Origin: a candidate division TM6 bacterium GW2011_GWF2_28_16
Lineage (GTDB): Bacteria; Patescibacteriota; Microgenomatia; UBA1400; PJMF01
DNA: 64,000 nucleotides
Reading direction: 5' to 3'
NCBI GenBank assembly: GCA_001029715.1
Contig: CP011212.1
Location: 769,066-833,065 of the forward strand
Part shown: piece by piece, positions 1 to 64,000 of the stretch
Layout of the letters: every line of letters begins with the position of its first letter
Position numbering within the stretch: position 1 is the first letter of the stretch
Notes under the pieces: generated by a model
Databases searched by the model: none
Seen by the model: only the letters and a program-made list of their open reading frames with translations
What the model was told of the DNA's origin: nothing
Made by a program: the position numbers and the translations under genes

Positions 1-441
1 GCTGAATTAACGGATAAAAATAGCTTGCGTTTTGCTCTTGGTGTTGGCTCTCCAGAGAACATCGTTCGTCTCTTCTTTATGGGTTATCAATTTTTTGATT
101 GCGTCCTACCAACTAGAGATGCTCGCCATCAAAGACTCTACATTTTTAAAATCAATCCAAAAATTTTAGACCGCAAAACTCTCGAAAAAATGACTGCAGA
201 AAATCGTCTTGATGAAGTCTTTGGACATCTTTATATTGGCAAAGGCCAATTCGACAGTTCAAACGAAGCGATTAGCGATTTTTGCGATTGCCCAACTTGC
301 CAAAAAACCGCTGGAACACCTCAAGTTAGCAAGGCCTATCTCCATCATCTTTTCAAAATCGGCGACGGCAGTGCTTTTCGCTTGGCAAGTTTACATAATT
401 TGCGAACCTATAGTCGATTAATGGAAGTTTTGCGTCACTAA
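1..441 (+). CDS. tgt: queuine tRNA-ribosyltransferase, C-terminal fragment; the reading frame is open from nt 1, so the gene starts before the window
   Basis: 'FDCVLPTRDAR' active-site region and zinc motif 'CDCPTC...YLHHL' typical of the Tgt C-terminus. No stop codon in frame from position 1. Confidence 0.7.
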   Translation, partial: AELTDKNSLRFALGVGSPENIVRLFFMGYQFFDCVLPTRDARHQRLYIFKINPKILDRKTLEKMTAENRLDEVFGHLYIGKGQFDSSNEAISDFCDCPTCQKTAGTPQVSKAYLHHLFKIGDGSAFRLASLHNLRTYSRLMEVLRH

Positions 442-666
442 ATATCCTTCATTTGCGATAGCTTTTACAAGTTGCTCTTTACTGACCTTTTTATCATCAT
501 ATTCAATCTCAACTTGTGCTTTTGCATAACTCGTCTTAGAACTAAGCACTCCATCAATTTCTTCCAGTGCAAAATCAATATTCATGGCACAACTAGGACA
601 ATGCATTCCTTTTATATTAAAGATTGCTTCAGCACCCTGTGATTTTTTCTTAGAAAAATTAAACAT
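418..666 (-). CDS. copZ: heavy-metal-associated (HMA) copper chaperone
   Basis: 82 aa with the metal-binding motif 'GMHCPSC' (MxCxxC) in a ferredoxin-like HMA fold. Adjacent to copA. Confidence 0.75.
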   Translation of the reverse strand: MFNFSKKKSQGAEAIFNIKGMHCPSCAMNIDFALEEIDGVLSSKTSYAKAQVEIEYDDKKVSKEQLVKAIANEGYLVTQNFH

Positions 667-667
667 A

Positions 668-1702
668 TTAAATTACCTCCAATATTCCAGTATACATGCC
701 CATTGAGCAAGTAAATGAATATCTGCCCTTTTTAGTCGGAGTAAAGGTCACTGTCTGACTATCATTTGGACCTAGCTGCATACTTATATTAAATGCTTTT
801 AAAATAAAAGAACTGGCACAAGTATAGACATTTTTAGTTTGTAAGGTTAACTGAACCGGAATACCTGCTTTGACTTGTAATCTGTTTGGAGAATATCCAT
901 TACTTTTCACTTGAATAAGAATTTGCTGAACTCCATTTTTTGTCCCTATCTGCGAATTAGATTGCTTAGAAGTGATCGATTGAGTCATCTTGCTAAATGT
1001 TACTGGTGCATTCAACACAGTTAAAACACCATTGACGCTACTTAATCCTAGAAAAATTAATATAGCGGCCGCTATTTTCATAAAACTTTGTTTAAAAGCC
1101 TCAGACAACTTGGCGGTAGCAACTCCAACTATAGCGAATAAGGGTAAAGTACCTAAAACAAAGAAAAACATAATCAATGCACCAATCATGGAACTCCCTG
1201 AAGTTATTGCTAAAACTTCCATCGCCTGAGTAACACCGCAAGGAATAAAAATAGTCATCAAGCCCAATATGACAGGAGTAAATAAAGCTTTGCTTCTGGT
1301 CGAGTTTTTAACCATTCGTTGTACAAACTTTGGTGGTTGGAAAACGACATAACGAAAAATAGGATGCAAATCTAACAGGTTTCCTGCAGTCGCCAACATA
1401 AATAAGGCTGCTATGCTTTGGAAAATAAGACGAACTGTCAAACTTAGTTCTACCTTAGAACCCAGCCAACCGAGGAAAAACCCTAGTAATACATGAGCTA
1501 CTAATTTTGCTAATAAAAATAAGCTCACTGGTAACCAATCTAACTGATCAAAAGATTTTGGCGAATTATTTTTTTTAACATTACTCTTAAGTTCATCTTC
1601 TTTTTGATTAGCAATAATGCTCGCCAATAATCCGCCCTGCATTGCTAAGCACGACAATCCTCCACTGGTTAGTCCTGTTAAAAAAACTGCCCACAAGTTC
1701 AT
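668..1702 (-). CDS. polytopic membrane protein with a C-terminal cupredoxin-like (CopC/EfeO-like) domain; probable copper-handling protein
   Basis: Multiple hydrophobic helices. C-terminal ~100 aa are beta-rich with a '[12 protein letters not shown]' copper-site-like motif. Sits between copA and copZ. Confidence 0.45.
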
Positions 1703-3939
1703 ATTTTCTCCTGTAATTTAATTCTTTTTAATCGCAGCGCATTTAAAACTACCGATACACTTGAAAAGGCCATTGTTCCACCAGCAATGGCTGGACTAAG
1801 TAAAATTCCAAAAAAAGGATATAAGACTCCGGCTGCCACAGGTATGCCAACAATATTGTAGAAAAACGCCCAAAAGAGATTTTGCTTGATCGTTCTCATA
1901 GTAGCTTTTGATAAAACAAAAGCTTCTGGCAATTTAGAAATTCGCCCTCCAAGTAATGTAATGCCAGCGGACTCTATAGCGACATCTGTACCTGTCCCCA
2001 TGGCAATGCCTACTTCTGCTGTCGCTAAAGCTGGAGCATCATTAATACCATCGCCAACCATTGCTACTTTGTAGCCTTTCATTTGGAACTTTTTAATTTC
2101 ATTAGCCTTATCTACTGGTAAAACTTCAGCGATTACTTGATCAACTCCAACTTGATCAGCAATATATTGAGCAGTTCTTTTATTATCTCCAGTTAGCATG
2201 GCCACCTTAATGCCATGCTTATGCAGTAAATCAACTGCTAACCGCGCATCATCTTTAATAGTATCTGCAATAGCAATATAAGCGAGGATTTCTTTACTAT
2301 CCATCAAAATAATTGGCGTCTTACCTTTGGAAGTAAATGAGTCAATAATTTTATTATCAACTTCTAGAACCAAGTCTTCCACTAATTTGAGATTCCCAGC
2401 AAAATATTTTTTGCCATTTATTGTTCCACTTAAACCCTTACCTTCTATTGCAACAAAATCTTCGATTTTTTCTGGTTCTATTTTTTGTTGTCTAGCTTTT
2501 TCTACTATAGCCAAAGCCAATGGATGCTCTGAATGGTTCTCTAGAGAGAATAATAGTTGTAGTATTTTCGATTGAATCCTATCTCCTAAAGGTAGAATGT
2601 CGGTTACTTCTGGCTTACCTTTAGTAAGGGTGCCTGTTTTATCCATCACTATAAAATCCACTGAATTTAATTTTTCTAAATTCTCAGCATTCTTGATTAG
2701 AATGCCATTTTGAGCTGCCTTGCCAACTCCCACAATCACAGCTATCGGCGTTGCTAAACCCATGGCACAGGGACAAGCAATCACAAGAACACCTACAAAA
2801 TTGATAATTCCTAAAGTTAGCGCTTGAGAGAAAGTCATAAACTGCGAACCGATGATAATCCAAAGCAACAAAACCACTATGGAAAAAATTAAAACAATTG
2901 GTACGAATACGGCCGAAACACGGTCTGCCAATCTCTCAATAGGAGCTTTAGAAGCTTGAGCCTCTTCTACCATTTTAATGATTTGAGATAAAACGGTAGC
3001 ACTCCCAACCTGAGTGGCGCGGATCTGCAACGAACCCTGTTTGTTAATTGTTGCTCCAATAACAACATCGCCAACTTTTTTATCAACAGGTAATGATTCA
3101 CCAGTAAGCATCGATTCATCAAATGAAGAACTACCCTCAATAATTTCACCGTCAACGGCAACTTTTTGACCTGGTTTAATGATCAAAATGTCACCTACTT
3201 TGACTTGTTCAATCGGGATCTCTATTTGCTTGCCATTTTTTAGTACAATGGCACTTTTTGCCTGAAGGCCAAGTAACTTCTCTATCGCTTCGCCAGTTTT
3301 AAGCTTGGAACGGGCTTCTAAATATTTGCCAAGGGTAATAAATCCAATCACTACAATAGTTACATCATAATAAGTATGACTTGTGTTCAGATAAGGAGCG
3401 AGCGAAGTAGCAAAAATTGAAACAATAAAACTGTAAACAAATGCCACCGTTGTTCCAATACCTACCAAAGTATCCATGTTGGCAACGCGGTATTTAATAA
3501 ATCGCCAAACACCCTGCAAGTATGGCTCGCCAATGACAAAAAGCGTGTAGGTAGCAAAAAGTGGAAATAAGCGATTAAATAATTCAAGATTCCAGAACAT
3601 CGCCAAAATACTAAATAACATAAATGGAAGAACTATCTGAAAATGTTTTTTAAGCCTAGATAATTCTTTGAGTTTTCTATCATTGGAAGTTTCACCTGAT
3701 AAAATTGGAGTCATCTCATGACTTATGAGCGAATAGCCCAGCTTATCTATTTCTTTATTCATAGCTCCAATAGAAGTTCTATGAGGATCAAAAGTAACTT
3801 TGGCTTTTTGTGTACCATAGTTAACTGCAAGTTTTTCTACACCATCGAGTTTTCCTAACTTTTTCTGAATAATGCTGGCGCAAGATGCGCAATGCATGCC
3901 TGTTATTTCTAAAAATTTTGTTTGATTAACTTTTGGCAT
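1699..3939 (-). CDS. copA: copper-translocating P1B-type ATPase
   Basis: N-terminal HMA 'GMHCASCAS'; transmembrane 'CPC' motif ([11 protein letters not shown]); phosphorylation site 'DKTGTLT'; hinge '[10 protein letters not shown]'. The track ORF extends to 4071 but overlaps the regulator gene. Start placed at the internal Met ('[17 protein letters not shown]'), codon at 3937-3939. Confidence 0.9.
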
Positions 3940-4411
3940 ATTTTTTTGGATTTTCTTGAAACTTCTTGAGACAACCACTAGCACAAAAATAATAATCATG
4001 ATCTTTGTGTTTAGTACTGTAATTGGCCGTTTTAGGTGATAAACGCATCTTGCAAACCGGATCGTGAACAAGAGGAAGTAAATCTTTCATTGCCAAAGTT
4101 AATTCATCAGCTATTTCTAACCCTCGATTTTGATCAATTAACACTTCGCGAAGTAAATCACTTGCTTTAATTATTTTTGGATCAGCCAATTTATATATAA
4201 TCTGCTTGCCTTCTCTTTTAGCAACAACTATGCCAGCATCGCGAAGTAACATTAAATGTTGACTAATATTAGCTTGTGGTAAATCAAGCATTTCATAAAT
4301 ATCAGAAACACAGAGCTCTTGCTCTCTCAACAAATTAACAATTTCAAGTCTTCTAGGATGAGCAAGTGCCTTAAGTAAATCAGCGTGAAGTGCAAACATT
4401 TGTCCATACAT
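3926..4411 (-). CDS. ArsR/SmtB-family transcriptional repressor fused to a C-terminal YHS/TRASH-like metal-binding domain
   Basis: Winged-helix core ('[13 protein letters not shown]...[28 protein letters not shown]') and C-terminal '[12 protein letters not shown]' YHS-type motif. Divergently and closely placed relative to the cop genes. Confidence 0.65.
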
Positions 4412-4504
4412 ATTCTAATATTAGAATATGTATCAGAAAAAAAGTCAAGCTACAAAACTTTGATTTGTAGCTTTCTTGTAACCTTTCTTAATTACAATGA
4501 GCTT

Positions 4505-5215
4505 GTGACAAAAGAAAAAATAAACATAAATCATGCAATCAAAGATTTAGCTCTGCGCTATCGGCCGAGAGAAAAGGTTAAACGTTTTGGTCTTAAAGCC
4601 CTAAGCAATCAAGAACTTCTTGCCTTAATTATTGGTAGCGGTCAGAAAAATTGCAACGCTTTGGAACTGGCCAAAAAGGTCGAAAGATGTCTTCTAACTG
4701 ACGAAAAGCTTGAAAAAAAGATTAAAACGAAAAAAGATCTCTCCCAAATTTTTGGTATTGGCGAAATCTTGGCCAATAAAATTCTAGCTAGCTTAGAGTT
4801 GGGCCAACGCCTATCTAAAGAACAAAAACAGAAACAAATCAGCAATCCAAAGAAGATTTTTGAATTATCTGCAGAACTCTATGATAAAAAGCAAGAATAT
4901 TGCTTGGCTTTTTCTTTTAATGGCAGACAAGAATTATTAAGTAGAAGGACCATCGCCATTGGTGGACTCAATTATAATTTTCTTGAACCAAGAAATATTT
5001 TTGAACCAGCTTTTAGTCTAGGAGCCAGCAGTTTCATCTTAGTACACAATCACCCTTCTGGAAATTTAGAACCATCCGACGATGATTTACTTTTGACAGA
5101 AAAAGTTGCCAAAATTGCTGATTTGATGGGCGTTAAATTATTGGACCATCTTATTATTGGTAAAAACAACTTTTATTCAATCAGAGAGCATTTTGCTGAA
5201 TTATTAGTTATTTAA
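4505..5215 (+). CDS. radC: RadC-like JAB-domain protein (UPF0758)
   Basis: N-terminal helix-hairpin-helix region 'LSNQELLALIIGSG...IFGIGEILANKI' and JAB metalloprotease motif 'HNHPSGNLEPSDDD'. The track ORF starts at 4385; the first 40 codons look non-native. In-frame GTG at 4505 proposed; start uncertain. Confidence 0.7.
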   Translation: MTKEKININHAIKDLALRYRPREKVKRFGLKALSNQELLALIIGSGQKNCNALELAKKVERCLLTDEKLEKKIKTKKDLSQIFGIGEILANKILASLELGQRLSKEQKQKQISNPKKIFELSAELYDKKQEYCLAFSFNGRQELLSRRTIAIGGLNYNFLEPRNIFEPAFSLGASSFILVHNHPSGNLEPSDDDLLLTEKVAKIADLMGVKLLDHLIIGKNNFYSIREHFAELLVI

Positions 5216-5217
5216 AT

Positions 5218-6669
5218 TCAACGTTTAATTAACACAGAGCCAGCCTGATCAATTAATTGATAGCCAACTTTAGCGAATTCTTGGCGAATTTGATCGGCTT
5301 TGGCAAAATCTTTATCGCTGCGAGCAGCTTCTCTTTCAGCAAAAAGCTTCTGTAGCGAATCTGGTAAATCCTCAAGCGATAAAATTTCTTGATTGTTTGA
5401 GGATAAATCTTTTTCGCTCATGGAAATTAAACCCAAACCTAAAACTCGGTCAAACTCAAGCAAAAGAAAATATTTTTGGCGATCGCTTAGATCACTTTTT
5501 AGAACTTGCCATAGAACTGTTACAGCTTCTGGCGTATTGAGGTCATCTTCAACAAAAGCAAAAAATTGCTTGGAAAATTTTTCTGTTTCTCGATTATCTT
5601 CTTGATCGTCTGCGTCATCGCGATGATTTTTTTTGATCGTTAAATAAGCTTGCAAAAGTTTTTCAAAGGCAGTCTGACTCGCTTCTAAGCTATGAAAAGT
5701 GAAGTTTTGTTCACTACGGTAATGGCTACTTAAGAAAAGCAAGCGCAAAGCCGCTGGAGAAAAACCCCTTTTAATAATGTCATCAATGGTATAAAAATTG
5801 CCAAGAGATTTACTCATTTTTTCGCCATCAACTCGTAAAAAATTGTGATGAACCCAAAATCTAGCAAAAGGCTTTTTACCAGTAAAAGTTTCTGATTGAG
5901 CAATTTCATTGGCGTGATGGACAGCAATATGGTCAATTCCGCCGGTATGAATATCTATTTGTGGACCAAGATGCTCAATGCTCATGGCACTACATTCGAC
6001 GTGCCAACCCGGAAAACTGCGAGCTGACCAAGGACTTGGCCAGATCATTTGGCGATTTTCGCCTGGTTTTTCAAATTTCCAAAGAGCAAAATCTGTGGGA
6101 TTTTTCTTGCCAGCTACCTCCCCCATTCTACTTTCGTGAGGAGTATTGCGTGGATCATAACCGCTTAATTCGCCATACTTCTCTAGCTTAGAAGTATCAA
6201 AATAAACGCCATCCCCTTCAATAATGTAGGTAAAACCCTTCTTTTCTAAATCCAAAACCATTTCCAGCTGACTCTGGATGTGTTCTGTAGCGCGACAACT
6301 TAGAGTTGGTCGTAAAATCCCCATCTTATCCATACTGTAGAAAAAATAATCTTCAAATTTTCTGGCAATTTCTCTTGCAGATTGACCGTATTTACGAGCT
6401 CCCTTCTCCATCTTATCTTCGCCCTCATCATCATCAGAAACCAAATGTCCAACATCAGTAATATTTTGTACATGTCTTACATCATAATTGAGATGACGTA
6501 ACACTCTTACTAAAACATCATCCATAACGTATTTGCGCAAATGACCGATGTGAGAATAATCATAAACAGTCGGACCACAAGCATACATATTGACTTGCTT
6601 TGGATCATCTTGCGAAATCGAATCAAATTCTTCGACTTTTTTGGAAAGAGTGTTATAAAGTTTCATCAC
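5218..6669 (-). CDS. cysS: cysteinyl-tRNA synthetase
   Basis: Class I motifs 'HIGH' (YSHIGHLR) and 'KMSKS' (KMSKSLGN); Cys-binding 'MYACGPTVYD' N-terminus. Confidence 0.9.
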   Translation of the reverse strand: MMKLYNTLSKKVEEFDSISQDDPKQVNMYACGPTVYDYSHIGHLRKYVMDDVLVRVLRHLNYDVRHVQNITDVGHLVSDDDEGEDKMEKGARKYGQSAREIARKFEDYFFYSMDKMGILRPTLSCRATEHIQSQLEMVLDLEKKGFTYIIEGDGVYFDTSKLEKYGELSGYDPRNTPHESRMGEVAGKKNPTDFALWKFEKPGENRQMIWPSPWSARSFPGWHVECSAMSIEHLGPQIDIHTGGIDHIAVHHANEIAQSETFTGKKPFARFWVHHNFLRVDGEKMSKSLGNFYTIDDIIKRGFSPAALRLLFLSSHYRSEQNFTFHSLEASQTAFEKLLQAYLTIKKNHRDDADDQEDNRETEKFSKQFFAFVEDDLNTPEAVTVLWQVLKSDLSDRQKYFLLLEFDRVLGLGLISMSEKDLSSNNQEILSLEDLPDSLQKLFAEREAARSDKDFAKADQIRQEFAKVGYQLIDQAGSVLIKR

Positions 6670-6703
6670 TATGGTCTATTGTAGCTTGAGTGCTAGGGTT
6701 TGA

Positions 6704-7372
6704 CTAGCCATCGCCCTGAGTCATTTGCGTTCTTCTATTTTGCAGTAATTGAGAGGTTTGTTGTTTCTTACTGCCACTTAAGCCAACTGGACCTTTTTTA
6801 GGGCTACTAGGAGGAGCAATGCTCTGTTCTTCAGCTTCCTTTTCTTCCTTTTCTTTCTTTTCCTGTTCTTCCTGCTGCTCTTTTTGTTTTTTCTGCTGTT
6901 CTTCTTGATATTTCTGTTGTACAAAAGACTGTTCTTCTTGAGTTAACTTTTGCCAATTTTGAGCAACTTTTTGTTTTTTTTGTTTTTTTTCTGGCGAATC
7001 TCCAGGATTAATACCAAGAAGTGCATTGAGATCAAAAAAGGATTTAGCAGTGTCTAAGATATCTTTGACTGGACGCTTAATTAATTCTTCACCTAAATTA
7101 GTCACCTCTCTGGGTGGTGTTTGCTGCTTGGCAACTTCATTAGAGGCCAAAGGTGTTTGTCCAGCACCTGCGGCAGCGGCTTGCTGTTTGGCCACACCCT
7201 GCTGACCCAAAACAGATGATTGTTGAGCAGCTTGTTTTTGAGCGGCGGCGGCAGCCGCCGCACCAGAATCTTCATGCTCATCGCTCATGCCATCACCAAA
7301 ACTTTGACGAAAACCTCCTCCTGGACGCATTTGTGGTTTTGCTCCTGCTCCTGGTGCTCCCAATCCTGGCAT
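6704..7372 (-). CDS. hypothetical low-complexity protein (Gly/Ala/Gln-rich N-terminus, Lys/Glu/Gln-rich C-terminus); probably disordered
   Basis: Uninterrupted 222-aa ORF with strong compositional bias (poly-A, QQ, KEEQ runs); no recognisable catalytic motif. Confidence 0.4.
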   Translation of the reverse strand: MPGLGAPGAGAKPQMRPGGGFRQSFGDGMSDEHEDSGAAAAAAAQKQAAQQSSVLGQQGVAKQQAAAAGAGQTPLASNEVAKQQTPPREVTNLGEELIKRPVKDILDTAKSFFDLNALLGINPGDSPEKKQKKQKVAQNWQKLTQEEQSFVQQKYQEEQQKKQKEQQEEQEKKEKEEKEAEEQSIAPPSSPKKGPVGLSGSKKQQTSQLLQNRRTQMTQGDG

Positions 7373-7409
7373 AAAATTATTTCCCGTTATTTCAAAATTA
7401 TTAAATAAA

Positions 7410-7787
7410 TTATGAATCTAAATGTTTTAATTGAAAAATACGCCTGCTTCTTTCTTCTAATCTTTTAGCCTCTGAATCAGCGTCGTTAGCTTCTTTTTGA
7501 CTAAGTCTAGCTTGATATTGAGGAGTATCTTTTAGCTCTGTCTGCATTTTGGCTAATTGTTCTTCTATTTTAATTTGATCTTCGGCAGCTTTGGCTTTTT
7601 GTAATTCGGCAATTTCTTCTGCACTGGGACCCTTTTCCTCTTCTACAACTGCAATTGGAGGAACTTCTCCAGCTACTCCTGATGTTTGATCATTAGAAGG
7701 AACAACAGAACCATCGCTTCCAGCTTGGTTTTTTTGATCACTAAGTAATTGCTGTAATGCGGCCAATGGATCTTGATTGTCTGCCAT
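7410..7787 (-). CDS. hypothetical acidic coiled-coil protein
   Basis: 125-aa ORF, Glu/Lys-rich with heptad-like segments; no motif recognised. Confidence 0.35.
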   Translation of the reverse strand: MADNQDPLAALQQLLSDQKNQAGSDGSVVPSNDQTSGVAGEVPPIAVVEEEKGPSAEEIAELQKAKAAEDQIKIEEQLAKMQTELKDTPQYQARLSQKEANDADSEAKRLEERSRRIFQLKHLDS

Positions 7788-7846
7788 AGCACTATGTTAG
7801 CAGAAAAAAGTGAATAAGAACAAGACCTTGCGCTTGAGCAATAAAA

Positions 7847-8212
7847 TTAAACCAAACTCAGTGGCTGATTCTTGCTCAAACGACGATAATCTGTCTTTTT
7901 TTCCTTGGTTTTGCGCATTTTCCGCAACGCAGCGCTAGTTGCATCAACGATGGCATCGTAAAAATCATAACCATCTATTTCAACCCATAAATCCTTACCT
8001 GGCACCTCAATTTTATATTTAACACAAACTTTTTTAGAATCAGTTGGTTTTTTGGTTCCTTGTTCTAAATAAACAGTCACTTTGCTGACCTTCAAATCTT
8101 TCAGCTTATTCAGCTTGCGGCTTTGTCTTTGGATAAACTCGCGTAAAGCTCTTGTTAATTTGAGACTTTTGGCTTGAACAATAATGTCCATCGCTATCCT
8201 TTCAACCTTCAT
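7847..8212 (-). CDS. hpf: ribosome hibernation promoting factor / ribosome-associated inhibitor A family protein
   Basis: 121 aa. N-terminal beta-alpha-beta-beta-beta-alpha pattern 'MDIIVQAKSLKLTRALREFI...KVTVYLEQ...KVCVKYKIEVPGKDLWVEIDGYDFYDAIVDATSAALRKMRK' typical of the RaiA/HPF (sigma-54 modulation protein) fold. Confidence 0.7.
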   Translation of the reverse strand: MKVERIAMDIIVQAKSLKLTRALREFIQRQSRKLNKLKDLKVSKVTVYLEQGTKKPTDSKKVCVKYKIEVPGKDLWVEIDGYDFYDAIVDATSAALRKMRKTKEKKTDYRRLSKNQPLSLV

Positions 8213-8350
8213 GTTTCAATAAAGGTCATAATTTTTACAAAAAAAACGACCCCTAAATTAGTGTGACTAATCTTGTGATCGTTAATTTCATCTACATTTC
8301 AGAATAACAAAAAGTGACCAAAAAGTCAAAAAGAAGTACAATTATTAATC

Positions 8351-8551
8351 ATGGAAGAAAAAATAATAATTCCGGTTGATACATCTATTAATGATGGCGA
8401 TCATGAAGATGGAGATAGCTTCATTCTTACAGAAGAGCTTGAGGCCAAAGTAATTGGAGTGTTAGAAGGATCTGGTTCTCTTAGGGTCATTATTCCAAAA
8501 ATTGACCCAGATAGAGTTTTCTTTATTCATCAAGCTCCAAAACAAAATTAG
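8351..8551 (+). CDS. small acidic hypothetical protein (66 aa)
   Basis: ORF only; no motif. Could be non-coding. Confidence 0.2.
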   Translation: MEEKIIIPVDTSINDGDHEDGDSFILTEELEAKVIGVLEGSGSLRVIIPKIDPDRVFFIHQAPKQN

Positions 8552-8557
8552 AAATTA

Positions 8558-9169
8558 TTAGATCTTCCTTCTTCCCTCAAGTGCTCTCGCTAAAGTTACG
8601 CCATCTGCATATTCAATATCTGCTCCAATTGGCAAGCCGTGACCAATGCGAGTGACATTGATGTTATCTTTATTTTTTAAGTTCGAAGTAGCAATCATTT
8701 CTCTGATATAGAGAGCAGTGGCTTCACCTTCCATGGTTGGATTTGTTGCTAAAATTAATTCTTCTACTCCGTCTAAACGTTTTAATAAATCTCTTAAATA
8801 CAATTGGTCTGGTCCAATATTATTAAGTGGAGCGATAGAGCCATGTAAAACATGATAAAGACCGTGAAATTTATCTGATTTTTCAAGTGCCAATAAGTCC
8901 AAAGGTTGCTCCACTACACATAGGATTTTTTCATCACGACTCTGGTCTGCACAAATGGAGCAAGGATCACTTTCAGCAATGTTATGGCAAGCCGAACACA
9001 TAACAGTTTCTCTTTTTAGAGCCAAAAGCTTATCCGCAAAATCTTCCAATTCTGTGACTGGATTGTGCAAAAGATAAAAAACCAAACGCTGTGCTGATCT
9101 TGGACCAACTCCTGGCAAACGTTCAAATTTTTCTACTAGTTGGCGAACCGCTTTTGGTAATCTTTGCAT
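8558..9169 (-). CDS. recR: recombination protein RecR
   Basis: Helix-hairpin-helix 'LPGVGPRSAQRL', C4 zinc finger 'CSACHNIAESDPCSIC', Toprim domain. Confidence 0.9.
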   Translation of the reverse strand: MQRLPKAVRQLVEKFERLPGVGPRSAQRLVFYLLHNPVTELEDFADKLLALKRETVMCSACHNIAESDPCSICADQSRDEKILCVVEQPLDLLALEKSDKFHGLYHVLHGSIAPLNNIGPDQLYLRDLLKRLDGVEELILATNPTMEGEATALYIREMIATSNLKNKDNINVTRIGHGLPIGADIEYADGVTLARALEGRRKI

Positions 9170-9170
9170 C

Positions 9171-9878
9171 TTATTCTTCTATGTAATCAACAGAGATATC
9201 TTCCATTTGATCTTGCCAATCTTTGGTTTTGACTTTTTCTAAAAATATTTTAGTTGAATTCCAAATTTTTTCTTCGACTTCTTGAGCACTGACATTGCCA
9301 TCTATAACTTGCCAACGAGAATTAGAGCCGTTAACTTGCAAGTCCTTTTTGGCAACTTGCAAATAAGCTTGTCTGATTTTTTCATGAAACTCTTTGGCTT
9401 CATAGTCTATGCGATTGGCTCCTTCTTCATTCATGCGTCTTGCTAAACCTACTTCTGTAGGAGCATCAAGTAAAAAAGTAATGTTTGGATAGGTTTTTTT
9501 CGTTGAAATATCATTGAGCTGCTCAATAATATCCACTCCAAAGCCCCTCACCATTCCTTGATAAACTACGCTACTATCTCTGGAACGATCCATAACGACT
9601 ACTTTGCCGAGCTCTAGCGATGGTAGAACAATTTCACGATAAATTTGGGCTCTAGCTGCCTGAAAAAGCAAAACTTCTGTGGTATAAGCCATGCCAACAT
9701 TTTTATTAGATAAGACTACTTCACGAATTTGCTCACTAATAGCCGTGCCACCTGGCTCACGTAGAACCACCACATCTCTACCAGCTTGAATCAGGTGCTC
9801 TTTGAGTCTTACTACCTGAGTAGTTTTACCTACTCCTTCCCCACCTTCAAAAGTAATTAGCAAGCCTTTTCTTTTCAT
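9171..9878 (-). CDS. tmk: thymidylate (dTMP) kinase with a C-terminal extension
   Basis: P-loop 'ITFEGGEGVGKTTQ', DR(Y/H) region and lid motifs. First gene of the nucleotide cluster. Confidence 0.85.
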   Translation of the reverse strand: MKRKGLLITFEGGEGVGKTTQVVRLKEHLIQAGRDVVVLREPGGTAISEQIREVVLSNKNVGMAYTTEVLLFQAARAQIYREIVLPSLELGKVVVMDRSRDSSVVYQGMVRGFGVDIIEQLNDISTKKTYPNITFLLDAPTEVGLARRMNEEGANRIDYEAKEFHEKIRQAYLQVAKKDLQVNGSNSRWQVIDGNVSAQEVEEKIWNSTKIFLEKVKTKDWQDQMEDISVDYIEE

Positions 9879-9909
9879 TTCAAATCCCTTGTCTTAATTT
9901 CTAAATATT

Positions 9910-10860
9910 TTAATTCCAAAGAATAGTGTCCTTAGCCAGACTAGCATTCGGCGAGTAGTATTGTAAAGGTGAGAACTCTTCTTCTTTTTGAGGAGAAACT
10001 GTCTGAATACCAGCCACAATCATTTTGCTAACCAAGATTCTATCGTTTTCTTTTGCTTTGCTGTCATTTAAGCTTTGATAAACTTCTAAACTAATCGATC
10101 CAATAAAAGCACTAAATTTTTCATCAAATTCAGAAATCGCCACTTCGCTATGTCGCCAATCTAAAATTCCATCAGCGAAATAGTCTGTAATCCATGATCT
10201 AAGTGGGAACTCTATATGAGTTTGCTCAAATAACTTTTTTCTTATTAAACGCAGATAATCCATGACGTGCTTAACTTTTAAAATATAATCGGCAATATTC
10301 ATGCCTTCCTCTTCTTGGAAAAATCTCGCTTCTCTATTTTGATAAATCTTATGATTTACCAAGTTCGCTAGAAATTCTCCCTGCAAATCCACATTTACAT
10401 ACTTAAGCAAAGATAATAATTCGACAAAAATCGCCTCAAAGTTGCGGTTAGCATTGCCTTCTGCAATATTAAGTGTTTTTTCTTTGAGAGAATCAAAGTT
10501 CCCGCTAAATTGGCCATTAACTGACGCGCTGATTTCCTCTATTGAGAAATTACTAGCTATTCTATTCATTATAATTTTAAGCATTACCATAAAGTCTGCA
10601 AATTCTAATAACCAATTTTTATTTGGCAAAAGCTTTTCTTGAGACTTATCGCTGGCCTCTAATAAAAGTTGAGTTTCTTCTTCAATTTCTGGTATTTCAG
10701 CATAAGTCGCTAGAATTAAGGAATACAAATCAGAAAACTTTTCAGAAATTAACTTAACGGGATGAGTTTCAATTTTGTAACCAACTCCAACACCACCTAT
10801 TTCTGTATTGTCACTACCAAGAAGATTAGCCATCTCTTTTTGATTATTATGAGGAATCAC
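9910..10860 (-). CDS. hypothetical protein (316 aa)
   Basis: Clean ORF between dut and tmk. No Walker motif, so not holB, which often occupies this position; no family recognised. Confidence 0.45.
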   Translation of the reverse strand: MIPHNNQKEMANLLGSDNTEIGGVGVGYKIETHPVKLISEKFSDLYSLILATYAEIPEIEEETQLLLEASDKSQEKLLPNKNWLLEFADFMVMLKIIMNRIASNFSIEEISASVNGQFSGNFDSLKEKTLNIAEGNANRNFEAIFVELLSLLKYVNVDLQGEFLANLVNHKIYQNREARFFQEEEGMNIADYILKVKHVMDYLRLIRKKLFEQTHIEFPLRSWITDYFADGILDWRHSEVAISEFDEKFSAFIGSISLEVYQSLNDSKAKENDRILVSKMIVAGIQTVSPQKEEEFSPLQYYSPNASLAKDTILWN

Positions 10861-10863
10861 TTT

Positions 10864-11301
10864 TTATTTTCTACCGGTACTGCCGAAGCCACCGCGATTA
10901 ATTGTTGTAAAAGTTTCTAATTTTTCTAACTCTATTTTTTCTCTTGGCAAAATTATCATTTGAACCAAGCGCTCTCCTTTTTCAATTTGCACCTTTTCTT
11001 TGCCAAAATTATAAAGAGCTGCTTTATATTCATCACCGTCACCGCGATAATCATAATCACCAATGCCAATTCCATTGGCCATCATTAAACCTTTTTTCTG
11101 CAGCGAACTGCGAGCTGACATCAGTACAAAATAATCTTCTGGAATTTGCAGTGCAATATTAAGTGGCACATACGCCACTTCTCCTGGAGAAATCTCTAAA
11201 TCTAGGCGACTGTAAAGATCAAGGGCCGCCGCTCCACTAGTCTTATATTCTGGCATCGGCAATGAAGAATCAAAGAGCTTGATTTTTACTTTCATAAACA
11301 T
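10864..11301 (-). CDS. dut: dUTP diphosphatase
   Basis: dUTPase motifs including the C-terminal 'RGGFGSTG' (motif V) and 'GIGIGDYDYRG'. Confidence 0.85.
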   Translation of the reverse strand: MFMKVKIKLFDSSLPMPEYKTSGAAALDLYSRLDLEISPGEVAYVPLNIALQIPEDYFVLMSARSSLQKKGLMMANGIGIGDYDYRGDGDEYKAALYNFGKEKVQIEKGERLVQMIILPREKIELEKLETFTTINRGGFGSTGRK

Positions 11302-11322
11302 TTTTCATGCTAACATAAGCTT

Positions 11323-11928
11323 ATGCAAATGGAAACTTTCACTTTGGGTAACCTACAAACCAACTGTTATTTGCTTTCTAATGAATTAACTGGCGCTGCT
11401 ATTATTATTGATCCAGCTGATGATGGAGATTTTCTTAATGATGAATTATTGCGCCAAAATCTTAAATTAGAAGCAATCGTGCTTACTCATGGCCATTTTG
11501 ATCACTGCCTAGGATTGCTTAGTCTCAAAAGTGCCTGGCGAGTGCCGATTATGATGAATTTTGCTGATCAGTTTTTATTGGAGAGAGCTCAGGCAAGTGC
11601 TTTACACTGGCTTGGTCTTGAGAGTGATCCTGTCCCTCCAGCTGATTTTGATTTGGCAGATAAAAATTCGATTGAATTAATTGGTGAAAAATTTCAAATC
11701 ATCAAAACTCCTGGACATACCCCGGGTAGTATTTGTTTGCTGCATGAAAATAGCAAACAACTTTTCAGTGGAGACACTATTTTTGCTCATGGTGACGTAG
11801 GGCGCACTGATTTTGCTTATTCAGATAGAAAAAAAATAAAAACAAGTTTAACTGAACTACGAACCATGGCTAAAAATGGCGATTACATAGAAGTTTATGC
11901 TGGTCATGGAGAAAAATTTTTCGTTTAA
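11323..11928 (+). CDS. MBL-fold metallo-hydrolase (glyoxalase II-like)
   Basis: 'THGHFDH' (HxHxDH) zinc motif plus downstream His/Asp ligands ('TPGHTPGS', 'GD'). Confidence 0.75.
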   Translation: MQMETFTLGNLQTNCYLLSNELTGAAIIIDPADDGDFLNDELLRQNLKLEAIVLTHGHFDHCLGLLSLKSAWRVPIMMNFADQFLLERAQASALHWLGLESDPVPPADFDLADKNSIELIGEKFQIIKTPGHTPGSICLLHENSKQLFSGDTIFAHGDVGRTDFAYSDRKKIKTSLTELRTMAKNGDYIEVYAGHGEKFFV

Positions 11929-11961
11929 TTGAGACTTGCTTAGATTGATGAGACTGATAAA

Positions 11962-12141
11962 ATGTCTAATCTTATGTGTGAAAGAGGTAAAGGAATACCG
12001 TCGGAAGAAGAACAAAGAGTAATCAATGAAAAAAAGTTGGAAGATCTTCTTATCTGTATAGAAGCCATTGAAGAAAAAACAAAAAAACCAATTCAAGAAC
12101 TTCTAAGAGGAGATCAGCCTACTAACGTTAGATTAAAATAA
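11962..12141 (+). CDS. unannotated small ORF (59 aa, charged/helical), absent from the supplied ORF track
   Basis: ATG at 11962 and in-frame TAA at 12139-12141, verified codon by codon: 'MSNLMCERGKGIPSEEEQRVINEKKLEDLLICIEAIEEKTKKPIQELLRGDQPTNVRLK'. Sits in a 215-bp gap after the MBL hydrolase gene on the same strand. Confidence 0.25.
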   Translation: MSNLMCERGKGIPSEEEQRVINEKKLEDLLICIEAIEEKTKKPIQELLRGDQPTNVRLK

Positions 12142-12143
12142 AA

Positions 12144-12686
12144 TTATCCTAAAGCTTCGTACTCCAATAACAAAGTTCCCTTTTCATTCAATCTATTTTG
12201 CTTTAACAAGCTAAACTCCTGTTCAATTTCGCCCTTAAACAACTTCACGCCTTCGCCAAAAATAAATGGCTCAACGGTTAGAAACATTTTGTCGACCAAG
12301 CCTTTTTCTAAAAATAAGCTGTAGATACTAGCTCCACCACAGAGAGCTACTTGCTCAACTTCTTGGCTACTTAAATTTTCTAGAATTTCTTTTGGGGTTT
12401 CATTGGTAAAAAGCAAATCTGGATCATTATGGCTAGTGTAACGTTCTGGCTGACTAGTCATCACAATGCTAACCCTATCCTGTAAAGCTTTGCCAATTGT
12501 TTCAAAGGTTTTTGAACCCATAATCATCAAGCCTATTTCTTTACTTTTTTGACTGAAAAAATCCTTGTCTTCTTTGCTAGTCCAAGCGGTTGAAGGCAAA
12601 CTTTCTTTATCTAAAGGAGCAATGAAACCATCAATACTCATTGCAGCAATTAAAATAACCTCTGGTCTATTTGTCATATTAACCAT
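12144..12686 (-). CDS. dihydrofolate reductase-like / RibD C-terminal domain family reductase
   Basis: 'EVILIAAMSIDGFIA' N-terminus and 'ALCGGASIYS' typical of the DHFR-like fold. Overlaps the next gene by 8 nt (operon). Confidence 0.6.
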   Translation of the reverse strand: MVNMTNRPEVILIAAMSIDGFIAPLDKESLPSTAWTSKEDKDFFSQKSKEIGLMIMGSKTFETIGKALQDRVSIVMTSQPERYTSHNDPDLLFTNETPKEILENLSSQEVEQVALCGGASIYSLFLEKGLVDKMFLTVEPFIFGEGVKLFKGEIEQEFSLLKQNRLNEKGTLLLEYEALG

Positions 12687-13461
12687 TTCCTTTTTGCCAA
12701 TCTACACCGATGAGAAGTGGTGCATATAGATCATCTTTCAGATCAATTTTACTATTTTCTAACTCTTCTTTGCTTGGTTCGTGATCGAGAAATTGTACTT
12801 TTTTTAGGTCAGAGACTAAAACAAAAGGAGTTTGCTCTGCCACTTCGCCCATTTCAAATGTAGCCGCAACACCTAAGGCTTCAGCAACGTTAACCTGTTC
12901 CATTACCATTTCTCTACCAAAAATATCTTTCTGACCAATATGATTATTAAGTGACTTAAAACCACAGCTAGCAATGGCTGTCCCAACCACTCCCCAACGC
13001 AAAGGGAAAGAACGACTGTCAGTGGTGATTACTCCAAAATTTTTCAATCCATGTTTATTGCGTAAATATTTCCAAACTGCATTTAAAGTTTCTTGAATTT
13101 TTTCTGGCCAAAGCACAAAACAGCCCTCTCCATTTAACGAAGCATTTGACTCATCAATGCCAGCGTTAACGATCAGAGTTGAATTTTTAATACTGAGCAT
13201 TAGGTCAAACTTAGAAGAATTAGGATCGGTATATAGCTCGGCTTCTTTTCTGACTAAAGCATGCTTTTGTTCTTTCGAATTAGCCTCTTTTTTGACTAAA
13301 CGTCCCTGACAATAACTAATGATTTTAGAACTAATGGCCAAAACTGAATTTTCTGGCAAATGACCCTTTAAATTAGAATCCGCATTGATTGCCTGATCAA
13401 TAACCGCAAAAAGATCATCATTGGCTTGAATAACACGAGACTTAATGGCTTGAACTTGCAT
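12679..13461 (-). CDS. CofE-like F420-0:gamma-glutamyl ligase family protein (folate/F420-type gamma-glutamyl ligase fold)
   Basis: 'IVNAGIDESNA' and 'GVITTDSRSFPLRWG' motifs characteristic of the CofE/FbiB N-domain family. Confidence 0.55.
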   Translation of the reverse strand: MQVQAIKSRVIQANDDLFAVIDQAINADSNLKGHLPENSVLAISSKIISYCQGRLVKKEANSKEQKHALVRKEAELYTDPNSSKFDLMLSIKNSTLIVNAGIDESNASLNGEGCFVLWPEKIQETLNAVWKYLRNKHGLKNFGVITTDSRSFPLRWGVVGTAIASCGFKSLNNHIGQKDIFGREMVMEQVNVAEALGVAATFEMGEVAEQTPFVLVSDLKKVQFLDHEPSKEELENSKIDLKDDLYAPLLIGVDWQKGNG

Positions 13462-13524
13462 TGGGATTATTATACATGATAGATACTTGATATCCTTGTC
13501 TTAGCTTGCTACATTGTCTTTATA

Positions 13525-14397
13525 ATGTCACATAAACTCTCCCCCTACCAAAAATTACTCAAGGAAATTTTGGATGAAGGAGATCAAAGTAAAACCCAAC
13601 AAGAAGTCGATAGTATTAGCAAAATTGCACCTGCTTCACTCCATTTCAAACTCAGTGAAGGTTTTCCAATTATTACTGAGCGCAAAATCAGCGAAAAAAT
13701 GTGGAAAGGCGCAATTGGCGAAATCATTGGTTTCATCAACGGTGCACGCACTCAAACTGAATTAGAAAAATATGGTTGTAACTGGTGGAAATCTTGGGTG
13801 ACTGAGGCTAAATGCAAAAAACGTGGTCTCGAAACTGGTGATCTTGGTCCTGGTTCCTACGGCGCTGCTTTTCATGATTTTCCCACCGCTGACGGGGGTA
13901 CTTTTAACCAATTCAAAGAAATCATTGAACAAATTAAAGAATTACCTCACCTCAAAACTCACTTTATCACTCCCTGGATTCCTCAGTACACTATTCGCGG
14001 TAAAGGCAAAACTCAAAAAGTCGTCGTTTGCCCATGTCATGGCTGGATTCACATCCGCATTATCGATAACAAATTAACTTTACATATGTTCCAACGCTCC
14101 TGTGACGTCCCGATTGGTCTTCCGGCCAATCTTGCACAGTATGCAGCTCTGACCATGATGATCGCCCAAGTAACTGGTTATGAGGCTTACGAATATATTC
14201 ATAGTTTTTCTGATGCTCATATTTTTGTCGACCAGATTGATCATGTTAAAGAATTAATTAAGCGCGAAACTCGCCCTTTGCCAAAAATGATTCTCAAAAA
14301 CAAAAAAGACAATCTTTTTGATTACCGCGTCGACGATTTTGAATTAGTTGATTACGATCCAAACCCAGGAATGTGGGACATTCCAGTAGCAGTTTAA
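13525..14397 (+). CDS. thyA: thymidylate synthase (ThyA type)
   Basis: Catalytic Cys in 'VVCPCHGWIH' and the conserved 'FQRSCDVPIGLPANLAQYAALTMMIAQ' block. Confidence 0.85.
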   Translation: MSHKLSPYQKLLKEILDEGDQSKTQQEVDSISKIAPASLHFKLSEGFPIITERKISEKMWKGAIGEIIGFINGARTQTELEKYGCNWWKSWVTEAKCKKRGLETGDLGPGSYGAAFHDFPTADGGTFNQFKEIIEQIKELPHLKTHFITPWIPQYTIRGKGKTQKVVVCPCHGWIHIRIIDNKLTLHMFQRSCDVPIGLPANLAQYAALTMMIAQVTGYEAYEYIHSFSDAHIFVDQIDHVKELIKRETRPLPKMILKNKKDNLFDYRVDDFELVDYDPNPGMWDIPVAV

Positions 14398-14409
14398 GCG
14401 AAAGTTAAA

Positions 14410-14880
14410 ATGGCACAAAACAAAAATGATTTTATTAATGTTAATAATTCCAGAGAAAAAGATCAGGTTGAAGTAATGAAAAAAATTGCCAATGAGGCTC
14501 ATTGTCCTTTTTGCCTAGAAAATTTGCGACTTTATCACAAGAAACCCATCCTCAAAGAAGGCAAGTTTTGGGTTATTACTACCAATCAATGGCCTTATGA
14601 ACACACCAAACACCATTTTCTTTTGATTTATAAAGAGCACGCTACTAAATTAACTGATTTAGAAACTGAAGCTGGCAATGAACTTTTTAGCATGATTAAA
14701 GATCTAGAAAAAGAATATCATTTTGAAGGTGGTGGCTTAGCAATGCGCTTTGGAGACACTGACTTTTCTGCCGGCACCGTTAATCATTTGCACGTACAAC
14801 TAGTAGTTCCAGATGCAATGGCCAAAGATTTTGAACCCGTGAAAATTAAAATTGGCTTGCAGTGGGAAAAGAGAAAATAG
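14410..14880 (+). CDS. HIT-like (histidine triad) nucleotide hydrolase/transferase family protein
   Basis: 'CPFC' N-terminal motif and triad-like 'VNHLHVQLVVP'. Confidence 0.5.
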   Translation: MAQNKNDFINVNNSREKDQVEVMKKIANEAHCPFCLENLRLYHKKPILKEGKFWVITTNQWPYEHTKHHFLLIYKEHATKLTDLETEAGNELFSMIKDLEKEYHFEGGGLAMRFGDTDFSAGTVNHLHVQLVVPDAMAKDFEPVKIKIGLQWEKRK

Positions 14881-14881
14881 A

Positions 14882-15802
14882 TTATTTCTTCAGCATGTAG
14901 CAGTTCTCAACCATGCTAGCTTGATTTTCCAATTTTTCAATTTCAACAAATTCTTTTTCGGAAAATTTAACCAAAATTACTTCTATACCAAAGCTCTTAA
15001 AAATCTCTAAACCATCAAGTAAAGCATAGCCTTTGGCATAATAAACTTTTTTAATGCCAGCGACGGCAATCTGTTTGGCGCAAACTGGACAAGGAAAAGT
15101 AGTTACAAACATTTCTGCACCATCTAAAGCAATACCTTGCTTAGCGGCTAAAGCAATTAGGTCTGCTTCAGCATGAATTGAACTACTAAAATCAATTCCA
15201 ACCCCAGAAGTAAAAGAAATTCTTGGATCACTATTTTTATATTGTTCATCATTATTTGGTAAATGTTTGTTAGAACCTGCAAAAATTACTTGACCGTTCT
15301 TCATAATCAGACCACCAACATGACGCCACCAATCACTACTTTTACCAGCCTGCATGAAAGCCTTAATCATCATTTTTTGTTCAAAATCTGCTTTGCTAAT
15401 CACAATATCCTTAGGAGCATCATTTTGTTTAGACATGAGATTTCTATCCCAACGCAAAAAGATTGGTTCAAAAGTTTTGTTTGCTGCTTTGGCAAAAAAT
15501 TCTTGAGCTATAAATTGGCCAATGTCGTCGCTAGTAAACACAAAACTATTTGAGTAATCTAATTGCTCTAAATTTTTAATTTTGATTGATTTAACAATAT
15601 TAAATATGTGCCATGAATTGATAGCTTGTTCAGTTAAAGATAGATCTAAAACCCGAATATCTTTTTTTAAATATTCTAATTCTTCAAAGCTTAGGAGCTC
15701 TTCTCTATCCAAAAGCCAAAGCTCAGCGCCGCGATATTTTTCAAAAAATTCCTGATAGCCGCGATGTAAAACGGGCACATAAGCGATGAGAATTTGTTTC
15801 AT
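14882..15802 (-). CDS. dCMP deaminase-family zinc deaminase with an N-terminal ~150-aa extension of unknown function
   Basis: C-terminal 'HAEADLIA...TTFPCPVCAKQIAVAG' (H-A-E + PCxxC) zinc-binding signature. Confidence 0.7.
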   Translation of the reverse strand: MKQILIAYVPVLHRGYQEFFEKYRGAELWLLDREELLSFEELEYLKKDIRVLDLSLTEQAINSWHIFNIVKSIKIKNLEQLDYSNSFVFTSDDIGQFIAQEFFAKAANKTFEPIFLRWDRNLMSKQNDAPKDIVISKADFEQKMMIKAFMQAGKSSDWWRHVGGLIMKNGQVIFAGSNKHLPNNDEQYKNSDPRISFTSGVGIDFSSSIHAEADLIALAAKQGIALDGAEMFVTTFPCPVCAKQIAVAGIKKVYYAKGYALLDGLEIFKSFGIEVILVKFSEKEFVEIEKLENQASMVENCYMLKK

Positions 15803-15809
15803 ATTAGCC

Positions 15810-16373
15810 TTAAGAGGTTTTTAATTCCTCAAGCACTTCTTCAATACTTTTGATTAATTTAGTGCGCATCCGATCTTGAAGTTTGCGAGCTGTATTCATT
15901 TGCATTAAACGAATTTTAGCTGTTGTAGAAGTAGTCGCCATTGGCTCTAAAACTACCACTTTGCCACAAATTTTTTCTAATTTCTTAATGGTTTCTTCAT
16001 CGTAAGTTTTGGCTGTAGCAATCAAAACGTCTGGCTTAATTAATTTGATCAAATTAAACTTAGCCTCGCCTGCTTCCTTCATAACCACATAATCAACACT
16101 GCGCAGATGAGTTAACATTTCCATACGTTCGTCTTCTGGCACAATTGGACGATTTGGTCCCTTGCGTTGACGAACTTTTTCGTCACTATCAACTCCAACA
16201 ATTAGGGCATCACCGTAATCACGAGCTCTATCACAGTAGCGAGCATGACCAATGTGCACCAGGTCAAAAGAGCCCTGAGTGAGAACTATACGTTTGTTTT
16301 CTTGACGTAGTTTTTTGACTATCGCCACGATATCCTGAGCTTGAAGAATGATGTGGGAATTACAATCGGTCAT
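15810..16373 (-). CDS. cytidylyl/adenylyltransferase-fold protein resembling HldE domain II (D-beta-D-heptose-1-phosphate adenylyltransferase)
   Basis: 'LTQGSFDLVHIGHARYCDRARDYGDALIVGVDSDEKVRQRKGPNRPIVPEDERMEMLTHLRSVDYVV' matches the GxFDxxHxGH...GVNSD...KG..RP...ER pattern of RfaE/HldE domain II. Confidence 0.6.
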   Translation of the reverse strand: MTDCNSHIILQAQDIVAIVKKLRQENKRIVLTQGSFDLVHIGHARYCDRARDYGDALIVGVDSDEKVRQRKGPNRPIVPEDERMEMLTHLRSVDYVVMKEAGEAKFNLIKLIKPDVLIATAKTYDEETIKKLEKICGKVVVLEPMATTSTTAKIRLMQMNTARKLQDRMRTKLIKSIEEVLEELKTS

Positions 16374-17146
16374 AATGATAAAGAATAAGGCACTTGATGT
16401 TTAAAAGCTGTTTTTTTGACCCGCTCTAAAACTTTTTTTACTAAATCCTGTTGATCTTTGGCAAAAAGAACTGGAATTTCACTTTCTGCTTTTTGTTGAT
16501 CAATTAGATAATATAGTACTTGGTCAGCTAATTCATAAGTAAAACCAAATTCTGCTTCATCGCTCTGCCCTTGCCATAAGCCAGCAGAAGGTGCTTTTTC
16601 TAAAAAGACCGCTGGTAGCTTTAATTCTTCAGCAAACTGGCGAACCTGGGTCTTATATAAGCTTATAAGTGGTTCAATATCAGAGGCTTGGTCGCCAAAT
16701 CTAGTAAAATAACCTAAATAGTGCTCGGATTTATTTTCTGTACCCACTACTAAAGCATTTTTACTTTTAGCATAATCAAAAACTGCCACCATACGCATTC
16801 TGGCCATGACGTTACCTTTGCGTAATTTGTCATCCTCATCAATTTGCAAAGACTTGCAAGCTGCATCAACCATAGAAGCAATGTTTAATACTTTTCTATT
16901 TTCAAAAGGAATTTGCCAAAAATCTAAAATTGTCTCCGCATCAGTCATATCTTGACGATTATATGGCAATAAAATTGGCCAAATTTGTTCTTTTGGCAAA
17001 GCTTTAGCGAGCAAAGAAAGTGACAGTGCGCTATCTATTCCCCCAGAAACAGCAATGACTGCAGCTTTTTTATTGGCTTGCAAAAAAGTATCTCGTAAAA
17101 ACTCAACAATTAAGGAAACTTGCTTCGAAGATGAAGAATTATGCAT
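16370..17146 (-). CDS. nadE: NH3-dependent NAD+ synthetase
   Basis: PP-loop 'AVSGGIDSA' and 'GTENKSEHYLGYFTRFGD'. Confidence 0.85.
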   Translation of the reverse strand: MHNSSSSKQVSLIVEFLRDTFLQANKKAAVIAVSGGIDSALSLSLLAKALPKEQIWPILLPYNRQDMTDAETILDFWQIPFENRKVLNIASMVDAACKSLQIDEDDKLRKGNVMARMRMVAVFDYAKSKNALVVGTENKSEHYLGYFTRFGDQASDIEPLISLYKTQVRQFAEELKLPAVFLEKAPSAGLWQGQSDEAEFGFTYELADQVLYYLIDQQKAESEIPVLFAKDQQDLVKKVLERVKKTAFKHQVPYSLSL

Positions 17147-17158
17147 AAAAATCTCAAA

Positions 17159-17470
17159 CTAGCGTTTAAGACGCTTAATTGTTTTTTTGGCAGTTTTTTT
17201 TATTGATGCAACTACTTTATTTTCGTCTTTTTTGACGAAAAAAAGTAAGTAGACAATTGGCAAAATACCGACTGTATTAAAAATAATTAAAACAACAAAC
17301 CAAACTAATTGATTAGCTCTAGCAGCTTTCCACAAAGAAATTGCCTTTAAAACTCCGTCCAGAATAATCAAAAAGATAAAAGCGCTTGCAAAAGTACCAA
17401 AAATTGATAAGAAATCATTCGACATATAAGGGGCTGAATTAATTAATTGCATAGACCTCAATTTTAGCAC
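17159..17470 (-). CDS. small membrane protein (2 predicted helices, basic C-terminal tail)
   Basis: 103-aa ORF with two hydrophobic segments and a 'KKTAKKTIKRLKR' tail. Confidence 0.4.
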   Translation of the reverse strand: MLKLRSMQLINSAPYMSNDFLSIFGTFASAFIFLIILDGVLKAISLWKAARANQLVWFVVLIIFNTVGILPIVYLLFFVKKDENKVVASIKKTAKKTIKRLKR

Positions 17471-17474
17471 ATTT

Positions 17475-17783
17475 TTATTTGACTAACTTTACTTTCACTC
17501 CAACCATGTCAATTTGATCAAAGTCTTTTCTGACTAAATCCCAAAATTTTTCTGATAATTTTTGCGAGTAAGTACTGTAAACTCCTCTGCCCATAGCACT
17601 ACAAAGACGGCGATCAAAATCTCTGATTTTATCAACTACTTTTTGTCCAACTTGGTGAAATTCAACTGCATTTTTCTCTGGATTTTCTCTAAAAAGATCA
17701 TTGATCTTCAAAAATTCATCAAAGAGCTGACGATTCTCAGTCACCATTTTTTGATAGTATTCGTTGTACTTGGTTTTTGCCAT
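17475..17783 (-). CDS. hypothetical protein (102 aa)
   Basis: ORF between nadD and the membrane protein; no motif. Confidence 0.4.
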   Translation of the reverse strand: MAKTKYNEYYQKMVTENRQLFDEFLKINDLFRENPEKNAVEFHQVGQKVVDKIRDFDRRLCSAMGRGVYSTYSQKLSEKFWDLVRKDFDQIDMVGVKVKLVK

Positions 17784-17791
17784 CTTGGTTT

Positions 17792-18394
17792 TTAAACAAA
17801 GAGTTTATTTTCCTTAATATATTTAATTACTTTAGCATTCAATAAACCATCAAGACTAGTCTTGTTTTTAAATGCCCTCCTCACTTTTGTTGAAGAAACT
17901 TCCATTTTTGGAAAATCCTTCAAAGCGATCATACCCTCATAAAAAGGCAGAAGTTCAAAAGCAATTCTTGGATAAACATAAAAAGGATATTTTTTTAGCA
18001 TTAGCTGATAGTCGTTCCACAAATGAAATTTCTCTAAATTATCCGAACCAATTAAAAAAGAAAATTGGTGCTCTGGATGTTTTTTGGAAAGAGCCTTCAA
18101 AGTTGAAAAAGTTTGACTTTCCTCATCATGCTCTAGTTCATATTTTTCCAAAAAGATTTTATTTTTGAGGGAGGGATTTTTTTCAACAATGCTATTAACC
18201 ATTAGTTCCAACATCGCCAAACGGTGTTCATTGCTAACAAATTTTTTGGCAAAACTATGCTGACCAACTGGTAAAATCCACAGCTGATCAAGACTAGAAC
18301 CATCTGCAAGAGTTTTGGTTAAAACTTGTTCAATCATCATTTGATGACCAAGATGAGGTGGATTAAAAGTTCCTCCAAAAACAAGAGTTTTCAT
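17792..18394 (-). CDS. nadD: nicotinate-nucleotide adenylyltransferase
   Basis: 'VFGGTFNPPHLGH' (H/T-x-G-H nucleotidyltransferase motif). Confidence 0.8.
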   Translation of the reverse strand: MKTLVFGGTFNPPHLGHQMMIEQVLTKTLADGSSLDQLWILPVGQHSFAKKFVSNEHRLAMLELMVNSIVEKNPSLKNKIFLEKYELEHDEESQTFSTLKALSKKHPEHQFSFLIGSDNLEKFHLWNDYQLMLKKYPFYVYPRIAFELLPFYEGMIALKDFPKMEVSSTKVRRAFKNKTSLDGLLNAKVIKYIKENKLFV

Positions 18395-18397
18395 AAT

Positions 18398-20590
18398 TTA
18401 TGCTGATTTCTTTTTGGCGGCAGTTTTTTTCTTTACTTTAGTTTTAGCTTTTGCTTTAACTTTTTTAGCTGGCTTAGTTTCAGCTGGTTTTTTGTTTTTA
18501 CCCATTCTTTCTTTCCACTCTTCTCTTTTTCTCTTCATTTCCGCCCATTCTTCTTTGGTCAACTTGTAATCTGGTTCTGGCTTTTTCCAAGAAGCAAAAT
18601 CACATTTTGGATAAAGAGAACAGCCATAAAAAGGTTTTCCCCATCTGGTATTTTTGACTATCACATCACCCTCTCCACAAAGTGGACAATGTTGATCAGG
18701 CAAAGTTTCAACAATATTTTGAGTATATTTACATTCTGGAAAACGACTGCAACTTTTAAACTTACCAAAGCGGCCACTGCGAATAACGATTTCTCCTTCT
18801 TTGCATTCTGGACATTGCTCGCCTGTCTTTTCGACTGGAACTTGCACTCTAACTGCTTCCTCGGTGACTTCTGCAATTTTTTTGGCTAGTGGCTTGTAAA
18901 ATAAATCAATAATTTTGACCCAATTTTTTTCGCCAAGAGCAATTAAATCTAAATCCTCTTCCATAGAAGCGGTAAAATCATAATCCATGAAATTATCAAA
19001 ATGCTCTACTAAAAAATCACAAACTGTAATGCCTATAGGAGTAGCAAAGAATTTTTTCTGCGTTCTTTCTACATAAGCACGATCGACAATCACTGAAATA
19101 ATCGAAGCGTAAGTACTTGGACGACCAATACCTCTTTTTTCTAATTCTTTGACCAAAGAAGCATCATTGTATCTGGGTGGAGCTTGGGTGAATTTTTGCA
19201 AAGAAGCGAGATCTAAATAAGATAATGGATCATTAGCTTTGAGATCTGGCAAAATTTGATCTTCGGAAATAGTAAACAATCTTCTCCAACCATCAAATCT
19301 AACAATCGAGCCACTACTACGCAATAAATATTTATTTTTATTTTCCTTAGCTGTAGCCTCAACTAAAATTGTGGTCTGATCATAAATCGCCGGAGTCATC
19401 TGAGATGACAAAAATCTTCTCCAAATTAAATCATAAAGTTTAACGTGCTGTTCAGTCAGTGAAGCAGCTTTGCTAATTACATTATTTTTATCAATACTGA
19501 GATCAGTGACACGGATAGCCTCATGAGCTTCTTGAGCATTTTTGGAGGTTTTACTAAAAACTCTAGCTTTTGCTGGCAGATAATCTTTGCCAAAACTATT
19601 AACTATATATTCACGAGCCTTATCAACAGCGGAAGTAGCTAAATTAAAAGAATCGGTACGATGATAAGTAATCAAACCTTCTTCATAAAGTCTTTGCGCC
19701 AAACTCATGGTCTGTTTAGCAGAATAACCGAAGCTAGTAGCAGCGGCTTGCTGCAATAGCGAAGTAGTAAAAGGTGGCAAACTCTGACGATTACGCTGAG
19801 TTTTCTCTACTCCAATAACGGAATAAGCAGCATCAATCAGATCTTTAGAAATAGCTTCCGCCTGAGCGACATTGCTTACACTGGCTTTTTTACCATTTAA
19901 TTTATCTAAAGCCGCCACAAAAATATTTTTATCTAGCTGTTCTTTTGGCTTGCCTTCTTCGTCAAATACTTTTTGTTCTTTAAGTAAGTCTGCCTTGGCT
20001 AAAGCAACAGATAATTCCCAAAATTCATCTGGTTTAAAAGCAAGGATCTCCTTTTCTCTCTCCACAATTAAGCGTAAGGCTACAGATTGCACTCTACCAG
20101 CAGATAAGCCTCTACGGATCTTCTTCCACAAGACTGGTGAAACTTGATAGCCAACTAAACGATCTAAAATGCGGCGTGCTTGCTGAGCATCAACTAGATT
20201 GAGATCAAGCTTGCCTGGTTTTGCGATAGCAGCATTAACTGCTTCTTTAGTAATTTCATGAAAAGTGGAACGGAAAAATTGTTCTTTGTTCTTGGAATTC
20301 GTTAATAAATTTTGAATATGCCAAGCAATTGCCTCTCCTTCGCGGTCAGGGTCAGTAGCTAAATAAATTTTATCAGCAGTTTTGGCCAATCTTTTGAGAG
20401 TGGCAACAACTTTTTTCTTACCATCACTTACCTCATAAACAGGTTGATAATTATTTTCCAAATCGATGCCCAAGGTTTTCTTTGGTAAATCACTAACATG
20501 ACCCACAGAAGCCTCAATAACATATTTGTTACTGAGATAATCTTTTAGTTTTCTTGCTTTAGTTGGTGACTCAACGATGACTAGATCCAT
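18398..20590 (-). CDS. topA: DNA topoisomerase I
   Basis: Toprim N-terminus 'LVIVESPTKARKL', active-site Tyr region 'LITYHRTDS', C-terminal C4 zinc ribbons, Lys-rich tail. Confidence 0.9.
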   Translation of the reverse strand: MDLVIVESPTKARKLKDYLSNKYVIEASVGHVSDLPKKTLGIDLENNYQPVYEVSDGKKKVVATLKRLAKTADKIYLATDPDREGEAIAWHIQNLLTNSKNKEQFFRSTFHEITKEAVNAAIAKPGKLDLNLVDAQQARRILDRLVGYQVSPVLWKKIRRGLSAGRVQSVALRLIVEREKEILAFKPDEFWELSVALAKADLLKEQKVFDEEGKPKEQLDKNIFVAALDKLNGKKASVSNVAQAEAISKDLIDAAYSVIGVEKTQRNRQSLPPFTTSLLQQAAATSFGYSAKQTMSLAQRLYEEGLITYHRTDSFNLATSAVDKAREYIVNSFGKDYLPAKARVFSKTSKNAQEAHEAIRVTDLSIDKNNVISKAASLTEQHVKLYDLIWRRFLSSQMTPAIYDQTTILVEATAKENKNKYLLRSSGSIVRFDGWRRLFTISEDQILPDLKANDPLSYLDLASLQKFTQAPPRYNDASLVKELEKRGIGRPSTYASIISVIVDRAYVERTQKKFFATPIGITVCDFLVEHFDNFMDYDFTASMEEDLDLIALGEKNWVKIIDLFYKPLAKKIAEVTEEAVRVQVPVEKTGEQCPECKEGEIVIRSGRFGKFKSCSRFPECKYTQNIVETLPDQHCPLCGEGDVIVKNTRWGKPFYGCSLYPKCDFASWKKPEPDYKLTKEEWAEMKRKREEWKERMGKNKKPAETKPAKKVKAKAKTKVKKKTAAKKKSA

Positions 20591-20643
20591 AATAAAAACT
20601 TTCTTTCAAAAAACATGCAACAGTTGCTCATTCTAAACGTATT

Positions 20644-21777
20644 CTAACTTACTAAGCAATACTTGCCCCATTTTTTGATAATTTTACCTTGTAATTCCAG
20701 ATCAAATAAGAGTTGATTTAATTCACTTTCAATAAAATTATTATTTTTCATGAGGTCATCGAAAGTTAATTCTGGATAAAAAGTTAGCTTTTCTAGTAAA
20801 GTTTTGCTCTTATCAGTCTCTTCTTGTTCATTTTTTACAGAATCGCAAAGCTGAAAATGATAGTCATCCGCGATTCCCTTTAAAACATCGCTAGCATTAT
20901 TAACCAAAGTCGCCCCCTGACTAATTAAAACTTTAGTTCCTTCACTAAAAGGATTAGTAATCGGCCCAGGAACAGCCATCACAATCCGTCCATAGTCGTT
21001 AGCATAATTTGCCGTGATATGTGAACCGCTACGTTTAGCTGCCTCAATTACCAAAGTTGCCTTGGATAAACCTGCCACAATGCGATTGCGCGTCACAAAA
21101 TTAGAAGCCTTAGCCAAAGTTTCTGGAGCAAATTCACTTAAAAAAATCGCTCCACGCTCCAGAAATTCTTGCATAATTTTTTTCTGACTTGATGGAAAAC
21201 AATGATCAAAACCAAAACCAAGTACTGCAATCGTCTGCCCACCATTCTTAAGAGCTATTTGGGCAGCAGCTAAATCGACCCCATACATAAAACCAGAAAC
21301 CACCACTCTTCCAGCCGAAACCAAAGGTGGAACAAGCTCTCTAATCACTAATTGACCATAAGCAGTCATTTTTCTCGTACCAACTATTGAAATTGTTTGA
21401 GCAAAAGCAACTTGCCAAGCCTTACTGCCAACCTTAAGCTGACTTTTGACAAATAAAACTGGTGGAAAATCTTCAGTTTCTAGCAAAAGTTGAGGGTAAG
21501 CTTTTTCCTCAAAAGTAAGTATTTGAACACCCGAAGCTTCTAAGCTTGAAAGATTGTCTAATAAATTATGTTCTTTTTTAAAATTTCTAATTGAATCAAT
21601 CGTCTTTTCAGAAAGCAACATTTCCTGCCAAATATGATCTTTATTGGCCAAAAATTCGCTATTTCTCAATCCTCTTTTTTGACAAACATTAAGAATTTTT
21701 AGTAAAGTTTTTGGACCAACACCACTGAAAGAAGTCAGAGCAAGTAAAAAAGCTTTGCGATTAATTGATTTTTTCAT
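20644..21777 (-). CDS. dprA: DNA processing protein A (DprA/Smf)
   Basis: 'GVDLAAAQIAL..GGQTIAVLGFGFDHCFP...SEFAPETLAKASNFVTRNRIVAGLS' Rossmann-like DprA signature. Confidence 0.8.
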   Translation of the reverse strand: MKKSINRKAFLLALTSFSGVGPKTLLKILNVCQKRGLRNSEFLANKDHIWQEMLLSEKTIDSIRNFKKEHNLLDNLSSLEASGVQILTFEEKAYPQLLLETEDFPPVLFVKSQLKVGSKAWQVAFAQTISIVGTRKMTAYGQLVIRELVPPLVSAGRVVVSGFMYGVDLAAAQIALKNGGQTIAVLGFGFDHCFPSSQKKIMQEFLERGAIFLSEFAPETLAKASNFVTRNRIVAGLSKATLVIEAAKRSGSHITANYANDYGRIVMAVPGPITNPFSEGTKVLISQGATLVNNASDVLKGIADDYHFQLCDSVKNEQEETDKSKTLLEKLTFYPELTFDDLMKNNNFIESELNQLLFDLELQGKIIKKWGKYCLVS

Positions 21778-21833
21778 TCAGGAAATATTATGAGGGACCA
21801 AGTTTACAAGAAGTGTGATAAATTCCAAATCTT

Positions 21834-23639
21834 CTAAAACATCCAGTCTAAAACCTTGGCGATAACTGGGGCTGCGTCTTGAGAACCCTCACTAAAAATC
21901 TGATCTTCATTACTTTCAACTAGAACAGTTATCACTAATTTCTTTGGGAAACCGTTTTTCCTAACTAGCTCTGCCCATTCTGCTCTATTCGGCGAGATTT
22001 TTTCTTCATTTGTAATAGGCTCTAGTTCAGCATTAAGAATTTTTTCTTGATCGACACCAAGAATCGCTGTCATCCAGGCATGAGTTTTGCGATAGCCTTT
22101 CTCATCAGCTGCACCAAACTCTGCAGTACCAGTTTTACAAGCAATCATACCCTGATCAATTTTTTGACTATCTGAAAAATCCTCTTCAGATAAAGTCAAA
22201 GCTAGTTTAGTGTTATAAGGAAACAAAGGATAAGCTGTCCCACCTTGACTGCAAGCTCCTAACATTCCAGATAAAACAATTTCTAAATTCTTTTCATCTA
22301 TAGCTAAATCTCGACAATTTTGCTGACTAATTGGTAAAAGAGAACCCTGACAAAGAGTGCCCTGATTAGCGATCGCCTGCGTCATATTAGCAATTTGTAC
22401 TGGAGTCACCAAAAGATCTCCCTGACCAATTCCAAAATGATAAGTATTACCTAAATACCAACTCTCACCGAGCTCCGTTTCTTTCCATTTAGGATCAGGC
22501 ACTAAACCAGCAACTTCCTGACTTAGTTGCAAACCAGTCGGACTACCGAAACCAAAGAGCCGAGCATATTCCGCCAGTTTTGTTGGACCTAGCCATTCGG
22601 CTGCTTTATAGAAAAAGATGTCATTGCTACGAGCTAAAGCCCTTTCAACACTGATCGCTCCTTCAGTTCTACCATACTGAGTAAAATACCAGTTAGCATA
22701 CTCAAAATCACCAACTTTTAGTGTTCCATTATCCTCAATGATAGTGTTTTCATCGATTGCTCCTTCTTGCAAAGCTCCAATGGCCGTCACAAGTTTAAAA
22801 ATCGACCCAGGAGGATAAGCTCCAGCGACGCTTCTGTTAAAAAAAACTTTATTTTCATCACTAAGATATTCCTTAATTTTAGACATGCTTTCGCTAGAAT
22901 CACGTTTATAAAGGCTATTGATAAAATTTTCCTCAAAAACATTGGCGTCAAAACTTGGACTACTAATTAAAGTCAAAATTTCTCCATTGCTAGCATCCAT
23001 AATTACCACTGCTCCTTTTTTACCAGCCATTGTTTGATAAGCAAGCTCGCTTAAATAGGGGTCAAGAGAAGTTTGGATATTAGAGCTATAAACAGGCGCA
23101 GTATAGGAAACCAGACGTTGCTTTTGACCAAGGGCGTTAGTTTCAAATTTAGATAAGGCAGGTTCTGACTGTAAATTCTTATCAAAAAATTGTTCTAAAC
23201 CCATCCTGCCAATGCGATTGGAGATTGGCAAACTGAAATCTTTTTTTAAATCATTCTCTGTCACTGGCGAAATGTATCCAAGAACTGAAGATAAAGACTC
23301 TTTATATGGGTAAACTCTATTAAATTCATAACCAAGATTGGCACTATCAGTAGCTAATAAACCCAAAGCTTCTTCTTTTGCTAAAAATTCCTTATCACTA
23401 TAAAGTTGGTCTTTTTTAAGATACTTAAAATACTGCTTCTCATTTCTAACTAAAGCTTGACCATAGCGATCCAAAAAAACTGCTCTCTCTGCTGGATTCT
23501 TTTTGGTAAAATAGCGATTATTTTCAGCTAAAGTGAAAAAATGCTCTCCGTTTACAATCTCCACATCCAACAAACGAATTAATAAAAGACTAAAAACCAT
23601 TAATAAACAAGAAAACAGCAATAAAAATTTAAGACGCAT
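21834..23639 (-). CDS. mrdA: penicillin-binding protein 2 (class B transpeptidase, elongasome type)
   Basis: N-terminal membrane anchor; transpeptidase motifs 'GSIFK' (SxxK) and 'KTGTAE' (KTG). Directly downstream of mreC and mreD. Confidence 0.85.
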   Translation of the reverse strand: MRLKFLLLFSCLLMVFSLLLIRLLDVEIVNGEHFFTLAENNRYFTKKNPAERAVFLDRYGQALVRNEKQYFKYLKKDQLYSDKEFLAKEEALGLLATDSANLGYEFNRVYPYKESLSSVLGYISPVTENDLKKDFSLPISNRIGRMGLEQFFDKNLQSEPALSKFETNALGQKQRLVSYTAPVYSSNIQTSLDPYLSELAYQTMAGKKGAVVIMDASNGEILTLISSPSFDANVFEENFINSLYKRDSSESMSKIKEYLSDENKVFFNRSVAGAYPPGSIFKLVTAIGALQEGAIDENTIIEDNGTLKVGDFEYANWYFTQYGRTEGAISVERALARSNDIFFYKAAEWLGPTKLAEYARLFGFGSPTGLQLSQEVAGLVPDPKWKETELGESWYLGNTYHFGIGQGDLLVTPVQIANMTQAIANQGTLCQGSLLPISQQNCRDLAIDEKNLEIVLSGMLGACSQGGTAYPLFPYNTKLALTLSEEDFSDSQKIDQGMIACKTGTAEFGAADEKGYRKTHAWMTAILGVDQEKILNAELEPITNEEKISPNRAEWAELVRKNGFPKKLVITVLVESNEDQIFSEGSQDAAPVIAKVLDWMF

Positions 23640-24012
23640 ATTTTTTAAAATTGCTTTTGTAAAAATAAAAAAAGAAAAACGGCAAATGGACTAAATAAAA
23701 ATAATTAAGCTGTAGATTTCCAAGTTTAAAAATCAGTAAATTTAAACAAACAAAAATGAATGATTCCCAAAAAAGCTTGTCGGCAAATTTTTGTGAAGCG
23801 ATATGAAAAATCAATAATAAAAAAGCCAAGAGAGGCCAAGATAAACTATAAAAAATAGCTAGGGAAAAAGCTATTGCGATCAGCGCCAACAAGGCAAATT
23901 TATCACTGCGACGACTGATTAAACTATAAGAAAGATATAGAAAGAAAATTGGCAAACCGATGGTTGATTCCAAACTCAAAATTACTAGTAAAAAAACAGC
24001 ACTGATGATCAT
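23629..24012 (-). CDS. mreD: MreD-like small polytopic membrane protein
   Basis: 127 aa, ~4 hydrophobic helices. Located between mreC and PBP2 with 11-nt and 0-nt junctions (operon). The call rests on position and hydropathy only. Confidence 0.4.
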   Translation of the reverse strand: MIISAVFLLVILSLESTIGLPIFFLYLSYSLISRRSDKFALLALIAIAFSLAIFYSLSWPLLAFLLLIFHIASQKFADKLFWESFIFVCLNLLIFKLGNLQLNYFYLVHLPFFFFYFYKSNFKKYAS

Positions 24013-24774
24013 TTATTTAATCTCCACTAAACTAACTTCATAAAAATTAGCCATTTGTTCAATCAGAGCAGTTTTAGTAGCCAAGGCCTGATTATCTGCT
24101 AAAACTCTTACTACTTTACCTATTAAAAGACCCTTTTCCAAACCAAACTGTGAAGAAGTAAAGACCAATTGTCCAACTTCTAATTGAGCATCACTGGCAA
24201 TTTCGCTCAAAAAAACTTCACGACCATTGCCTTTGACAACACCCTTTAAGCCCGTGTTCGTCTCTGCCAAAATTGCTGAATCAGTCATTTGTGATAAAAG
24301 CATTACGCTAGACTGTCTTTCTTCAACTTGGTCAATTAAGCCAAGCAAAGTGTCTTTGTATAGAACAACTGACTTAGGTCTCACCCCATCCCGACTGCCG
24401 GCAGCAACAAAACTTTGAGCAAAAGAAATCACTGGCGCTGCAATGATCACTTCTTTATAAGAGCGGTCACTATTTTCCAAAATTTTACGTAATTCTTGAT
24501 TCTCTTTTTGCAAAGCATTGGTTTGCACGGCAACAGCTGCTATTTCGCTATAACGATATTGTAAGTCTTCAAGTTTGCTCGTTAGTTGCCACATCATCAA
24601 TAATCTCTTAAATGGATGAGCCACTTTTTGCAAAAGAATGTAGTTTTTTTCTTTCCAGCTATTAGCTGCGTTGTTTAACAAAGAAAGATTTAAAAGCTTG
24701 AGAAATTGCAAGAAAAATAGAATAAAAACAATAAAAAAAGCTAATAAATATTGTTTGTATTTTTCATTTAGCAT
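24013..24774 (-). CDS. mreC: rod shape-determining protein MreC
   Basis: N-terminal transmembrane helix, coiled-coil segment ('QTNALQKENQELRKILE'), C-terminal beta-rich domain. Upstream of mreD and PBP2. Confidence 0.55.
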   Translation of the reverse strand: MLNEKYKQYLLAFFIVFILFFLQFLKLLNLSLLNNAANSWKEKNYILLQKVAHPFKRLLMMWQLTSKLEDLQYRYSEIAAVAVQTNALQKENQELRKILENSDRSYKEVIIAAPVISFAQSFVAAGSRDGVRPKSVVLYKDTLLGLIDQVEERQSSVMLLSQMTDSAILAETNTGLKGVVKGNGREVFLSEIASDAQLEVGQLVFTSSQFGLEKGLLIGKVVRVLADNQALATKTALIEQMANFYEVSLVEIK

Positions 24775-25409
24775 AGATTTTCTATTTCTATGGCCTCTAG
24801 CTTCAAATATTTGGCTAAATCTAGCGAATCTGGCTTCTCAGCCAGATTATTGGTGAAAAAATAAAAGCAATCGGGCTGTTCAAATTCAAATTTTTCTCTG
24901 GCTCTCTTAAAAAATATTTTGCTTGAAAAAGCTAAATTGCGTAAAGAAACCCTTTCATAAGACAAAAGTTTCTCCTGATCAAATAAACTCAATTCTACAC
25001 AATCATTAAAAAAACTAATCAAAAATTTTATCTTAGAAAAGTTTCTCTTTTGCATTAAATAAAAATTATAGAAAAAGTGACGATCAACAAAAAATGTTTT
25101 CTTCAAAAAAGGAACAACAGCCTTAATAGCTTTTTTTTCTAATTCACTATAACCTGGAGCTAATAAAAAAACCAAAGAATAGTTCTCCAAATCGAACCTC
25201 CTAAGATTTTGACTTAAAATTTTTTGCAAAGCCAAGTCGTCTGCTAAAAAGTTGACTTGGCAAACTTGATTTGTGTAAATACTCTTTAGTAAAGTTAGAT
25301 TACTAAAATCAATTGAAGCTAAATCCCTGACATCCTTGGCTAAATAAAAAGACAGACCACTGCTACTTAAATCAACCAACAGGAGATGCTTAAAATCCAA
25401 GAAATTCAT
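24768..25409 (-). CDS. hypothetical protein with an N-terminal actin-fold phosphate-1-like motif
   Basis: 'HLLLVDLSSSGLSFYLAKD' resembles the hhhhDhGSxxh motif of ASKHA ATPases (compare PilM 'GLDIGSSSIK'). Only 213 aa, so not a canonical MreB. Confidence 0.35.
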   Translation of the reverse strand: MNFLDFKHLLLVDLSSSGLSFYLAKDVRDLASIDFSNLTLLKSIYTNQVCQVNFLADDLALQKILSQNLRRFDLENYSLVFLLAPGYSELEKKAIKAVVPFLKKTFFVDRHFFYNFYLMQKRNFSKIKFLISFFNDCVELSLFDQEKLLSYERVSLRNLAFSSKIFFKRAREKFEFEQPDCFYFFTNNLAEKPDSLDLAKYLKLEAIEIENLC

Positions 25410-25439
25410 AGTGATCCAATCAAGGGCAGTAAAGCTAGC

Positions 25440-26381
25440 TTAACTCAATTGGTTTAGTAATGAAACGGCTGATTTCCAACGATTTTGACTAATTAGATCC
25501 TCCGCCTCTTTAACTTTATCTAAAGTAGCTTGATCAGCTCCATCTTTTGTTTTACTAAGTCGCTCCGCCAACATTTCTGACTTAAGCTCCAAAGCTTTCT
25601 CATATAAGACTTCATCTAAATCTGGAATTAATTTATCTAAGTAAGCGATTAATGCTTCTTTTTTCTCATCATCTTGGTCTGGCTTATCTAGAATTTCTCG
25701 TGCACCAGCATATTCTTCACTAGTCAGCAATAATTCTAGATCATGCACCACAAAATCATCCCAAATCATCGATTCTAATTCATCTAAAAATTGATTTTTT
25801 TCTTCATCTGAAATCTTAGTTAAACCAAGCATTTCAAAAATATTTTGTGACTTGAGCTCTTCTGCCGTTGGCTCTTCTGAGGCTGAAAATGTCTCTGAGC
25901 TAAGTTCACTGCCCTGCTCAGGCATGTCTTCTCTATCATCTTCTAAATCAGTAGCAGAACGATTTTTTCTAAAGTCATCAGCAAAATCTTCTGGATCTGG
26001 AAAATCCTCTATCACCTCATCACTTGTTGGCTCTTTGCTAGCAGTAGGAGTCATCTCTGATATTTCTCCCGGTTCGTTTCTTTTACTTTCCTGATCAATT
26101 TTCTTTTCTAAATCTGACAAAAAGCCATCAAAGTCAAATTTTTCATCTGAAGTTGCAGGACTGGGATATTCAACAGTTTCCTCTTTTTTAAGCACTTCAT
26201 TCCCACTAGAAACTGGTTTTTCATCTAGATCTTTGGACAATCTGTCCAGTTCTGCTAGAAGCTGATCAATTTCAGCATTACTTTGAGCTGGTTGAGCCGA
26301 TTGGTCTGAAGAGTTTGAGCTAGACTGTGGTTGTGACACACTAGCACTTTGGTTTATATTATCATCTTGTATCTGGATCAT
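25440..26381 (-). CDS. highly acidic, likely disordered hypothetical protein with a structured C-terminal domain
   Basis: 313 aa, very Asp/Glu/Ser-rich; last ~110 aa are helical and less biased. Confidence 0.45.
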   Translation of the reverse strand: MIQIQDDNINQSASVSQPQSSSNSSDQSAQPAQSNAEIDQLLAELDRLSKDLDEKPVSSGNEVLKKEETVEYPSPATSDEKFDFDGFLSDLEKKIDQESKRNEPGEISEMTPTASKEPTSDEVIEDFPDPEDFADDFRKNRSATDLEDDREDMPEQGSELSSETFSASEEPTAEELKSQNIFEMLGLTKISDEEKNQFLDELESMIWDDFVVHDLELLLTSEEYAGAREILDKPDQDDEKKEALIAYLDKLIPDLDEVLYEKALELKSEMLAERLSKTKDGADQATLDKVKEAEDLISQNRWKSAVSLLNQLS

Positions 26382-26467
26382 AGGCAGGTTCCATATATAC
26401 TAAAATACTGTACAATTTCAATTTAACATAGCTAAAACAAAAAAATAAGAGCCTGTTAGTTTTTTAT

Positions 26468-28600
26468 ATGCAAATTAATCGTTCAAAAATTTCTGAACTA
26501 CTACAAAAACTAATTTTTGTTACTTTTAACCTACTATTTTTCCTTACTCCCTTTATTTTTACTTGGATGAACCAAGAACTATTTGAGTTTAGTAAAATGC
26601 TGTTTGTTTATTTACTAACAACTATCATAGCGGCTCTATGGCTAACAAGAATGGTGGTGACACAAAAACTAATTTTCAAAAGAAGTAAATTAGATTATTT
26701 CCTTTTAGCATTTCTCGTTTCTCAAGTAATTTCGACTCTTTTCTCGCTCCACCCGCGCACTTCTTGGTTTGGCTATTACACTAGGTTTAATGGTGGACTA
26801 CTTTCAACAATTACTTACATTACTCTTTTTTATGCTTTTGTTTCGAACATTAAAAAAACCCAACTAAAAGCTATTTACAGCAGTCTTTTTCTCTCTGCCT
26901 TAATCATCAGCTTGTACGCTATTCCAGAGCATTTTGCTCATTCCCCTAGTTGCTGGCTAATTACTCAAAAATTCGACACCAATTGCTGGTCGGATAACAA
27001 CAATCCTCGTTTTAGAGTCTTTGCTACCTTTGGCCAACCAAATTGGCTAGCAGCTTTTTTAATCACTATTATTCCTCTTAACATTGATTCTCTTTTGAAA
27101 AAAAAGAAGTGGCTAGATCGACTTTACTTAATACTCGTGCTTGGTGCCAGCACTTTGGCGCTTTTGTTTACTAAATCCAGGTCAGGATTACTTGGATTGG
27201 GAGTTGCTTTAGTTTTTTATGCATTTTGGAAAATTTTACTGAATAAAAAAGAAAGATTAAACAATTTTCTCAAATTAAGTGGAGTTGCACTGATAATCCT
27301 ACTGATTTCTCTCTTCACGGGCACTCCTTTTACACCTAAATTAAGCGATCTATTGCAAGGAAAAACCAATATTAGTGAAGCCACTCCTGTAGCAGAAACT
27401 CAAGCAGGCGGCACTCCATCAGAGGAAATCAGAAAAATAGTCTGGCAAGGTGCCATTAAGATTTGGCAACGTTATCCTATCTTTGGATCTGGAGTAGAAA
27501 CTTTTGCTTATAGCTATTATCTAGATCGACCGCTGGCTCATAACTTAGTCTCTGAGTGGGACTTCCTCTATAACAAAGCCCACAATGAATTGCTCAATTT
27601 CTTGGCTAATTCAGGCCTAGTTGGCTTAGTTAGCTATCTAACTCTTTTTGTCATGATTTTTTATCTTGGCTTGAAACAGTTTCTGAACAATAAAAAAGAT
27701 AGTCGATCTTTAGCTATTCTTGCAGGTCTCTTGGCAATGTTTATTTCTAACTTTTTCGGTTTTTCTACGGTGATGAGCAATTTGCTCTTATTCGGCCTAT
27801 TTGCCATCGTCATCATGAATGAGAAAAATGAAAAAAATGAAAAATTAGCTACTATAGAAAATATTGATAAAACAGAGAAAATTAATAACATTGAATACTT
27901 TCTTTATGCTTTAATTGGACTCGGCGCAATTCTTACAAGCAGTAAGGTTTGGCACATTTGGCAAGCTGATTATTTGTTTACTCAGGGTCAAAATACTTTT
28001 GAGCAAGGCTTATATCCATCAGGACTAAGTACAATTCAAGAAGCCATTAAGAAATCACCTAAAGAAGCTTTTTTTTATGATGAACTAGCTGGAGATCTTG
28101 CACAATGGAGCATCGTTACTGCTAAAAATGGTCAATCTACAGCCAGTGCTCAACTTGCTCAGAAAGCCATTGAAAGTAATAGCTATGCTTTAGAACTAAA
28201 TCCTGTTCATCTTAATTTTTATAAGAGCCAAGCCAGAATTTATATTCGTCTCGCTCAACTCGATTCGAGACTCTACTCTTATGCAGAGCAAGCTCTCAAA
28301 AAAGCCATCACTCTTTCACCAACAGACGCCAAACTTTATTACAACCTAGGCTTAGTGTTGGAGGTTTTAGGCAAAGATGAAGAAGCTTTACAAAACATGG
28401 AATATGCCATCGAAATTAAGAGTAATTATTTGCAAGCTAGAGATGAATTAGCTCGCATATATTTCGGTCAAGGAGAGCTAGAAAAAGCCAAAGGACAATA
28501 TCTCTACAGTTTAGAAAATATCGCTCCTGATGATGAGCTCGTCAAAGAAAAATTGGCAATTGTAGAGGCTAGCTTGAGCGCAAAAATCAAAAAAAACTGA
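26468..28600 (+). CDS. O-antigen ligase/polymerase-like polytopic membrane protein with C-terminal TPR repeats
   Basis: ~10 predicted helices with a Wzy_C-like loop, followed by TPR-like repeats ('YYNLGLVLEVLGKDEEALQNMEYAIEI...'). Confidence 0.55.
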   Translation: MQINRSKISELLQKLIFVTFNLLFFLTPFIFTWMNQELFEFSKMLFVYLLTTIIAALWLTRMVVTQKLIFKRSKLDYFLLAFLVSQVISTLFSLHPRTSWFGYYTRFNGGLLSTITYITLFYAFVSNIKKTQLKAIYSSLFLSALIISLYAIPEHFAHSPSCWLITQKFDTNCWSDNNNPRFRVFATFGQPNWLAAFLITIIPLNIDSLLKKKKWLDRLYLILVLGASTLALLFTKSRSGLLGLGVALVFYAFWKILLNKKERLNNFLKLSGVALIILLISLFTGTPFTPKLSDLLQGKTNISEATPVAETQAGGTPSEEIRKIVWQGAIKIWQRYPIFGSGVETFAYSYYLDRPLAHNLVSEWDFLYNKAHNELLNFLANSGLVGLVSYLTLFVMIFYLGLKQFLNNKKDSRSLAILAGLLAMFISNFFGFSTVMSNLLLFGLFAIVIMNEKNEKNEKLATIENIDKTEKINNIEYFLYALIGLGAILTSSKVWHIWQADYLFTQGQNTFEQGLYPSGLSTIQEAIKKSPKEAFFYDELAGDLAQWSIVTAKNGQSTASAQLAQKAIESNSYALELNPVHLNFYKSQARIYIRLAQLDSRLYSYAEQALKKAITLSPTDAKLYYNLGLVLEVLGKDEEALQNMEYAIEIKSNYLQARDELARIYFGQGELEKAKGQYLYSLENIAPDDELVKEKLAIVEASLSAKIKKN

Positions 28601-28628
28601 TCTTGTTATATAATAGACTGATAAGAAA

Positions 28629-29231
28629 ATGAAAATTATTAGTGCCCCACATCCAACACTGCGTCAAAAAGCCAAAGAGGTAACTATTTTTGATAAGAAA
28701 TTCTTTAATTTTTTGGAAGAACTGGCAGATACACTCGTTAAGAAAGAAAAGCCCAGTGGCGTCGGTCTAGCCGCTCCACAAGTCAATAAATCTCTTAAAG
28801 TTTTCGCTGCAGTACTTGGAGAAAAAAATCAAGAAAGTGAAAAGCCTCAAATTGAGTTCTTCATTAATCCAAAAATTACTAAACATAGTAACGAGAAGAT
28901 CTTGGGCTTAATTGATGGCTCAGAACGTTTTGAGGGCTGTTTGTCAGTGCCAATGCTCTATGGACCAGTGCCTCGTTTTACTTGGGTAGAAGTTGAGTAT
29001 CAGAGCTTAACTCTTGCTGATTTATTAAAAAATAAAACCAATTCTAGAATTAAAAACAAGCGCACTCGCTTCGAAAATTTTGACGCTCGAGTAATTCAGC
29101 ATGAATACGATCATCTAGAAGGAATTCTTTTTACTGACCATATTCTACAAAATGAACTACCCATTTACCTCGAAAAAAATAATGAATGGGTGGAAGTAAA
29201 AAATAGTAAAAAGATTCTCGAGTTACTTTAA
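28629..29231 (+). CDS. def: peptide deformylase
   Basis: Motifs 'GVGLAAPQV', 'EGCLSVP', 'QHEYDHLEG'. Confidence 0.85.
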   Translation: MKIISAPHPTLRQKAKEVTIFDKKFFNFLEELADTLVKKEKPSGVGLAAPQVNKSLKVFAAVLGEKNQESEKPQIEFFINPKITKHSNEKILGLIDGSERFEGCLSVPMLYGPVPRFTWVEVEYQSLTLADLLKNKTNSRIKNKRTRFENFDARVIQHEYDHLEGILFTDHILQNELPIYLEKNNEWVEVKNSKKILELL

Positions 29232-29236
29232 TTCAG

Positions 29237-30241
29237 TTGGTCGCTGATCTAGATCGGCACAAAAAAATGAAATACACCATCGCCATTGCTGGCTCCACTA
29301 AAAATACCGTTTTGATGGCCGAGACTCTGCTTAAAGACTCACGTTTCGAAATTATAGCCACTATTTCCCCTACAGCAAAATTAATTGGTCGCAAACAAAT
29401 TCTCACTAAAAATCCCCTACAAATCTGGTCTGAAGAACATAAATTACCAACTTTTTTGGTGAAAAAAAAACTTGAAGAAATAAGTTTTAGTGAAATAAAG
29501 TCAATAGATTTTTTGTTAGTAGTCGATTTCGGTTATTTGATTCCAGAATGGCTCCTCAAATTGCCAAAAATTGCTCCACTCAATGTTCACCCTTCGCTTT
29601 TACCAAAATGGCGCGGTAGCTCACCTGGTCAGTTTGCTCTACTCTTCCAAGATTTGGACAGAAATGGCAAGCAGTCGGCAACAACTTTAATGATCATGAG
29701 CCAAGGCTTGGATGAGGGACCGATTTTAGCTCAGCTAGATTTTCAATTAGAAGAAGATTGGACACAAATCGAATATTATGAAACTGCTTTTAACCTAATG
29801 GGTGAAAAACTGGCGGATTTAATCAGCGATTTCGCAGAAGGGAAAATTTCGGCGCAAAATCAGGCAGAAAAAAGCCCTACTATGATTGCGCGCAGACTTA
29901 ACAAAGAAGATAGTTTTATAGATTTTGAGAGTTTAAAAAAAATGATGGCAGCAGATTCTGGCTCGGAAAAAATCTCCAGCAAAAATCAGGAAAAAGCCTT
30001 ACTAAGAAATTTACTAAGCGAGCAACAAAGCAGAGCTGAGCAAATAAACTTAGTCATCAACGCTAGCAAAGCTTTTTCTCCTTGGCCAGCTTTGTGGACC
30101 ATGGTTAAAACCAGTAAAGGCGAACAAAGAATGCGAATTTTCTCCTGTCACTTGGCAGTAAATAAACTAGTTTTGGATCAAATCCAAATCGAAGGTAAAA
30201 ATCCCTGTCTATTTAACGAGTGTAAAAATGCGCTAATTTAA
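29237..30241 (+). CDS. fmt: methionyl-tRNA formyltransferase
   Basis: Formyltransferase core 'HPSLLPKWRGSSP'. Follows def in def-fmt operon order. Confidence 0.8.
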   Translation: MVADLDRHKKMKYTIAIAGSTKNTVLMAETLLKDSRFEIIATISPTAKLIGRKQILTKNPLQIWSEEHKLPTFLVKKKLEEISFSEIKSIDFLLVVDFGYLIPEWLLKLPKIAPLNVHPSLLPKWRGSSPGQFALLFQDLDRNGKQSATTLMIMSQGLDEGPILAQLDFQLEEDWTQIEYYETAFNLMGEKLADLISDFAEGKISAQNQAEKSPTMIARRLNKEDSFIDFESLKKMMAADSGSEKISSKNQEKALLRNLLSEQQSRAEQINLVINASKAFSPWPALWTMVKTSKGEQRMRIFSCHLAVNKLVLDQIQIEGKNPCLFNECKNALI

Positions 30242-30255
30242 TTGATCAATTAAAT

Positions 30256-30489
30256 TTAAACGGCTTTTTTGAAGTGAGTGGTGATACCCAATTTTTTGAG
30301 TTGTTTAAGTACTCTGCTTGGAACTTTGACTTTTTTCTTGATACCGTCAATAAGAACAGTAGCTGAGTGCAAATTGTACTTAAATGATCTTCTGGTACGA
30401 TTCTTGGCGTGAGAAACGTTATGACCGTAACCGGCAACTCTAGGATATTTGTGTAGATTAACTTTCATAAGAGAGAGTGATTTTACCAT
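30256..30489 (-). CDS. rpmB: 50S ribosomal protein L28
   Basis: 'GYGHNVSHAKNRTRRSFKYNLH' matches the L28 core (G..NVSHS..KTKR.F.PNL). Confidence 0.8.
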   Translation of the reverse strand: MVKSLSLMKVNLHKYPRVAGYGHNVSHAKNRTRRSFKYNLHSATVLIDGIKKKVKVPSRVLKQLKKLGITTHFKKAV

Positions 30490-30548
30490 ATGAAGAAAAA
30501 AATGTGCAGAGGAAGAAAATATTCTTAAAATGGTAGAATAGAATTCCT

Positions 30549-31166
30549 ATGCTCAATCTCCTCCTTCAAAATCCGATCGCTTTCATCATTTTCATGGCTG
30601 GTTTGTTGATGTCGATCAGCATTCACGAGTTTACTCACTGTTTCGTAACTGATAAGCTCGGCGATCCTACCCCACGTATTAAAGGTCGATTAACTCTCAA
30701 TCCCCTCGCCCATCTTGATCCGATTGGTACTTTGGCAATTATTCTGACTGGATTTGGTTGGGGCAAAGCAGCCCCTTACGATCCTTACAATCTCAAAGAA
30801 CCAGTGCGCGACGCTGCTTTAATTGCGGCGGCTGGTCCAGCTAGTAATTTGATCATCGCTACTTTGCTATCTGTTTTAATAAAATTCGGTATTGGTGGCG
30901 AATTCGTAGCTCTTTTTGCCAGTCAATTGATTTTTATCAATATTGCTTTGGCTCTTTTTAATCTTTTACCTGTTTATCCTTTGGATGGTGGCAAAATTAT
31001 GCATGCTGTACTGCCTTATCAGGCCAGTTTAGAGTATGAAGACATCATGAGCCGTTATGGCACCATTATTTTAATCATGATGGTTTTTCCTTGGGTAGGC
31101 GGACAATCAGCGGTTAGCGCCCTGCTCTCTCCAGTGATTGATGTTTTACTGAAAATTTTTCTTTAA
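30549..31166 (+). CDS. site-2 protease family (peptidase M50) membrane metalloprotease
   Basis: 'HEFTHC' (HExxH) in a transmembrane helix and 'NLLPVYPLDGG'. Confidence 0.7.
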   Translation: MLNLLLQNPIAFIIFMAGLLMSISIHEFTHCFVTDKLGDPTPRIKGRLTLNPLAHLDPIGTLAIILTGFGWGKAAPYDPYNLKEPVRDAALIAAAGPASNLIIATLLSVLIKFGIGGEFVALFASQLIFINIALALFNLLPVYPLDGGKIMHAVLPYQASLEYEDIMSRYGTIILIMMVFPWVGGQSAVSALLSPVIDVLLKIFL

Positions 31167-31194
31167 AAGCTAGAAATGGGAGAATAAAAGAAAT

Positions 31195-31217
31195 GAGCCG
31201 GCTTTTTAGGCCGGCTC
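31195..31217 (-). terminator. rho-independent terminator hairpin (GAGCCGG/CCGGCTC stem) downstream of gene 31225-31533; a near-copy lies at 33046-33068
   Basis: Perfect 7-bp GC stem, followed on the minus strand by 'ATTTCTTTTATT'. Confidence 0.55.
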
Positions 31218-31224
31218 AAAATCC

Positions 31225-31533
31225 TTAATAAGTCCAAGCCGTGAGGCTTGAGGAAATTTTTTCTTCCTCAAGCAGCGCTAGCCACAGGCTTACCCTTTCT
31301 AGGGGTAAGCCGTACTTCTCTGAAAAAACTTGCAGATTTGAATCCTGCATTTTTCCAGAGTGATAAGAGTAGTTGCAAAATACTTGCCTGTTTTTTCTAA
31401 CCAAAAACTCAACTGCTCCGGTTTTTAACTCGGTATCGTAAGATACCTTGTATTCGACTTCCGTTCCTAAAGCTACAGTTAATATAAACACTTCTAACCT
31501 CTCCTCTTCCTGAACTAAATTAAGGTTCTCCAA
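31225..31533 (-). CDS. hypothetical small protein (module gene A', paralog of 33075-33353)
   Basis: 102 aa. Shares the C-terminal region 'LPLERVSLWLALLEE' with the paralog's 'LVLSDVSAWLSVVDN', and the same terminator sequence at its 3' end. Confidence 0.45.
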   Translation of the reverse strand: MENLNLVQEEERLEVFILTVALGTEVEYKVSYDTELKTGAVEFLVRKNRQVFCNYSYHSGKMQDSNLQVFSEKYGLPLERVSLWLALLEEEKISSSLTAWTY

Positions 31534-31622
31534 TGTTATTTATCTCCAAATCAGCGCGTGGCCGATTATTCGATAAATAATTTAAGGGGTATATTATATC
31601 AAGATGTACTAAAAAAGTCAAT

Positions 31623-31633
31623 GTTATAGGATA
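31623..31633. promoter_or_regulatory. GTTATAGGATA core, copy 1 (with conserved flank AAAAAGTCAATGTTATAGGATA)
   Basis: The 11-mer recurs at 33459-33469, 61617-61627 and 61659-61669. Here it lies in the divergent intergenic region between the A' gene and the papain-like gene. Confidence 0.45.
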
Positions 31634-31690
31634 GTCACAATTAAATTAAAGATGGCTATCAAAAAAATATTTTCATATATAATCTAGCCA

Positions 31691-32608
31691 ATGAACACGA
31701 ATATAGAAACACACCTTGCAAATAATATTGGTAAAGATGTCGTTGGACTTAATCAGATGGTAAATCACGAAGTGCAAGAGAGTGACTTTCTTGCTGCGGT
31801 GGATGCCGCTCCAGCTATGCAAAAACTTTTTTCCGAAATTGATCCAAGCCTTCTTTTGTCCAAAGAATTAAATAAGTTTATAGAAGTTGAAAAAGAAATG
31901 CTTGGCAAAATAATTTGTCTTCCCACTACCATCTTGATGGCAATCAGACACCTGAAAAAAGAATCTAAATCTCTAACCCTCTCAGAATTTTATGAATTAG
32001 GAATTTATGCTCACACAAATGACCTCCATTCAGAAAATGGTGCTATTGAAAAAGGATTTCCTTCTTTTCATAGAAATGGCTTAGACACCTATCTTCGTTA
32101 TGCTTTAGAATTTGCTAAAATCAATGGTTTGGGAGGTGGAATTATCACTAATTTTTCAAATCTAGATTTTATAAGAAAAGTAACTAATAACGGAGTTGTA
32201 ATCTTGTCGGTTGATAACCTCTTTATTCCAAAAGTAATGAACACCGATATTGACCCTTCAACATTCAAGCCATCTAGACATGCAGAGTTAGTTCACGGCT
32301 TCTCAGAGAAAAATCTTTTAATAAGTGACGTCACCAATTCTAGAAATGGAACTACCTGGAATACGAGAAACAAATTTGTTCCGCAAACCGAAATAGAAAA
32401 ATATTTAACTTGTCCAAGGCTAAATGACACTTTCACTAGAGCAATTATTCTCACAAAAAATGATTTAGATTGGGACAAAATTACAGAAAAAATTGCAGAA
32501 GATGGGAACATCGAAAAACCGAATTACAATCCAATGCTGTCACCATTTTTTAATAAGGGAATAGATGCAACTCTCAAAGCAATGCGTCCAAATAGCTATT
32601 TAGATTAA
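31691..32608 (+). CDS. hypothetical protein with a putative papain-fold (peptidase C39-like) cysteine peptidase domain
   Basis: Candidate catalytic Cys in 'GKIICLPTTILMAI' (N-cap of a helix). Downstream 'RHAELVHGFSEKNLLISDV' resembles the C39 H-x-V-V-L-x-G-Y...I-x-D block. Confidence 0.35.
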   Translation: MNTNIETHLANNIGKDVVGLNQMVNHEVQESDFLAAVDAAPAMQKLFSEIDPSLLLSKELNKFIEVEKEMLGKIICLPTTILMAIRHLKKESKSLTLSEFYELGIYAHTNDLHSENGAIEKGFPSFHRNGLDTYLRYALEFAKINGLGGGIITNFSNLDFIRKVTNNGVVILSVDNLFIPKVMNTDIDPSTFKPSRHAELVHGFSEKNLLISDVTNSRNGTTWNTRNKFVPQTEIEKYLTCPRLNDTFTRAIILTKNDLDWDKITEKIAEDGNIEKPNYNPMLSPFFNKGIDATLKAMRPNSYLD

Positions 32609-32919
32609 ACGAGATACGAGTGCTTAGTATTCCAAGATTTAAGATATTCTTCTTTACTAGCGCCCCATTCTGGACCTACTATTTCAGAAACATCTTCAAT
32701 GTCGTTGGGATCAACTAATGTGTGAAGAACTGCATTGGCTAATATTTTGAGGATTTTATCGTAAGCTCGATATTTTTCTTCAAATGAAGTTTGCTCATTT
32801 AACATTAGTGCAACAAGCTCATCGTCTGCACCATATTTTTTTGCAATTTCCAATAATCTTTCTGCGCTTACAACTTCAACATTTTGGTGTTGATTAAGAA
32901 CTTCTAGGTTTTTAAACAT
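32605..32919 (-). CDS. hypothetical small protein (module gene B', paralog of 33491-33826)
   Basis: 'ERLLEIAKKYGADDELVALMLNEQTSFEEKYRAYDKILKILANAV' aligns with the paralog's 'ERQLEVSRKYGVPEEVIATVLDKNASDEDKDKAFGKILEIIGSAI'. Confidence 0.45.
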   Translation of the reverse strand: MFKNLEVLNQHQNVEVVSAERLLEIAKKYGADDELVALMLNEQTSFEEKYRAYDKILKILANAVLHTLVDPNDIEDVSEIVGPEWGASKEEYLKSWNTKHSYLV

Positions 32920-33045
32920 TGTTAAAATCTTTTTTTAAAGGGGCAGCAAATAATGGCGATTATTATAGCACTATTGTTTGTTTTATCAAAAAAACGCTTG
33001 TATATAGATGTTTTAGGGGTAATTTATTTTTTTAGAGAAAAGAAA

Positions 33046-33068
33046 AGAGCCGGGTTTTAACCGGCTCT
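33046..33068 (-). terminator. rho-independent terminator hairpin (AGAGCCGG/CCGGCTCT) downstream of gene 33075-33353
   Basis: 8-bp GC stem followed by T-rich sequence on the minus strand; near-identical to the hairpin at 31195-31217. Confidence 0.55.
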
Positions 33069-33074
33069 AAATCC

Positions 33075-33353
33075 TTAATTTTTTCTTTCCCAAACGGTAG
33101 ACTTCTCAAAATTTGAGTTGTTATCTACCACTGATAGCCATGCGCTGACATCGCTTAAAACCAGGCCTAGATCTTCTCTAATCTCATTGAGTGAAAATTT
33201 CTCCACAGAAATAGCTTCTGTAGTAGCAACTTCCATGCCGTTAATGTACAAGGAAATAATAATTTCCTTGTTTTGTCTGTCATAAATGACAAACAGATCT
33301 ACACCATTCCTTAAGCATATCTTCAAGTCATACATTGTCTTCTTTTCCTCCAA
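33075..33353 (-). CDS. hypothetical small protein (module gene A)
   Basis: 92-aa ORF, paralogous to 31225-31533. Confidence 0.45.
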   Translation of the reverse strand: MEEKKTMYDLKICLRNGVDLFVIYDRQNKEIIISLYINGMEVATTEAISVEKFSLNEIREDLGLVLSDVSAWLSVVDNNSNFEKSTVWERKN

Positions 33354-33458
33354 AAATTAAGGTTCTTCAAATTTTTTGCCGCCAAGTCAACAGATAGTCG
33401 ACTCTTAAACAAATAATTTGAGAACTGGATTATACCAAAAAATACCTAGAAAATCAAT

Positions 33459-33469
33459 GTTATAGGATA
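33459..33469. promoter_or_regulatory. GTTATAGGATA core, copy 2 (flank GAAAATCAATGTTATAGGATA)
   Basis: Lies between module genes A and B. About 40 bp of flank is similar to copy 1 ('attata.caa...tac.taaaaaa.tcaatgttataggata'). Confidence 0.45.
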
Positions 33470-33490
33470 TTATGTTTACAGATTTCTTAA

Positions 33491-33826
33491 CTAAATTCTA
33501 TTACCAATGATAGCATTTGCTATTTTATAGTCTTCGACATCGACTTTTTGAGCATAAATAGCACTACCTATAATTTCAAGAATTTTTCCGAATGCTTTGT
33601 CTTTATCTTCATCTGAAGCATTTTTATCCAATACAGTTGCGATGACTTCTTCAGGAACGCCATACTTCCTGGAAACTTCCAATTGCCTTTCTGGAGTTAT
33701 TTCTTCGTCCATAATTTTTTGGACATTATCAGACCATGGTCTTTCTTTTGGTTCAACTTCACTATCAACTTCAGCACCTGTAATAGATTCTGAAATATTT
33801 GCTTCTGGATTTTTTGGCATTACCAA
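33491..33826 (-). CDS. hypothetical small protein (module gene B)
   Basis: 111-aa ORF, paralogous to 32605-32919. Confidence 0.45.
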   Translation of the reverse strand: MVMPKNPEANISESITGAEVDSEVEPKERPWSDNVQKIMDEEITPERQLEVSRKYGVPEEVIATVLDKNASDEDKDKAFGKILEIIGSAIYAQKVDVEDYKIANAIIGNRI

Positions 33827-33935
33827 TCCTTTTAATAAGGCAGTAAATAATTATTGGCATTATAACACTGCAAAATTTTTATCAAAAAATTTTAAAAAGC
33901 ATCTTGTCCAAAAATTTTCTGCTATCATCTTAATA

Positions 33936-34448
33936 GTGAAAAAATTTTTGAAAATAATACAAAGCACTGCTTTCAGAAAAACCATTGTGGTATTAGGCAG
34001 TTTTCTAGCAGTTGCAAGTATTTTAATTTCCATAAATCCAGAACCTTTTTTAAAAACTGGCTATTGGGGTGTTTTTCTGTATGGAATGTTAGGACCAGTC
34101 ACCTTAATTATTCCTGTAATGTCACAGCATTTAAATTTGGTTTTACTGTCAGCTGCAGCTGCCACTGGAGTGGTCGTAAACGATACTCTCGCATATATCG
34201 TTGGGAGAAATGCTGATGCGTTTATTCAAAAAAGTAAAAAAGTCTTGCTCGTAGAAAAATGGGTGAACAAATATGGTGTCTTCGCTCTGTTTCTTATCTC
34301 AATCTCACCTCTCCCCTATGATTTTGTTGGATTGATTGTCGGATATCTAGATCTATCATTTAAAAAATACGTCATACCTTTATTTCTGGGTAAATTTATA
34401 AGATTTATTCTAGTTGGCTTAGGTACAAATTTTATTTTAGGATGGTGA
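33936..34448 (+). CDS. DedA/VTT-domain-like small polytopic membrane protein (start uncertain)
   Basis: The track ORF starts at 33597 but its first ~110 codons run antisense to paralog-supported gene B. An in-frame GTG at 33936 gives 'MKKFLKIIQS...' with 4 hydrophobic helices and a 'GVVVNDTLAYIVGR' motif. Confidence 0.4.
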   Translation: MKKFLKIIQSTAFRKTIVVLGSFLAVASILISINPEPFLKTGYWGVFLYGMLGPVTLIIPVMSQHLNLVLLSAAAATGVVVNDTLAYIVGRNADAFIQKSKKVLLVEKWVNKYGVFALFLISISPLPYDFVGLIVGYLDLSFKKYVIPLFLGKFIRFILVGLGTNFILGW

Positions 34449-34469
34449 GGGGCTATGGTTTATTAGAAA

Positions 34470-35198
34470 CTATAGTCTAGATTGCTCTTGCTGTATTTTT
34501 TTTATCAAATCAGGAAAATATCCATACTGTTTATTGTTTTTATCATACATTCTTTGCAGATTATCAATTCCCTCATTAATAGGTCTTATTTTTTGACCAA
34601 AGACTGATAAGTAAACTTCCCCATCCTGATCCTTAAAAATAAAATACGCATGCCTATCTAAAAGATTTAAACCTTCAAATACATTCCTTATATGTCTCTT
34701 AGTATTAGAAAACATTAACAGTCTAACTTCAGTACCAGGAAAATAAATTTTAGAAATTGTACTAATAAAGGTTGCATACTCTATACAATTAACAGTTTCT
34801 TTAAATGGCTTGGTCATAAAAGACTCATCTTTAGTAAACAAACTCATGGTAAAGTTCAAGTTATTGCTAGCATTTTCAAATGAAGCTAGAAGGTTTCCTT
34901 TTGACCTCGCTGAGTTTTGATCAGTTGTAAAATCCACAAACTCTCTTAAGCTTTTGTAATAAGGTTTGCTATTTTCATCCAGCATGAATTTATCGACTGC
35001 TTCTTTAACTTTTTCATCAGCAAATTTATAAACACCATCGTCACAACTGGAAATTTTTATTGCTCTCCCAATACTATTAACCAGAGTAGTATTAATTGGT
35101 CCAAGATGACCTTCAACGGTAGCACCGGCGGTAGCTTTATCAGTCAAACCTAATTTGTGTAGTCTATTTCCTAATTCTGCAAAAACGATATTCGGCAC
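34470..35198 (-). CDS. hypothetical protein (242 aa)
   Basis: Clean ORF adjacent to the tRNA-Trp scar; no family recognised. Confidence 0.45.
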   Translation of the reverse strand: MPNIVFAELGNRLHKLGLTDKATAGATVEGHLGPINTTLVNSIGRAIKISSCDDGVYKFADEKVKEAVDKFMLDENSKPYYKSLREFVDFTTDQNSARSKGNLLASFENASNNLNFTMSLFTKDESFMTKPFKETVNCIEYATFISTISKIYFPGTEVRLLMFSNTKRHIRNVFEGLNLLDRHAYFIFKDQDGEVYLSVFGQKIRPINEGIDNLQRMYDKNNKQYGYFPDLIKKIQQEQSRL

Positions 35199-35223
35199 AA
35201 AATAAATATATCATAAAAGAAAA

Positions 35224-35241
35224 AGCAGGGCGGGAAGGAAT
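35224..35241 (-). repeat. 18-nt direct duplicate of the tRNA-Trp 3' end (T-loop 3' half + acceptor 3' strand), att-like scar
   Basis: 'gcagggcgggaaggaatc' is identical to 35399-35416 inside the tRNA-Trp gene, in the same orientation, 157 bp away. Confidence 0.6.
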
Positions 35242-35367
35242 CCACGACTCGCCTATCTGTATTTTCTGGAAGATAGCTCGCTGCATTACCCAGGCTCGCT
35301 TCACTCGCTTGGCGGCAGAACTACTGCTTCGCAAGGACGTCTCTTCATTACCACAACAAGTATAAAA

Positions 35368-35392
35368 AAATCCAGCGTTGCTGGAATTTTTT
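35368..35392. terminator. bidirectional hairpin terminator (A-run, TCCAGC/GCTGGA stem, T-run)
   Basis: 'aaaaaaatccagcgttgctggaatttttt', immediately 3' of tRNA-Trp. Confidence 0.5.
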
Positions 35393-35399
35393 ATACTTG

Positions 35400-35470
35400 C
35401 AGGGCGGGAAGGAATCGAACCTTCATCAAGGGTTTTGGAGACCCCGATTCTACCGTTGAAATACCGCCCT
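35400..35470 (-). tRNA. tRNA-Trp (anticodon CCA)
   Basis: Reverse complement 'AGGGCGG-TA-TTTCAACGGTAGAA-TC-GGGGT-CTCCAAA-ACCCT-TGAT-GAAGG-TTCGATT-CCTTC-CCGCCCT-G'. 7-bp acceptor stem, anticodon loop CU-CCA-AA, T-loop TTCGATT. Confidence 0.8.
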
Positions 35471-35630
35471 TTGTTAAATTTTTAGAGTTTATGAAATCAA
35501 CTCTCGAAAGCCAATTATAATAATCATTAGCCAATAAAGCCAGGGGATTTTAAAATTTCAACTAAAAAGCAAGAAAAAACCAAAAAGACTAGTTCTCCCC
35601 CAACCTTTCAAAAACTGTTACACTAATTAA

Positions 35631-37115
35631 ATGCAAGACCAAGACATCGCTCAAGATCTAAAAAGGATTTATCAAGAAGACAAGAAACTACTCGAGGAAA
35701 CTCAAATCCCAATCATCACTGTTTCTGCTTCTTTTAGAGAAGATTTAAAAGGTTTGCATCACCAAAAAGAAGAAGACAAAAGCACTGACATCGTGCTTTC
35801 CCGTGCCCATTATTCCATGGCGCTTGGAGTGGCCATGCAAGCTTGGGGTGAAAAGATTGATCCTAAAAAAGCTTGGTTAGTTGACAGCACCAACTACGTT
35901 AACAATGAAGATTTCAAAGGCGTACAGCTAACTAACATTATTGGTAAAATCATTGCTCGCTGGCCAATGCTTAAAACTTTTAAAGACGTAGTCGATAAAT
36001 TTGGTCGTTCTAAAATGCCAATTCTCGATAATGTTACTCCTCCTACTCTTTACTTAGGCGCTGGTGTTAAAAAAACTATCTTGTCCTTTCACATTGTGAC
36101 CGGCAATATCTTAGCAGCAGAAGGTAAAAAAGTTATTCAAATGATTACCGATCCACATGTGAGAAGCGATTATTTAGAAAATGCCCATCGCAAAAACATG
36201 CAGTTTTTGGTTTTTGATGAAGCCACCAAAGCAGATTTTTGGAGAGTTGCCAAAGAAATTGGTAAAAGAATTCCTAAGGAGCAAGTTGCTAATAAAGTTA
36301 TTGTCACTGGCCCACCAATTGATCCAAGGATTGTCGACTGTAATAAAAGTAAAAATATTTGGAACAAAGATCAAGCTCTTAAGGTTTGTCTTACCACTGG
36401 CGGGCTAGGCACTAACAAAACTGAAATTAAAGAAATTTTGGAGCAACTTTTGCCAGAACTAAAAAAGCAAGCTACTGATCAAAAAACAGATTTGCCAACC
36501 ACAGAATTAATTTTTTATGCTGGCACGCACAGCGATCATAAAGATATGGCAGTCCGAATCGCTAAAGAGAACAATCTTTTGTATCAAATAATCAGTCCAA
36601 AAGATCCAGCTCACTTTGGTATTAATGACAAAATTGAAACCACTCCACATAAAAAAACCGAAACAACTAGAGCTAAATTTAGAATCATTTATCATCCACA
36701 GATCGTTGATGCTAATGAATTGCTAATTCAAAAAGGCTTTCCTTGGGCCGACGTTTTTATTAGTAAACCATCTGGAGATATGGCTTATGACGCCGTTGTC
36801 TCTGGAGCTGCTCTGCTTACTCTTAAAGAATGGGGTGAATGGGAATTTAACGTTAGAGCAGTTTTTGAAAAAAATGGTACCACTAAGCAAGCTCAAACAG
36901 ACCAGATTGTCAAACAATTAATAGAAATTACTCAAAGCAATGGCTCCACTTTTGAAAGTAATAAAGTTATTGGATCTAAACTACCAAGTCCAAATATAAA
37001 GGATGAAGCTCAATCTTCCTGGTTGGAAAAAGCCATGCAAAATGCGAAAAAACTAGATAAAGACTTCTATCAGGGTGCTAAAAACATCTTGAAAGCTGTC
37101 AAAGAAAGTAATTAA
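35631..37115 (+). CDS. putative GT-B glycosyltransferase (MurG / MGDG-synthase / GT28-like fold)
   Basis: 494 aa. 'LTTGGLG' after a Rossmann-like stretch and a C-terminal 'ELL...KPSGDMAYDAVVSGAALL' segment resembling the GT28 C-domain. Assignment is tentative. Confidence 0.35.
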   Translation: MQDQDIAQDLKRIYQEDKKLLEETQIPIITVSASFREDLKGLHHQKEEDKSTDIVLSRAHYSMALGVAMQAWGEKIDPKKAWLVDSTNYVNNEDFKGVQLTNIIGKIIARWPMLKTFKDVVDKFGRSKMPILDNVTPPTLYLGAGVKKTILSFHIVTGNILAAEGKKVIQMITDPHVRSDYLENAHRKNMQFLVFDEATKADFWRVAKEIGKRIPKEQVANKVIVTGPPIDPRIVDCNKSKNIWNKDQALKVCLTTGGLGTNKTEIKEILEQLLPELKKQATDQKTDLPTTELIFYAGTHSDHKDMAVRIAKENNLLYQIISPKDPAHFGINDKIETTPHKKTETTRAKFRIIYHPQIVDANELLIQKGFPWADVFISKPSGDMAYDAVVSGAALLTLKEWGEWEFNVRAVFEKNGTTKQAQTDQIVKQLIEITQSNGSTFESNKVIGSKLPSPNIKDEAQSSWLEKAMQNAKKLDKDFYQGAKNILKAVKESN

Positions 37116-37119
37116 AAAA

Positions 37120-37323
37120 TTACTTTAACTTTTTCATCATCTTGTGAGAGGTGTGTTTGCGACAGACTTTGCAGTATTTATTAATAGGAAAGCTACTCTC
37201 TCCTGAAATTTGCTTCTTGAGGGTTTCATTGTTTTTGTTGTATTCACTTACGTAACCAAAAGCATTACAAACACTACATTGTAAACCGATTAATTGTCTT
37301 GGACCTTTTTTCTTACTTGCCAT
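37120..37323 (-). CDS. rpmG: 50S ribosomal protein L33
   Basis: Zinc ribbon 'CSVC...CKVC' and overall L33 pattern. Follows the tRNA array on the same strand. Confidence 0.8.
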   Translation of the reverse strand: MASKKKGPRQLIGLQCSVCNAFGYVSEYNKNNETLKKQISGESSFPINKYCKVCRKHTSHKMMKKLK

Positions 37324-37394
37324 AGATTTGATATTTTAGCACATTTTCTTTTTAATTTAAGTGTCAGCTCTTGATCGAGCATTTTTGCTAAAAA

Positions 37395-37469
37395 TGAGCC
37401 ACCTCTGGGACTCGAACCCAGGACCTACTGTTTACAAAACAGTTGCTCTACCAACTGAGCTAAGGGGGC
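37395..37469 (-). tRNA. tRNA-Thr (anticodon UGU)
   Basis: Reverse complement 'GCCCCCT-TA-GCTC-AGTTGGTA-GAGC-A-ACTGT-TTTGTAA-ACAGT-AGGTC-CTGGG-TTCGAGT-CCCAG-AGGTGGC-T'. One C/T mismatch in the acceptor stem. Confidence 0.8.
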
Positions 37470-37474
37470 GATAG

Positions 37475-37556
37475 TGCCAAGGGAAGGATTCGAACCTACG
37501 GAGGCTAGGCCAGCAGTTTTACAGACTGCCCTCGTTGACCACTTGAGTACCTTGGC
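37475..37556 (-). tRNA. tRNA-Tyr (anticodon GUA), type II with long variable arm
   Basis: Reverse complement 'GCCAAGG-TA-CTC-AAGTGGTCAAC-GAG-G-GCAGT-CTGTAAA-ACTGC-TGGCCTAGCCTCC-GTAGG-TTCGAAT-CCTTC-CCTTGGC-A'. Perfect acceptor stem. Confidence 0.8.
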
Positions 37557-37563
37557 GTCTCTA

Positions 37564-37638
37564 TGAGCCTTCGTCGGGGATCGAACCCGAGACCTCAGTC
37601 TTACCAAGACTGCGCTCTACCAACTGAGCTACAAAGGC
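37564..37638 (-). tRNA. tRNA-Thr (anticodon GGU)
   Basis: Reverse complement 'GCCTTTG-TA-GCTC-AGTTGGTA-GAGC-G-CAGTC-TTGGTAA-GACTG-AGGTC-TCGGG-TTCGATC-CCCGA-CGAAGGC-T'. One G-U pair in the acceptor stem. Confidence 0.8.
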
Positions 37639-37653
37639 AAAAGGACTTTGAGT

Positions 37654-37682
37654 ATTATATTTCGGACCCTGTCTTTTTGCAA
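37654..37682 (-). promoter_or_regulatory. sigma70-like promoter for the tRNA-Thr/Tyr/Thr-rpmG operon
   Basis: Minus strand reads 'TTGCAA-(17 nt)-TATAAT' and ends 15 nt before the tRNA 5' end. Confidence 0.45.
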
Positions 37683-37695
37683 AACAAAAAGCAGC

Positions 37696-37760
37696 TGGTA
37701 CGAAAGATGCAAAGCGAATTTCGGACAATGTGGTACGAAAGATGCAAAGCGAATTTCGGA
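37696..37760. repeat. two tandem 30-nt direct repeats (TGGTACGAAAGATGCAAAGCGAATTTCGGA), period 35
   Basis: Identical copies at 37696-37725 and 37731-37760. They lie at about -40 to -110 relative to the tRNA operon promoter and share 'TCCGAAAT' and 'TTGCA' with it. Confidence 0.7.
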
Positions 37761-37783
37761 GAAAATACAGACGAGAAAACACT

Positions 37784-37933
37784 CCACTTCCCTTTGCAGG
37801 AAAGCAAGCCTCTTTCCCCGGGAAAAACCAGGTGGTTAAGAAGATCTCATTTCCACGGAAATAAGATACTCCTTTATCCATAAAAGAGCTGTTGAGGAAA
37901 AACATCGCTTAGCTTTCCTGCAAAGGGAAGTGG
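37784..37933. repeat. 22-bp perfect inverted repeat (CCACTTCCCTTTGCAGGAAAGC ... GCTTTCCTGCAAAGGGAAGTGG) enclosing 106 nt; candidate structured RNA or regulatory element
   Basis: Arms at 37784-37805 and 37912-37933 read directly. The interior contains small palindromes ('ccccggg', 'tttccacggaaa'). Confidence 0.6.
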
Positions 37934-38057
37934 TATTAATGTGCTAAATACAATTTTAGAAGCTAACAAACAAAAAACAAAGCTGTTTTTGACACAGAAA
38001 AATTGCTATAATGGAATCTTCCACATTTTGAAAAATAGATGACGCCAAACTCGACTT

Positions 38058-38963
38058 TTAACCAGCGATCTCCTCTACCCATTCCTTGACTTTGTGACCG
38101 TATTTTTCGTTTTCGATCACAAATTTTAAATGAGCTTTGAAATAATTTTCTGGATCACCAGTGGTCATCCACTTACTGTCGTTTTTAACCACTAAAACTT
38201 TCTTTCCAGATTGCTTGAGTTTTTCGATTGCGTCCACTGTCCAAAGTTCGCCATCCTTACCAGTGCTATTAATTGTCAAATAGTCAAAAATAGCTGGTGT
38301 TAGTAAATAGCGACCATAGGAAGCTAAATTGCTAGGCGCCTCTTCCACGGATGGCTTTTCGACAATATTAACTAAAAAATTTTCTTGACCCTCATGATAA
38401 CTGCCATCTTGTAAAGAAACTATTCCATATTTAGAAACCTCTCCTTTCTGGATCTCCTCAGCCATGATGATGGCAGCAGCGTCATTATATTGATGATAGT
38501 TGTCAACTAAAGTTTTAGCTGCACCTGGGCTACCAAAAACCACATCATCACTATAAATAGCTAAGAAAGCATCTTCGCCCTCTACAAAAGCCTTGGCTGA
38601 AGCAATTGGTGAACCATTGCCGTAAGGCAAACTCAAGTCCTGAGTGATTACGGTAATTTTTGGATAATCTAACACTCGCTGTACAGATTCGTAGCGATCT
38701 TCCTTGCCCTGGGCAGCTAACTGTTTACGAATGCGGTTAACATTATTGTTAAAGTAGTCTTCATAAATTGGTTTTCCCTCAGGAGTAGCAACAATGATAA
38801 TTTCTTCAATCCCTGCTTCAACACACTCTTCAATCACGAATTGCATGATGGGACGATTGCCCATTGGCAACATCGCTTTTGGCACAGTTTTAGCGATTGG
38901 CAAATAACGACTAGCAAAACCAGCGTCGGTGATAATTGCTTTACGAACCAATTTTTCTGACAT
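38058..38963 (-). CDS. galU: UTP--glucose-1-phosphate uridylyltransferase-like sugar nucleotidyltransferase
   Basis: 'AIITDAGFASRYLPIAKTVPKAMLPMGNRPIMQF' matches the GxGTRxLPxTKxxPKEMLP N-terminal signature. Confidence 0.7.
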   Translation of the reverse strand: MSEKLVRKAIITDAGFASRYLPIAKTVPKAMLPMGNRPIMQFVIEECVEAGIEEIIIVATPEGKPIYEDYFNNNVNRIRKQLAAQGKEDRYESVQRVLDYPKITVITQDLSLPYGNGSPIASAKAFVEGEDAFLAIYSDDVVFGSPGAAKTLVDNYHQYNDAAAIIMAEEIQKGEVSKYGIVSLQDGSYHEGQENFLVNIVEKPSVEEAPSNLASYGRYLLTPAIFDYLTINSTGKDGELWTVDAIEKLKQSGKKVLVVKNDSKWMTTGDPENYFKAHLKFVIENEKYGHKVKEWVEEIAG

Positions 38964-39038
38964 AAAAATTCACCTTTCTAAATAAGTTCTAAAAGTATAA
39001 CATAACAAAGGACTTGACCTAAGAGTGAGAAGTCAGTT

Positions 39039-39416
39039 ATGCTTGAGATAATGCCTTCAAAAAAAATCACTAAACAAAAAAAGAACGAAATTGAATCAAA
39101 TCTCATTCTCTTTGGTCTTTTGCTCGTTTTAATTCTCTCCGTAATTACTTTTTGGCACATTAGCTACAAAAAAAACCAGACAAATAGTGCTGAAACTTCC
39201 GCTATAAACCAGGAACTGGCGCAAAAAGCCGACATTGATCAAGATGGAAATATTGATGAAAAAGATGCTAAACTGATTAAAGAGGCTTTTTTGAAGAGTG
39301 ATGTTGAATCACTTAAGGCTGATCTAAACCAAGATAATAAAGTCGATGCTAAAGACTTCTCACTGTTCAATAAAATCTTTAACTTAAAAGAGAAAGAACA
39401 AAATGACTCCAAATAA
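39039..39416 (+). CDS. small membrane-anchored protein with two dockerin-like calcium-binding repeats
   Basis: N-terminal helix 'LILFGLLLVLILSVITFW'; 'DIDQDGNIDEKDAKLIKEAF' and 'DLNQDNKVDAKDFSLFNKIF' resemble dockerin type I D-x-D-x-D-G-x-(I/V)-D repeats. Confidence 0.45.
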   Translation: MLEIMPSKKITKQKKNEIESNLILFGLLLVLILSVITFWHISYKKNQTNSAETSAINQELAQKADIDQDGNIDEKDAKLIKEAFLKSDVESLKADLNQDNKVDAKDFSLFNKIFNLKEKEQNDSK

Positions 39417-41331
39417 AAAGAAAAATCACCTCGCCATTGTCGGGTTGTTTATTGTTGTTTTCATTATGTCTATTTCCTTGTTAGCAGTCATGTTTCTTAA
39501 GAAACCTGTTTCAGAATTGAGTTTAGACACTAGGAAAGAAGCTATGGTTGATAGTGGTTTAGTTGAATTGGATACTTATCCTTTTAATCAAAGTACTCTG
39601 AAGGTCAAAGAAGAGCAAAAAATTAATCTTCAAATCAATACCAAGGATAAATCAGTCGACGCTGTGGAACTCATTTTTGAAGTCATCGCCGATGAGGGTT
39701 TATTAGATAAAAGTAAAATTAAGCTTACTGGTACCATTCCAGAAGAACTAGAAGTTGGCAAACAAGAAATCATCGATAGTGTTTGTTCCAAAGATTGTTA
39801 TACGGTTACCCTTCTCCTCAATATTAAAGATTCAAACCAAGCTTTTGCCACTCATGATCAAATGGCTACCATTTCACAACTTAGCTTTACTCCTCAAAAA
39901 GAAGGTAGTCTAAAAATTAAAATCAGCCAAGATAGCACTGCTATTGAACACGAAAGCAGCAGCGACGTGTTACAAAAACCCTCTGTACTAGACTTTCAAT
40001 ATTATGTAACTAACAATGGCATTGATCCTTCTCAATGTTATTACCAATATACTTCCTGGGGAGATTGCAATAATGGTTGGCAAACCAGACAGTATTCTGT
40101 CGAACCAGACAACTGTTATTGGTATGAAAAAGAAACTCTCAAAGAATTAAGTCAAAAATGCGTTGATAGCGATGAGGTCAGCGCCAATAATAGCTATTTT
40201 TATCTTTATTCAACTAACAATTGTTTTAATCAGGCAACCACTGGTGAAAATTTTTATATCATTTGGAATGATGATAAATATGACAATGTAACATGGGTCG
40301 ATGTCAGCACTAGTAATAGCTTCAGCAATTTTTATCATAAAAAAGTTGAAGGCAACATTGATCAAACCAATGGAGACTGGTTGATGATTAATGCCAAAGG
40401 TTTTACAGATGCTACTGATGACAGAGGAACATTAATTTTTGAGCCAGATGAGGATTATTATTTCCGTCTATACAGCACCGATAATGACGGACAACACATC
40501 TCCTCAGTTCATTATTATGTAGCTTATTGTAGCGGAGACCAAAGTATCTATAAAAACTGTAATGATGCTTGTGGTGCTAACAGCGACCAAGGTAAAAGTT
40601 GTGCTCCAGGAATGACTTGTTATGAGGGCAGTTGTCGTAATGAAAACAACCCTAGTGATTCTAGTTGTTTACCGATTTTAGGAACTCAATTAAGTAATCA
40701 AAGTTGTAATCAATATTGTGCCAGTAATAATGATTGCTCCGCTGGCTTAAGTTGTTATTGGAATAGTTGTCGCAATCCATTAAATCTAAGTAGTACTTCT
40801 TGTTCCGTCACAACTACTTATTCATCTGCAACCACTAGCAAAAGCACTCTCTTACCCAGTGAAGCTTATGATCTAAGTACTTACAGTTGTAATCATGGTT
40901 GTAATAATAATCGTGACTGTGAAGCCGATATGCGTTGTTATAAAGGTAGCTGTCGCTTAGCAGATGATCCAGAAAATATTGCTTGCGTAGTCAGTGCGAC
41001 TGAATTAAACAGCAAAGACGCAAGTTCTAGCAGTAGTGCAGCTAAAATTGTTAAACCTAGCACCACTCCAATTACTGACACTAACAGCAAAGACACTCAA
41101 AGTGGACTGAACAAATTTTTGTCTAGTTTTTCCTGGCAATGGTTGGCTATTGCTGGGGTGATCTTACTTGTCGCGATTTCCCTGATTATTAGCTCAATTG
41201 CCAAAGCCAAAAAAGATCCCTGGACTAATCATATTAAAATGATCAACGAGAATGATATTCCTCAAAAACCAGAGCCAGAAAAAACAACTGAAACCATAAA
41301 AATTCCAGAAGATAAACCTTTGCAATTATAA
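39403..41331 (+). CDS. cell-surface protein with three Cys-rich repeats and a C-terminal membrane anchor
   Basis: N-terminal hydrophobic segment. Three repeats of C-x5/6-C-Y-x-G/N-S-C-R-x7-C ('CAPGMTCYEGSCRN', 'CSAGLSCYWNSCRN', 'CEADMRCYKGSCRL'). C-terminal helix 'WLAIAGVILLVAISLIISSIAKAKKD'. Overlaps the upstream gene by 14 nt. Confidence 0.55.
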   Translation: MTPNKKKNHLAIVGLFIVVFIMSISLLAVMFLKKPVSELSLDTRKEAMVDSGLVELDTYPFNQSTLKVKEEQKINLQINTKDKSVDAVELIFEVIADEGLLDKSKIKLTGTIPEELEVGKQEIIDSVCSKDCYTVTLLLNIKDSNQAFATHDQMATISQLSFTPQKEGSLKIKISQDSTAIEHESSSDVLQKPSVLDFQYYVTNNGIDPSQCYYQYTSWGDCNNGWQTRQYSVEPDNCYWYEKETLKELSQKCVDSDEVSANNSYFYLYSTNNCFNQATTGENFYIIWNDDKYDNVTWVDVSTSNSFSNFYHKKVEGNIDQTNGDWLMINAKGFTDATDDRGTLIFEPDEDYYFRLYSTDNDGQHISSVHYYVAYCSGDQSIYKNCNDACGANSDQGKSCAPGMTCYEGSCRNENNPSDSSCLPILGTQLSNQSCNQYCASNNDCSAGLSCYWNSCRNPLNLSSTSCSVTTTYSSATTSKSTLLPSEAYDLSTYSCNHGCNNNRDCEADMRCYKGSCRLADDPENIACVVSATELNSKDASSSSSAAKIVKPSTTPITDTNSKDTQSGLNKFLSSFSWQWLAIAGVILLVAISLIISSIAKAKKDPWTNHIKMINENDIPQKPEPEKTTETIKIPEDKPLQL

Positions 41332-41399
41332 ATTTATAAGCCAACTTGAAAAAAAACCCATCTACGGATAAAATTCGAAGGACAAGATAGATCATTTTT

Positions 41400-41582
41400 A
41401 TGTTTACAAAAATTAAAAAATACTTTAGAGAAGTTATCACAGAGCTCAAGCAAACCTCTTGGCCAAGTAAAAACGATACTAAGAATATGACCCTGCTTGT
41501 ATTTTTAGTAGCTACTCTACTCGCCCTGTATCTTGGAGGGCTCGATTTTCTCCTACAAAAAATCATGGGAATTCTGATATAA
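41400..41582 (+). CDS. secE: preprotein translocase subunit SecE
   Basis: 60 aa with a single C-terminal transmembrane helix, immediately upstream of nusG. Confidence 0.7.
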   Translation: MFTKIKKYFREVITELKQTSWPSKNDTKNMTLLVFLVATLLALYLGGLDFLLQKIMGILI

Positions 41583-41620
41583 TATCCTCCTTTGTAAAAG
41601 GAATCACCAAAAAAGGAATT

Positions 41621-42241
41621 ATGACTGACCAAATGCAAATACCAGAAGTGCCAGAAGTCCAAGAAGTAAGAGTTCAATCTCCTAACTTAGTGAACATCTC
41701 TGATGTCGACAACAAGAAAGCTCGTTGGTACGTAGTGCACGTTTATTCTGGACATGAAAAGAAGATCGCTGAGGCCTTGCGCCAACGTGCTCAAACCTTG
41801 CATTTAACTGATAAAATTATTCAAGTTTTAATTCCTACTCAAGATAAAATTCAAATTCGTCGTGGCATGCGCAAAACCGTTAGTGAAAAGATTTTCCCAG
41901 GATATATGTTGGTTAAATTGGAAATGGCTGACGATGTTTGGTTGGCAGTGCGCACCACTGATGGTGTGACCGGCTTTGTTGGTATGAGTAGTAAACCTAC
42001 TCCACTCCCAAAAAGCGAAGTTGAAGCAATCATGAAATATACTGAACAATCTGGCGAAGCTTCTTACAAAGCTGACTTTGTCGATGGCGAAGCCGTCAAA
42101 GTGGTTGAAGGACCATTCAATGACTTCTTAGGCAGTGTTGACAAGATTGACGAAGAAAAAGGCAAAGTTACGGTCTTGCTCAACATCTTCGGTAGAGAAA
42201 CTCCAGTGGAATTGGATTTCTTGCAAATTAAGAAAGTTTAA
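41621..42241 (+). CDS. nusG: transcription termination/antitermination factor NusG (with N-terminal extension)
   Basis: NGN domain 'WYVVHVYSGHEKKIAEAL' and C-terminal KOW 'GEAVKVVEGPFNDFLGSV'. Confidence 0.85.
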   Translation: MTDQMQIPEVPEVQEVRVQSPNLVNISDVDNKKARWYVVHVYSGHEKKIAEALRQRAQTLHLTDKIIQVLIPTQDKIQIRRGMRKTVSEKIFPGYMLVKLEMADDVWLAVRTTDGVTGFVGMSSKPTPLPKSEVEAIMKYTEQSGEASYKADFVDGEAVKVVEGPFNDFLGSVDKIDEEKGKVTVLLNIFGRETPVELDFLQIKKV

Positions 42242-42336
42242 AACAAAAACCATTGCGGTCGGCATAGGGACGCCGAGCTTCTCCGCATGAAGGTTAATTA
42301 AAAATAGAAAACAAATGAAAATAAAGAAAGTCGTGT

Positions 42337-42759
42337 ATGGCAAAAAAAATTAAATCAGTTCTAAAACTCAATCTACCAGCTGGCACAGCAACTCCAGCAC
42401 CTCCAGTCGGTCCTATTTTAGGTCAGGCAGGTATCAACATGATGGATTTCTTGAAACAATATAATGCTGCTACTGCTGATCAAAAAGGTCAGGTTATTCC
42501 AGCAGAAATCACTGTTTTTGAGAACAATTCTTTTACTTTTGTTTTGAAATTGCCTCCAGTCTCTGACTTGATCAAGCAAACCCTCAAAATGAAAGCTGGT
42601 AGTTCTACTCCAGGCAAAGATAATAAAGCTAAAATCACTATGGATCAAATCAGAGCAATTGCTGAAAAGAAATTGCCAGACATGAATACTGAAAATATTG
42701 ATTCTGCTATGCAGAGTATTATTGGTTCAGCTAGATCCATGGGTGTTGAAGTCGTTTAA
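42337..42759 (+). CDS. rplK: 50S ribosomal protein L11
   Basis: 'KLNLPAGTATPAPPVGPILGQAGINMMDF' L11 N-terminal domain signature. Confidence 0.9.
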   Translation: MAKKIKSVLKLNLPAGTATPAPPVGPILGQAGINMMDFLKQYNAATADQKGQVIPAEITVFENNSFTFVLKLPPVSDLIKQTLKMKAGSSTPGKDNKAKITMDQIRAIAEKKLPDMNTENIDSAMQSIIGSARSMGVEVV

Positions 42760-42828
42760 TATTAAAAAATAAAATATAGTGGGAGGCTCAAGCTTTACTC
42801 AAGCCGTTCGCACCACCAGAAAGGAAAT

Positions 42829-43557
42829 ATGGGAAGCAAAAAAAATGTCGACATGTCCGCAACTGAGACTGAAATCAAAGTCGTCGAGGCAACTGAAGTA
42901 AAAGAAGAGACTGATTCTCAAGGCGAAGCAAAAGTCGAGAAAAAAATCACTAAAGCCAAAAAAGTTCGTGGCAAAAAATATCAAGCTGTCCGCTCTCAAT
43001 TGGATAAAAGCAAATTTTACACTGCCAAAGAAGCAGTTGAATTGGTGAAGAAACTTTCTTACACCAAATTTGTTGGTTCAGTTGAAGCCCACATCGTGGT
43101 TAGAGAAATTGGCGATAGTGTCAACATCGCTCTTCCTCATTCCACTGGTAAATCTGTCAAAGTCACCGTCGTTGACGCTCAAGTTTTAAGCGACATCGAA
43201 GCTGGCAAAATTGACTTTGATATTTTGGTCGCCGCTCCTGAATTTATGCCAAAATTGGCTAGATTCGCTAAAGTTCTTGGACCAAAAGGCCTCATGCCAA
43301 ATCCAAAAAGTGGCACCCTGACCCCAAATCCAGAACTTAAGAAAAAAGAGTTGGAAGCCGGTAAATTCAGCCTTAAAACTGAGAAAAAAGCTCCTCTCAT
43401 GCATTTGATTATCGGCAAAACCGATATGAAAAGTGCCGACTTATTGGCAAACATCGAAGCTTTAGTCAAAGCTTTGAAGGGCAAAATTCTTAAATTAAGT
43501 ATTGCTGCCAGTATGAGTCCTGGAGTTAAAGTTTTAGTTGAAGAAAGTGAAGAATAA
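42829..43557 (+). CDS. rplA: 50S ribosomal protein L1
   Basis: Overall L1 pattern ('KKYQAV...KFVGSVEAHIV', 'APEFMPKLARFAKVLGPKGLMPNPKSGT'). Confidence 0.9.
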   Translation: MGSKKNVDMSATETEIKVVEATEVKEETDSQGEAKVEKKITKAKKVRGKKYQAVRSQLDKSKFYTAKEAVELVKKLSYTKFVGSVEAHIVVREIGDSVNIALPHSTGKSVKVTVVDAQVLSDIEAGKIDFDILVAAPEFMPKLARFAKVLGPKGLMPNPKSGTLTPNPELKKKELEAGKFSLKTEKKAPLMHLIIGKTDMKSADLLANIEALVKALKGKILKLSIAASMSPGVKVLVEESEE

Positions 43558-43582
43558 ATTTCTTCTTTAAAATATGAAAAAG

Positions 43583-43612
43583 AAAACCCGCTTGAAAAAG
43601 CGGGTTTTTTAA
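43583..43612. terminator. rho-independent terminator after rplA (AACCCGC/GCGGGTT stem + T6)
   Basis: 'aaaacccgcttgaaaaagcgggtttttt'. Confidence 0.7.
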
Positions 43613-43615
43613 ATT

Positions 43616-44041
43616 CTAAATTTTAAACTTTATAGATAGCCACCTACCTTTTGAAGGAATACTATAGCTACCATGTCTCACACCTGATTTAACAAAATAT
43701 AATTTATATTCACCTATAGTTTGTGAGGCTCTAGGCAAACCAGCATAAACACTATCTTTGTCTACAATGACTATTTCTGTAATGCCATCAGCGCCATGAT
43801 CATGTTCATTAACTCTGCCTGAGTCTACAGTAATATTTTGATCAATACATTGAGACCAAAAACCAACTATTCTTCCATCTGACCCAGAGTATAAATTTTC
43901 TGAAGTCAATAATCCAACATGACCAGCAATTGGAGTTTTAGGCTCATCATCTGCTAAAAAAGCCGCTATTGAATCAGTATTTAGACCAACTACCGATAGG
44001 ACCTCATTTATTAAAGAATTATTTGGTTCTTTCTCTGACAT
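43616..44041 (-). CDS. hypothetical protein (141 aa) co-oriented with and 12 nt downstream of thrS
   Basis: ORF only; 'HDHGADG' and Gly-rich loops; no family recognised. Confidence 0.4.
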   Translation of the reverse strand: MSEKEPNNSLINEVLSVVGLNTDSIAAFLADDEPKTPIAGHVGLLTSENLYSGSDGRIVGFWSQCIDQNITVDSGRVNEHDHGADGITEIVIVDKDSVYAGLPRASQTIGEYKLYFVKSGVRHGSYSIPSKGRWLSIKFKI

Positions 44042-44053
44042 AAAGCGCCCGTT

Positions 44054-46078
44054 CTACTTTTTCAAAAACTCATCTAGCAAACTCAAATCTTGTGCACCTA
44101 AATCGCCACTTTGACTTAATTCTGCTTTTAATTCGCCGTTTTTGATCAATTCTTCTGCTCTCTCACGAGCTTTACCGCGCACGCGCACACCAACCTTATT
44201 AGCTTCAATTTCGCTGTCGCCAATAATAAGCATTAATGGCACTCTCGCTACTTCAGCAGCTCGAATTTTAGCCTGCAAACGCTCGGAGCGGTCATCAATT
44301 TCTACTCTAACGTCCTGGTCCAATAATTGGTTCATGATTTTTTGCGCATATTCCAAATGACGATCAGCGATGGGCAAAATTTTAACCTGCACTGGCGCAA
44401 ACCAGACTGGAAAATCGCCACCGTGTTGCTCAATTAAGAAAGCAAAGAAGCGTTCAAAAGAGCCAATTAAGGCACGATGAATTACAAAAGGACGTTGTTT
44501 TTCACCTTTTTCATCGACATAAGTAATGTCAAAGCGTTCTGGTAAGTTAAAGTCCACCTGAATCGTTGAAATACTATCTTCTTTGCCAAAAACATTCACT
44601 GCTTGAACATCGAGTTTGGGACCATAAAAAGCCGCCTCGCCTTTGGCTTCAACATAATCAACTCCGGCTTCATTGAGAATTTCGCGCATGATGTTTTCAG
44701 CTTTTTCCCAATCACTGCGCTTACCACAAGCTTTGAACTTTTCTTTATCTGGATCTGAAATTGAAAGACGGAAGTGATAATTATCGAAACCCATATCTTT
44801 GTAAAAAAGATCTAACATTTTCATTACTTCTTTGAATTGGTCCTTCAATTGCTCTGGTGTACAGAAAATATGAGCATCATTTTGCGTAAAACCGCGGACT
44901 CTCTGCAAACCATGCAATTCGCCAGATTTTTCGCGACGATAAACAGTGCCAAATTCACCCATCTTAACTGGCATGTCGCGGTAGCTATGACTTTTAAGTT
45001 TATAGACCATCATTCCAGCAGGACAGTTCATTGGTTTGGGATAATAGACTTCAGGCTGTCCTATAACTTTTCCCGAATCATCTTTTTCTTCGTAGGTCAA
45101 GGCTGGATACATACTATCTGCATAAAAACCTAAATGTCCTGATGTTTCAAATAATTCTTTTCTATTCAAATGAGGAGTCAAAATATGAACATACCCGAAG
45201 CGTCGCTCCATTTTCATCATGTAATCTTCCAAGACCCTGCGCATAGCATAGCCATTTGGCAACCAAACTGGTAAACCCTGACCAATTTCTGGAATGATCG
45301 CAAATAGCTCCATTTCTTTGCCAATCTTACGATGGTTGCGCTCTTCAGCCAGTTGTTTCTTGGTTAAATAATCATCTAAGTCAGCCTGTGAAGAAAAAGC
45401 TGTGCCGTAAATACGCGTCAGCATTTTATTTTTCTCATCACCGCGCCAATAGGCACCGGCGATACTCAAAAGTTTAAAAGCTTTGATTTCGGAAATTTTC
45501 TCGACGTGAGGACCCTTACACAAATCAGCAAAAGAAGCTAACTTAATACTAGCTTTATCGCTGTTTGACATCATTTCTAAACCAGCAATCAATTTTTTAT
45601 CTGCTTCAATTTGCTCGGGACGACCCGTCAAATACAGAGTAATTTTTTCTGGATTTCTCTCTAGCATCTGATGTTTGATCATCGATTTGCCATCACTCAC
45701 CGATTCACTTAGCTCAAAATCCTCAGCATGTTCTAAGCCATCGAGTAATTCTTGCTTATAAGAATTATTGGCAAAAATTTGTCTCGCTACTCCGAGAGAA
45801 ACCTCTACTCTTTCCATCAACAAACCTTGCTGGATAAGTTTTTTCATTTCTTTTTCAATCTTAGGAAAATCTTTTTCAGTGATTTTTAAGCCTTTTTCTT
45901 TGGCACTTTCGGCGATATCAAAGTCAAAATAAAAACCATCGTCGATGGCTGGCCCCATGGCTTTAATAATCACTGGATTACTTTTCTCATCACTGCCATA
46001 AAGTTTTTCCATGACTATAGTCAGAACGTGCTCCGCGCTATGACGCATAAGGAACAATTGGTCGATTGGTTTTTGCAT
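44054..46078 (-). CDS. thrS: threonyl-tRNA synthetase (begins at the editing/second additional domain; no separate N-terminal TGS segment evident)
   Basis: 'HSAEHVL' (HxxxH) editing-domain motif, class II catalytic core, C-terminal anticodon-binding domain. Confidence 0.9.
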   Translation of the reverse strand: MQKPIDQLFLMRHSAEHVLTIVMEKLYGSDEKSNPVIIKAMGPAIDDGFYFDFDIAESAKEKGLKITEKDFPKIEKEMKKLIQQGLLMERVEVSLGVARQIFANNSYKQELLDGLEHAEDFELSESVSDGKSMIKHQMLERNPEKITLYLTGRPEQIEADKKLIAGLEMMSNSDKASIKLASFADLCKGPHVEKISEIKAFKLLSIAGAYWRGDEKNKMLTRIYGTAFSSQADLDDYLTKKQLAEERNHRKIGKEMELFAIIPEIGQGLPVWLPNGYAMRRVLEDYMMKMERRFGYVHILTPHLNRKELFETSGHLGFYADSMYPALTYEEKDDSGKVIGQPEVYYPKPMNCPAGMMVYKLKSHSYRDMPVKMGEFGTVYRREKSGELHGLQRVRGFTQNDAHIFCTPEQLKDQFKEVMKMLDLFYKDMGFDNYHFRLSISDPDKEKFKACGKRSDWEKAENIMREILNEAGVDYVEAKGEAAFYGPKLDVQAVNVFGKEDSISTIQVDFNLPERFDITYVDEKGEKQRPFVIHRALIGSFERFFAFLIEQHGGDFPVWFAPVQVKILPIADRHLEYAQKIMNQLLDQDVRVEIDDRSERLQAKIRAAEVARVPLMLIIGDSEIEANKVGVRVRGKARERAEELIKNGELKAELSQSGDLGAQDLSLLDEFLKK

Positions 46079-46265
46079 AAGATCTTTCTTGATTTTAGTT
46101 ATTGTTATTTTACTTGTTTTTTTAGTATTTTGCGAAAGGTAGCAGTTCTGGTAACCTTAAGCTCCCATAATTGAGCTTAAGTGGGCCTGCCACTGTTTGT
46201 GGAACCGGATCTGAGAAATTTGGTTCGGGAGTCCAATTCTCCTCAAGTCCACCAGCTTTTATTTA

Positions 46266-46294
46266 TTGACAAAATTGTCAAAAAAATATATATT
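46266..46294 (+). promoter_or_regulatory. near-consensus sigma70 promoter (TTGACA-17-TATATT) embedded in the palindrome TTGACAAAATTGTCAA
   Basis: -35 at 46266-46271, a 17-nt spacer, -10 at 46289-46294. Points rightwards into a region with no annotated plus-strand gene. Confidence 0.4.
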
Positions 46295-46346
46295 TAGGCA
46301 ATTCTCAGACAAGGTTCCAAATTGCCACAACCAGTGGTGAACCATT

Positions 46347-46378
46347 AAATCGCTTTTAAAAAAGCGATTTTTTGTTTT
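46347..46378 (+). terminator. plus-strand rho-independent terminator (AAATCGCTTTT/AAAAGCGATTT hairpin + TTTTTTGTTTT)
   Basis: About 80 nt downstream of the promoter at 46266-46294, delimiting a possible small transcript. Confidence 0.45.
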
Positions 46379-46420
46379 AATCCGCTTCGGGCATTCCTTC
46401 GTCGTTTAAGCTCAGTCACA

Positions 46421-46452
46421 AAAAATCCCGCTCTTGGCGGGGTTCTCATTTT
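46421..46452 (-). terminator. minus-strand rho-independent terminator ending the 5-gene operon (CCCGC/GCGGG stem followed by ATTTTTTGTG)
   Basis: 'aaaaaatgagaaccccgccaagagcgggattttttg' on the minus strand, 100 nt after the stop of gene 46555-48645. Confidence 0.55.
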
Positions 46453-46554
46453 TTAAACAACAAAAATACCCCGCGCTCTAAGCAGTGGTAGTAGTGTTAT
46501 TTAAATTAAAATTTAGCATTACAAAGATGAATTATAAATCAAAAGAGGAAAACA

Positions 46555-48645
46555 TCAACCCGCTCCGCCACCACCACCTCCACCTCCACCGCCACCACCT
46601 CCAGAAAAACCTCCACTTGAACCACCTCCAGAAGCACCATAGCTGCTAGTGGCTGAGCTAGTCAGATTGGCAAAAGCACCGCCCAAAGAATTCAGCGAGT
46701 CAGTCAAAGAACCTAAGTTAATAGCACTTAAATTACCTACTGCGGAGCCATGTAAACTATCAAAGCTAGCAACTCCCCAATAGGTTCCCAAAACTCTTTG
46801 GTCAGCATCTGAGAAATGTACTGGCAATTGTGATAAAGCTTTCATCGACACTCCAAACAAAGTCCCATAAACCAAATATTTCTCCCACAAAATCACGCTA
46901 TCGATCGAATAGTCTTTAGTTTTTTTATAATCGAACATATGTTTTTTAAAAGCTTGCCACGCGCTAGCCTCTTCCCAACCTTTTTTAGTTCTTTTTTGGG
47001 CAAAATGTTGCAGCATAGAAAAAACCATTCCGATCGTAAAAAAGAGCAATAAATTAATTACAGCTAGAAATAAACCGATAGTAACTAAACTTGTGGTTTT
47101 TACTGATGGCTCTCCTTCTAACAAGTTACCAAGCATAAACAGGAGAATAAAGCTAAAAACAGGCACTAGAAAGACCCGTAGAGCCGAAAAACTTCTTGCG
47201 TAATCATAAGAATCTCTTTCAAAAAAACCTTGGCTAAGACCGCTATCTAAAGATGTTTTTTCCAAACCCTTAAAAAAGTTATAACTAGAAGAAGGATTAC
47301 TCTTAATATATTGGCTAATGTCGGTTAAAGCTAAGCGTCTTTTGGTTTTTTCAGTTGGTGTGGCGCTTAAAGCTCCTCGCTTTGTCCAGGTTTGTTCTTT
47401 TTCATCAAAAAATTGAAGATAACTTTTAGCAATTTTTTCAGTCAAAAACTCATAAACTTCCTGCTCCACTGCGGCTAATTCACTGGGTGAACGATTGGTT
47501 TTTTCCAAGAAATATTTGTACTCTTTGTGCAAAAAACCTTCTTTCTTATTGCTGCGAGTGATTTTGAAAAGTTTTTTAGCCACCAAAGACAAAACAGAAG
47601 CGGTAAAAACCTTTGGACTTAAACTTTTAGTCGCAGATAAAAGTTGTACCACCAAAGCTGGCTCCAAATCACTAGGTGGTTCCCAAACTCCACTTAAATT
47701 TTTTAATTTTTTATCTTTGCCCAAACGTAAAAACTTGGAAAACTCAACTACACTCAGGAAAACTCCAAGTAGAAAAAGCAATATCGTTGCTAAAAGATAG
47801 AGCAAACCCAAACGTTCGTTTTTCTTAACTTTAGCAATTGTTTCATCAATAAAAGATTGCTCCTCTTCTAAAATACTCGCTTCATTTGAAGAACCATTGA
47901 TTTCTCTCAAAAACATATTTGTTGGTAATAAAACTCTCCCTTCAAAAAACTTTCCAACTGGCAAGCGATCAGCCTGCAAAGAGACGAGATAAAGTCCAGT
48001 CTTTTCATCTGGCAAAGCAGAAATACTCACTTTCGCATTAAGTGGACCATGGCCAAAAGCCTTAACGCTATCAAGCTGGCTGGCCAAAATTTCTTTTGGC
48101 AAATAAATATCAACTTTGATGTTTTGGCTTGACACTTCCCAAGCATCACCAATAAATTGCCAATAAAGTTCAGCTATGTCTATGTGCTTAGTAATAGCAT
48201 TGCCAACTTTATAGCTCAAAACAAAATCTTTAACTTCGTAATTAGCCTGAAAGTGCCACTCTAAAAAATATTTGTCGCCCCGATCATCGATCAGAAAAGT
48301 ATTATCAGGATTGTTTCTGGGTTCTACTAAATTAGCTGAAGCCGTAGCCAAAGCTTTATAACAAAGCTCATTATTTTTTTCACAAAGCTTGAAATCGCTC
48401 AAAACATAAGGCACTTCTCTACCGTCGTTGCCTGGAACTTTGTTAATTTCTTGATAAACAAAACGATAATCACCTTGGAAATTAAATTGGCGCTCTTCCG
48501 TCACATCCATTGAGCCATCTTTATTGATGAAGGCTTGAATATTAACTGTGTCGATACTGTATTCTTTAGCAAAAGCACTACCAGAAAAAATGAAGGTAAG
48601 AATGAAAAATAGAAATAAAATTTTTTTATTCATAGCGTAAAGCAT
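46555..48645 (-). CDS. DUF2207-like membrane protein: signal peptide, large extracytoplasmic domain, transmembrane helices, C-terminal Gly-rich tail
   Basis: N-terminal 'KKILFLFFILTFIFSGSAFA', central hydrophobic helices, C-terminal 'GGGSSGGFSGGGGGGGGGGGGGAG'. Overlaps the upstream permease gene by 20 nt. Confidence 0.5.
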   Translation of the reverse strand: MLYAMNKKILFLFFILTFIFSGSAFAKEYSIDTVNIQAFINKDGSMDVTEERQFNFQGDYRFVYQEINKVPGNDGREVPYVLSDFKLCEKNNELCYKALATASANLVEPRNNPDNTFLIDDRGDKYFLEWHFQANYEVKDFVLSYKVGNAITKHIDIAELYWQFIGDAWEVSSQNIKVDIYLPKEILASQLDSVKAFGHGPLNAKVSISALPDEKTGLYLVSLQADRLPVGKFFEGRVLLPTNMFLREINGSSNEASILEEEQSFIDETIAKVKKNERLGLLYLLATILLFLLGVFLSVVEFSKFLRLGKDKKLKNLSGVWEPPSDLEPALVVQLLSATKSLSPKVFTASVLSLVAKKLFKITRSNKKEGFLHKEYKYFLEKTNRSPSELAAVEQEVYEFLTEKIAKSYLQFFDEKEQTWTKRGALSATPTEKTKRRLALTDISQYIKSNPSSSYNFFKGLEKTSLDSGLSQGFFERDSYDYARSFSALRVFLVPVFSFILLFMLGNLLEGEPSVKTTSLVTIGLFLAVINLLLFFTIGMVFSMLQHFAQKRTKKGWEEASAWQAFKKHMFDYKKTKDYSIDSVILWEKYLVYGTLFGVSMKALSQLPVHFSDADQRVLGTYWGVASFDSLHGSAVGNLSAINLGSLTDSLNSLGGAFANLTSSATSSYGASGGGSSGGFSGGGGGGGGGGGGGAG

Positions 48646-51193
48646 TTAAAGCTGAAATTTTTGTAGCTCTATAAGACGGATACATACCTGTAGCAACAGC
48701 GATAATGAAAGAAAGTGCCACTACACCCGCACCTAAATAAAATGGGATATAAACCAATTGAATGTAGCCGAGCCCTTTAGTTACAGAAATCATTGATAAA
48801 ATCAAACTAACCAATTGACCTGCCAAGGAACTAATTAAAAGTCCACACACCCCTCCAGACAAACCCATAACAATCGACTCTGCCAAAAATAAACGTTTCA
48901 CTTCATTTGATTTCATACCAATAGCCTTCATTAAGCCAACTTCTCTAGTTTTCTCCAAAAGTGAAACTGTTAGCGTATTAAACATTCCAAGCGCAGCAAC
49001 ACTTAAGGCCACCATGCCTAAAATTGAAAGCACAAACCTCACAGTATCAAACAAATCATTAATCTTACCCACTGTATCTACTACTGAGCTAGTTTGAAAA
49101 CCACTGGATTCAATACTTTGACGAATTTGATCAATTTTGTTTTGATCTTTAACTACAACTTTAATTTGAGAATAATTTTCTACTCCTAGACCCTTAATAT
49201 CATTAAATGGCATATAAAAAGCTGGCGTTTTTTCATCAGGAATAACAGCTACAATTGTAAAATCAGTTGGAGCAGATTCTGCCTGATAATCTGCCTTAGA
49301 AAAGAATTCTTGATCAAGCATAAAAGTAGTGTTAAAAACTTTCCCAACTGCATCAGCTTCATCAATTGCTAAAATTTTGAGCATAGCTCTATTAACTACG
49401 GCAACTTTTTGTGCCGACTCACGTAAAGGAATAACTTCTCTTTTTGTAATTGAAGCAGATGAAGAACCATCGCCCATACTATTCCAGTCCAAAGTACCAT
49501 CAGGCAATTGTTGCGCCATCAAAATAGTTCCATCTGCTAAAGCAATCTGACCACTATCGCTAGCCTCTTCTGAATCACTAGCTAAAGCACTTCCACTTGA
49601 TGAAGCACTGTTGGCAAGAGCACTCTCAATATTCTCTGCCAAAGATGCGCTAGCAGTTGATTCTCCTAAAACTTGACCGAACATTAGTGGTTCATCCATA
49701 TCTTCAATTAATACTCTATCTGCTCTTATATATGCTATTGCTTCTTTTTGTTTATTGTTGTCATCTAAATCTCTTAAATAAGTGTTATCACAAGTCTCTC
49801 CGCAATCAACTTTCTTCCAAAGTGGCAAACTCGCTCTCACCCAATAACCGACATTTTTGCCATTAACATTGCTGCCTACATTGCCCCAACCACTCTCGCT
49901 GTAATAAGATTCTCCATAAACTAATTCTCCAGAAATTAATAAATCATTTGTTTGAGAAGCATAAGTATTAAGAATCTGTTTGTCTTTAAAAACATCCGAG
50001 TAAAGTTCAATATATTTATTTTTGCCAATACTAAAGCTAATTGACTCGACTGTATCTCCCTCTATAAAACTTGGAAAAGCCGAAGCTAAAACTTTATATC
50101 GATCAATACTCATACTATCCTCAGTCATGTATCCTTGAATCAATTCTTGTCCATTTCCAGATTTAATAACTTGATACTTGCCGTCTACACAACCAAGCTC
50201 ATTTTCATCACAGATTCCACTCTTCCAGAGTGGCACAGTATCAACTATCCATGGACTGAAAACATTACTAAACAAATCGATGCCTTCGATTAAAGGTTCG
50301 CTGGTCTCATAAGACTCCCCCCAAACCTCACTTGCTTCAACATCTCCAACTCCTCTACTCGTGTAACCAAGAATTTTGGATTTTGTACTAGGCTCCGTAT
50401 AAACTGGCTTCCAAACCAATGGATAAATTGAGTAACGAGCTTGAGATAGCTCCTTTCCCAATTTTGCGCCACTCAAACGTTTAATAACTGCACCAGCAAC
50501 CTGACCAACAACATCGTCGTTTGATTCTATTTCTGCGGAGAGCTCCTTGTCTTCAAAAAGCGTCCCTTTAACTGGCTGAATAGCCGATTGTTGCAAAAAT
50601 TCTTTAGTTACTCCGTAAGCAACTACATCTGAAACAGAGTTGTTATAATTAACTTTAGAGACAATAGAAATCATTGGAATAACTAGCTCCACTCCTTCAA
50701 TATTTTTTAAATCATCCAAAGTTTTATCATTGATCGTTAAAGAAGCAGATTGACCGATGGTGACATTAATCTGTTTCATTTCATCTAATCTAGCTACTCT
50801 CGAAATAACTAGTTTTTGGACGCCATAGCCTAAAGATAATAAAAACACCACTGCTCCAAAGCCAATAGCCATGCCACCAATAGTAATAATAGTGCGGGTC
50901 TTCTTTAATTTTAAATGTCTGACAGCTAAATGTACTAAATCTAAAGAAGAAATTTCGCCCTCATCTTTGGAGTTAAGAGGTCCAATGATTTTTTTATAAA
51001 TAGTTTTAACTGGTTTTCTAAATGGGTTAGCAAGAATTCTAATAATTGGCCAATGACTAATAAATTTCAGAACATCAAAAAAAAGATAAATAATGACAAT
51101 TAAGAAAAAACGTAAGAAAAAGAACAACTCCTTAACAAAAGCAATGTAATTAAAACTCTTAAGCTTGGAAAGAAAGGATTTTAGTTTTGTCAT
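48626..51193 (-). CDS. MacB/FtsX-type ABC transporter permease with a very large (~600 aa) extracytoplasmic domain
   Basis: Transmembrane helix 1 'IITIGGMAIGFGAVVFLLSLGYGV', then a long soluble insert, then an FtsX 3-helix bundle at the C-terminus ('MKAIGMKSNEVKRLFLAESIVMGLSGGVCGLL'). Overlaps the ATPase gene by 4 nt. Confidence 0.7.
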   Translation of the reverse strand: MTKLKSFLSKLKSFNYIAFVKELFFFLRFFLIVIIYLFFDVLKFISHWPIIRILANPFRKPVKTIYKKIIGPLNSKDEGEISSLDLVHLAVRHLKLKKTRTIITIGGMAIGFGAVVFLLSLGYGVQKLVISRVARLDEMKQINVTIGQSASLTINDKTLDDLKNIEGVELVIPMISIVSKVNYNNSVSDVVAYGVTKEFLQQSAIQPVKGTLFEDKELSAEIESNDDVVGQVAGAVIKRLSGAKLGKELSQARYSIYPLVWKPVYTEPSTKSKILGYTSRGVGDVEASEVWGESYETSEPLIEGIDLFSNVFSPWIVDTVPLWKSGICDENELGCVDGKYQVIKSGNGQELIQGYMTEDSMSIDRYKVLASAFPSFIEGDTVESISFSIGKNKYIELYSDVFKDKQILNTYASQTNDLLISGELVYGESYYSESGWGNVGSNVNGKNVGYWVRASLPLWKKVDCGETCDNTYLRDLDDNNKQKEAIAYIRADRVLIEDMDEPLMFGQVLGESTASASLAENIESALANSASSSGSALASDSEEASDSGQIALADGTILMAQQLPDGTLDWNSMGDGSSSASITKREVIPLRESAQKVAVVNRAMLKILAIDEADAVGKVFNTTFMLDQEFFSKADYQAESAPTDFTIVAVIPDEKTPAFYMPFNDIKGLGVENYSQIKVVVKDQNKIDQIRQSIESSGFQTSSVVDTVGKINDLFDTVRFVLSILGMVALSVAALGMFNTLTVSLLEKTREVGLMKAIGMKSNEVKRLFLAESIVMGLSGGVCGLLISSLAGQLVSLILSMISVTKGLGYIQLVYIPFYLGAGVVALSFIIAVATGMYPSYRATKISALNALRYE

Positions 51194-51945
51194 GACTTTT
51201 CTGCCCTTCCTATATTACCTCTTTTAGAAACGCTGAGTTTTTTTAGACGCTCATCATTGGCTGAATACTCACCAACTACAACTCCATCGGCCATATTAAC
51301 AGATCTTGAAGCAAACTTAAGATATTCCAAATCGTGAGTAACCATAATGACTGTTTTTCCCTTATCATTAGATTGCTTAAATAAGGCCATAATGTCTTCA
51401 CTAGCTTTTGAATCCAAATTACCAGTTGGCTCGTCTGCCACGATCAAAGCTGGATCAGAAATCAAAGCTCTAGCTAAAGAAACACGTTGCTGCTGACCAG
51501 ATGAAAGTTCGGCAGGATTTTGGAGAGCACCTTGCTCCATGCCAACCATTTTTAAAACTTCCATCGCTCGTTTTTCTCTTTCTTCTTCTGGCAAACCACG
51601 CAGAGTTAAAGGGAAGTATACATTTTCAATAACGTTGAGCGATTTTACCCAGTTAGATTGCTGATAAATAATTCCAACCTGTTGCTTTCGCATTTGCGCA
51701 CGTCCATCTTCGTCAAAAGCATCGTAAATATTCTTGCCTAAGAAAATTACTTCTCCTTTGGTTGGAGGCTCCAAACCAAGCAAAATATTTAGCATAGTGC
51801 TCTTACCACAACCAGAGGGACCAAATAAAATCAAAAAATCACCCTTATTAACTGAAAAACCAGCTCCTTTAATAATCTGAGTTTCCTGAGTTCCCAGATT
51901 AAATGATTTATGAATTTCAGTTAGTTTAAGTATTTGTTCTGCCAT
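51190..51945 (-). CDS. ABC transporter ATP-binding protein (MacB/LolD-like)
   Basis: Walker A 'GPSGCGKST', signature 'LSSGQQQRVSLARAL', Walker B 'IVADEPTGNLD', H-loop 'VTHD'. Confidence 0.85.
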   Translation of the reverse strand: MAEQILKLTEIHKSFNLGTQETQIIKGAGFSVNKGDFLILFGPSGCGKSTMLNILLGLEPPTKGEVIFLGKNIYDAFDEDGRAQMRKQQVGIIYQQSNWVKSLNVIENVYFPLTLRGLPEEEREKRAMEVLKMVGMEQGALQNPAELSSGQQQRVSLARALISDPALIVADEPTGNLDSKASEDIMALFKQSNDKGKTVIMVTHDLEYLKFASRSVNMADGVVVGEYSANDERLKKLSVSKRGNIGRAEKS

Positions 51946-51952
51946 TTTATTT

Positions 51953-52342
51953 TTATTCTATTTTCGTTGGATCAAAATTAATTTTTTTAACTTCCGACCA
52001 CAAAAATGGACTGTCTTTATCAGTATGCAAAGATAGATAAAAGCCATCGGCTGGAATATCAGTTAGTAGAACTGCATGAATTGTTCCAGGAACACTGCTT
52101 GTTTGCTGTGCGACTTGTGAAAGGTTGGTTTCACTTTCTCCATACTTTGCAAAACCAATAGATTCTTTTTCTGAAGTCCAAAAAATAATAGCCTGATGAG
52201 GATCTACAAAAGTTACTTCAAAATGGTTCTCAATTTGGCGCTGTTGTTTATTAAAGATAAAAATTGACAATAAAAGCCCAGTTATAAAAGCCAAGCTTAG
52301 AACGATTAAAGCAATTTTTTGCTTTATATTTAATATTTTCAT
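51953..52342 (-). CDS. small membrane-anchored protein (N-terminal helix + ~100-aa extracytoplasmic domain) between the giant gene and the ABC genes
   Basis: 'IALIVLSLAFITGLLLSIFIF' helix; no motif. Spaced 2 nt from the giant gene and 7 nt from the ATPase gene. Confidence 0.4.
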   Translation of the reverse strand: MKILNIKQKIALIVLSLAFITGLLLSIFIFNKQQRQIENHFEVTFVDPHQAIIFWTSEKESIGFAKYGESETNLSQVAQQTSSVPGTIHAVLLTDIPADGFYLSLHTDKDSPFLWSEVKKINFDPTKIE

Positions 52343-52344
52343 TT

Positions 52345-55300
52345 TTACTTAGTTCCTAAAAATCCAAATATCAAAGACATATTGGAAACCACCAAATCTA
52401 AGGCATTGTCCGTAGCTTTTGGAGTAATTACTACTTTATCAACTGACTCTCCCACATTACTATACTGATCTTTTGATAAGGCTCGCAAGTGATAAACCTT
52501 CGATGGAGTTAATCCAGAAATAACAACTATATGGTGACTTGTTAAGGAAGCATCTTCTTGAGTTTTTTGTGAATAAGTTGAACCACTACCCTCTCCAAAC
52601 TCAATTTGGGCAGATGCTGGTTCATCCGTGTTAAACGAAACTAATAATTGAGCGGTTGATTCTTCTCCTACTCCAAGAATTTCTCCTTCCACTCTGAGAT
52701 CACTAATTTGAGGAGGCCTACTATCTGCCGAGGTTGCAATCTGTTGGAACTCACCAACAGCTTCATTACCAACGGCATCTTTACCTTTGATTAAAATTCC
52801 ATAAGTTGTCTGTGAATCAAGATCATAAATAATCATTTGATGTTTACCAGACTTAAGAGCAAGATTGACTTCGTCTTTGGCTGCCCCCGGAGCGGTAACT
52901 GGATAATAGGTTACAATTGAAGAAATACTGGTGTTTGATTCCCAAGTAACTAATAGAGTCGATCTAGCAGTCCCTTTAACTTGACTCACTTTAATATTTT
53001 TGATTTTTGGTCTTGGTAAAGTTTCGAATGAATGAATTTCACCCTCATATTCTTCACCCTCTGAGTCAAAAGAGTTAATTTTGTAATAATATTTAGTGCC
53101 ATCTTTCAAGTCTGAAAGTTGCACAGTGTGCGTACCCTCTCCAGAGCCAGTCACTACATTTTCGATTCCGCCAAAAGCAGATGATTCACCAAAATAAACT
53201 CTAACGCTAGCAGCATTTTTTGATATAAATTGAATTAAAGCACTGTCCAAACCCATACTTTTTACCTGAGGTTCTTCTGTTGTTGGAGCTGGCTCTGTAA
53301 CAAAAGTTGCTTCAGCAGACTCACCAGTGTTTCCATCTTCATCCGTCCATTTAGCAATATAATAGTAAGTAGTTCCCGGAGAAAGGTTGAGTAAGTTTAA
53401 TGCATGATTAGTTGCTTGAATGGAATTTGAAACTTCTTCATCAAAATAATCACCAGGACTCGTTCCATAAGATATCCTCGAATCAGCTGTTCTTGCTGTG
53501 GACCAAGCAACAGAAGCTTTTTTAGTGGTCACATTTGAAACCACTGGCTCAGATACTAGACCAGCTGGTTCAATAAATTTTCCATCTGGAAATAATTCAA
53601 CCACTTCAGAAAATGCACCACAATTATTAGTGCTATCACAAACTTTGACTTTGTAATAATACTCTTGCTGAATCAAACCAGTATCAACGTAAGAAATACC
53701 ACCACTAGTAGCTATTTGAGCAAATGTTTCACCATCTATTGATCGATAAATAGCATAATGATCAGAAATACCACCCTCCGACGGAGCTTCCCAAGACAAA
53801 GCAATCTTCCAAGAGCTAGTGGCTTTAACAGAAACATCAGCAATATCCATATTAAGTGGAATTCCTGGAGCAGTGGTGTCTGCTGTAAAGATAACCGACG
53901 CATAATTTGAGTAATTTATGTTTCCCGCTTCGTCTTTAGTCACAATATAAAGAACATTTTCACCTGGTAAAGTTGCATAAGCCCCAGCAACTAAATTTCT
54001 TACACTAGTTCCAGTGGTACTATGGGCTGTTGGCAATGCATTAATACTGTAATAATAAGACAAATTAGAAACTGAGCCATAATAAGTTCCTGTTGCTGGA
54101 GGATCCCAACTAAAAGCAAAGGAATTTTCCGTATTAGATGATGGCGTGACTACTAAATTAGTTGGAGGTGCTGGAGCATTGCCGCTATCTACATAATAAT
54201 ATGGTGTAGATGCGTAATCACTATAGTTACCAGCCTCATCTTTACTACGAACATAAAAAGTATTCGCTCCCACTTTATGTGAAGGTATACCAGTGACAGA
54301 AGTGCTAGTGATACATTGATCTTCTGCATAAGTTCCTGAAGTGGCAGCAGTTTTATAACAATATCCAGTAATCTGTGCTCCACTGCTGGTGGACTCACTC
54401 CAAGAAAAATCAAAACTATCCGTAGCTGAATAGCCAGATGGATCAGCCGATAAATCAGCTGGAGCGGCTGGGGGTCGCGAATCATATTTATAAATGAAAG
54501 GTGCCCAAGCTTCTGCTGAAACATTTCCAGCATTATCAATCGTCTTAACTCTCAAATAATAAGTCTCTCCATCGGTCAAATTGCTAGCAGAATAGTTGCT
54601 ATCAACTTGAAGCGAACCGTCTTCTTCTGGATTTGCTGATGAATTTGTTCCAAAGTAAACATAATATCCAGCTACCCCTGAACCAGTACTTGTATCAGAA
54701 GCTCCATCTGTAGATTCTGCATCTGGCCAATCAAAATATGGATTACTATGCCCATACCAATTTGAGGAAACTATTGCCGTTCCAGGATCACTATTGCTAT
54801 AAGTAGCTAAACCAGAAGTTTGTGGATTTGTTGGCGCAGAAGTGTCTTTGTAATAATTAACCGTATAATCATTAATAACGCCAGAATAGACGCCATCTGA
54901 TGATGAAAGTTCAAATTTTATTTCAAGGTAACGAGCTGCTGGAGACTTAATTTCATAAATATAGCTTGAACCATTCTTCTTCTCAGAGGCTACTGCAGTC
55001 CAAGACGACCAAGTACTATTGTCAGCAGAACTGCGTGTTTTAATGCTAAGAGAAGCGTTATTTGCTAAAACATAATCAACTTGTAAATTTATCCATTTGT
55101 AGACTGAATCTAAATCGTGAGAAACAGAAGTATAAGTTCCCTCTTCTTCAAAAGAAGAAGTAGCTGTCTCCATAATGTATGTATAAATTCCATTGTCATA
55201 ACCACCAGTGCCGGTACCAGATAGCATAAAAACTTTGTCCACTCCATTACTTTCACCAGATCCACCAACATAAATTTTAGAGGGTGCATTGCCTAATTGA

Positions 55301-58300
55301 GTCCAATTGTTATCTACCACTGAATATTTATAAAAATCATTATCATTTTCACCTCTAGCAGCATAGATATTTCCATCTCCACCGTAAGTCGCGAAGCCAT
55401 CATTGTAAACATCTATATTCAGGTCGCTAACAGCTGGATCACTCCAAGTATTGCTTGCAATGTCATAGCGATAAAAAGGATTATTGGCTACGTTTTGGCC
55501 CCTTAAGGTATAAATATAGTTATTACCATCAAAAACCAGCTCAGCTCCATAACCCAAACCAGCAGGCGAAGCAGTCATAGTAGACCATTTGCTACCAGCA
55601 CTACCCTGCGTATCAAATCTATAGAAAGTAGTATTTGCTCCACCCCTATTTAAATAAATATAACGAGATCCGTCATAAGCCATAGAGCTACCATAATCTG
55701 TAACAGCAAGAGTTGGATCATCAACTTCTTCAGACCAAGTATTCGAAGCAATGTTATAAACATAAAATCTTTGTAAATAATAGCCACCAGTTAGATAAAT
55801 TTTATTTTGCGTACTATCATAAACTAATGAAGATCCAGAATAAGTCCCAGTAGGAGTTGAAGCCAGTTTTTGCATTGACCCAGTGCTCGAATCATAACGC
55901 ACAAAATCATCTGAATAGTTTCCTTTGGTTAGATAAAAATAATTACCATCACCCTTAACAAGATCTTCTCCATAGCCAGGATATACATAGTCCGTACCTT
56001 GATATGTTGTCCCGAACAAACCTACATTAGGGATTAGCCAGCTATCCTTTGAAACACTATATTTATAAAAATTAGTTCTATTGCCACCAATAATGGCATA
56101 TAAACTGTCACCAACATTTTTAAGATTGGCTCCATAATAAAAGGTGTATGGGGCTGAAGAAACCTCCTCCCAAGTTTGATCTGAAGTTTTAAACTTATAC
56201 ATCTTGTCAGAATAATAACCAGGAACAAAATAAACTGCCTCCGCGCTTGGAACGTATTCTATTGACGATCCTAAATAAGATAATTGAGGTAAATCTGGCA
56301 GAACCGCCCAAGAATTTGAGTTCATATTATAAACAGCAAACCCATCGCGAATATTACCTTGAGTAGCATAAACAAAACCATTTTCTCTATCTATTGCTAG
56401 GTCAGCTCCAATATAAGCACTATTATTAACAGCATTGGTAGTAGCACCAAAATCTAAGTTTGATAAAGATTCCCAACTATCCCCAACAGCGTCATATCTC
56501 CAAAAAGCATCATCATTATTTCCACGCATTACATAAACGTGTCCAGAACCGTCATATTCCATGGAAGCACCATAATAAACTGCTAAAGGGGCGTCACTTG
56601 CATCTTCATCACTCCAAATATTGTTTTCTATGTCATAACGATAAAATGAAGAAGTATTATTACCACGCAAACCATAAAGATAACCGTCTGGTCCTTCCAC
56701 TACTCCACCGCCAATATAAATATTTCCTGGAGCATTAGCTAAAGTCGACCAAGTATCACTAGCTAGATCGTAACCATAAAAAGTTGCTACATTTGCACCT
56801 CTAAAAGCAAAAAGCTTGTTTAATGATGCAACGTAGGCTGTATTTTTTGCTCCATATTGCATAGTTGCTGGAACATTACTTAATGGCTCTTGTAACCAAA
56901 AACCTCCCTCTCTGCTAGCTAATTTTAGTTGATTATTGCCTGTGTTAATTTCATCAGCAGTACCAACAAAATCAGTTATTGTTAAACTTTGCGGTGGCGA
57001 AATACCTGCATAAACATAAGTGAATATTGTGCTTGCATCACTAATATTCCCATAGCTATCTTTTGTTTTAATTCTTAAATAATAAGAACCAGTACTTAAG
57101 CTTTCAGTTACAGTGTAATTACTATTTGTCTGAAAAAATCCTACTGATTCTGGATCAGCTACTTCATTACTACCAAAATAAACATAATATCCAGCAACCT
57201 CAGATTGCGCATCGGTTGCTCCACTCCATGAGAAGTAGGGGCGAATATAATTATATGTTTCTCCACTAGTCAGTGCTATACCAGCAACCTGCTGAGAGAG
57301 ACCACTAATGGCATCTGGATTGCTTGGTGCCAAAGTATCACCTGCATAAGAAATACTAATCTCACTTAACGTCGGGCTACTAGCAGAGCCGCTTGAAGCC
57401 ACCAGTGTTGCTTTAACCTGAATAAATCTTTGAGCTGGAGAAGAAATCACTCCGCTCGCCACAACAACCCAATCACTCCAAGATAAAGCGTCACTACTAG
57501 TTCTAGTTTCATAAATAATACTGCTATCGTCTGGAGTTGATGAGGTAGCAGAAAAAGCAGTAAAACTAGAAACGTAAGCTAGATCTTTAATTTCAGAGGT
57601 CCATGATCCAGTGGCATAATACTTATTTGCTGCAGGAGTATAAGTGAGAATATTTTGGCGACCATTTCCATAAGAAATATAAAAAGAATTATTGCTATCA
57701 TATTCAATAGAAGCACCTGCATAAACTCCATTATCCTGAGCATAATAACCAGGAATACTCTGCAATTTCCTCCAATTATCTAAAGAAATATTGTACTCAT
57801 AAATGTCTTTTTTGTACCAACCTGCCAAAGCAACAATTTTTCCATCATGGTAAGCAAGATCGGTGCCGTAAAATGGAGCAAATGGAGGCTTAGCAACTTC
57901 TGTCCATACATTGTCATTAATTGTATATTTAAAAAATCTGCTAATACCAACTCCAGGAATATAGAATATATCAGTACCATCAGAGATAAGACGAGAACCA
58001 TACGAAGACTCTGCATCCACAGGTAAATCAGCCACTGAGACATCATCCCAAGAGTTTCCAGAAATACTGTATCTCCAAAAAGAATTAGTGGTAGCTCCAC
58101 GCGTTGCATAGATATAATCTCCAGAACCAGGATAGGATAGAGCTCCTCCAAAACGCACTGTAGTTGGCGGAGCAGTCATCGTAGTCCAACTGTCTCCTGA
58201 AGGACTGTATCTATAAAAACTATTAGTGTTCCCGCCTCTAAAAAAATAAAGATCAGAACCAGCTACTACTCCTTTGACATCATCTGTCATTGTTCCTGGA

Positions 58301-59463
58301 GTAGCGGTTAAGGTGGTCCAAACATTGGCGGAAGGATCATATTTATAAAATGTAGAGTTTGCACCACGCAATACATACATGTCATCATCGTAATAAACGA
58401 TATCACTACCTGTGGATAGAGTGCCTGGAGCATCATCAACGCCAATAAACGAATTTGTTGCTGGATCGTATTTCCAAAAATTGTATGTTCCATTTCCTTG
58501 AAAAACATAAACATAACCATCATTGCTGTTATAGATAGAACCAGCATAACGGGAAACTGCTGGGAGATTGGCTAAAGTTGACCAAGTATTTGAAACAATG
58601 TCATAAGCATAAAAAGAATTTGTTCCACTCTGTCTGGTAACATAAATTTTGCTGCCATCGGTGGAAATTTCAACGTCTTCATTAATTGTGACCGGTAAAA
58701 CAGCCATTGTTGCCCAAATGTTAGCGGTTAGGTCATATCTATAAAATGTGTTTGTATTACTTCCACGAGGCGTGTACAAATAATTCCCCACTCTAACCAA
58801 ATCTGATCCAGAAGAAGTTGTAGCTGGAGTACCAGCCATAGGACTCCAAGAATTATTGCCAACGTCGTATTTATAAAAATCTTGTGTACCACCCGAACGG
58901 AGAGCATAGATACTCGTGCCATCATTTTCCAAACTGGCTCCAGAGTAAATCAGATCTGGCAAATCGCTCAACATTTCCCAAGAATCATTAGCCACCGAAT
59001 AACGAGCAAAAGCAGTTTGATAGCCACCAAACATGGCATAAACATAACCATCCATATATTCCAACTCTGATCCGTAGTAAGTTCCTCTCGGCAAATTAGC
59101 CAAAGTAGTCCATTTATCATTTTCAGGAGAATATTTCCAAAATAGAACATCTCCAGTTCCTCTTGAAACATAAATATCTTCACCATCAAAGGCTAAAGCC
59201 GTACCTGCGCTTAAAGTAAGATCTGGAGCTCTCCAACTTTTTGCTCCAAAAGTTCCAGCTGCACTTATTGAAACATCTCCTTCTTTGATAGAAAAATCTA
59301 AATTTAGATTTGTCCCAGCATCCCAATCAGAACTAGTAGTAAAAAATGTTTCTGAGGCCCTAACTGGAAATTCATAAAAAAGTAAATTTAAGGCAAAAAA
59401 AGACATCACAACAAAAGCAATTCTCAACACAAAAAACTCGCGATTGTTGAATCCCGAAACCAT
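52345..59463 (-). CDS. giant (2372 aa) membrane-anchored or secreted surface protein: Kelch-type beta-propeller repeats interleaved with and followed by fibronectin type III-like domains
   Basis: N-terminal hydrophobic segment 'FFVLRIAFVVMSFFALNLLF'. More than 25 repeats of ~47 aa matching the Kelch blade pattern (IYV..G.....FY.YD...N.W..L...P). FN3-like modules such as 'APSNPDAISGL...YYVYFGSNE...YYLRIKTKDSYGNIS' and 'APTNPQTSGL...YYLRVKTIDNAGNVS', then at least 5 tandem FN3-like modules at the C-terminus. No LPxTG-type sorting signal. Confidence 0.7.
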   Translation of the reverse strand: MVSGFNNREFFVLRIAFVVMSFFALNLLFYEFPVRASETFFTTSSDWDAGTNLNLDFSIKEGDVSISAAGTFGAKSWRAPDLTLSAGTALAFDGEDIYVSRGTGDVLFWKYSPENDKWTTLANLPRGTYYGSELEYMDGYVYAMFGGYQTAFARYSVANDSWEMLSDLPDLIYSGASLENDGTSIYALRSGGTQDFYKYDVGNNSWSPMAGTPATTSSGSDLVRVGNYLYTPRGSNTNTFYRYDLTANIWATMAVLPVTINEDVEISTDGSKIYVTRQSGTNSFYAYDIVSNTWSTLANLPAVSRYAGSIYNSNDGYVYVFQGNGTYNFWKYDPATNSFIGVDDAPGTLSTGSDIVYYDDDMYVLRGANSTFYKYDPSANVWTTLTATPGTMTDDVKGVVAGSDLYFFRGGNTNSFYRYSPSGDSWTTMTAPPTTVRFGGALSYPGSGDYIYATRGATTNSFWRYSISGNSWDDVSVADLPVDAESSYGSRLISDGTDIFYIPGVGISRFFKYTINDNVWTEVAKPPFAPFYGTDLAYHDGKIVALAGWYKKDIYEYNISLDNWRKLQSIPGYYAQDNGVYAGASIEYDSNNSFYISYGNGRQNILTYTPAANKYYATGSWTSEIKDLAYVSSFTAFSATSSTPDDSSIIYETRTSSDALSWSDWVVVASGVISSPAQRFIQVKATLVASSGSASSPTLSEISISYAGDTLAPSNPDAISGLSQQVAGIALTSGETYNYIRPYFSWSGATDAQSEVAGYYVYFGSNEVADPESVGFFQTNSNYTVTESLSTGSYYLRIKTKDSYGNISDASTIFTYVYAGISPPQSLTITDFVGTADEINTGNNQLKLASREGGFWLQEPLSNVPATMQYGAKNTAYVASLNKLFAFRGANVATFYGYDLASDTWSTLANAPGNIYIGGGVVEGPDGYLYGLRGNNTSSFYRYDIENNIWSDEDASDAPLAVYYGASMEYDGSGHVYVMRGNNDDAFWRYDAVGDSWESLSNLDFGATTNAVNNSAYIGADLAIDRENGFVYATQGNIRDGFAVYNMNSNSWAVLPDLPQLSYLGSSIEYVPSAEAVYFVPGYYSDKMYKFKTSDQTWEEVSSAPYTFYYGANLKNVGDSLYAIIGGNRTNFYKYSVSKDSWLIPNVGLFGTTYQGTDYVYPGYGEDLVKGDGNYFYLTKGNYSDDFVRYDSSTGSMQKLASTPTGTYSGSSLVYDSTQNKIYLTGGYYLQRFYVYNIASNTWSEEVDDPTLAVTDYGSSMAYDGSRYIYLNRGGANTTFYRFDTQGSAGSKWSTMTASPAGLGYGAELVFDGNNYIYTLRGQNVANNPFYRYDIASNTWSDPAVSDLNIDVYNDGFATYGGDGNIYAARGENDNDFYKYSVVDNNWTQLGNAPSKIYVGGSGESNGVDKVFMLSGTGTGGYDNGIYTYIMETATSSFEEEGTYTSVSHDLDSVYKWINLQVDYVLANNASLSIKTRSSADNSTWSSWTAVASEKKNGSSYIYEIKSPAARYLEIKFELSSSDGVYSGVINDYTVNYYKDTSAPTNPQTSGLATYSNSDPGTAIVSSNWYGHSNPYFDWPDAESTDGASDTSTGSGVAGYYVYFGTNSSANPEEDGSLQVDSNYSASNLTDGETYYLRVKTIDNAGNVSAEAWAPFIYKYDSRPPAAPADLSADPSGYSATDSFDFSWSESTSSGAQITGYCYKTAATSGTYAEDQCITSTSVTGIPSHKVGANTFYVRSKDEAGNYSDYASTPYYYVDSGNAPAPPTNLVVTPSSNTENSFAFSWDPPATGTYYGSVSNLSYYYSINALPTAHSTTGTSVRNLVAGAYATLPGENVLYIVTKDEAGNINYSNYASVIFTADTTAPGIPLNMDIADVSVKATSSWKIALSWEAPSEGGISDHYAIYRSIDGETFAQIATSGGISYVDTGLIQQEYYYKVKVCDSTNNCGAFSEVVELFPDGKFIEPAGLVSEPVVSNVTTKKASVAWSTARTADSRISYGTSPGDYFDEEVSNSIQATNHALNLLNLSPGTTYYYIAKWTDEDGNTGESAEATFVTEPAPTTEEPQVKSMGLDSALIQFISKNAASVRVYFGESSAFGGIENVVTGSGEGTHTVQLSDLKDGTKYYYKINSFDSEGEEYEGEIHSFETLPRPKIKNIKVSQVKGTARSTLLVTWESNTSISSIVTYYPVTAPGAAKDEVNLALKSGKHQMIIYDLDSQTTYGILIKGKDAVGNEAVGEFQQIATSADSRPPQISDLRVEGEILGVGEESTAQLLVSFNTDEPASAQIEFGEGSGSTYSQKTQEDASLTSHHIVVISGLTPSKVYHLRALSKDQYSNVGESVDKVVITPKATDNALDLVVSNMSLIFGFLGTK

Positions 59464-59826
59464 ATAATATTAATACTATATAATGTGAAAAAAGAAGTCG
59501 AGCCTATATTCTTTATAAAAAGGATCAAAATAGATCTAAATAGATAATTTTTGGAAAAATTGCTCAGTAAAAAAACAGCTATTTCTAAGCTTCTTCCAAA
59601 CTTCATCATTTATCACAAAAAATCGTCTTTTTAAGGGCCTTTTAAGCACTCTTTTCAAATTTGAAAAAAGATGTATAATTCACTTCTGTTCCAAAGACAG
59701 TGTGGCTCGAAAGAGTTAAAAATCGCACCGAGGAAAATAAATTTCTTTATTTTATCTCCCCTGCTTTTTCTCACATCTTTGGCACAAAATTGAAAATAGA
59801 AAATTAGTAATTTTTGAAAGACTTTT

Positions 59827-60330
59827 ATGCCAAACCAACATAATCAAGAACAAATTAAAATCGTCCAAGAAAAATTGGACAAAGCCGCCTCCATGGTTGT
59901 GATCGACTACGCAGGTGCTGATGTAAAGAAATTAACTGAACTACGTGCTGCTCTAAGAGAAGCTGGTGGCGAAATGTTTGTCACTAAAAATACTCTTATT
60001 GATATCGCTGTTGGTAAAGGCAAGCTCACTGAATCCCTCCAAGGCATGAGTGCTGCCGTTTTTTCTTACAATGATCCAGTTTCCGCTATCAAAGCCTTAG
60101 TTAAATTTCATGACGAGACCGATTTACTTGAGATCAAACAAGGTTTCATGGACGACAAAGTCCTCTCTATCGATGAGGTTAAAGCTTTGAGTCAATTGCC
60201 AAGTAAGAACGAATTAATCGTCATGTTGATTCAGAGACTTAAAACTCCAGGTCAAGGTTTGGTTAATGTTCTTCAGGCTAATGCTCGTAACTTAGTCTAC
60301 GTTTTAAAAGCTATCACAGATAAAAAATAA
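59827..60330 (+). CDS. rplJ: 50S ribosomal protein L10
   Basis: 167 aa, L10 pattern ('VVIDYAGADVKKLTELR', 'LVKFHDETDLLEIKQGFMDDKVLS'). Followed 24 nt later by rplL. Confidence 0.85.
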   Translation: MPNQHNQEQIKIVQEKLDKAASMVVIDYAGADVKKLTELRAALREAGGEMFVTKNTLIDIAVGKGKLTESLQGMSAAVFSYNDPVSAIKALVKFHDETDLLEIKQGFMDDKVLSIDEVKALSQLPSKNELIVMLIQRLKTPGQGLVNVLQANARNLVYVLKAITDKK

Positions 60331-60354
60331 TAAGTAATAAAGAAAGGAATATAT

Positions 60355-60747
60355 ATGGCAGATGAGAAAAAACTCTCAGAAAAAGTCCAAAAGATCGTTG
60401 ACGGAGTCAAAGAACTTTCCCTTATGGAAGTTTCCGAGCTCGTTAGTGCTCTAGAGGATGTCTTTGGTGTAAGCGCAGCCGCTCCTATGATGGGTGCTAT
60501 GGCAGCCGCTCCAGCAGCAGCTGTTGAAGAGAAAGACGAATTTGACGTCATTCTTAAAGAAGCTGGTAGCAATAAAATTGCCGCCATCAAAGCCGTGCGT
60601 ACTCTTAAACCTGAATTAGGTTTAGGTGAAGCCAAAACTTTCGTCGAATCAGCTCCTAAGCCAGTCTTAGAAGGTGCTAAGAAGGAAGATGCCGAAGCAG
60701 CCAAAAAGACTTTGGAAGAAGCCGGTTGCGTCGTTGAATTAAAATAA
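60355..60747 (+). CDS. rplL: 50S ribosomal protein L7/L12
   Basis: N-terminal dimerisation helix, Ala-rich hinge '[16 protein letters not shown]', C-terminal domain '[29 protein letters not shown]...EAGCVVELK'. Confidence 0.9.
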
Positions 60748-60777
60748 TTATTTTAATTCTTTAAGCAAGAAATAGTG

Positions 60778-60806
60778 AAAACCCCGCCACAGTGCGGGGT
60801 TTTTCA
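60778..60806 (+). terminator. rho-independent terminator after rplL (CCCCGC/GCGGGG stem + T5)
   Basis: 'gaaaaccccgccacagtgcggggtttttc'. Confidence 0.7.
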
Positions 60807-60839
60807 TGGCACAAAGGTAACAAGCTTTTTTAGTTTAAT

Positions 60840-61538
60840 GTGGCTATAATCAATGCTCCTGTGTCTAATATCATAAAAAAACACCTCAAAAAATCCGGGC
60901 TTTTAATTTTAGATGCTCATCTACATCCCTTAGATATCCTGCTCACTGCCAGACATTTACATAAAAATTACAATGCCAACATTACCATGGCAATAGTGGG
61001 CTATGCTTTTCACATGCCCATCATGAAACAGGTGGTGAATTGGTTTGGGCGCACTTATAAAATCAATTTTTTACCAGTTTATAGAAAAGAAGAATTGGCT
61101 CCAAAAGCCTGGACCCTGAAGTTTTTCTGCTCTTTTTACCCAAAGAGAATAGATTTAAAAACTCGTAAAGCTGCTAATAAAAGTTTCATTAAAACCGCCA
61201 TGGAACTTTGCCAAAAACCAGGGGAAGTGGTTGTGGCTGCTCCATATGGCAGCACCGTTCCTTTATTTGGTGAGAAAGTAAGAAATGGTATCAAACAAAT
61301 TTTACTGAATAATTCTTTACATTTGACCAGTATCACTAGATGGCATTTCCCCAAAATGGGCTTTAAAACTCATTTTGGCAAGGTTTATTACTTCAAACCA
61401 TCTTTTAATAGAGAAAAAATTGAAGCTAAAATTCAAAAAGAATTCTTTAATCTACCCCTCCCAATCTGGTTACACTTAATTAAAAGCAAGCTGTTCAGAT
61501 CTAAAGCATTTCTCAAAGTTTCTTCCTCAAAAAATTGA
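60840..61538 (+). CDS. putative lysophospholipid acyltransferase (PlsC/LPLAT-like) family protein; GTG start
   Basis: 'LILDAHLHPLDILL' fits LPLAT motif I (H-x4-D followed by ILL). 'VVVAAPYGSTVPLFG' loosely fits motif III (FPEGTR). Basic 232-aa protein; assignment tentative. Confidence 0.35.
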   Translation: MAIINAPVSNIIKKHLKKSGLLILDAHLHPLDILLTARHLHKNYNANITMAIVGYAFHMPIMKQVVNWFGRTYKINFLPVYRKEELAPKAWTLKFFCSFYPKRIDLKTRKAANKSFIKTAMELCQKPGEVVVAAPYGSTVPLFGEKVRNGIKQILLNNSLHLTSITRWHFPKMGFKTHFGKVYYFKPSFNREKIEAKIQKEFFNLPLPIWLHLIKSKLFRSKAFLKVSSSKN

Positions 61539-61616
61539 GCATCTTTTCTAAAACCGAATCAATTCTATTTTTGGAATATTTTTGTGCATTTTTTACACAT
61601 TTCTCTAATCTAAAAA

Positions 61617-61627
61617 GTTATAGGATA
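61617..61627. promoter_or_regulatory. GTTATAGGATA core, copy 3 (flank AAAAAGTTATAGGATA)
   Basis: One of two tandem copies 42 bp apart in the 333-bp region upstream of the excisionase-family gene. Confidence 0.45.
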
Positions 61628-61658
61628 TAAGTTTCGCCTATTTTCTTGTTTTCAAAAA

Positions 61659-61669
61659 GTTATAGGATA
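61659..61669. promoter_or_regulatory. GTTATAGGATA core, copy 4 (flank AAAAAGTTATAGGATA)
   Basis: Identical 16-mer to copy 3. Confidence 0.45.
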
Positions 61670-61871
61670 ATTGTGTGGAAAAAGAGGTAAAACTATTCAG
61701 CATAAAAACTCAATTTTCCCTCTTGACCCACAGAGTCTCAATCTGTTACTGTTGGATATAGATCAAAATAATACTTTGATCTAAAAAGACTTACTCAGCA
61801 CCGCGATAAGCCAAAACTATAGGCTATTTTAAAAATAAAAAAGGGCAAAATTGCCCTAAACGAAAGGAAAA

Positions 61872-62144
61872 ATGAACGATAACCTCAACATAATCAGTGA
61901 GGACGATAAAAAAACAGGTCGCGCTGACGATGCCAGTAAATTAGACATCAAAAACCTCCCTGATTTATTAACTGTCCGTGAAGTTGCCGATTTATTGCGC
62001 GTTTCTCCTTTGACCATCAAACGCTGGGGCAAAAGAGGTAAATTGCCAGCTATTCGTATTAACTCCAGAGGTGACAGACGCTACAAAAAAGAAGCCGTGC
62101 TTTGGCTTCTAGGTGTCAATCCAAATGGTGCTGAAGAAGAATAA
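61872..62144 (+). CDS. excisionase-family (MerR-like winged) helix-turn-helix DNA-binding protein
   Basis: 'LLTVREVADLLRVSPLTIKRWGKRGKLPAIRINSRGDRRY' closely fits the excisionase/AlpA-type pattern (LLTxxEAAxLLxVSxxTIxRWxxxGxLPAxRIGxRxxRI). Confidence 0.6.
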   Translation: MNDNLNIISEDDKKTGRADDASKLDIKNLPDLLTVREVADLLRVSPLTIKRWGKRGKLPAIRINSRGDRRYKKEAVLWLLGVNPNGAEEE

Positions 62145-62153
62145 GCTTAAAGC

Positions 62154-62906
62154 TTAAAAAATCTCTTTGATAATTAGATAAATAAATTCGATTAGACGGA
62201 GTTGCCTATACTTGCGCCAAGGTTGCTTAATCAGGCGCCACAGCCACTCTAAACCCATTTTTTGCATGAAAAGTGGCGCTCTACTCACTTTGTCAAAGAT
62301 AAAGTCAAAAGAACCGCCAACAGCCATTACTAGCTTGACTCCATTTTTTTCTAAAAGCCCAATATGTTCAACAATCCACTCTTCCTGATATGGTGCTCCC
62401 AAAGCTACAAAAACAAAATCTGGCTGAAGTTTTTCGATTAGTTTCTCTAACGCTTCTTTTTCTATGGGATGAATGTGTTTTTTATTTTGATAAGCCTCTG
62501 TCCAAAATACATTATCACTGAGATGATCAGCGTAATCACGACCACCAATAATTAAGCTTCTTAAACCTTTTTTTAGAGACAAAGACAATAAATGTTCTAC
62601 CAACTCCACTCCAGCGATGCGCTCAGGAATTTTAGTGTTAACTTTGCCAAAAAAATTCAGTAAATTAGCGGCAACAACTAAACCAATCCCATCTGGTAAA
62701 AGATAATCACCTTGTTTTAGAGCCTTGGCAAAAACCTTGTCGTGCTTGGCTAAAACAATTTGCTCTGGATTGGGTGTAAAAACCTTCAAAGTCTTGGTTT
62801 TCTCCGACTGATTTACTTCAGTAGCCAAAAATTGATCAAAAAAATCAAAGAGCTCTGCTTTTTTAACACTGAGGATCTCTAAATTAAAAAGACGGCTTGT
62901 TTGCAT
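62154..62906 (-). CDS. WecB/TagA/CpsF-family glycosyltransferase (N-acetylmannosaminyl-transferase-like)
   Basis: 'DYLLPDGIGLVVAANLL', 'HIHPIEKEALEKLIEKLQPDFVFVALGAPYQEEWI', 'LWRLIKQPWRKY' typical of the family. Confidence 0.7.
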   Translation of the reverse strand: MQTSRLFNLEILSVKKAELFDFFDQFLATEVNQSEKTKTLKVFTPNPEQIVLAKHDKVFAKALKQGDYLLPDGIGLVVAANLLNFFGKVNTKIPERIAGVELVEHLLSLSLKKGLRSLIIGGRDYADHLSDNVFWTEAYQNKKHIHPIEKEALEKLIEKLQPDFVFVALGAPYQEEWIVEHIGLLEKNGVKLVMAVGGSFDFIFDKVSRAPLFMQKMGLEWLWRLIKQPWRKYRQLRLIEFIYLIIKEIF

Positions 62907-62971
62907 AACTTGATTTTAACAGCTTTTTTTCACAACTTTTGGATTAAAAGATATCAGGCTATAATAAATCT

Positions 62972-64000
62972 ATGGATTTCAAAAGCCTGCGCCGAAAACA
63001 CCCTCGTTTAATTTATCAGGGCTTTGCTATGCGCAAAGAAAAAAACGATCTTTTGCTGACTTTTGATTTACTGCTTGAACCAGATATTCATTTCAGTCCA
63101 AAACTAATCATTAAAAAACTTGATCCAAAAATTCTCGAACAAATAGATAGTAAAAAAGATCTTGATCCACAATTAAATCAATTATTTTTTCAGTTGGGCA
63201 TCGCCGAAATTCCTAGTTATTTTAAAACCGCTTGTCCCAAAGAAATTCTCATCAGACATCAGGGTCAAATCAGCAGAACAGCTTTGCCATTTTGGCAAGA
63301 TTTACTCATTAATGGTTTGGGAGAATTTTATTACCAAAACCAAATCGATTTTACCGCCAAAGATTTTGTCAAAATTAAATTAGAAAAATTAGCTCAGACA
63401 GCAGATGACATCAATTACAAAGAAAAAAATAAATTTATTCCCGTTAAACACAGCTCCGTTTTAGTACCTGTGGGCGGCGGGAAAGATTCGGCAACAGTTT
63501 TGGCGATGCTCGAGGAAAAGAAGCTGGCTTACGATGTTCTTTTGCTTTCACCCAACTCTCCCGCCGCCAAAAAAATCGCCCTCATTCTACAAAAAAACGG
63601 TCATTGCCAAAACATTATCGAGGTTGAGCGTCAGATCGATCCACAATTAATTGAGCTCAATAAAAAAGGTTACCTCAATGGTCACACACCATTTAGTGCC
63701 TACTTGGCATTTTTAAGCTCGGCTATTGCCTATTTGCATGGTCAAAGTAGCATTTTGCTAGGCAACGAAGCTTCTAGTGAAGAAGAAAATTTGCTCTATT
63801 TAGGTCATAAAATTAATCACCAATACTCCAAAAGCTTGGATTTTGAAGAAAAATTTGCCAAATACAGTCAAGAGCAACTTTTTCTGGCAGAGAAAGTCAA
63901 AAAAGCACCTAAATATCTTTCGCTACTTCGTGAACTTTCAGAAATAGAAATCACTAAAATTCTTTGTGATTTCGCGAGTAAAGATCAGAGATTTGCTGAA
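62972..64000 (+). CDS. PP-loop-type ATP pyrophosphatase-fold protein, 3'-truncated by the window end (not in the ORF track)
   Basis: ATG at 62972, open in frame to 64000 (checked codon by codon). 'VLVPVGGGKDSATVLAML' resembles the SGGxDS PP-loop. Confidence 0.4.
   Translation, partial: MDFKSLRRKHPRLIYQGFAMRKEKNDLLLTFDLLLEPDIHFSPKLIIKKLDPKILEQIDSKKDLDPQLNQLFFQLGIAEIPSYFKTACPKEILIRHQGQISRTALPFWQDLLINGLGEFYYQNQIDFTAKDFVKIKLEKLAQTADDINYKEKNKFIPVKHSSVLVPVGGGKDSATVLAMLEEKKLAYDVLLLSPNSPAAKKIALILQKNGHCQNIIEVERQIDPQLIELNKKGYLNGHTPFSAYLAFLSSAIAYLHGQSSILLGNEASSEEENLLYLGHKINHQYSKSLDFEEKFAKYSQEQLFLAEKVKKAPKYLSLLRELSEIEITKILCDFASKDQRFAE

Follow-up and report, generated by a model that had tools for sequence, protein, structure and literature searches.

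How does the 3' end of a tRNA gene come to lie twice, co-oriented and only 156 bp apart, in the genome of a CPR (Microgenomates-like) bacterium, and what is the DNA caught between the two copies? The locus in question is a gene for tRNA-Trp(CCA) in the window, by which we mean the whole 64-kb stretch of DNA that was analysed. The reading that we favour, with a probability of roughly 0.55, is that an att-flanked, integrase-less and CIME-like mini-cassette with a conserved module was inserted into the T-loop region of this gene by site-specific recombination.

The 18-mer GCAGGGCGGGAAGGAATC occurs twice on the plus strand of the window (Table 1), the proximal copy A and the distal copy B being identical at 18/18 positions and sharing the same orientation, and further copies with up to three mismatches are absent from the 64 kb. 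The preliminary description had reported this exact, co-oriented repeat of the tRNA-Trp 3' end, which stands, but its first copy (given as 35224-35241) has to be moved by one base to 35225-35242, and the interval that it put at 157 bp measures 156 bp, with a start-to-start spacing of 174 bp. On the tRNA strand the repeat reads GATTCCTTCCCGCCCTGC and is made up of four nucleotides of the T-loop, five of the T-stem, seven of the acceptor stem, the discriminator G and one C; the identity ends abruptly on either side of these 18 nt, without any extension. Such a block, running from the T-loop to the gene end, belongs to what we take to be the T-loop sublocation class of Williams 2002, and the T-loop is reportedly a canonical sublocation of integrase crossover. 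Copy A forms the end of an intact gene in which the terminal CCA is not encoded. Copy B lacks a 5' partner for its T-stem, and neither ARAGORN nor Rfam calls a tRNA there; readings of copy B as a tmRNA, a permuted tRNA or a tRNA-like element were rejected on the grounds that a T-stem partner, an acceptor partner and an ARAGORN call are all missing. To the left of 35225 the flank reads TTTTTCTTTTATG on the minus strand. Elsewhere in the window (2884-2976, minus strand) ARAGORN reports a 93-nt 'tRNA-Asn' with the anticodon ATT, which lies inside a long ORF (1702-4086), is not confirmed by the Rfam tRNA model and is probably a false positive.

The shortness of the repeat, taken alone, might suggest a chance match or an assembly artefact, an explanation that can be dismissed for practical purposes. 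None of 100 dinucleotide-preserving shuffles contained two matches to the 18-mer, and positions 35150-35640 are 100% identical in 10 independent assemblies that derive from several samples and several assemblers (JGI, ENA, Logan, plus GCA_000991725.1 from Rifle groundwater), so that the repeat is real rather than a product of assembly. The same architecture moreover recurs in independently sampled relatives. All 10 assemblies of the population represent the occupied form of the site.

Table 1. Coordinates of the tRNA-Trp locus in the window and of associated features in related loci (prefixed with the handle of the locus)
Feature	Position	Strand	Basis or context
tRNA-Trp(CCA), intact	35399..35470	-	ARAGORN; Rfam tRNA model 59.7 bits, full length (Rfam bounds 35400-35470)
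Copy A, proximal att-like repeat, functional tRNA-Trp 3' end	35399..35416	-	ARAGORN and exact repeat match
Copy B, distal att-like repeat, displaced non-functional tRNA-Trp 3' fragment, T-loop GATT through discriminator +1	35225..35242	-	Exact 18/18 match to 35399-35416
Terminator T2	35359..35398	both	Long A/T-flanked hairpin, TCCAGC/GCTGGA stem extended by A-run/T-run, U-tract each way
GC-rich conserved non-coding module, ~116 nt	35243..35358	+	GC content; homologues in L013, L017, L011, L026
Large serine recombinase genes	L024:8208-10004, L025:1483-3243, L020:3-692		At tRNA-Trp 3' end; outside the window, in relatives
Motif2	L011:5081-5106, L014:2314-2341, L017:681-707, L024:1337-1363, L013:~174-215		Downstream of cassette or tRNA
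IS630/HTH_7-like ORF	L012:5258-5962, L017:1420-2073 (split in two), L020:713-1366, L025:3240-3881		

The interval between the copies stands out by its base composition, as the preliminary description had remarked: the GC content of the interval and module is 0.44-0.52, against ~0.26-0.35 in the surroundings and ~0.33 in the genome. Two parts can be distinguished. Directly 3' of the tRNA lies T2, which scores as an intrinsic terminator on both strands and whose inverted repeat (35357-35399; 20-nt arms, 95% complementary) is the dominant hairpin of the interval. The hairpin CTATCT...AGATAG, to which attention had been drawn earlier, is present in the window too, but relatives keep only part of it. 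The remainder is the module, which ends, ahead of the terminator hairpin, in the CA-rich and seemingly single-stranded motif ACCACAACA. Neither the 116-nt module nor the 156-bp interval holds a meaningful ORF. The ends of the cassette read CACGAC... and ...CCACAACA, and terminal inverted repeats were not found at them. MITEs are characterised by terminal inverted repeats and a short target duplication, and integron attC sites by RYYYAAC...GTTRRRY cores; the MITE reading was ruled out by the absence of the inverted repeats, and the attC reading was discarded because the ends do not fit these cores. Searches of Rfam 15 with the window, L011, L013 and L017, at the gathering threshold and at E-values up to 10, returned only the tRNA and terminator-hairpin noise, and likenesses to SRP, 6S and RNase P RNA that were judged by eye were dropped because no covariance model matched. 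A second copy of the module was found neither in the window nor in any fetched locus with nhmmer and a covariance model, which leaves five known copies. Another stretch of GC-richer non-coding DNA in the window (37640-38057), beside a tRNA-Thr/Tyr/Thr cluster, contains a 33-nt direct repeat (37696-37763; 97% identical, spacing 35) and has no Rfam match at the gathering threshold.

The loci of relatives were fetched through the syntenic 494-aa gene that adjoins the tRNA, complemented by one DNA-pattern scan of metagenomes, which produced one true match (L017) and two chance matches in GC-rich coding DNA (L018, L019). Homologues of the 494-aa protein that bear names, with the labels Woesebacteria and Pacebacteria, put the host of the window among Microgenomates-type CPR bacteria. 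Host relatedness was measured as the amino acid identity of the 494-aa neighbour protein, which delineates three groups: the window with L013 (its 95% relative) and L017 at 93-95%, L011 with L014 at 91%, and L026, L025 and L015 at 92-97%, with ~77-83% between groups. The contrast of occupied and empty sites, to which the preliminary description had looked, does exist among these loci. The site is occupied in five lineages (the window, L013, L017, L011 and L026), where a homologue of the module is found at the same place, and a truncated sixth, L012, keeps only approximately the last 30 nt of the module together with T2; across these lineages the recurring unit measures ~170-215 bp. In L015/L016 the site is empty: the tRNA-Trp gene is directly followed by another terminator, T1, and both repeat and module are absent. 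L014 lacks the cassette as well. The empty sites could be ancestral or the products of precise excision. In the alignment of the occupied sites the junction TC|CACGACTCGCC (..TC|CACGAC) is fixed in 5/5 lineages, the length of copy B is 18 nt in the window and L013, 14 nt in L017 and 8 nt in L011 and L026, and the DNA outside copy B is unlike in each of the five.

What copy B represents is best seen in L013, where the order on the plus strand is T1, copy B, module, T2 and tRNA. T1 and copy B of L013 align base for base, up to ..TC, with T1 and the tRNA 3' end of the empty sites in L015/L016, so that in copy B and T1 we have the original gene end and its native terminator, pushed ~173 bp aside. 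Two further lineages would fit a displaced fossil by their sequence. Copy B of L011, AAGGTGTC, agrees in its T-loop allele with the tRNA of L014, its clade-mate at 91% amino acid identity, and not with the working tRNA of L011, which has GGAATC; in L017 copy B still reads GGCGGG, and the acceptor stem of the working tRNA has become TCGG with a compensating change. In L013, L026 and L012, as in the window, the tRNA is followed by T2, which came with the inserted DNA. L011, L017 and L015/L016 have the unrelated T1 there; since the module of L011 and L017 is thus accompanied by T1 and not T2, either two variants of the cassette or later rearrangements are needed.

An intact tRNA followed by a co-oriented 3' fragment and then a terminator, the arrangement of L013, would equally be the end state of a tandem duplication of tRNA-Trp, in which unrelated DNA overwrote the downstream copy over the 5' two-thirds of its length and spared only the last 18 nt, and tRNA-Trp alleles have clearly been exchanged and replaced within the clade. 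We nevertheless consider this origin improbable. A second complete, or even more complete, tRNA-Trp was seen in no relative examined, and the boundary of the fragment falls within the T-loop, said to be a canonical place for integrases to cross over. Like the attP sites of islands, the DNA that separates the copies has a terminator of its own, and genuine recombinase islands are found at this very tRNA end (see below).

Insertion by site-specific recombination, our preferred reading, does not exhaust the history of the cassette, which has also moved between hosts. The window and L013 share 97% identity in the tRNA, 96% in the spacer from the tRNA to the neighbouring gene and 79% in the module (85% over aligned columns). 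L013 and L026, the neighbour proteins of which are 77% identical, have modules that are 93% identical. When these two loci are compared in sliding windows, values of at least 0.9 are reached only over the 3' part of the module, T2 and the tRNA, against 0.2-0.4 in the adjacent intergenic DNA, and the latter matches the clade-mate L015 at 0.95 in L026. Both L011 and L026 possess the whole tRNA of the window type, not merely its last 18 nt, together with the cassette, whereas in their clade-mates the cassette is missing and the tRNA alleles are different ones. To judge from these comparisons, the cassette has been exchanged horizontally between distant hosts and clades, apparently together with the tRNA. 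The presence of the whole window-type tRNA in L011 and L026 implies that homologous recombination of a larger segment contributed, and by the same token the inference of the crossover point is blurred.

The mobility of the unit bears on the question of whether the 156 bp are anything more than debris. The preliminary description had proposed that the interval may be a deletion remnant, and in its fullest form this would mean that a kb-sized, integrase-bearing island was internally deleted down to its att-adjacent arms, leaving a functionless, decaying scar. The att-type signature without an integrase fits such a course of events, and att-flanked remnants that arise from the decay of integrated elements are well described (PMC5704250). 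Among the five modules that of the window has diverged most and forms the weakest outer stem, as decay predicts, and the folding energies are ordinary. However, the same joint between module and terminator (CACCACAACA followed by the hairpin) is found in five lineages and in the truncated L012, and the cassette moved between host clades after it had reached its present size. Within the module three blocks, CCACGACTCGCC, TGCATTACCCAGG and CTTGGCGGCAGAAC, are invariant in the five lineages; these 13-14-nt blocks have been kept across hosts that are 77-80% identical in the adjacent protein, the bases between them are scrambled, and a hairpin shows compensatory changes. A unit that recurs in this way, with a terminator of its own and with exchange between distant hosts, lends no support to the proposal of a mere deletion remnant, and we regard plain decay as unlikely. 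By these sequence comparisons the module would instead be under purifying selection rather than decaying at random.

The hairpin just mentioned has the form CCAGGnnn/nnnCTTGG and shows three compensatory pairs, its inner pairing being UGC/GCA in L013, CGCU/AGCG in L017 and AUC/GAU in L026, and its loop, 3 nt at its shortest, reaches its greatest size in L011 as an expansion of ~50 nt that contains UUCG loops. RNAalifold combines it with an outer stem of 10 bp. Double changes occur at five pairs, and in the five sequences, from which the fold itself was derived, 89.7% of cells are paired as compared with 32-50% for slid partners. Several G-U pairs are invariant in the alignment, so that the fold works on the plus strand only. 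An RNA from the minus strand was rejected: the G-U pairs would turn into A-C mismatches, and the folding energies on that strand are worse than those of shuffles (z = +1.3 to +2.4). On the plus strand, too, the folding energy is not lower than that of shuffled controls (z = +1.13, -0.14, -0.07 and -1.04), and comparison of the lineages revealed no conserved promoter upstream of copy B. Because there are five sequences, with a fold drawn from these same sequences, ordinary z-scores and no promoter, we treat it as a tentative hypothesis, held at somewhat less than even odds, that the module may encode a small RNA on the plus strand, which would converge on the tRNA and end at the terminator shared with it. 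Alternatively, the module may be a folded DNA structure or a protein-binding site that is used in recombination.

A more radical version of the RNA hypothesis dispenses with recombination altogether. The module and copy B would then form an independent plus-strand small RNA gene that converges on tRNA-Trp, and the 18-mer would itself be functional, as part of a 5' hairpin (GGCGGG/CUCGCC), as an antisense to the tRNA 3' end, or both. The GC enrichment within an AT-rich genome would suit such a gene, as would the helices and compensatory pairs that fit the plus strand alone, the bidirectional terminator with its U-tract on the plus strand, the UUCG-type loops in the apical expansion of L011 and a 6-bp hairpin between copy B and the module in the window, L013 and L017. 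Its central premise is that the 18-mer is functional, yet the complementarity to the tRNA is not conserved, amounting to 18, 18, 14, 8 and 8 nt, and the copy in L017 differs, inside those 14 nt, at two positions from the 18-mer of its own tRNA. The 5' hairpin is impossible in L011 and L026, copy B of L013 is still joined to the native T1, as a displaced gene end would be, and a conserved promoter and an Rfam family were not found, with z-scores of about zero. It is therefore hard to credit that the repeat owes nothing to recombination.

That the 3' end of tRNA-Trp is a target of recombination in this clade is evident from islands of a different kind. Recombinase genes close to tRNA-Trp in relatives, which the preliminary description had suggested as something to look for, are found in L024, in L025 and probably in L020. 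In L024 a 598-aa large serine recombinase (LSR), which has Resolvase, Recombinase and Zn-ribbon domains, lies directly at the 3' end of tRNA-Trp and closes an island of ~8.6 kb that includes a gene with a TIR domain. L025 has a recombinase that is 84% identical to that of L024 in the same position, and a more distant, partial recombinase makes use of the same site probable for L020. The last ~22 codons of these recombinase ORFs are the antisense of the tRNA. With recombinase islands at the same tRNA end, tRNA-Trp is an integration hot spot in these genomes. Set against the statement in the Islander paper of 2014 that serine recombinases are not known to target tRNA genes (PMC4383910), the LSR islands at tRNA-Trp may be notable.

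At its far end the L024 island carries motif2, there GCAGGGACTAGTGAGGGATATTAGAAC, a degenerate sequence that resembles the tRNA end. Motif2, whose consensus is GCAGGG(G/A)TTGGTGAGGGATATTGGAAC, is situated where the variable region downstream of tRNA-Trp has its distal edge; in L017 the terminator T1 directly precedes it, and the window lacks it. It has the appearance of a 3' fragment of tRNA-Trp that was displaced earlier and has diverged, or else of an arm of an LSR attP site. The picture is one of apparent serial accretion at one tRNA, of the kind described for CIME/IME arrays (PMC5704250). Several relatives have an ORF of 213-234 aa with an IS630/HTH_7-like helix-turn-helix inserted in the stretch that separates tRNA-Trp from the 494-aa gene. 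Wherever this ORF occurs, the tRNA-Trp allele is markedly different, a pattern suggestive of another type of mobile unit, by which the entire tRNA gene is replaced.

Like the cassette, the LSR islands of L024 and L025 target the same gene end, regenerate the 3' part of the tRNA and leave a tRNA-end-like sequence, motif2, at their far end. They differ in that their junction shares only ~GCAGGG at the extreme 3' end, in that they have no similarity to the module and in that the window has no LSR. The preliminary description had stated that the window contains no integrase, and this is borne out: the 46 ORFs that were scanned with Pfam yielded no recombinase domain, and tblastn with the serine recombinases of the relatives matched only the antisense of the tRNA. 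A recombinase linked to the cassette was found in none of the five lineages. The search for a parent element was equally negative. Two module patterns and the 18-mer gave 0 matches each among viral contigs, scans of viral proteins with the LSR and with the 494-aa neighbour returned 0 relatives, and blastn against phages and plasmids left the cassette unmatched. A full-length parent element, phage or plasmid that carries the module was thus not found in viral contigs, phages, plasmids or one metagenome scan, the sole addition from the latter, L017, being another cassette without a recombinase. The designation of the locus as an integrase-type att scar is accordingly supported in part. Insertion into the 3' part of the tRNA is supported by the empty sites of L015/L016, the T1 attached to copy B in L013, the allele of copy B in L011 and the LSR islands; no integrase could be tied to the cassette, and for this reason its integrase-type nature is something that we infer.

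Among the ORFs that flank the locus PHROGs and Pfam revealed nothing phage-like or recombinase-like. Between an M50 peptidase gene and copy B (31225-35198) lies a variable island region with paralogous pairs of small ORFs (102/92 aa and 104/111 aa) and duplicated terminators, a C39-like peptidase, a VTT-domain protein and a 242-aa orphan, for which Pfam and PHROG gave no functional clues; relatives have Zip and MscL there instead. On the other side (35631-43554) the usual rpmG / tRNA-Trp / secE-nusG-rplK-rplA neighbourhood is broken up. L33 and tRNA-Trp are separated by the 494-aa gene, which is DUF6938-like; at a distance of ~6 kb, and on the strand opposite to that of the tRNA, lie nusG, accompanied by secE if the gene callers reported the latter, and rplK-rplA.

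How could the present arrangement have come about? In the reading that we prefer, very small foreign DNA would insert by site-specific recombination at the T-loop region of tRNA-Trp(CCA), and the 18-nt repeat would be the resulting duplication of the attL/attR type. The inserted unit would comprise 174 bp, in the order, on the minus strand, of a replacement for the last 18 nt of the tRNA, then T2 and then the module of ~116 nt. The replacement end would keep the tRNA gene intact and terminated, so that copy A would have been regenerated by the insert and come from the cassette, and the original 3' end would be displaced 174 bp downstream and survive as a functionless fossil, copy B. A unit that encodes no protein and no recombinase would be non-autonomous, a CIME-like mini-cassette that was mobilised in trans or else travelled with the tRNA through recombination. 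We infer the action of a site-specific recombinase in the initial insertion; it counts against this reading that a circle of 174 bp would be an implausible substrate for recombination.

The arrangement agrees in most respects with the signature by which the Islander approach maps islands in tRNA genes (tDNAs), an intact tDNA with a displaced 3' fragment, where the insert restores the gene end (PMC4383910). As in tDNA islands and prophages, an intact tDNA and a co-oriented displaced 3' fragment lie in one replicon, the insert restores the gene end and supplies a terminator (with the displaced end of L013 keeping T1), the block of identity begins in the T-loop and ends shortly beyond the 3' end, the empty site is present in relatives and the hot spot is used recurrently. 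Unlike such islands, the cassette has only 156 bp between the repeats, with neither integrase nor cargo genes, and its interior is a conserved non-coding module. The integrase (tyrosine recombinase) gene that Islander expects between tDNA and fragment is absent from these 156 non-coding base pairs.

Among known elements CIMEs come closest, being decayed ICEs or IMEs that have kept attL and attR and lost the genes for integration and transfer (PMC5704250). Here, too, two exact 18-nt repeats flank 156 bp that have no ORF and no integration or transfer genes, and in relatives copy B, cargo ORFs and motif2 form an array beside other island remnants at the same tRNA. The CIMEs that have been described are typically kb-sized relics from Firmicutes with recognisable gene remnants. 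The cassette differs from them in its size of ~174 bp, its lack of ORFs, its CPR (Microgenomates-like) host and its selectively conserved core. The module for its part, ~120 nt in length, GC-rich and with an irregular long hairpin of variable apex, resembles trans-acting small RNAs with a Rho-independent terminator and the GC-rich structured RNAs of AT-rich genomes, with which it also shares a conserved single-stranded CA-rich stretch followed by a terminator hairpin; it differs from them in having no Rfam match, no conserved promoter and no significant folding-energy signal.

From these likenesses a bolder proposal can be put together, which we offer as speculative and rather doubtful: an undescribed small RNA gene would travel as an ORF-less, att-flanked mini-cassette at the tRNA-Trp T-loop of CPR (Microgenomates-type) bacteria, its RNA being either the cargo or a targeting or guide molecule, and it would be mobilised in trans by recombinases that use the same hot spot.

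Att scars in tRNA genes are routine, and in this respect the locus contributes one more case, well resolved and from a group, the CPR bacteria, that has been little studied. What is modestly novel is that the module is conserved and has been exchanged horizontally, and that different elements have stacked up at one tRNA in a CPR clade. Should the module be neither an expressed RNA nor a recombination site, the locus would be a tidy scar that is useful for mapping island boundaries; if it is one or the other, the locus would represent a class of miniature integrative cassettes and, with them, a new non-coding element of the CPR.

Follow-up and report, generated by a model that had tools for sequence, protein, structure and literature searches.

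Two overlapping genes are found on the forward strand of the window, i.e. the whole 64-kb stretch of DNA that was analysed: the first (39039-39416) encodes a small dockerin protein of 125 aa, while the second (39403-41331) encodes a cohesin-like, Cys-rich putative envelope protein of 642 aa, with a predicted transmembrane (TM) helix at each end and a total of 26 Cys residues. The 3' end of the dockerin gene overlaps the 5' end of the large gene by 14 nt (39403-39416); both reading frames and their overlap are as described in the original prediction. The start of the dockerin gene is ambiguous (39039 or 39051, the latter corresponding to Met5 and yielding a product of 121 aa, which is the length of the small protein in the public gene calls; P0059). 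The pair is preceded by a divergent gene resembling galU, encoding a UTP-glucose-1-phosphate uridylyltransferase-like protein (38058-38963, reverse strand; NTP_transferase in Pfam), which is a conserved upstream neighbour, and is followed on its own strand by the block secE-nusG-rplK-rplA (41400-43557), composed of secE (41400-41582; SecE by Pfam), directly downstream of the large gene, and of nusG (41621-42241), rplK (42337-42759) and rplA (42829-43557), as placed by the synteny tables. The 14-nt overlap, which possibly reflects translational coupling, is restricted to the closest clade, being present, from start and end coordinates, also at the loci L006, L007, L011, and L012; elsewhere, the spacing of the two genes varies from a 1-nt overlap (L001) to gaps of 8 nt (L033), 9 nt (L004), and 76 nt (L032).

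The small protein contains a single hydrophobic segment, the N-terminal membrane helix already proposed for it (residues 23-41; 39105-39161; Kyte-Doolittle window 2.57), whose N-terminal flank has a net charge of +2, with five Lys in residues 8-15; because of this K-rich flank, the protein is predicted to be oriented with its N-terminus inside and its C-terminus outside. An FtsL-like match in NCBIfam covering this TM region (E 0.016) was dismissed as a hydrophobic-segment match. Residues 64-113 (39228-39377) are aligned by Pfam with Dockerin_1 (PF00404) from position 2 to position 55 of a profile of 57, with an E-value of 3.3e-12 and a score of 46.8 bits, the gathering cut-off being 22.9; this comparison, which had been named beforehand as the decisive one for the dockerin type I assignment, upholds it. 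The module comprises two 12-residue loops of the calcium-binding type, each followed by a helix-type segment, namely loop 1 (residues 65-76; 39231-39266), D65-I-D-Q-D-G-N-I-D-E-K-D76, and loop 2 (residues 95-106; 39321-39356), D95-L-N-Q-D-N-K-V-D-A-K-D106. Asp or Asn occupies positions 1, 3, 5, 9, and 12 of both loops (D65/D67/D69/D73/D76 and D95/N97/D99/D103/D106), and D65, D69, D76, D95, N97, D99, D103, and D106 are invariant in the 16 family members of alignment A3; the homologues of the small protein, 53 in number and ranging from 77 to 155 aa, have Pfam Dockerin_1 on record in nearly all cases. Judged by its sequence, the small protein is a genuine dockerin, the match being far beyond what chance or generic Asp-rich loops would give, and its loops are predicted to bind calcium.

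The large protein has 58 homologues, every one of which is unnamed or hypothetical. Compared as a whole with the PDB by phmmer, it yields only noise, and it is not matched by Pfam Cohesin (PF00963), a profile that reaches only one of 18 members of the family (E 0.071) and none of 20 distant relatives. In the AlphaFold model (m5a48470f2f06), residues about 52-200 (39556-40002; pLDDT about 90) form a beta-sandwich with the fold of solved cohesins; indeed, almost every one of its top ~27 Foldseek matches in the PDB is a cohesin (E 1e-7 to 1e-5, probability 1.00), the cohesins of the anchoring scaffoldins OlpA and OlpC and the non-cellulosomal ones of C. perfringens and A. fulgidus among them, with target-normalised TM-scores to cohesins (0.5-0.69) that are moderate. 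For the model of the whole large protein, the best Foldseek match is 2w1n, a cohesin-FN3 double module. As for profile comparisons with the PDB, the expanded profile A6 is significant only for the R. flavefaciens ScaB cohesins 5m2s, 5m2o, and 5aoz (E 6e-4 to 8e-4, some 70 residues being aligned), and the narrower, family-only profile A5 gives no match. Model and profile indicate that the first outer domain of the large protein is a previously unrecognised cohesin-like module, invisible to Pfam. Since this domain is cohesin-like, the adjacent 642-aa protein is most likely the docking partner, with its N-terminal ectodomain very probably serving as the cohesin that the dockerin binds. The search for a cohesin partner that had been envisaged elsewhere in the genome has, therefore, brought up a candidate, located in the neighbouring protein, where it had been missed. 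A supposed relation to a giant surface protein had to be abandoned: by Pfam, the reading frame concerned (52345-59463) encodes a Kelch/FN3 protein, in which neither Pfam nor the family HMMs detect a cohesin or a dockerin.

The cohesin-like module is followed by a small, Trp-rich domain with four Cys (residues 201-258; 40003-40176), in which C212, W219, C222, Q227, R229, C238, W240, and C253 are invariant in the family alignment of the large protein (A1); no significant fold match was found for its model (mb011b1e5e932, pLDDT about 80). A likeness of this domain to the thrombospondin type 1 repeats, considered on account of its W..C..Q.R pattern, received no support from any tool. Residues 259-377 (40177-40533; pLDDT about 90) may form a further beta-sandwich, of the FN3/Ig type, a tentative assignment for which a fold search with residues 196-380 returned weak FN3/Ig matches (best E 0.013). 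Regular expressions and alignment then locate three six-Cys modules, as originally proposed, at residues 386-422 (40558-40668), 435-467 (40705-40803), and 496-528 (40888-40986), with the pattern C-x3-C-x(5-9)-C-x5-C-Y-x-(G/N)-S-C-R-x9-C, that is, with R-x9-C in place of the R-x7-C claimed. Module 1 is missing from some homologues and module 2 from those of clade B and P0042-44, while module 3 is the invariant copy, with the motif C-N-x-G-C-x-x-N-R-D-C...R-C-Y-x-G-x-C-R (A1 invariant columns). The search for disulfide-rich domains suggested at the outset did reveal likenesses, all falling short of curated cut-offs in Pfam: the module profile A7 matches the Dumpy DPY module 1oig in the PDB (E 4.8e-4) and resembles knottins too, and sub-threshold matches to Dumpy_DPY and CarbpepA_inh occur in 18 of 36 six-Cys modules (best E 3.2e-5 and 2.2e-4, respectively, both below the cut-offs). 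These modules share a core C-x5-C-x4-C-R hairpin and the spacing of their Cys with Dumpy DPY (1oig, PF21164) and with inhibitor-cystine-knot peptides (carboxypeptidase A inhibitor, conotoxin tx9a/gm9a); the six Cys and the conserved C-N-x-x-C start, however, set the module of the window apart from DPY, which has roughly 24 residues and no such start. Because the modules are short and dominated by Cys, and all the matches lie below curated cut-offs, homology with DPY or knottins is unproven.

The membrane segments proposed for the large protein, an N-terminal anchor or signal and a C-terminal TM helix followed by a basic stretch, are recovered both by hydropathy (residues 12-30, 2.92; residues 581-599, 2.80) and as helices of the AlphaFold model (residues 9-32 and 578-602). 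The N-terminal one, assigned to residues 9-33 (39427-39501), is probably an uncleaved anchor, given its hydrophobic stretch of ~23 residues without an A-x-A site; the C-terminal one (residues 578-602; 41134-41208) bears the conserved sequence F-x-W-Q-W-L-A-x-A-G (A1). The basic stretch AKAKKD that comes after the latter is the reason why the tail (residues 603-642; 41209-41328), with its conserved end I-P-E-D-K-P-L-Q-L (41302-41328; both from A1), is predicted to be cytoplasmic. No LPXTG precedes residues 578-602, and the 40-residue tail has an end motif of its own; the large protein does not belong to the class of sortase-anchored LPXTG surface proteins. An OppC_N match within its TM segment (22.8 bits against a cut-off of 23.9) was set aside as a hydrophobic-segment match.

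The order galU (on the reverse strand), dockerin protein, cohesin-like protein, and secE-nusG-rplK-rplA is conserved across the Microgenomates, within the Candidate Phyla Radiation (CPR): it is kept in a clade of 31-35% identity, in relatives of 45-50% identity, and in far relatives that are recognisable by the cohesin-like domain alone (E 2.5e-13, 2.5e-6). In the far relatives, the upstream gene encodes a larger protein, of 294 or 225 aa, with a C-terminal Dockerin_1, with the exception of one in which it encodes a PKD-repeat protein for which no dockerin is recorded; in view of the extra modules carried there, the dockerin protein of distant relatives would act as a cargo. Cohesin-like and dockerin modules are also found fused in one chain, P0121 having two cohesin-like modules and a dockerin, and P0137 a cohesin-like module, a beta-helix, and a dockerin; a neighbour of P0121 combines Dockerin_1 with a Pfam Cohesin match that is sub-threshold (E 8.5e-4, 20.0 bits, cut-off 24.1). 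The literature on cohesins and dockerins in CPR, Microgenomates, and Saccharibacteria was found to contain passing mentions and no account of this pair.

Conservation of the two genes is not equal: the large gene is present at every locus, and the dockerin gene is absent at about one third of them. It has disappeared on four or more occasions, among which are recent deletions in a relative whose DNA is about 97.5% identical. The linkage of the two genes, put forward for this genome, extends far beyond it without being obligatory. None of the 53 members of the small-protein family could be assigned to a dockerin-less contig, an indirect check for a dockerin that had moved elsewhere on the same contig. 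The identity of the cohesin-like domain is 66-76% where the dockerin gene has been lost against 74-79%, so that the domain is about as conserved there, and it must therefore have some role independent of this dockerin.

A specific site within the domain varies together with the dockerin gene. In a comparison of 15 dockerin-keeping with nine dockerin-less sequences, the latter representing only three independent (older) loss lineages, Ala87 is the sole one of 96 columns invariant among the dockerin-keeping sequences to be changed in all nine of the others, as against 0.025 all-replaced columns expected by chance; Asp86 is likewise altered in all three loss lineages. The two codons (39658-39663) lie at the start of the predicted strand beta3, in the motif V-D-A-V-E-L, and forecasts based on the motif were correct in three cases out of three (dockerin present for P0041 and P0039, absent for P0112). 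HMMER aligns A87 and E89 with the Ala and Asp of 'ISAMDVVF' in the ScaB cohesin. By this motif only, A87 and E89 may be taken as equivalent to Asn37 and Asp39 of the C. thermocellum cohesin, which are presumably located on strand beta3; hhalign of profile A6 with a single C. thermocellum cohesin sequence gave a probability of 0.2. Asn37 and Asp39 have been reported to touch the dockerin (PMC5772552).

The reading that we favour, and hold to be fairly probable, is that of a minimal cohesin-dockerin pair, non-cellulosomal and anchored in the membrane, in which the dockerin subunit is dispensable and binding is inferred from the features described above. The small protein would cross the membrane by one helix with its N-terminus inside, some 20 residues separating the membrane from the Ca-loop dockerin displayed outside. 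The large protein would be held in the membrane by a helix at either end; in its ectodomain, about 20 residues would lead from the first helix to the cohesin-like sandwich, after which would come, in this order, the Cys/Trp domain, the FN3-like domain, between one and three six-Cys modules of the knottin/DPY-like kind, and a stalk rich in Ser/Thr. Most likely, the dockerin would dock in cis on the beta3-containing face of the adjacent cohesin-like module, joining both proteins in a single envelope complex, and the overlap or closeness of the genes, directly upstream of secE-nusG-rplKA, would result in their matched, and probably high, expression. In the closest clade the dockerin protein would have been reduced to an anchor and a dockerin, dispensable and repeatedly lost. 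Docking at the cell surface, the function originally suggested, is thus retained as the best reading. A more far-reaching version, which we put forward as doubtful, would see in the pair one part of a conserved core envelope complex of the Microgenomates, highly expressed and co-transcribed with secE-nusG, in which cohesin-dockerin recognition has been repurposed in cis for two membrane proteins, with an exchangeable dockerin 'cargo' that differs between lineages, perhaps a role as the stalk or adhesin of these ultra-small cells in contacts with a host, and a new cohesin family, unseen by Pfam, with Ala87 as its single diagnostic interface residue.

The dockerin might instead dock on some other cohesin, of the same genome or of a neighbouring or host cell, the adjacent domain being merely cohesin-shaped and the adjacency a matter of shared expression from the secE operon. 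The conservation of the cohesin-like domain even where the dockerin gene is lost and the failure of Pfam Cohesin to recognise it would agree with this explanation, as would the several cohesin- and dockerin-bearing proteins of other CPR loci, which indicate that networks with other partners exist. It is unlikely, however, in view of an adjacency kept over very deep divergence despite differing architectures of the dockerin protein, of the fusion of the same cohesin-like domain family to dockerins, and of changes at Ala87 and Asp86 that are specific to dockerin-less lineages; moreover, neither a second dockerin nor a second cohesin-like reading frame was found by Pfam and the family HMMs within the 64-kb window.

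It is quite improbable that the small protein does no docking and acts as a membrane-tethered Ca2+ sensor or buffer of the EF-hand type in the envelope, with the large, Cys-rich protein acting independently of it at the surface or as a stalk. Dockerins are relatives of EF-hands, and the small protein is dispensable and has no other module; yet the EF-hand models of Pfam match it only weakly, far below their own cut-offs, against a full two-segment dockerin profile well above its own, and a free sensor would not be expected to be paired with, and fused to, cohesin-like modules time and again, or to show site-specific co-variation.

The closeness of the large gene to secE (15-110 nt upstream of it in most examined loci) raises the further question of whether the large protein could be an accessory of the Sec translocon in export, modulated by the dockerin protein. 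Between the two genes in the window (41331 to 41400), no terminator-like site was found, and the C-terminal motif, predicted to be cytoplasmic, is conserved; on the other hand, a single promoter-like site is present ahead of secE (41346-41374), Pfam and NCBIfam show no likeness to known Sec accessory proteins, the protein consists mostly of an extracytoplasmic, disulfide-rich, multidomain ectodomain, and adjacency to core genes says little about function, being frequent in small CPR genomes, all of which makes this role very improbable. Finally, although cellulosomes are typified by cohesin and dockerin modules (PMC12484212), participation in a cellulosome-like polysaccharide-degrading system can practically be dismissed, the locus having neither a multi-cohesin scaffoldin with a carbohydrate-binding module (CBM) nor dockerin-bearing CAZymes: catalytic and carbohydrate-binding modules are both missing from the dockerin protein, the large protein offers just one cohesin-like module, unaccompanied by a CBM, and no CAZyme occurs among the nine neighbouring reading frames scanned (including the galU-like gene, secE, thrS, DUF2207, an ABC transporter, the Kelch/FN3 protein, and one with a weak DUF6938 match).

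The favoured cohesin-dockerin pair resembles OlpA and OlpC of C. thermocellum (3ul4, 4dh2) in that a single cohesin on a surface-anchored protein takes one Ca-loop dockerin; their cohesins rank with the best of the structural matches, and the dockerin of the window has the two-segment type I profile. Anchoring scaffoldins of this type are held by SLH modules, whereas both proteins of the window would be anchored by TM helices, the cohesin protein at both ends; furthermore, no enzyme is attached to the dockerin, the cohesin has diverged too far to be detected by PF00963, and the CPR bacterium offers no cellulolytic context. In the non-cellulosomal systems of C. perfringens and A. fulgidus, the proteins brought together are soluble or secreted enzymes or toxins. 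These systems (GH84C cohesin-FN3 2w1n, the related 2jh2 and 2vo8, and A. fulgidus 2xdh) likewise place cohesins and dockerins outside cellulose degradation, and 2w1n has a cohesin followed by an FN3-like sandwich, as does the large protein; they differ from the window, where both partners are predicted integral membrane proteins, syntenic with secE-nusG, and knottin/DPY-like modules are present on the cohesin protein. The A. fulgidus cohesin and dockerin are a working pair (PMC12484212). Another Patescibacteria lineage without a cellulosome, the Saccharibacteria, has in SEML1_0315 a dockerin-domain envelope protein that was reported to be essential in a transposon screen (PMC10633639). Unlike SEML1_0315, the dockerin protein of the present family is unlikely to be essential, because it has been repeatedly lost. 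Adaptor or scaffoldin-type proteins, lastly, carry cohesins and a dockerin in one chain, exactly the layout of the distant relatives P0121 and P0137, while in the window the modules are split over two adjacent gene products.

Few known protein-protein connectors are as tight as cohesin-dockerin pairs, which are widely used as tools; to our knowledge, their biology outside cellulosomes is mostly unexplored, and most envelope proteins of CPR bacteria are without an assigned function. The pair described here would offer a compact and evolutionarily traceable example from this radiation, giving a name and a testable partner to a conserved family of 'hypothetical' membrane proteins adjoining secE, pointing to a divergent cohesin family overlooked by current profiles, and providing, from natural gene losses, a specific prediction of the interface (Asp86/Ala87 on strand beta3). 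If confirmed, it would mean that cohesin-dockerin docking is used in assembling membrane proteins, and the family may become a source of new orthogonal connector pairs.

The two ORFs, for proteins of 125 aa (39039-39416, + strand) and 642 aa (39403-41331, + strand), lie as originally predicted, the end of the first overlapping the start of the second by 14 nt. The small protein is composed of a Lys-rich N-terminus, a single hydrophobic helix (residues 23-41), a linker of about 20 residues and two acidic 12-residue loops (65-76 and 95-106), with an amphipathic segment after each. Pfam Dockerin_1 covers residues 64-113 (profile positions 2-55 of 57; E 3.3e-12) with 46.8 bits against a gathering score of 22.9, and EF-hand models in Pfam fall far under their own cut-offs; among 16 diverse members of the family, calcium-ligand positions 1, 5 and 12 of loop 1 are invariant and positions 3 and 9 are D or N, while in loop 2 positions 1, 3, 5, 9 and 12 are all invariant. 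Since the match lies above the gathering score and the ligand positions are conserved, the dockerin assignment, for which rejection by profile searches had been named beforehand as the refuting outcome, stands, and by its sequence the dockerin is a real one. The family comprises 53 members of 77-155 aa, with a Dockerin_1 hit on record for nearly all. The start codon is ambiguous: Met5 (39051) is possible, and public gene calls give 121 aa. Promoter-like hexamers (TTGACC-18-TATGCT, in the region 39014-39052, ending at 39043) would place the transcript start at about the ATG at 39051, which suggests that the mRNA has little or no leader and that the product has 121 aa.

The large protein has no match to a Pfam family, an NCBIfam family or a PDB sequence, and its 58 homologues are all unnamed, the closest (99% identical) being encoded on a 751-kb contig. 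In the AlphaFold model, built from a 34-sequence alignment, residues 52-200 have a pLDDT of about 90, and the top Foldseek matches of the model in the PDB are almost all cohesins (probability 1.00; target-normalised TM-scores 0.5-0.69), including C. perfringens GH84C cohesin-FN3 (2w1n, E 1.2e-7), C. acetobutylicum CohA2, the C. thermocellum cohesins of CipA, OlpA and OlpC, the R. flavefaciens cohesins of ScaB, ScaC and ScaE, and the non-cellulosomal cohesin of A. fulgidus. Sequence comparison gives weaker evidence: Pfam Cohesin hits one of 18 family members (E 0.071), and a family-only profile of the domain finds no match in the PDB; a profile including distant members gives three matches at E <1e-3, all of them ScaB cohesins of R. 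flavefaciens (E 6e-4 to 8e-4). As residues 52-200 have the fold of a cohesin and the curated profile misses them, the domain is here named cohesin-like; it is probably a remote homologue of cohesins. When 1.84 billion representatives were searched exhaustively by profile, the domain turned up in 34 clusters, always right behind a TM helix at the N-terminus.

At each end of the large protein there is a hydrophobic helix (residues 12-30 and 581-599), in agreement with the predicted N-terminal anchor or signal and C-terminal TM anchor; anchoring through LPXTG is ruled out. The cohesin-like module is followed by a small 4-Cys, Trp-rich domain without match (201-258), a confident beta-sandwich with weak FN3 similarity (259-377; best E 0.013), three six-Cys modules (386-422, 435-467 and 496-528), a Ser/Thr-rich stretch and, beyond the second helix, a 40-residue tail; the Cys residues number 26. 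The three copies of the six-Cys module had been recognised from the start, but its ending is C-R-x9-C rather than the proposed C-R-x7-C. The module profile resembles the DPY module of Dumpy (1oig, E 4.8e-4) and cystine-knot peptides, every Pfam match being under cut-off, and homologues carry one to three modules, of which the third is invariant. The plan across the superfamily is TM helix, cohesin-like module, variable middle, one to three Cys modules, Ser/Thr/Pro stalk, TM helix and cytoplasmic tail. The last nine residues (634-642; 41302-41328), I-P-E-D-K-P-L-Q-L, are kept as I-P-E-(D/N)-K-(P/E)-L-x-L in both deep clades and look like a cytoplasmic short linear motif; the C-terminus of the wider superfamily differs, being S-M-M-x-R-(L/M)-K-x-K-G-(I/V)-K-P-P-(Q/G).

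The gene order of the window, galU-like (-), dockerin (+), large protein (+), secE, nusG, rplK and rplA, recurs together with an intact small dockerin gene at homologous loci of the closest dockerin-bearing clade (L006, L007, L011, L012), where the 14-nt overlap recurs too, of relatives at 45-50% identity (L004, L032, L033) and of the whole clade at 31-35% identity (L001, L019-L026, L043-L052). Two far relatives detectable solely via the cohesin-like domain (L029, L031) share this neighbourhood, and the product of their upstream gene, 294 or 225 aa long, respectively, begins with an anchor or signal peptide, is Cys-rich in the middle and ends in a Dockerin_1 (26.6 and 49.2 bits). In two further homologues (P0121, P0137) a cohesin-like module and a dockerin are fused in a single chain. 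Given the conserved order, the dockerin neighbours of far relatives and the fusions and clusters, this domain family has, as read from sequence, an old and recurrent link to dockerins. The clusters are runs of neighbouring proteins, each cohesin-like plus dockerin, on other CPR contigs (L028:3840-6623 and L030:952-6676), and one of these proteins also carries a pectin-lyase-type beta-helix; they hint that wider networks of cohesins and dockerins exist in some Patescibacteria. At the locus of homologue P0114 (JGI 3300042731) the synteny is the same, galU, X, cohesin-like protein, nusG, rplK, rplA, but X is a protein of 376 aa with PKD repeats, for which no dockerin is on record.

One clade of close relatives (L005, L008-L010, L013, L014, L017, L036, L037, L040) has no dockerin gene, galU there bordering directly on the large gene, and the dockerin gene is also missing from the lineage of P0042-44 (L003) and from P0112 (L034); an indirect check found no dockerin-family members assignable to the dockerin-less contigs. 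At L035 (JGI contig Ga0180007_10000001, 751 kb), whose DNA is about 97.5% identical to the window, two deletions totalling 260 nt within positions 1348-1520 (corresponding to 39039-39416 of the window) take out the TM helix together with the two loops, so that "MLEMMKMLN*" remains, while the promoter region, the ends of the dockerin gene and the large gene are intact; either the loss is very young or the deleted form is a variant within the population. Identity of the cohesin-like domain to that of the window is 66-76% in dockerin-less and 74-79% in dockerin-bearing genomes, so that it is about equally conserved in both; by these comparisons the dockerin gene is dispensable, and the large protein evidently works without its small partner.

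In an alignment of 24 large proteins, 15 from loci whose dockerin gene is intact and nine from loci that lack it, 96 columns are invariant across all dockerin-bearing sequences, and Ala87 is the sole one replaced in all nine dockerin-less sequences (by Y, S, K or Q), against 0.025 such columns expected by chance from per-lineage change rates, a statistic that rests on three old independent losses and an NJ tree carrying no support values. The adjacent Asp86 is altered in all three loss lineages. Blind predictions of a dockerin gene for P0041 and P0039 from their D-A motif, and of none for P0112 from S-Q, were all correct; L035 retains D-A, as expected for so young a loss. Residues 86-87 begin strand beta3 of the AlphaFold model, the strand on which we take Asn37 and Asp39 of the C. 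thermocellum cohesin to sit, and HMMER aligns A87 and E89 to the Ala and Asp of "ISAMDVVF" in a ScaB cohesin. Asn37 and Asp39 are among the four residues touching the dockerin Ser/Thr motif (PMC5772552); at motif level, A87 and E89 would be their equivalents. Apart from Asp86 and Ala87, the only residue invariant with the dockerin that is altered in all three dockerin-less lineages, in one or more members of each, is Glu524 in six-Cys module 3 (40972-40974), which could be a second contact or a coincidence.

Elsewhere in the window, the giant 2372-aa ORF (52345-59463, -) encodes several Kelch beta-propeller regions and FN3/Ig-like domains with no cohesin or dockerin signal, and the suggested tie of the pair to this surface protein is not supported. 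Between thrS and the giant ORF (46555-51945, -) lie genes for a membrane protein of the DUF2207 family, a permease of the MacB/FtsX type that has a periplasmic core domain, and an ABC ATPase; DUF2207 adjoins thrS in L001 too. A 494-aa ORF (35631-37115, +) has only a weak DUF6938 match; counterparts of 484-505 aa, likened by size and place, occupy the same upstream position in L001/L002, L003 and L004, the weak match recurring in L001/L002 only, and if homologous they would make it a second conserved unknown of the neighbourhood. The 93-nt ARAGORN call 'tRNA-Asn (anticodon att)' (2884-2976, -), inside a 790-aa ORF (1699-4071, -), is probably a false positive. No terminator-like site was seen between the large gene and secE, so that co-transcription with the secE-nusG-rplKA cluster is possible, though a promoter-like site precedes secE.

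A cellulosome is very unlikely: the pair has no CAZyme module, no CBM and just one cohesin-like module, and no CAZyme turned up in the nine neighbouring ORFs scanned. Non-cellulosomal cohesins and dockerins are already known (PMC12484212; also PDB entries among the fold matches), and for Saccharibacteria an envelope protein with a dockerin domain is on record (PMC10633639); no literature description was found for the syntenic pair, the Pfam-invisible cohesin-like family or the anchoring of both partners by membrane helices. It is fairly likely that the neighbouring dockerin and cohesin-like modules bind each other. Each ectodomain begins some 20 residues away from a membrane helix, and in the simplest model a Ca-dependent dockerin-cohesin contact in cis would join the two membrane proteins, whose overlapping or closely spaced genes would provide for matched synthesis. 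In distant lineages the dockerin protein carries additional modules; in the clade of the window it is pared to anchor plus dockerin, its gene being in the course of loss. The complex may serve as a scaffold of the envelope, as a stalk or as an adhesin.

Follow-up and report, generated by a model that had tools for sequence, protein, structure and literature searches.

A candidate tRNA-like RNA and a complementary small RNA in a lineage-specific insert beside thrS of a candidate-phyla-radiation bacterium

The gap upstream of thrS and its insert

We analyzed a 64-kb stretch of DNA (hereafter, the window) from a candidate-phyla-radiation (CPR) bacterium of low GC content (about 37% G+C in the window). 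The thrS gene lies on the minus strand (44054-46078), and its product, ThrRS, contains the tRNA_SAD, class II core and anticodon-binding domains and is 81-93% identical to its counterparts in uncultured 'Pacebacteria'-type MAGs. The next gene upstream, also on the minus strand, encodes a DUF2207 membrane protein (46555-48645). The neighbors of the element described here are housekeeping genes. An earlier reading made from the sequence only (the sequence-only reading) had placed a small RNA (sRNA) in the gap upstream of thrS. The gap is indeed there, with 476 nt between thrS and the DUF2207 gene, and it houses a candidate tRNA-like RNA in addition to the candidate sRNA.

The promoter scan found a thrS promoter, TTCGCA-18-TAAAAT, at 46136-46107 on the minus strand, between the insert and the thrS ATG (46078). 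This promoter is retained in relatives that carry the element and in relatives that do not, and its -10 hexamer is retained even in the outgroups. From the promoter position, the thrS 5' UTR would be only about 20-30 nt long and would lie about 200 nt from the sRNA, which therefore leaves no room for a T-box-type leader. The proposal that the sRNA is antisense to the thrS leader did not hold, because the thrS promoter lies between the element and thrS, and the sRNA has no overlap with the thrS transcript. A minus-strand leader, a T-box and a ThrRS operator were likewise rejected, in view of the proximal conserved thrS promoter, the sister genomes that are free of the element and the C·A mismatches that the conserved stems would contain on the minus strand. 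On the other side of the element, the terminator scan showed a bidirectional terminator hairpin of the DUF2207 gene (46424-46444, both strands) that is kept in all relatives. Its strong minus-strand terminator (46441-46427) would shield the element from minus-strand read-through, and the hairpin would provide a second stop for plus-strand transcription.

Alignments, comparison of upstream sequences and blastn against all loci showed that the element is a lineage-specific insert of about 250 bp (approximately 46137-46380, with its features on the plus strand). It is carried by the window and an identical sibling (L088), L001, L084/L085, L090/L091 and L086, which together represent five distinct variants. 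It is absent from at least eight distinct sister loci (L087, L089, L092-L095, L096, L097-L099, L100-L101 and L102) and from three outgroups (L002-L004). Most of the empty sites read TT/AGAAAGGATAGCCTTTCGC, with the slash at the site of the insert, and then run straight into the thrS promoter; in the non-carrier sisters the thrS promoter and UTR are identical to those of the carriers. Since the element is absent from many sister genomes, and since its carriers are scattered across a (poorly resolved) thrS tree, we consider it dispensable, and it appears to have been lost or exchanged repeatedly.

Searches by blastn and with a covariance model agreed that the element is single-copy, in the 64 kb as in all loci. 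The model of the tRNA-like part (R1) was run on the window and on 25 loci, further CPR thrS loci among them, and it returned no copy beyond those already known. Exact-pattern matches in viral and metagenome sequences (L081-L083) lay inside unrelated high-GC coding sequence and were rejected as chance; the metagenome pattern demanded GTCC in the T arm and would pass over copies of the L084/L090 type, and the metagenome contig collection evidently does not hold the JGI contig that is identical to the window.

Two candidate RNAs on the plus strand

The promoter named in the sequence-only reading, TTGACA (46266-46271)-17-TATATT (46289-46294), was confirmed. This promoter, which we call P2 (46266-46294, plus strand), matches the consensus at 11 of 12 positions. 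Such a match by itself is unremarkable in this AT-rich window, in which three were found and 2.3 were expected from Markov shuffles. P2 stands above chance because it is conserved among diverged variants. The -35 hexamer is TTGACA in all five (window, L001, L084, L090 and L086; alignment A4), the spacer is always 17 nt long and variable in sequence, and the -10 hexamer is TATATT, or TAAAAT in L086. The promoter scan independently called P2 in L086 and L090. On the other hand, a palindrome that overlaps the promoter, TTGACAAAATTGTCAA (46266-46281), had been read as a possible operator. It is present in the window, but only its -35 half is kept in the other variants, where the counterparts are TTGACAGAATCAACAA, TTGACAAAACCATCAA, TTGACAAAATCACTAA and TTGACAAAAACTGCTA, so that it is not a conserved operator. 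A minus-strand promoter candidate (TTGTCT-16-TATATT, 46312-46285) was set aside, as its -35 is not conserved among the variants.

The intrinsic terminator expected about 80 nt downstream of the promoter was located at 46347-46378 on the plus strand. It has the stem AAATCGCTTTT/AAAAGCGATTT (46347-46370), followed by TTTTGTTTT up to 46378. Folding showed a terminator hairpin and a U-run in every variant, built from differing stem sequences (AAAUCGCUUUU/AAAAGCGAUUU, AAAUCGCUC/GAGCGAUUU and AAAAUCAC/GUGAUUUU). If transcription starts 6-7 nt past the -10 hexamer, the sRNA would be about 79 nt long (about 46300-46378, plus strand). In folds of four variants, at least the first 7 nt of its 5' seed (AAUUCUC...) are unpaired. 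Further along, the sRNA contains a small hairpin, CCAC-AACCA-GUGG (46325-46337), and the fold of the window copy has a z of -4.5. A 7-bp hairpin at the start of the transcript, GGCAATT (46297-46303) with AATTGCC (46320-46326), had been proposed as well; it exists in the window and is not conserved, since its counterparts are AGTAATT/AATCTCC in L001 and L090 and AGCAATT/AATTCCC in L084. No open reading frame in the element is conserved among the variants in any frame on either strand; the frame in the sRNA lacks a stop in L090 and ends after 7 codons in L086.

The locus thus shows what is generally looked for in a bacterial sRNA gene, namely a promoter, a Rho-independent terminator, conservation among relatives and non-coding sequence. 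These features support a putative independent plus-strand unit that would produce an sRNA of about 80 nt from a sigma-70-type promoter to an intrinsic terminator. The search upstream of thrS in relatives, which the sequence-only reading had proposed, gave a divided answer: the sRNA signals are kept in the carriers, the palindrome is not, and the whole block is missing in many relatives. The proposed Rfam scan, run over the whole window at gathering thresholds, returned no family at the element, and only sub-threshold matches were reported at E<=10 for the region and for L090.

A tRNA-like RNA just upstream of the sRNA, and its complementarity to the sRNA, had been overlooked in the sequence-only reading. 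The candidate is 72 nt long (46183-46254, plus strand) and folds into a cloverleaf without linkers, with the sequence GGGCCTG-CCACTGTTTGTGG-AACCGGAT-CTGAGAA-ATTTGGTT-C-GGGAG-TCCAATT-CTCCT-CAAGTCC-A-CCA. On the plus strand, it consists of a 7-bp acceptor stem with G3·U70 (46183-46189 with 46244-46250), a D-like hairpin (46190-46202), an 8-bp anticodon-like stem (46203-46210 with 46218-46225) that encloses a 7-nt anticodon-like loop, CTGAGAA (46211-46217), a T arm with a 5-bp stem and a 7-nt loop (46227-46243), and an A73-CCA 3' end (46251-46254).

Folded by itself, the 72-mer takes the cloverleaf as its minimum-free-energy structure in four of the five variants. Across the variants, 97.5% of the pair cells of the cloverleaf hold standard pairs, compared with 30-57% after a shift of the 3' partners by 1-3 columns, although one control of the pair counts, taken for the cloverleaf and for the long helix described below, is only suggestive. 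The acceptor pair 6:67 changes from U-A to G-C in L086, one stem pair changes from A-U to G-C in L084 and L090, and four more stem pairs alternate between Watson-Crick and G·U; these changes are few and come from only five closely related variants, which are not phylogenetically independent. Read on the plus strand, every one of the nine non-Watson-Crick cells of the anticodon-like stem is a G·U pair, as are the invariant G3·U70 and the non-Watson-Crick pair of the T stem. Because the same pairs are C·A mismatches on the minus strand, the selected molecule would be a plus-strand RNA. The identity of the tRNA-like sequence between carriers is 0.81-0.94, compared with 0.53-0.70 at thrS four-fold sites, which indicates that the tRNA-like RNA is probably under purifying selection.

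The individual copies have flaws. The weakest of the variants is the window copy (ddG only -11): C5·A68 is mismatched, the T-loop carries TCC, and a 3-nt internal loop interrupts its duplex with the sRNA. L084 has an A2·C71 mismatch, and L086 has a 41-nt insertion in the T-loop and does not encode CCA. Degenerate T-loops occur in the window and L001, and the canonical forms (TTCGATT/TTCAATT) are found only in L084 and L090.

No convincing promoter was found for the tRNA-like RNA. The hexamer CATAAT, 12 nt before G1 (46166-46171, plus strand), is invariant in all five variants inside an otherwise variable stretch and may serve as a -10 element; it has no convincing -35 and was not called by the promoter scan. 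Other possibilities around the tRNA-like RNA were examined and rejected: a hairpin immediately upstream (46157-46182) is not conserved among the variants, an overlapping open reading frame (VGLPL...) carries non-synonymous substitutions and is shifted in frame by the 41-nt (non-triplet) insertion of L086, and the similarity to the tRNAs of the window is unconvincing as a sign of descent from any of them.

We then considered the acceptor end. Bacterial alanine identity has four determinants in the acceptor stem, including A73, G2-C71 and G3·U70 (PMC9976931). The acceptor stem of the tRNA-like RNA has three of the four (A73, G2-C71 and G3·U70), and G1-C72 is also present; pair 4:69 is C-G, unlike the G-C of tRNA-Ala. 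G3·U70 and A73 are found in all five variants and an encoded CCA in four of the five, while none of the four genuine tRNA genes of the window encodes its CCA. Since AlaRS is known to charge minihelices that bear G3·U70, charging of the tRNA-like RNA with alanine is a reasonable inference.

The remainder of the molecule departs from a tRNA. It shares with the tRNA family (RF00005) the cloverleaf, the 7-bp acceptor stem, the 5-bp T stem and the 7-nt T loop. It lacks the linker of positions 8 and 9 (U8/N9), its D loop has 5 nt and no GG (G18G19), and its anticodon-like stem has 8 bp compared with 5 bp in tRNA. Position 33 is U, C, C, C and U across the variants, and the consensus of the anticodon-like loop is NNGAGAA. 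ARAGORN made no call at the element in the window or the five carriers, no Rfam tRNA match was reported at the element, and model R1 does not match the genuine tRNAs of the window. As judged from these features, the tRNA-like RNA is not a decoding tRNA.

Complementarity between the two RNAs and its interpretation

The inverted repeats, the pair counts and RNAalifold all showed that the two candidate RNAs are complementary. The first arm runs from nt 8 to about nt 35/36 of the tRNA-like RNA (46190-46217, plus strand) and takes in the D hairpin, then the 5' side of the anticodon-like stem, and finally all of the 7-nt loop. The second arm, seen in the pair counts and by RNAalifold, is formed by the 5' approximately 37 nt of the sRNA (46302-46337, plus strand). 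The pairing is about 26-29 bp long. The RNAalifold consensus is a long-range helix of about 29 bp, in which six pairs have changed on both sides and are still paired. In an explicit model of 25 pairs, 97.6% of the cells are paired, compared with 30-45% for slid partners, and four pairs have changed on both sides. The variable loop positions read CU, UC, CC, CC and GU, and they covary with AG, GG, GG, GG and AC in the sRNA.

The energies agree with the pair counts. With the cost of unfolding included, co-folding gave a net gain of -11 to -26 kcal/mol. The tRNA-like RNA of L086 prefers its own sRNA (-26.4 vs at least -14.5); the cognate partner is the best one for L086 and near-best for L084 and L090. 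When RNAduplex was run over all 60-nt windows of the 64 kb, the tRNA-like RNA was the best plus-strand partner of the sRNA seed, and no thrS site was among the top matches. A minus-strand match at 51750-51821 (-37 to -39 kcal/mol) lies in Walker-A coding sequence and has to bridge a 27-nt loop; it was judged to be chance.

Both arms are on the same strand, and therefore selection has to maintain their complementarity. Alternatively, gene conversion between the arms of the inverted repeat in the DNA could be a source of the kept complementarity. The duplex and the cloverleaf are mutually exclusive.

We lean toward reading the insert as a self-contained plus-strand locus that acts through RNA only and would encode the tRNA-like RNA together with a dedicated antisense, or 'anti-tRNA-like', sRNA; in our estimate, this is slightly better than an even call. 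The locus, which has the DUF2207 terminator on one side and the thrS promoter on the other, would give rise to the two RNAs as follows. The tRNA-like RNA would be freed from a primary transcript by RNase P and 3' trimming, and the sRNA of about 79 nt would be made from its own near-consensus promoter and stopped by the intrinsic terminator. Pairing would begin where the single-stranded 5' end of the sRNA meets the 7-nt loop of the tRNA-like RNA, and would then spread over about 26-29 bp, along the 5' side of the anticodon-like stem and on into the D hairpin. The duplex would abolish the cloverleaf, so that the sRNA would unfold or sequester its partner, either as the free tRNA-like RNA or as a precursor within a read-through transcript. 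A duplex of this length is of the kind that RNase III cuts. We favour an antisense pair because the duplex and the cloverleaf exclude each other and because a separate promoter, strong and conserved, precedes the sRNA.

The analysis shows the sequence features with their conservation and covariation, the polarity toward the plus strand and the lack of dependence on thrS; we infer from sequence the transcription and processing of the tRNA-like RNA, its charging by AlaRS, the direction of regulation and the cellular role. For the free tRNA-like RNA, the candidate roles include donating alanine, acting as a decoy for an enzyme that binds tRNA and serving as a rescue factor. More specifically, the locus might encode a non-decoding, alanine-accepting tRNA mimic (a stand-alone tmRNA-like domain or Ala-minihelix donor) that is switched off by a same-strand 'anti-tRNA' sRNA. 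We put this forward only tentatively, as a possibility on the unlikely side; if true, a reduced CPR genome would control its supply of an aminoacylated tRNA mimic.

The most serious alternative is a single RNA. A cis-acting plus-strand RNA of about 200 nt may start upstream of 46183 and end at the terminator, with an irregular hairpin of about 29 bp and a branched apical region as its functional form. The hairpin would be an RNase III substrate or a protein scaffold, P2 would be internal or secondary, and the cloverleaf would be incidental. The RNAalifold consensus picks the long hairpin, the 231-nt fold in the window has a z of -6.5, and the terminator scan found no terminator between the tRNA-like and sRNA parts. 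However, pairs that belong only to the cloverleaf (at 6:67, in the T stem and on the 3' side of the anticodon-like stem) are also kept, some of them through compensatory or G·U changes, and the conservation of P2 as a near-consensus promoter is unexplained by an internal position. We consider the single RNA unlikely.

The inverted repeats could also belong to the DNA itself, as an invertible promoter switch or a MITE-like insertion whose arms are kept by recombination or gene conversion. The repeats (46190-46217 and 46302-46337) bracket P2 much as inverted repeats bracket the strong promoter of fimS-type invertons, the presence and absence of the element among close relatives is patchy, and some variants have an outer repeat of 8-9 bp, AAGTGGGC/GCCCACTT, around the core. 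In contrast to fimS-type invertons, the arms are only 84-122 bp apart, which is very short for site-specific inversion, and the element has the same orientation in all five variants. No recombinase was found among the neighbor genes examined. Nor does the element resemble a MITE, being a single copy in the 64 kb and in all loci, with no target-site duplication at the insert junctions, where one was looked for. Distant-mode blastn with the element gave no match in phage and plasmid collections. Moreover, the mismatches are biased toward plus-strand G·U, and the local stems covary too. A DNA element of this kind is improbable.

We give even less weight to control of thrS, by a simple trans- or cis-acting sRNA or by the operator palindrome, as the sequence-only reading had it. 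The element adjoins thrS, and its promoter and terminator are real; the link to thrS fails on the lack of overlap with the thrS transcript, on the palindrome that is not conserved and on the absence of the block from sister genomes with an identical thrS promoter and UTR and from outgroups that share the promoter, while the RNAduplex search gave the tRNA-like RNA, and no thrS site, as the plus-strand partner. A decaying tRNA-Ala or tmRNA pseudogene that lies, functionless, beside a fortuitous promoter would account for the acceptor-stem mismatches (window and L084), the degenerate T-loops (window and L001), the T-loop insertion of L086, the dispensability of the element and its sub-threshold Rfam scores, but it is very hard to reconcile with conservation far above the neutral level of four-fold sites, with pairing kept through compensatory and G·U changes and with the conserved promoter geometry.

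Comparison with known systems

To our knowledge, almost nothing is known about the regulatory RNAs of CPR bacteria. A tempting misreading, in which the element serves as a thrS leader, an operator or a T-box substitute, is corrected here. The conserved pair of a tRNA-like RNA and an sRNA is of more interest than the sRNA alone. We compared the element with the families that it most resembles.

T-box leaders share with the element the proximity to a synthetase gene, the pairing with the anticodon loop of a tRNA-shaped partner and an intrinsic terminator. No Rfam T-box match (RF00230) was found in the window. Unlike a T-box, the element is on the strand opposite thrS and has no gene downstream of its terminator, and it pairs over 26-29 bp, whereas a T-box pairs through a 3-nt codon. 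In addition, L086 shows no covariation between the UGGU of the sRNA and the 3' end of its partner.

The mascRNA (RF01684) and the YrlA Y RNAs share with the tRNA-like RNA a size of about 60-70 nt, a tRNA-like four-way junction and a non-decoding character. YrlA adjoins rsr/rtcB and has no free CCA end, and we know of no dedicated complementary sRNA for either RNA. In L090, mascRNA was the top sub-threshold Rfam match, with 19.7 bits compared with a gathering score of 42.5. Unlike the element, mascRNA is eukaryotic; RNase P and RNase Z excise it from the longer MALAT1 transcript (PMC4919922).

The tRNA-like domain of tmRNA, including that of the two-piece tmRNAs, shares with the element G3·U70, A73, an encoded CCA and the T arm, and in both a helix stands where a tRNA has its decoding anticodon arm. 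Some mitochondrial tmRNAs lack the message part. The Rfam scores against tmRNA (RF00023) and tmRNA_permuted (RF04321) were 14, 12.8 and 14.7 bits, compared with a gathering score of 47, and the weak matches to tmRNA, permuted tmRNA and mascRNA reflect the generic tRNA-like shape. The element might still be imagined as a minimal split rescue RNA of the tmRNA type, in which an Ala-charged domain docks non-covalently, through the loop and the seed, on the sRNA as its message. The hallmarks of the tmRNA tRNA-like domain (G3·U70, A73-CCA, a T arm and no anticodon) and the best, albeit weak, Rfam matches point that way. However, the sRNA has no conserved frame or stop, so that the idea of a tag-encoding ORF was rejected. 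The pseudoknots of tmRNA are absent, a duplex of 26-29 bp would destroy the acceptor stem, ARAGORN was negative, and the element is missing from sister genomes and dispensable among them. We regard the split rescue RNA as highly doubtful.

The C4 family of Rfam, which comprises c4 of phages P1 and P7 and CI of phage P4, consists of small regulatory RNAs with a tRNA-like acceptor end that are released by RNase P (PMC4919922). Of such release and of pairing with a same-strand target, the element shows only the sequence prerequisites, an acceptor-like stem with RCCA, a U at position -1 and a complementary site on the same strand. In c4 and CI RNAs, the complementary target is encoded on the same strand at the same locus, rather than as an overlapping antisense, so that selection has to preserve the complementarity; the pairing begins at loops. 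Rfam gave no C4 match to the element even at E<=10. The C4 RNAs belong to prophage immunity, whereas the element has no phage context and no similarity to phages or plasmids. The C4 target is the ribosome-binding site of an mRNA; the partner here would be a terminator-ended non-coding RNA with its own promoter. Unlike C4, the tRNA-like RNA has all four arms of a cloverleaf, the T arm among them, and it has G3·U70.

Judged by its sequence, the element belongs to none of the families tested, as it lacks what defines tRNA, tmRNA, C4, the T-box and the MITE or inverton. The c4/CI phage antisense RNAs are the nearest precedent for the proposed function, and the tRNA-like domain of tmRNA is the nearest in structure. 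If both RNAs are made, the pair would be compact and protein-free, with the sRNA dedicated to its tRNA-shaped partner, and the locus would point to a possible role of alanine-type tRNA mimics that is new and lies outside both translation and trans-translation. The element would thus combine two known kinds of RNA, a tRNA-like non-coding RNA and an antisense RNA, in a new form.

A second variable module upstream of thrS

The sequences upstream of thrS contain another variable module, located between the terminator of the DUF2207 gene and the element (the insert of about 250 bp at about 46137-46380 (+)). Its unit is about 39 to 45 nt long and reads GAGCTTCGCGAGGGAGTGTCCGAAGTGGAGACGGAGGAC on the thrS strand. 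The window carries a partial copy at 46380-46418, and another partial copy lies upstream of thrS in L089 (L-numbers denote the thrS loci of relatives). Locus L090 has two copies at about 1040-1140, and diverged copies are found upstream of thrS in L086 and L102. When the thrS upstream sequences were compared, no copy was found in L001, L084 or L092, and the module occurred both with and without the element. A TRF run did not list the module among the repeats.

Genes on either side of thrS

At its C-terminus the DUF2207 protein has a long glycine-rich tail, encoded by GGT/GGA/GGC repeats at the 3' end of the gene (46555-46650 (-)), and the length of this tail differs between relatives. The ORF at 52345-59463 (-), upstream of a MacB/FtsX-type permease gene (48626-51193), is very large, with 2372 aa.

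Between thrS and the L1/L11/NusG/SecE cluster is a 141-aa ORF (43616-44041 (-)) without a Pfam match, which is present in the window and in L088. In other relatives this spot is empty or is occupied by Ldh_2, CopG/Fic or AbiEii genes. Since its contents differ among relatives, thrS has a variable spot on its downstream side as well.

The outer inverted repeat

The core of the element, from the tRNA-like to the terminator, is flanked in L001, L084 and L090 by an outer inverted repeat of 8 to 9 bp, AAGTGGGC(C)/(G)GCCCACTT. One copy is immediately past the terminator of the element and the other immediately ahead of G1 of the tRNA-like, and RNAalifold paired the two copies with each other. The window (AAGCGGAT) and L086 have degenerate forms of this repeat.

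The tRNA-like and the tRNA genes of the window

The L086 copy of the tRNA-like has a 41-nt insertion within the T loop (about 885-925 of that locus). The insertion includes CCGCCAAGAGCG, the 12-mer that makes up the hairpin in the terminator of the upstream DUF2207 gene. After A73, this copy has CAG, not CCA.

ARAGORN called a 93-nt "tRNA-Asn (att)" at 2884-2976 (-), which had no match to the Rfam tRNA model; the call is probably a false positive, because the sequence resembles coding DNA. The genuine tRNA genes of the window are those for Trp, Thr-UGU, Tyr and Thr-GGU (35399-35470 and 37396-37638). While none of these four encodes CCA, the tRNA-like does so in four of its five variants.

Follow-up and report, generated by a model that had tools for sequence, protein, structure and literature searches.

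A conserved gene module of CPR bacteria pairs a giant surface protein with a type VII ABC ATPase and permease

Type VII ABC systems include MacAB, LolCDE, FtsEX, YbbAP, HrtBA and BceAB. Proteins of this class act by mechanotransmission (PMC5985334, PMC8333309, PMC7668044, PMC12646458), and LolCDE and YbbAP pull hydrophobic anchors or compounds out of the outer leaflet (PMC8333309, PMC12646458). We focus here on a locus in which the genes for such an ATPase and permease lie directly downstream of a gene for a giant surface protein, and on the differences between this locus and the described systems. The organism is a groundwater ultra-small (CPR) bacterium, and the whole 64-kb stretch of its DNA that was analysed is referred to as the window.

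Sequence matches of the permease in the PDB are to YtrF, MacB and LolC/E/F, the closest solved relative being YtrF of Bacillus subtilis (PDB 9o9x). YtrF has 436 aa compared with 855 aa in the window permease, lacks both the N-terminal helices and the extra beta-rich stretch (~270 aa) of the latter and, unlike the permease here, has no giant partner encoded alongside ytrEF; what YtrEF does is itself not settled (PMC12772383). FtsEX, with its partners EnvC, PcsB, CwlO or RipC, also differs: the window ATPase scores 199.4 bits against the FtsE cut-off of 264.85, and FtsX models give the permease 25.9–31.9 bits against cut-offs of 225–255. The partner here is a predicted 2372-aa FN3/Kelch fibre, and Pfam detects neither a hydrolase nor a hydrolase-activator domain in the five operon proteins. 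For LolCDE, the permease reaches 64.5 bits with lolCE (cut-off 362) and the ATPase 192.8 bits with LolD (cut-off 307.75). The substrates of LolCDE are lipoproteins, whereas the signal peptide of the giant contains no Cys and the giant thus has no lipobox, its putative anchor being a C-terminal amphipathic helix; nor is a LolA-like acceptor conserved near the cassette in the related loci. MacAB-TolC shares the permease fold, the ATPase subfamily and, in relatives, MacB-like fusions of ATPase and permease, but there is no HlyD-type adaptor among the operon proteins by Pfam, 80 related loci have no conserved gene for a MacA/HlyD-family adaptor, and the cassette of the window has no visible outer-membrane duct gene close by. 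Type 1 secretion (LapA/LapBCE, RTX adhesins) resembles the locus in placing a giant, repetitive, adhesin-like gene beside a dedicated ABC system. Its exporter, however, is of the ABC_membrane type and not FtsX/MacB-type, its substrates carry a C-terminal secretion signal where the giant bears a Sec-type signal at its N-terminus, and Pfam reports no RTX repeats in the giant. The locus thus belongs to none of FtsEX, LolCDE, MacAB-TolC and type 1 secretion.

The five open reading frames of the operon, all on the minus strand, were recovered in the ORF listing of the window, in agreement with a preliminary description of this DNA. Counted from the 46555 end upward, they encode a DUF2207 membrane protein with a poly-Gly tail (696 aa, 46555..48645), a type VII (MacB/FtsX-type) ABC permease (855 aa, 48626..51193), an ABC ATPase of the MacB/LolD/FtsE subfamily (251 aa, 51190..51945), a 129-aa accessory protein (51953..52342) and the giant surface protein (2372 aa, 52345..59463), with junctions of -20, -4, 7 and 2 nt. 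The first of these values varies with the start codon chosen: if the DUF2207 product begins at Met5, as in one gene call that gives 692 aa, the overlap computed from the window coordinates is 8 nt, and the orthologous junction in a relative (L087) likewise overlaps by 8 nt. Downstream of the DUF2207 gene lies a terminator-like hairpin, G+C-rich and followed by a T-run, on both strands (46424-46444 on the plus and 46441-46427 on the minus strand). A promoter scan was uninformative, with 47 sites against 47.6 expected. In this genome, DUF2207 is probably co-transcribed with the cassette. Sixteen contigs from independent assemblies, NCBI GCA_000991725.1 among them, carry an identical 2372-aa ORF with the genes in unchanged order, and the locus is therefore not an assembly artefact. 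The frames, their junctions and domains, the downstream hairpin and the poly-Gly tail are all as previously described, and the Pfam searches that had been suggested returned DUF2207, MacB_PCD, FtsX, ABC_tran, Kelch, beta-propeller and fn3.

The permease matches MacB_PCD (E 4e-19) and FtsX (E 3e-15), the four-helix transmembrane FtsX domain (PF02687) lying at residues 724-847. Its AlphaFold2 model (pLDDT 87) places transmembrane helices at 98-133 and 704-845, has an overall fold similar to solved type VII members, and has a Porter-type core domain in the extracytoplasmic part, between TM1 and TM2. That part, of ~570 aa, is enlarged by a beta-rich insert at residues 237-505 (49679..50485, minus strand), which we tentatively assign to tandem SH3b-like domains resembling wall-binding SH3b. 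The ATPase, whose gene overlaps that of the permease by 4 nt, matches ABC_tran (E 8e-32), and its best NCBIfam models are FtsE, DarD, LolD and MacB (E 1e-55 to 1e-59), all below their equivalog cut-offs. On all four counts by which the class was assigned, the permease and ATPase are a type VII (MacB/FtsX-type) ABC transporter.

The 129-aa protein and DUF2207 differ in their relation to this pair. The 129-aa protein has a single N-terminal transmembrane anchor (residues 12-30) followed by one FN3/PAP-N-like domain. It matches no Pfam family, and its fold matches are weak: Pur_ac_phosph_N at E 0.016, and the last domain of the giant by hhalign at E 4.5e-4 with a probability of 33%. All 15 loci whose permeases exceed 800 aa have a homolog between the giant and ATPase genes and none of the 65 others does, and an extra sub-domain of the permease insert always occurs together with the protein. 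On this distribution, the 129-aa gene is a clade-specific fourth gene of Pacebacteria, Woesebacteria and Dojkabacteria. N-terminal extensions of the ATPase in relatives were considered as fused 129-aa-like domains and set aside as low-complexity tails or ORF-calling artefacts. The DUF2207 protein is a true member of its family, with the N domain at E 2e-25 and 90.5 bits (cut-off 24.4) and the C domain at E 3e-31 and 109.3 bits (cut-off 33), both above the Pfam gathering scores. Its poly-Gly tail was rejected as a ligand of the SH3b-like insert, as the tail would, from a reading of the TM segments, be cytoplasmic and DUF2207 is unlinked to the cassette elsewhere.

The giant opens with a predicted signal peptide of about 36 residues (...FPVRA|SE; 59356..59463, minus strand), its cleavage site read by eye, in which residues 10-28 form the only TM-like segment of the protein by hydropathy. 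A similar N-terminal hydrophobic segment is present in 38 of 50 long giant-homolog ORFs adjoining ABC genes, and we infer that the giant is exported via Sec. Behind the signal peptide lies a variable head of Kelch propellers and other modules (~residues 37-1529, 54877..59355, minus strand), shared with the closest clade only and alignable only with loci L007-L021 and L076; the protein also has two jelly-roll/FN3 modules. In other lineages the Kelch head is replaced by LamG, DUF2341, RCC1, FG-GAP or fibrinogen_C. The stalk (~residues 1530-2372, 52348..54876, minus strand), by contrast with the head, is conserved: these C-terminal ~850 aa, with roughly 8 FN3/PAP-N-like beta-sandwich domains supported by Pfam matches to fn3, Pur_ac_phosph_N and PhoD_N, are the only part common to CPR homologs. 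The alignment reaches the very C-terminus and conservation increases towards it, so that the conserved part of the giant is the one encoded nearest the ABC genes. Across CPR, the last domain and tail have a mean column identity of 67%, compared with 41-47% for the whole permease. The tail itself (52348..52431, minus strand) carries the motif ...ITPKATxNALDLVxxNLxxxFGFLG, a putative docking motif or in-plane anchor that recurs as ITPKATxNALxLVxxNLxxxFGFLG in 64 homologs. It forms an amphipathic helix (muH 0.32-0.43) that is not TM-like by hydropathy, and its amphipathicity is moderate, 2.7% of shuffles reaching the observed moment. When the final 60 and the final 351 residues were searched against curated sorting-signal models of the sortase/exosortase type (LPXTG, PEP-CTERM, MYXO-CTERM and others; NCBIfam, E up to 10), none matched the tail, and the sole NCBIfam match was a weak one of the FN3-like part to MXAN_2561_fam.

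To what extent do these genes travel together? The census covers 80 species-level CPR loci, the best-scoring subset of one pattern-based scan, and in 64 of these giant, ATPase and permease genes are adjacent and co-oriented. The giant gene lies 0.5-3 kb from the ABC pair in 5 further loci and is divergent in 1, and it is missing from only 2 of the loci that have upstream sequence. The locus titles name Pace-, Woese-, Dojka-/WS6, WWE3, Moran-, Nomura-, Collier-, Davies-, Shapiro-, Roizman-, Beckwith- and Saccharibacteria, and the permease is encoded in at least 564 species-level genomes. The ATPase gene always adjoins that of the permease, the two being fused in some relatives, and the near-zero spacing of all three genes is kept over very deep CPR divergences while other neighbours change. 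On the evidence of gene order, the conserved unit is a set of three genes, for the giant protein, the ABC ATPase and the MacB/FtsX-type permease, and DUF2207 is outside it, a neighbour caught in the transcription unit here. This conserved adjacency shows functional linkage and leaves the kind of mechanical act unspecified. The idea that the operon is a dedicated gene set thus holds for the giant and the ABC pair (64 of 80 loci adjacent, 6 nearby) and fails for the five genes together: DUF2207 is unlinked elsewhere and the 129-aa gene accompanies only permeases above 800 aa, so that the proposed co-occurrence survey finds three genes together widely and these two not. No description of the module was found by full-text literature searches or in PMC6744442. 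The annotation tables of a Saccharibacteria Tn-seq study, on the one CPR bacterium studied genetically, contain no clear ortholog (PMC10633639); the FN3 and RCC1 proteins and the ABC genes listed there, all non-essential, are small or stand beside a type I exporter fold. We thus do not use its phenotypes as functional evidence.

Relatives also provide evidence that the head is under diversification. In at least seven loci (L022, L024, L027, L031, L032, L037 and L062), a template repeat of ~120 bp, lying next to genes for an Avd-like protein and a reverse transcriptase, is matched by a variable repeat within the gene of the giant. The mismatches fall almost only at template adenines (e.g. 14/15, 17/18 and 10/10), and in 4 of the 7 loci the variable repeat begins some 360-420 residues from the start of the protein. 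These homologous giants resemble the CPR surface proteins diversified by DGRs in having a variable repeat in the head. The window giant differs: its head consists of Kelch propellers, neither a reverse transcriptase nor an Avd-like gene is present in the 64-kb window, and by this measure it is not a DGR target. The adhesin-like role originally suggested for the giant, and with it a ligand-binding one, fits the swapping of heads and the DGR targeting of the head in relatives.

The ribosomal setting of the operon was the most striking part of the earlier observation, and it proves incidental. Profile searches confirm secE (41400-41582), nusG, rplK and rplA (42829-43557) on one side and rplJ (59827-60330) and rplL (60355-60747) on the other, with thrS (44054..46078, minus strand; TIGR00418, 609 bits) between them. 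A T-box leader was sought upstream of thrS and gave no credible match. Upstream of rplJ is an L10 leader (59673..59756, plus strand; RF00557, 41.9 bits against a gathering score of 44, E 1.5e-5), which marks rplJ-rplL as a separate transcription unit; a promoter-like site lies near it at 59652-59679. In 28 related loci thrS directly follows rplA on the opposite strand, and relatives without the cassette in the gap keep the order rplA-thrS-DUF2207-rplJ, their DUF2207 orthologs (69% identity) lying between thrS and rplJ. As judged from these orders, the split between rplKA and rplJL is old and lineage-wide, and the gap normally holds thrS, its old resident, often with DUF2207. The four-gene cassette sits inside the gap only in the window species and in one of three equally close relatives, and has other contexts elsewhere; DUF2207 stands beside it only in the window species and L087, and in no other lineage. 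Comparative gene order thus indicates that the place of the cassette between rplA and rplJ is a recent local rearrangement into a pre-existing gap. The synteny comparison that had been called for thus speaks against the position as a special feature of the system. Horizontal transfer was considered as the source of the cassette and set aside: there is no G+C anomaly, the operon ranging from 0.355 to 0.388 with no difference from the remainder of the window, and four relatives (L008, L010, L012 and L087) suggest local reshuffling within a wecG-rplLJ-DUF2207-thrS-rplAK neighbourhood.

We propose, with middling confidence, that the giant is exported through Sec and serves as a ligand-binding fibre, with an ABC mechanotransducer that holds its invariant base and acts on it. 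The protein would cross the membrane through Sec by means of its signal peptide, and the variable head, judging from its swapping and from the DGRs of relatives, would bind a ligand on partner cells or substrates. The invariant stalk of ~8 FN3-like domains may span the wall, with the last domain and the amphipathic helix staying at the membrane, where the permease would hold them by its enlarged extracytoplasmic domain; strict gene linkage and the extreme conservation of both parts point to this interface. Like the permeases of other type VII systems, this one presumably forms a dimer, and the cytoplasmic ATPase would drive a mechanotransmission acting on the fibre base. By analogy with LolCDE and FtsEX, this movement most likely draws the C-terminal helix out of the outer leaflet, loads it into the complex and thereafter holds or actuates the fibre. 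In the Pace-/Woese-/Dojkabacteria clade, the 129-aa protein and the extra permease sub-domain are probably part of the socket.

Other readings of the same genes have to be weighed against this one. The fold is common to LolCDE and YbbAP, which act as outer-leaflet extractors (PMC8333309, PMC12646458), and the ABC pair could thus extract the C-terminal anchor just once and hand the fibre to the wall or S-layer, or shed it. The tail is amphipathic rather than transmembrane, as such a release would suit, and the SH3b-like folds of the ectodomain could place the complex at the wall. On the other hand, an entire FN3-like domain conserved to 67% column identity fits a lasting interface better, and the related loci keep no LolA-like acceptor near the cassette; we consider this release rather unlikely. 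Less probable still is that the ABC pair serves wall homeostasis or antimicrobial-peptide handling in the manner of YtrEF, BceAB or FtsEX, with the giant a mere neighbour. The kinship with YtrF, whose ytr operon responds to cell-wall stress (PMC12772383), and the resemblance of the insert to wall-binding SH3b speak for such independence, yet the order and near-zero spacing of giant, ATPase and permease persist across deep CPR while neighbours change, the ABC-proximal part of the giant is the conserved one, and FtsE, FtsX, LolC/E and MacB equivalog scores are far below cut-offs.

The preliminary description had taken the ABC pair for a dedicated exporter of the giant, with DUF2207 and the 129-aa protein as its parts. 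The view is an inviting one, since the gene for a giant, repetitive surface protein stands immediately before those of an ABC system and the junctions are tight, but it is largely refuted by fold and synteny and we give it very little credence. The permease is FtsX/MacB-type and not ABC_membrane, a fold that works by mechanotransmission and has no known transmembrane channel or path for a substrate (PMC5985334); the giant has its own N-terminal Sec-type signal; Pfam finds neither RTX/hemolysin-type repeats in it nor an HlyD-type adaptor among the five proteins; and DUF2207 is unlinked to the cassette in other genomes. It would be similarly surprising if the fibre were a receptor whose ligand binding the ABC pair relays inward, as in BceAB-BceS. 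Histidine kinase and response regulator genes do adjoin the cassette in 17 related loci, in 2 of which they lie between the giant and ATPase genes; however, the window and most loci have no such gene close to the cassette, and an example kinase, read by eye, has no obvious membrane-spanning stretch.

A fibre held at its base by an ABC mechanotransducer would bear directly on the biology of these organisms. CPR/Patescibacteria account for much of the diversity of bacteria and appear to live attached to other cells, and to our knowledge little is described of the molecules of this attachment beyond type IV pili. As a speculative extension that we regard as doubtful, the module could be an ATP-powered CPR attachment organelle, in which the type VII ABC pair serves as a motor that loads a wall-spanning fibre, keeps hold of it and actuates it mechanically, the head of the fibre being swapped or DGR-diversified for new hosts. 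If so, a giant adhesin would for the first time have an ABC mechanotransducer of its own, adding giant fibres as a new class of partner for type VII ABC systems, and the module would give molecular access to the way in which ultra-small episymbionts recognise their partners and hold on to them. Because it occurs in many CPR lineages and joins a variable, in places DGR-targeted head to an invariant base tied to an ATP-driven machine, the module is a testable candidate for host or substrate recognition, and it could fill part of the gap in our understanding of CPR attachment.

The five minus-strand ORFs of the preliminary description were all re-found at the same coordinates and in the same orientation, with the domains it had named. 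Pfam places DUF2207 N- and C-terminal domains in the product of 46555–48645, MacB_PCD and FtsX in the permease (48626–51193), an ABC ATPase in the 251-aa protein (51190–51945), and Kelch propellers together with fn3 and Pur_ac_phosph_N-type beta-sandwiches in the 2372-aa giant surface protein (52345–59463); the 129-aa protein (51953–52342) has no Pfam family. The junctions are −20, −4, 7 and 2 nt in coordinate order from 46555, and a terminator-like hairpin (46424–46444) lies 3′ of the DUF2207 gene. The nearest NCBIfam models are FtsE, DarD, LolD and MacB for the ATPase and ADOP, LolCE, MacB and FtsX for the permease, each match falling far under its equivalog cut-off. The neighbouring secE, nusG, rplK, rplA, thrS, rplJ and rplL were verified, G+C is flat over the operon, and the locus, from a CPR bacterium of Rifle groundwater, has been assembled 16 times independently (GCA_000991725.1 among the assemblies).

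A search profile made from permease homologs recovered relatives from at least 564 species-level genomes. In the best 80 of these loci, with titles from many CPR lineages, we matched every ORF to the window proteins, clustered the ORFs and counted arrangements (L007, L009 and L014 counted as adjacent, from coordinates). The giant lies directly upstream of the ABC genes on the same strand in 64 loci, lies 0.5–3 kb away on the same strand in five, and is divergent in one. Upstream sequence is lacking in eight loci, and the giant is missing despite upstream sequence in only two: L041, where this extends for only 1.3 kb, and L049, the second of two copies in its genome, of which the other (L024) is complete with all three genes. 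ORF clustering across these loci revealed no further conserved gene family around the cassette. Between giant and ATPase, a homolog of the 129-aa protein is present in all 15 loci with permeases longer than 800 aa and absent from the remaining 65. That all five genes form a conserved set was not borne out, since of all the loci compared just the window species and L087 have DUF2207 3′ of the permease. The system is thus a three-gene core of giant, ATPase and permease with a clade-specific fourth gene, the 129-aa one; DUF2207 is a bystander, probably captured into the transcript in this genome.

In some relatives ATPase and permease are fused, as in MacB (L008, 8978–12355; L022, 9155–12052; P0107, P0108, P0112 and P0120), and these fused proteins still carry the permease's N-terminal helical region. 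Genes for histidine kinases and response regulators adjoin the cassette in 17 related loci (including L028, L030, L036, L039, L041, L044, L047, L048, L053, L060, L064, L066, L074, L077 and L078), intervening between giant and ATPase genes in L030 and L077. Many TPA_asm MAG titles (L008, L010–L012, L014, L030, L031, L033, L034, L039 and others) name Pseudomonadales, Bdellovibrionales or Gammaproteobacteria; the gene content is CPR-like, with ribosomal proteins 50–56% identical to those of the window, and the titles look mislabelled.

The giant combines a conserved base with a variable head. Only residues ~1530–2372 are common to all homologs, with alignments extending to the last residue, and conservation climbs toward the C-terminus, where the last FN3-like domain and tail reach 67% mean column identity across lineages, against 41–47% for the whole permease. 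The tail (...VYHLRAxSKD..GN...SxDxVxITPKATxNALxLVxxNLxxxFGFLG), found in 64 homologs, is too low in hydropathy for a TM helix, has a helical hydrophobic moment of 0.32–0.43 and matches none of the curated sorting signals. Heads vary by lineage, with Kelch in the window and LamG, DUF2341, RCC1, FG-GAP or fibrinogen_C elsewhere. In relatives the head is the target of a diversity-generating retroelement (DGR): a reverse transcriptase gene adjoins the giant in 10 related loci, nine of which also have an Avd-like gene, and in seven of the 10 (L022, L024, L027, L031, L032, L037 and L062), with the DGR directly upstream of the giant homolog, a ~120-bp template repeat is matched by a variable repeat inside the giant gene (in L024, 3019–3137 and 5593–5711, locus coordinates). 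Mismatches fall at template adenines in 14/15, 17/19, 17/18, 10/10, 16/17, 17/18 and 6/6 cases, a bias that is the DGR signature and points to a head that binds ligands and is under pressure to diversify. No DGR is present in the window.

At its N-terminus the giant has a single hydrophobic segment followed by ...VRA|SE, and a like segment is present in 38 of 50 long homologous ORFs, so that export by Sec would be the simplest route. Giants of other CPR lineages conserve a signal-anchor motif (...RWQFNL...G.YLTLS...IPKIFA.DT...; L024, L025, L032, L037, L039, L042, L054, L062, L070, L074 and L075), which the Kelch-headed clade lacks, having an ordinary signal peptide instead.

The permease has the type VII fold, and type VII (MacB/FtsX-type) ABCs use mechanotransmission to act on a substrate or partner located outside the membrane, without a transmembrane channel (PMC5985334, PMC8333309, PMC7668044, PMC12646458). 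A beta-rich insert (residues 237–505) enlarges its ectodomain to about three times the usual size. Modelled alone (pLDDT 84), the insert gave no significant match in Foldseek and none in Pfam, so an assignment to SH3b-like domains is tentative. Among 1.84 billion representative proteins searched, only permeases of ~830–870 aa had the insert in full, and its first ~130 residues, with invariant Trp and Cys positions, also occurred in those of 640–750 aa; this extra sub-domain therefore appears together with the 129-aa protein. The latter consists of an N-terminal TM anchor and one domain with a weak likeness to the PAP-N/FN3-like stalk domains (Pfam E 0.016; hhalign E 4.5e-4, probability 33%).

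We propose that the giant crosses the membrane via Sec and that its FN3 stalk would span the envelope, the enlarged permease ectodomain binding the invariant last domain and amphipathic tail, with the 129-aa protein taking part in this clade. ATP hydrolysis would then shift the fibre base, which would be loaded from the outer leaflet and subsequently held or actuated. We give this mechanism as a whole about an even chance. The main rival, a one-time Lol-like extraction with release to the wall, we consider unlikely, and it is more doubtful still that the ABC pair functions independently of the giant with which its genes are so regularly linked. A sensor role seems very improbable, and we attach equally little weight to true export of the giant by the ABC pair, as the preliminary description had it.

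Each part of the fibre/ABC module belongs to a known kind: type VII ABC systems, surface proteins with FN3 and Kelch domains, and targets of DGRs. By membership tests it is none of FtsEX, LolCDE, MacAB-TolC or type 1 secretion, although it has a working principle in common with the first two. Full-text literature searches found no description of it; where CPR papers refer to FtsEX-type genes or to large surface proteins, they do so apart from each other, and a CPR protein-family survey does not mention the module.

As to its location, the block had been described as inserted into the ribosomal cluster; the cassette does lie in the gap here, but the five genes were not inserted as a unit. Mapping the window proteins onto 80 metagenomic loci around rplA relatives, we found thrS directly after rplA, on the opposite strand, in 28, all with rplA at least ~50% identical to that of the window, and the textbook rplA–rplJ adjacency in more distant relatives; the split by thrS (in some loci together with DUF2207) is thus old and lineage-wide. 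Sixteen of the 28 reach rplJ, none with the cassette between and nine with DUF2207 between thrS and rplJ (e.g. L092 and L130). These two also share with the window wecG and p232 (232 aa, 60840–61538, plus strand, same position), and L130 additionally the 141-aa gene (43616–44041, minus strand, same position); neither of these two proteins, which flank the region, has a family match. Only the window species (L089, rplA 98% identity) and L087 (permease 75% identical) have the cassette inside the gap. Since L087, with it, and L092 and L130, without it, are equidistant from the window organism (rplA 76–80%, DUF2207 69%, thrS 87–92%), its gain or loss there is recent.

Other features of this region were also recorded. 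Directly upstream of secE (39039–41331, plus strand) are genes for a 125-aa dockerin-domain protein and for a 642-aa Cys-rich one that has TM segments at its two ends; most related loci reaching that far (L089–L130) have the 642-aa gene there, and six the dockerin gene. The untranslated ~340 nt upstream of thrS (46079–46420, minus strand) contain no T-box or other Rfam family. A 93-nt tRNA-Asn (anticodon ATT, 2884–2976, minus strand) called by ARAGORN inside a 790-aa ORF (1699–4071) is probably a false positive, as Rfam did not confirm it.

Elsewhere the cassette adjoins rplL (L008), lies ~6 kb past wecG (L010, L012), occupies an unrelated context (L088, permease 63% identical) or is more than 10 kb from any ribosomal gene (L007, L013, L015). 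In a distant relative, L086, giant, ATPase and permease alone separate rplJ from rplA, and the boundary has therefore been used more than once. Such repeated use is plausible because rplJ is preceded by a promoter-like site (59652–59679) and an L10 leader (59673–59756, plus strand; RF00557, E 1.5e-5, its 41.9 bits just short of the gathering score of 44), with which rplJ–rplL would keep its own regulation and the rplA/rplJ junction would be a transcription-unit boundary. The recent arrival of the cassette among ribosomal genes is an ordinary local rearrangement; the point of interest is not this position but the widely shared coupling of fibre and ABC system.
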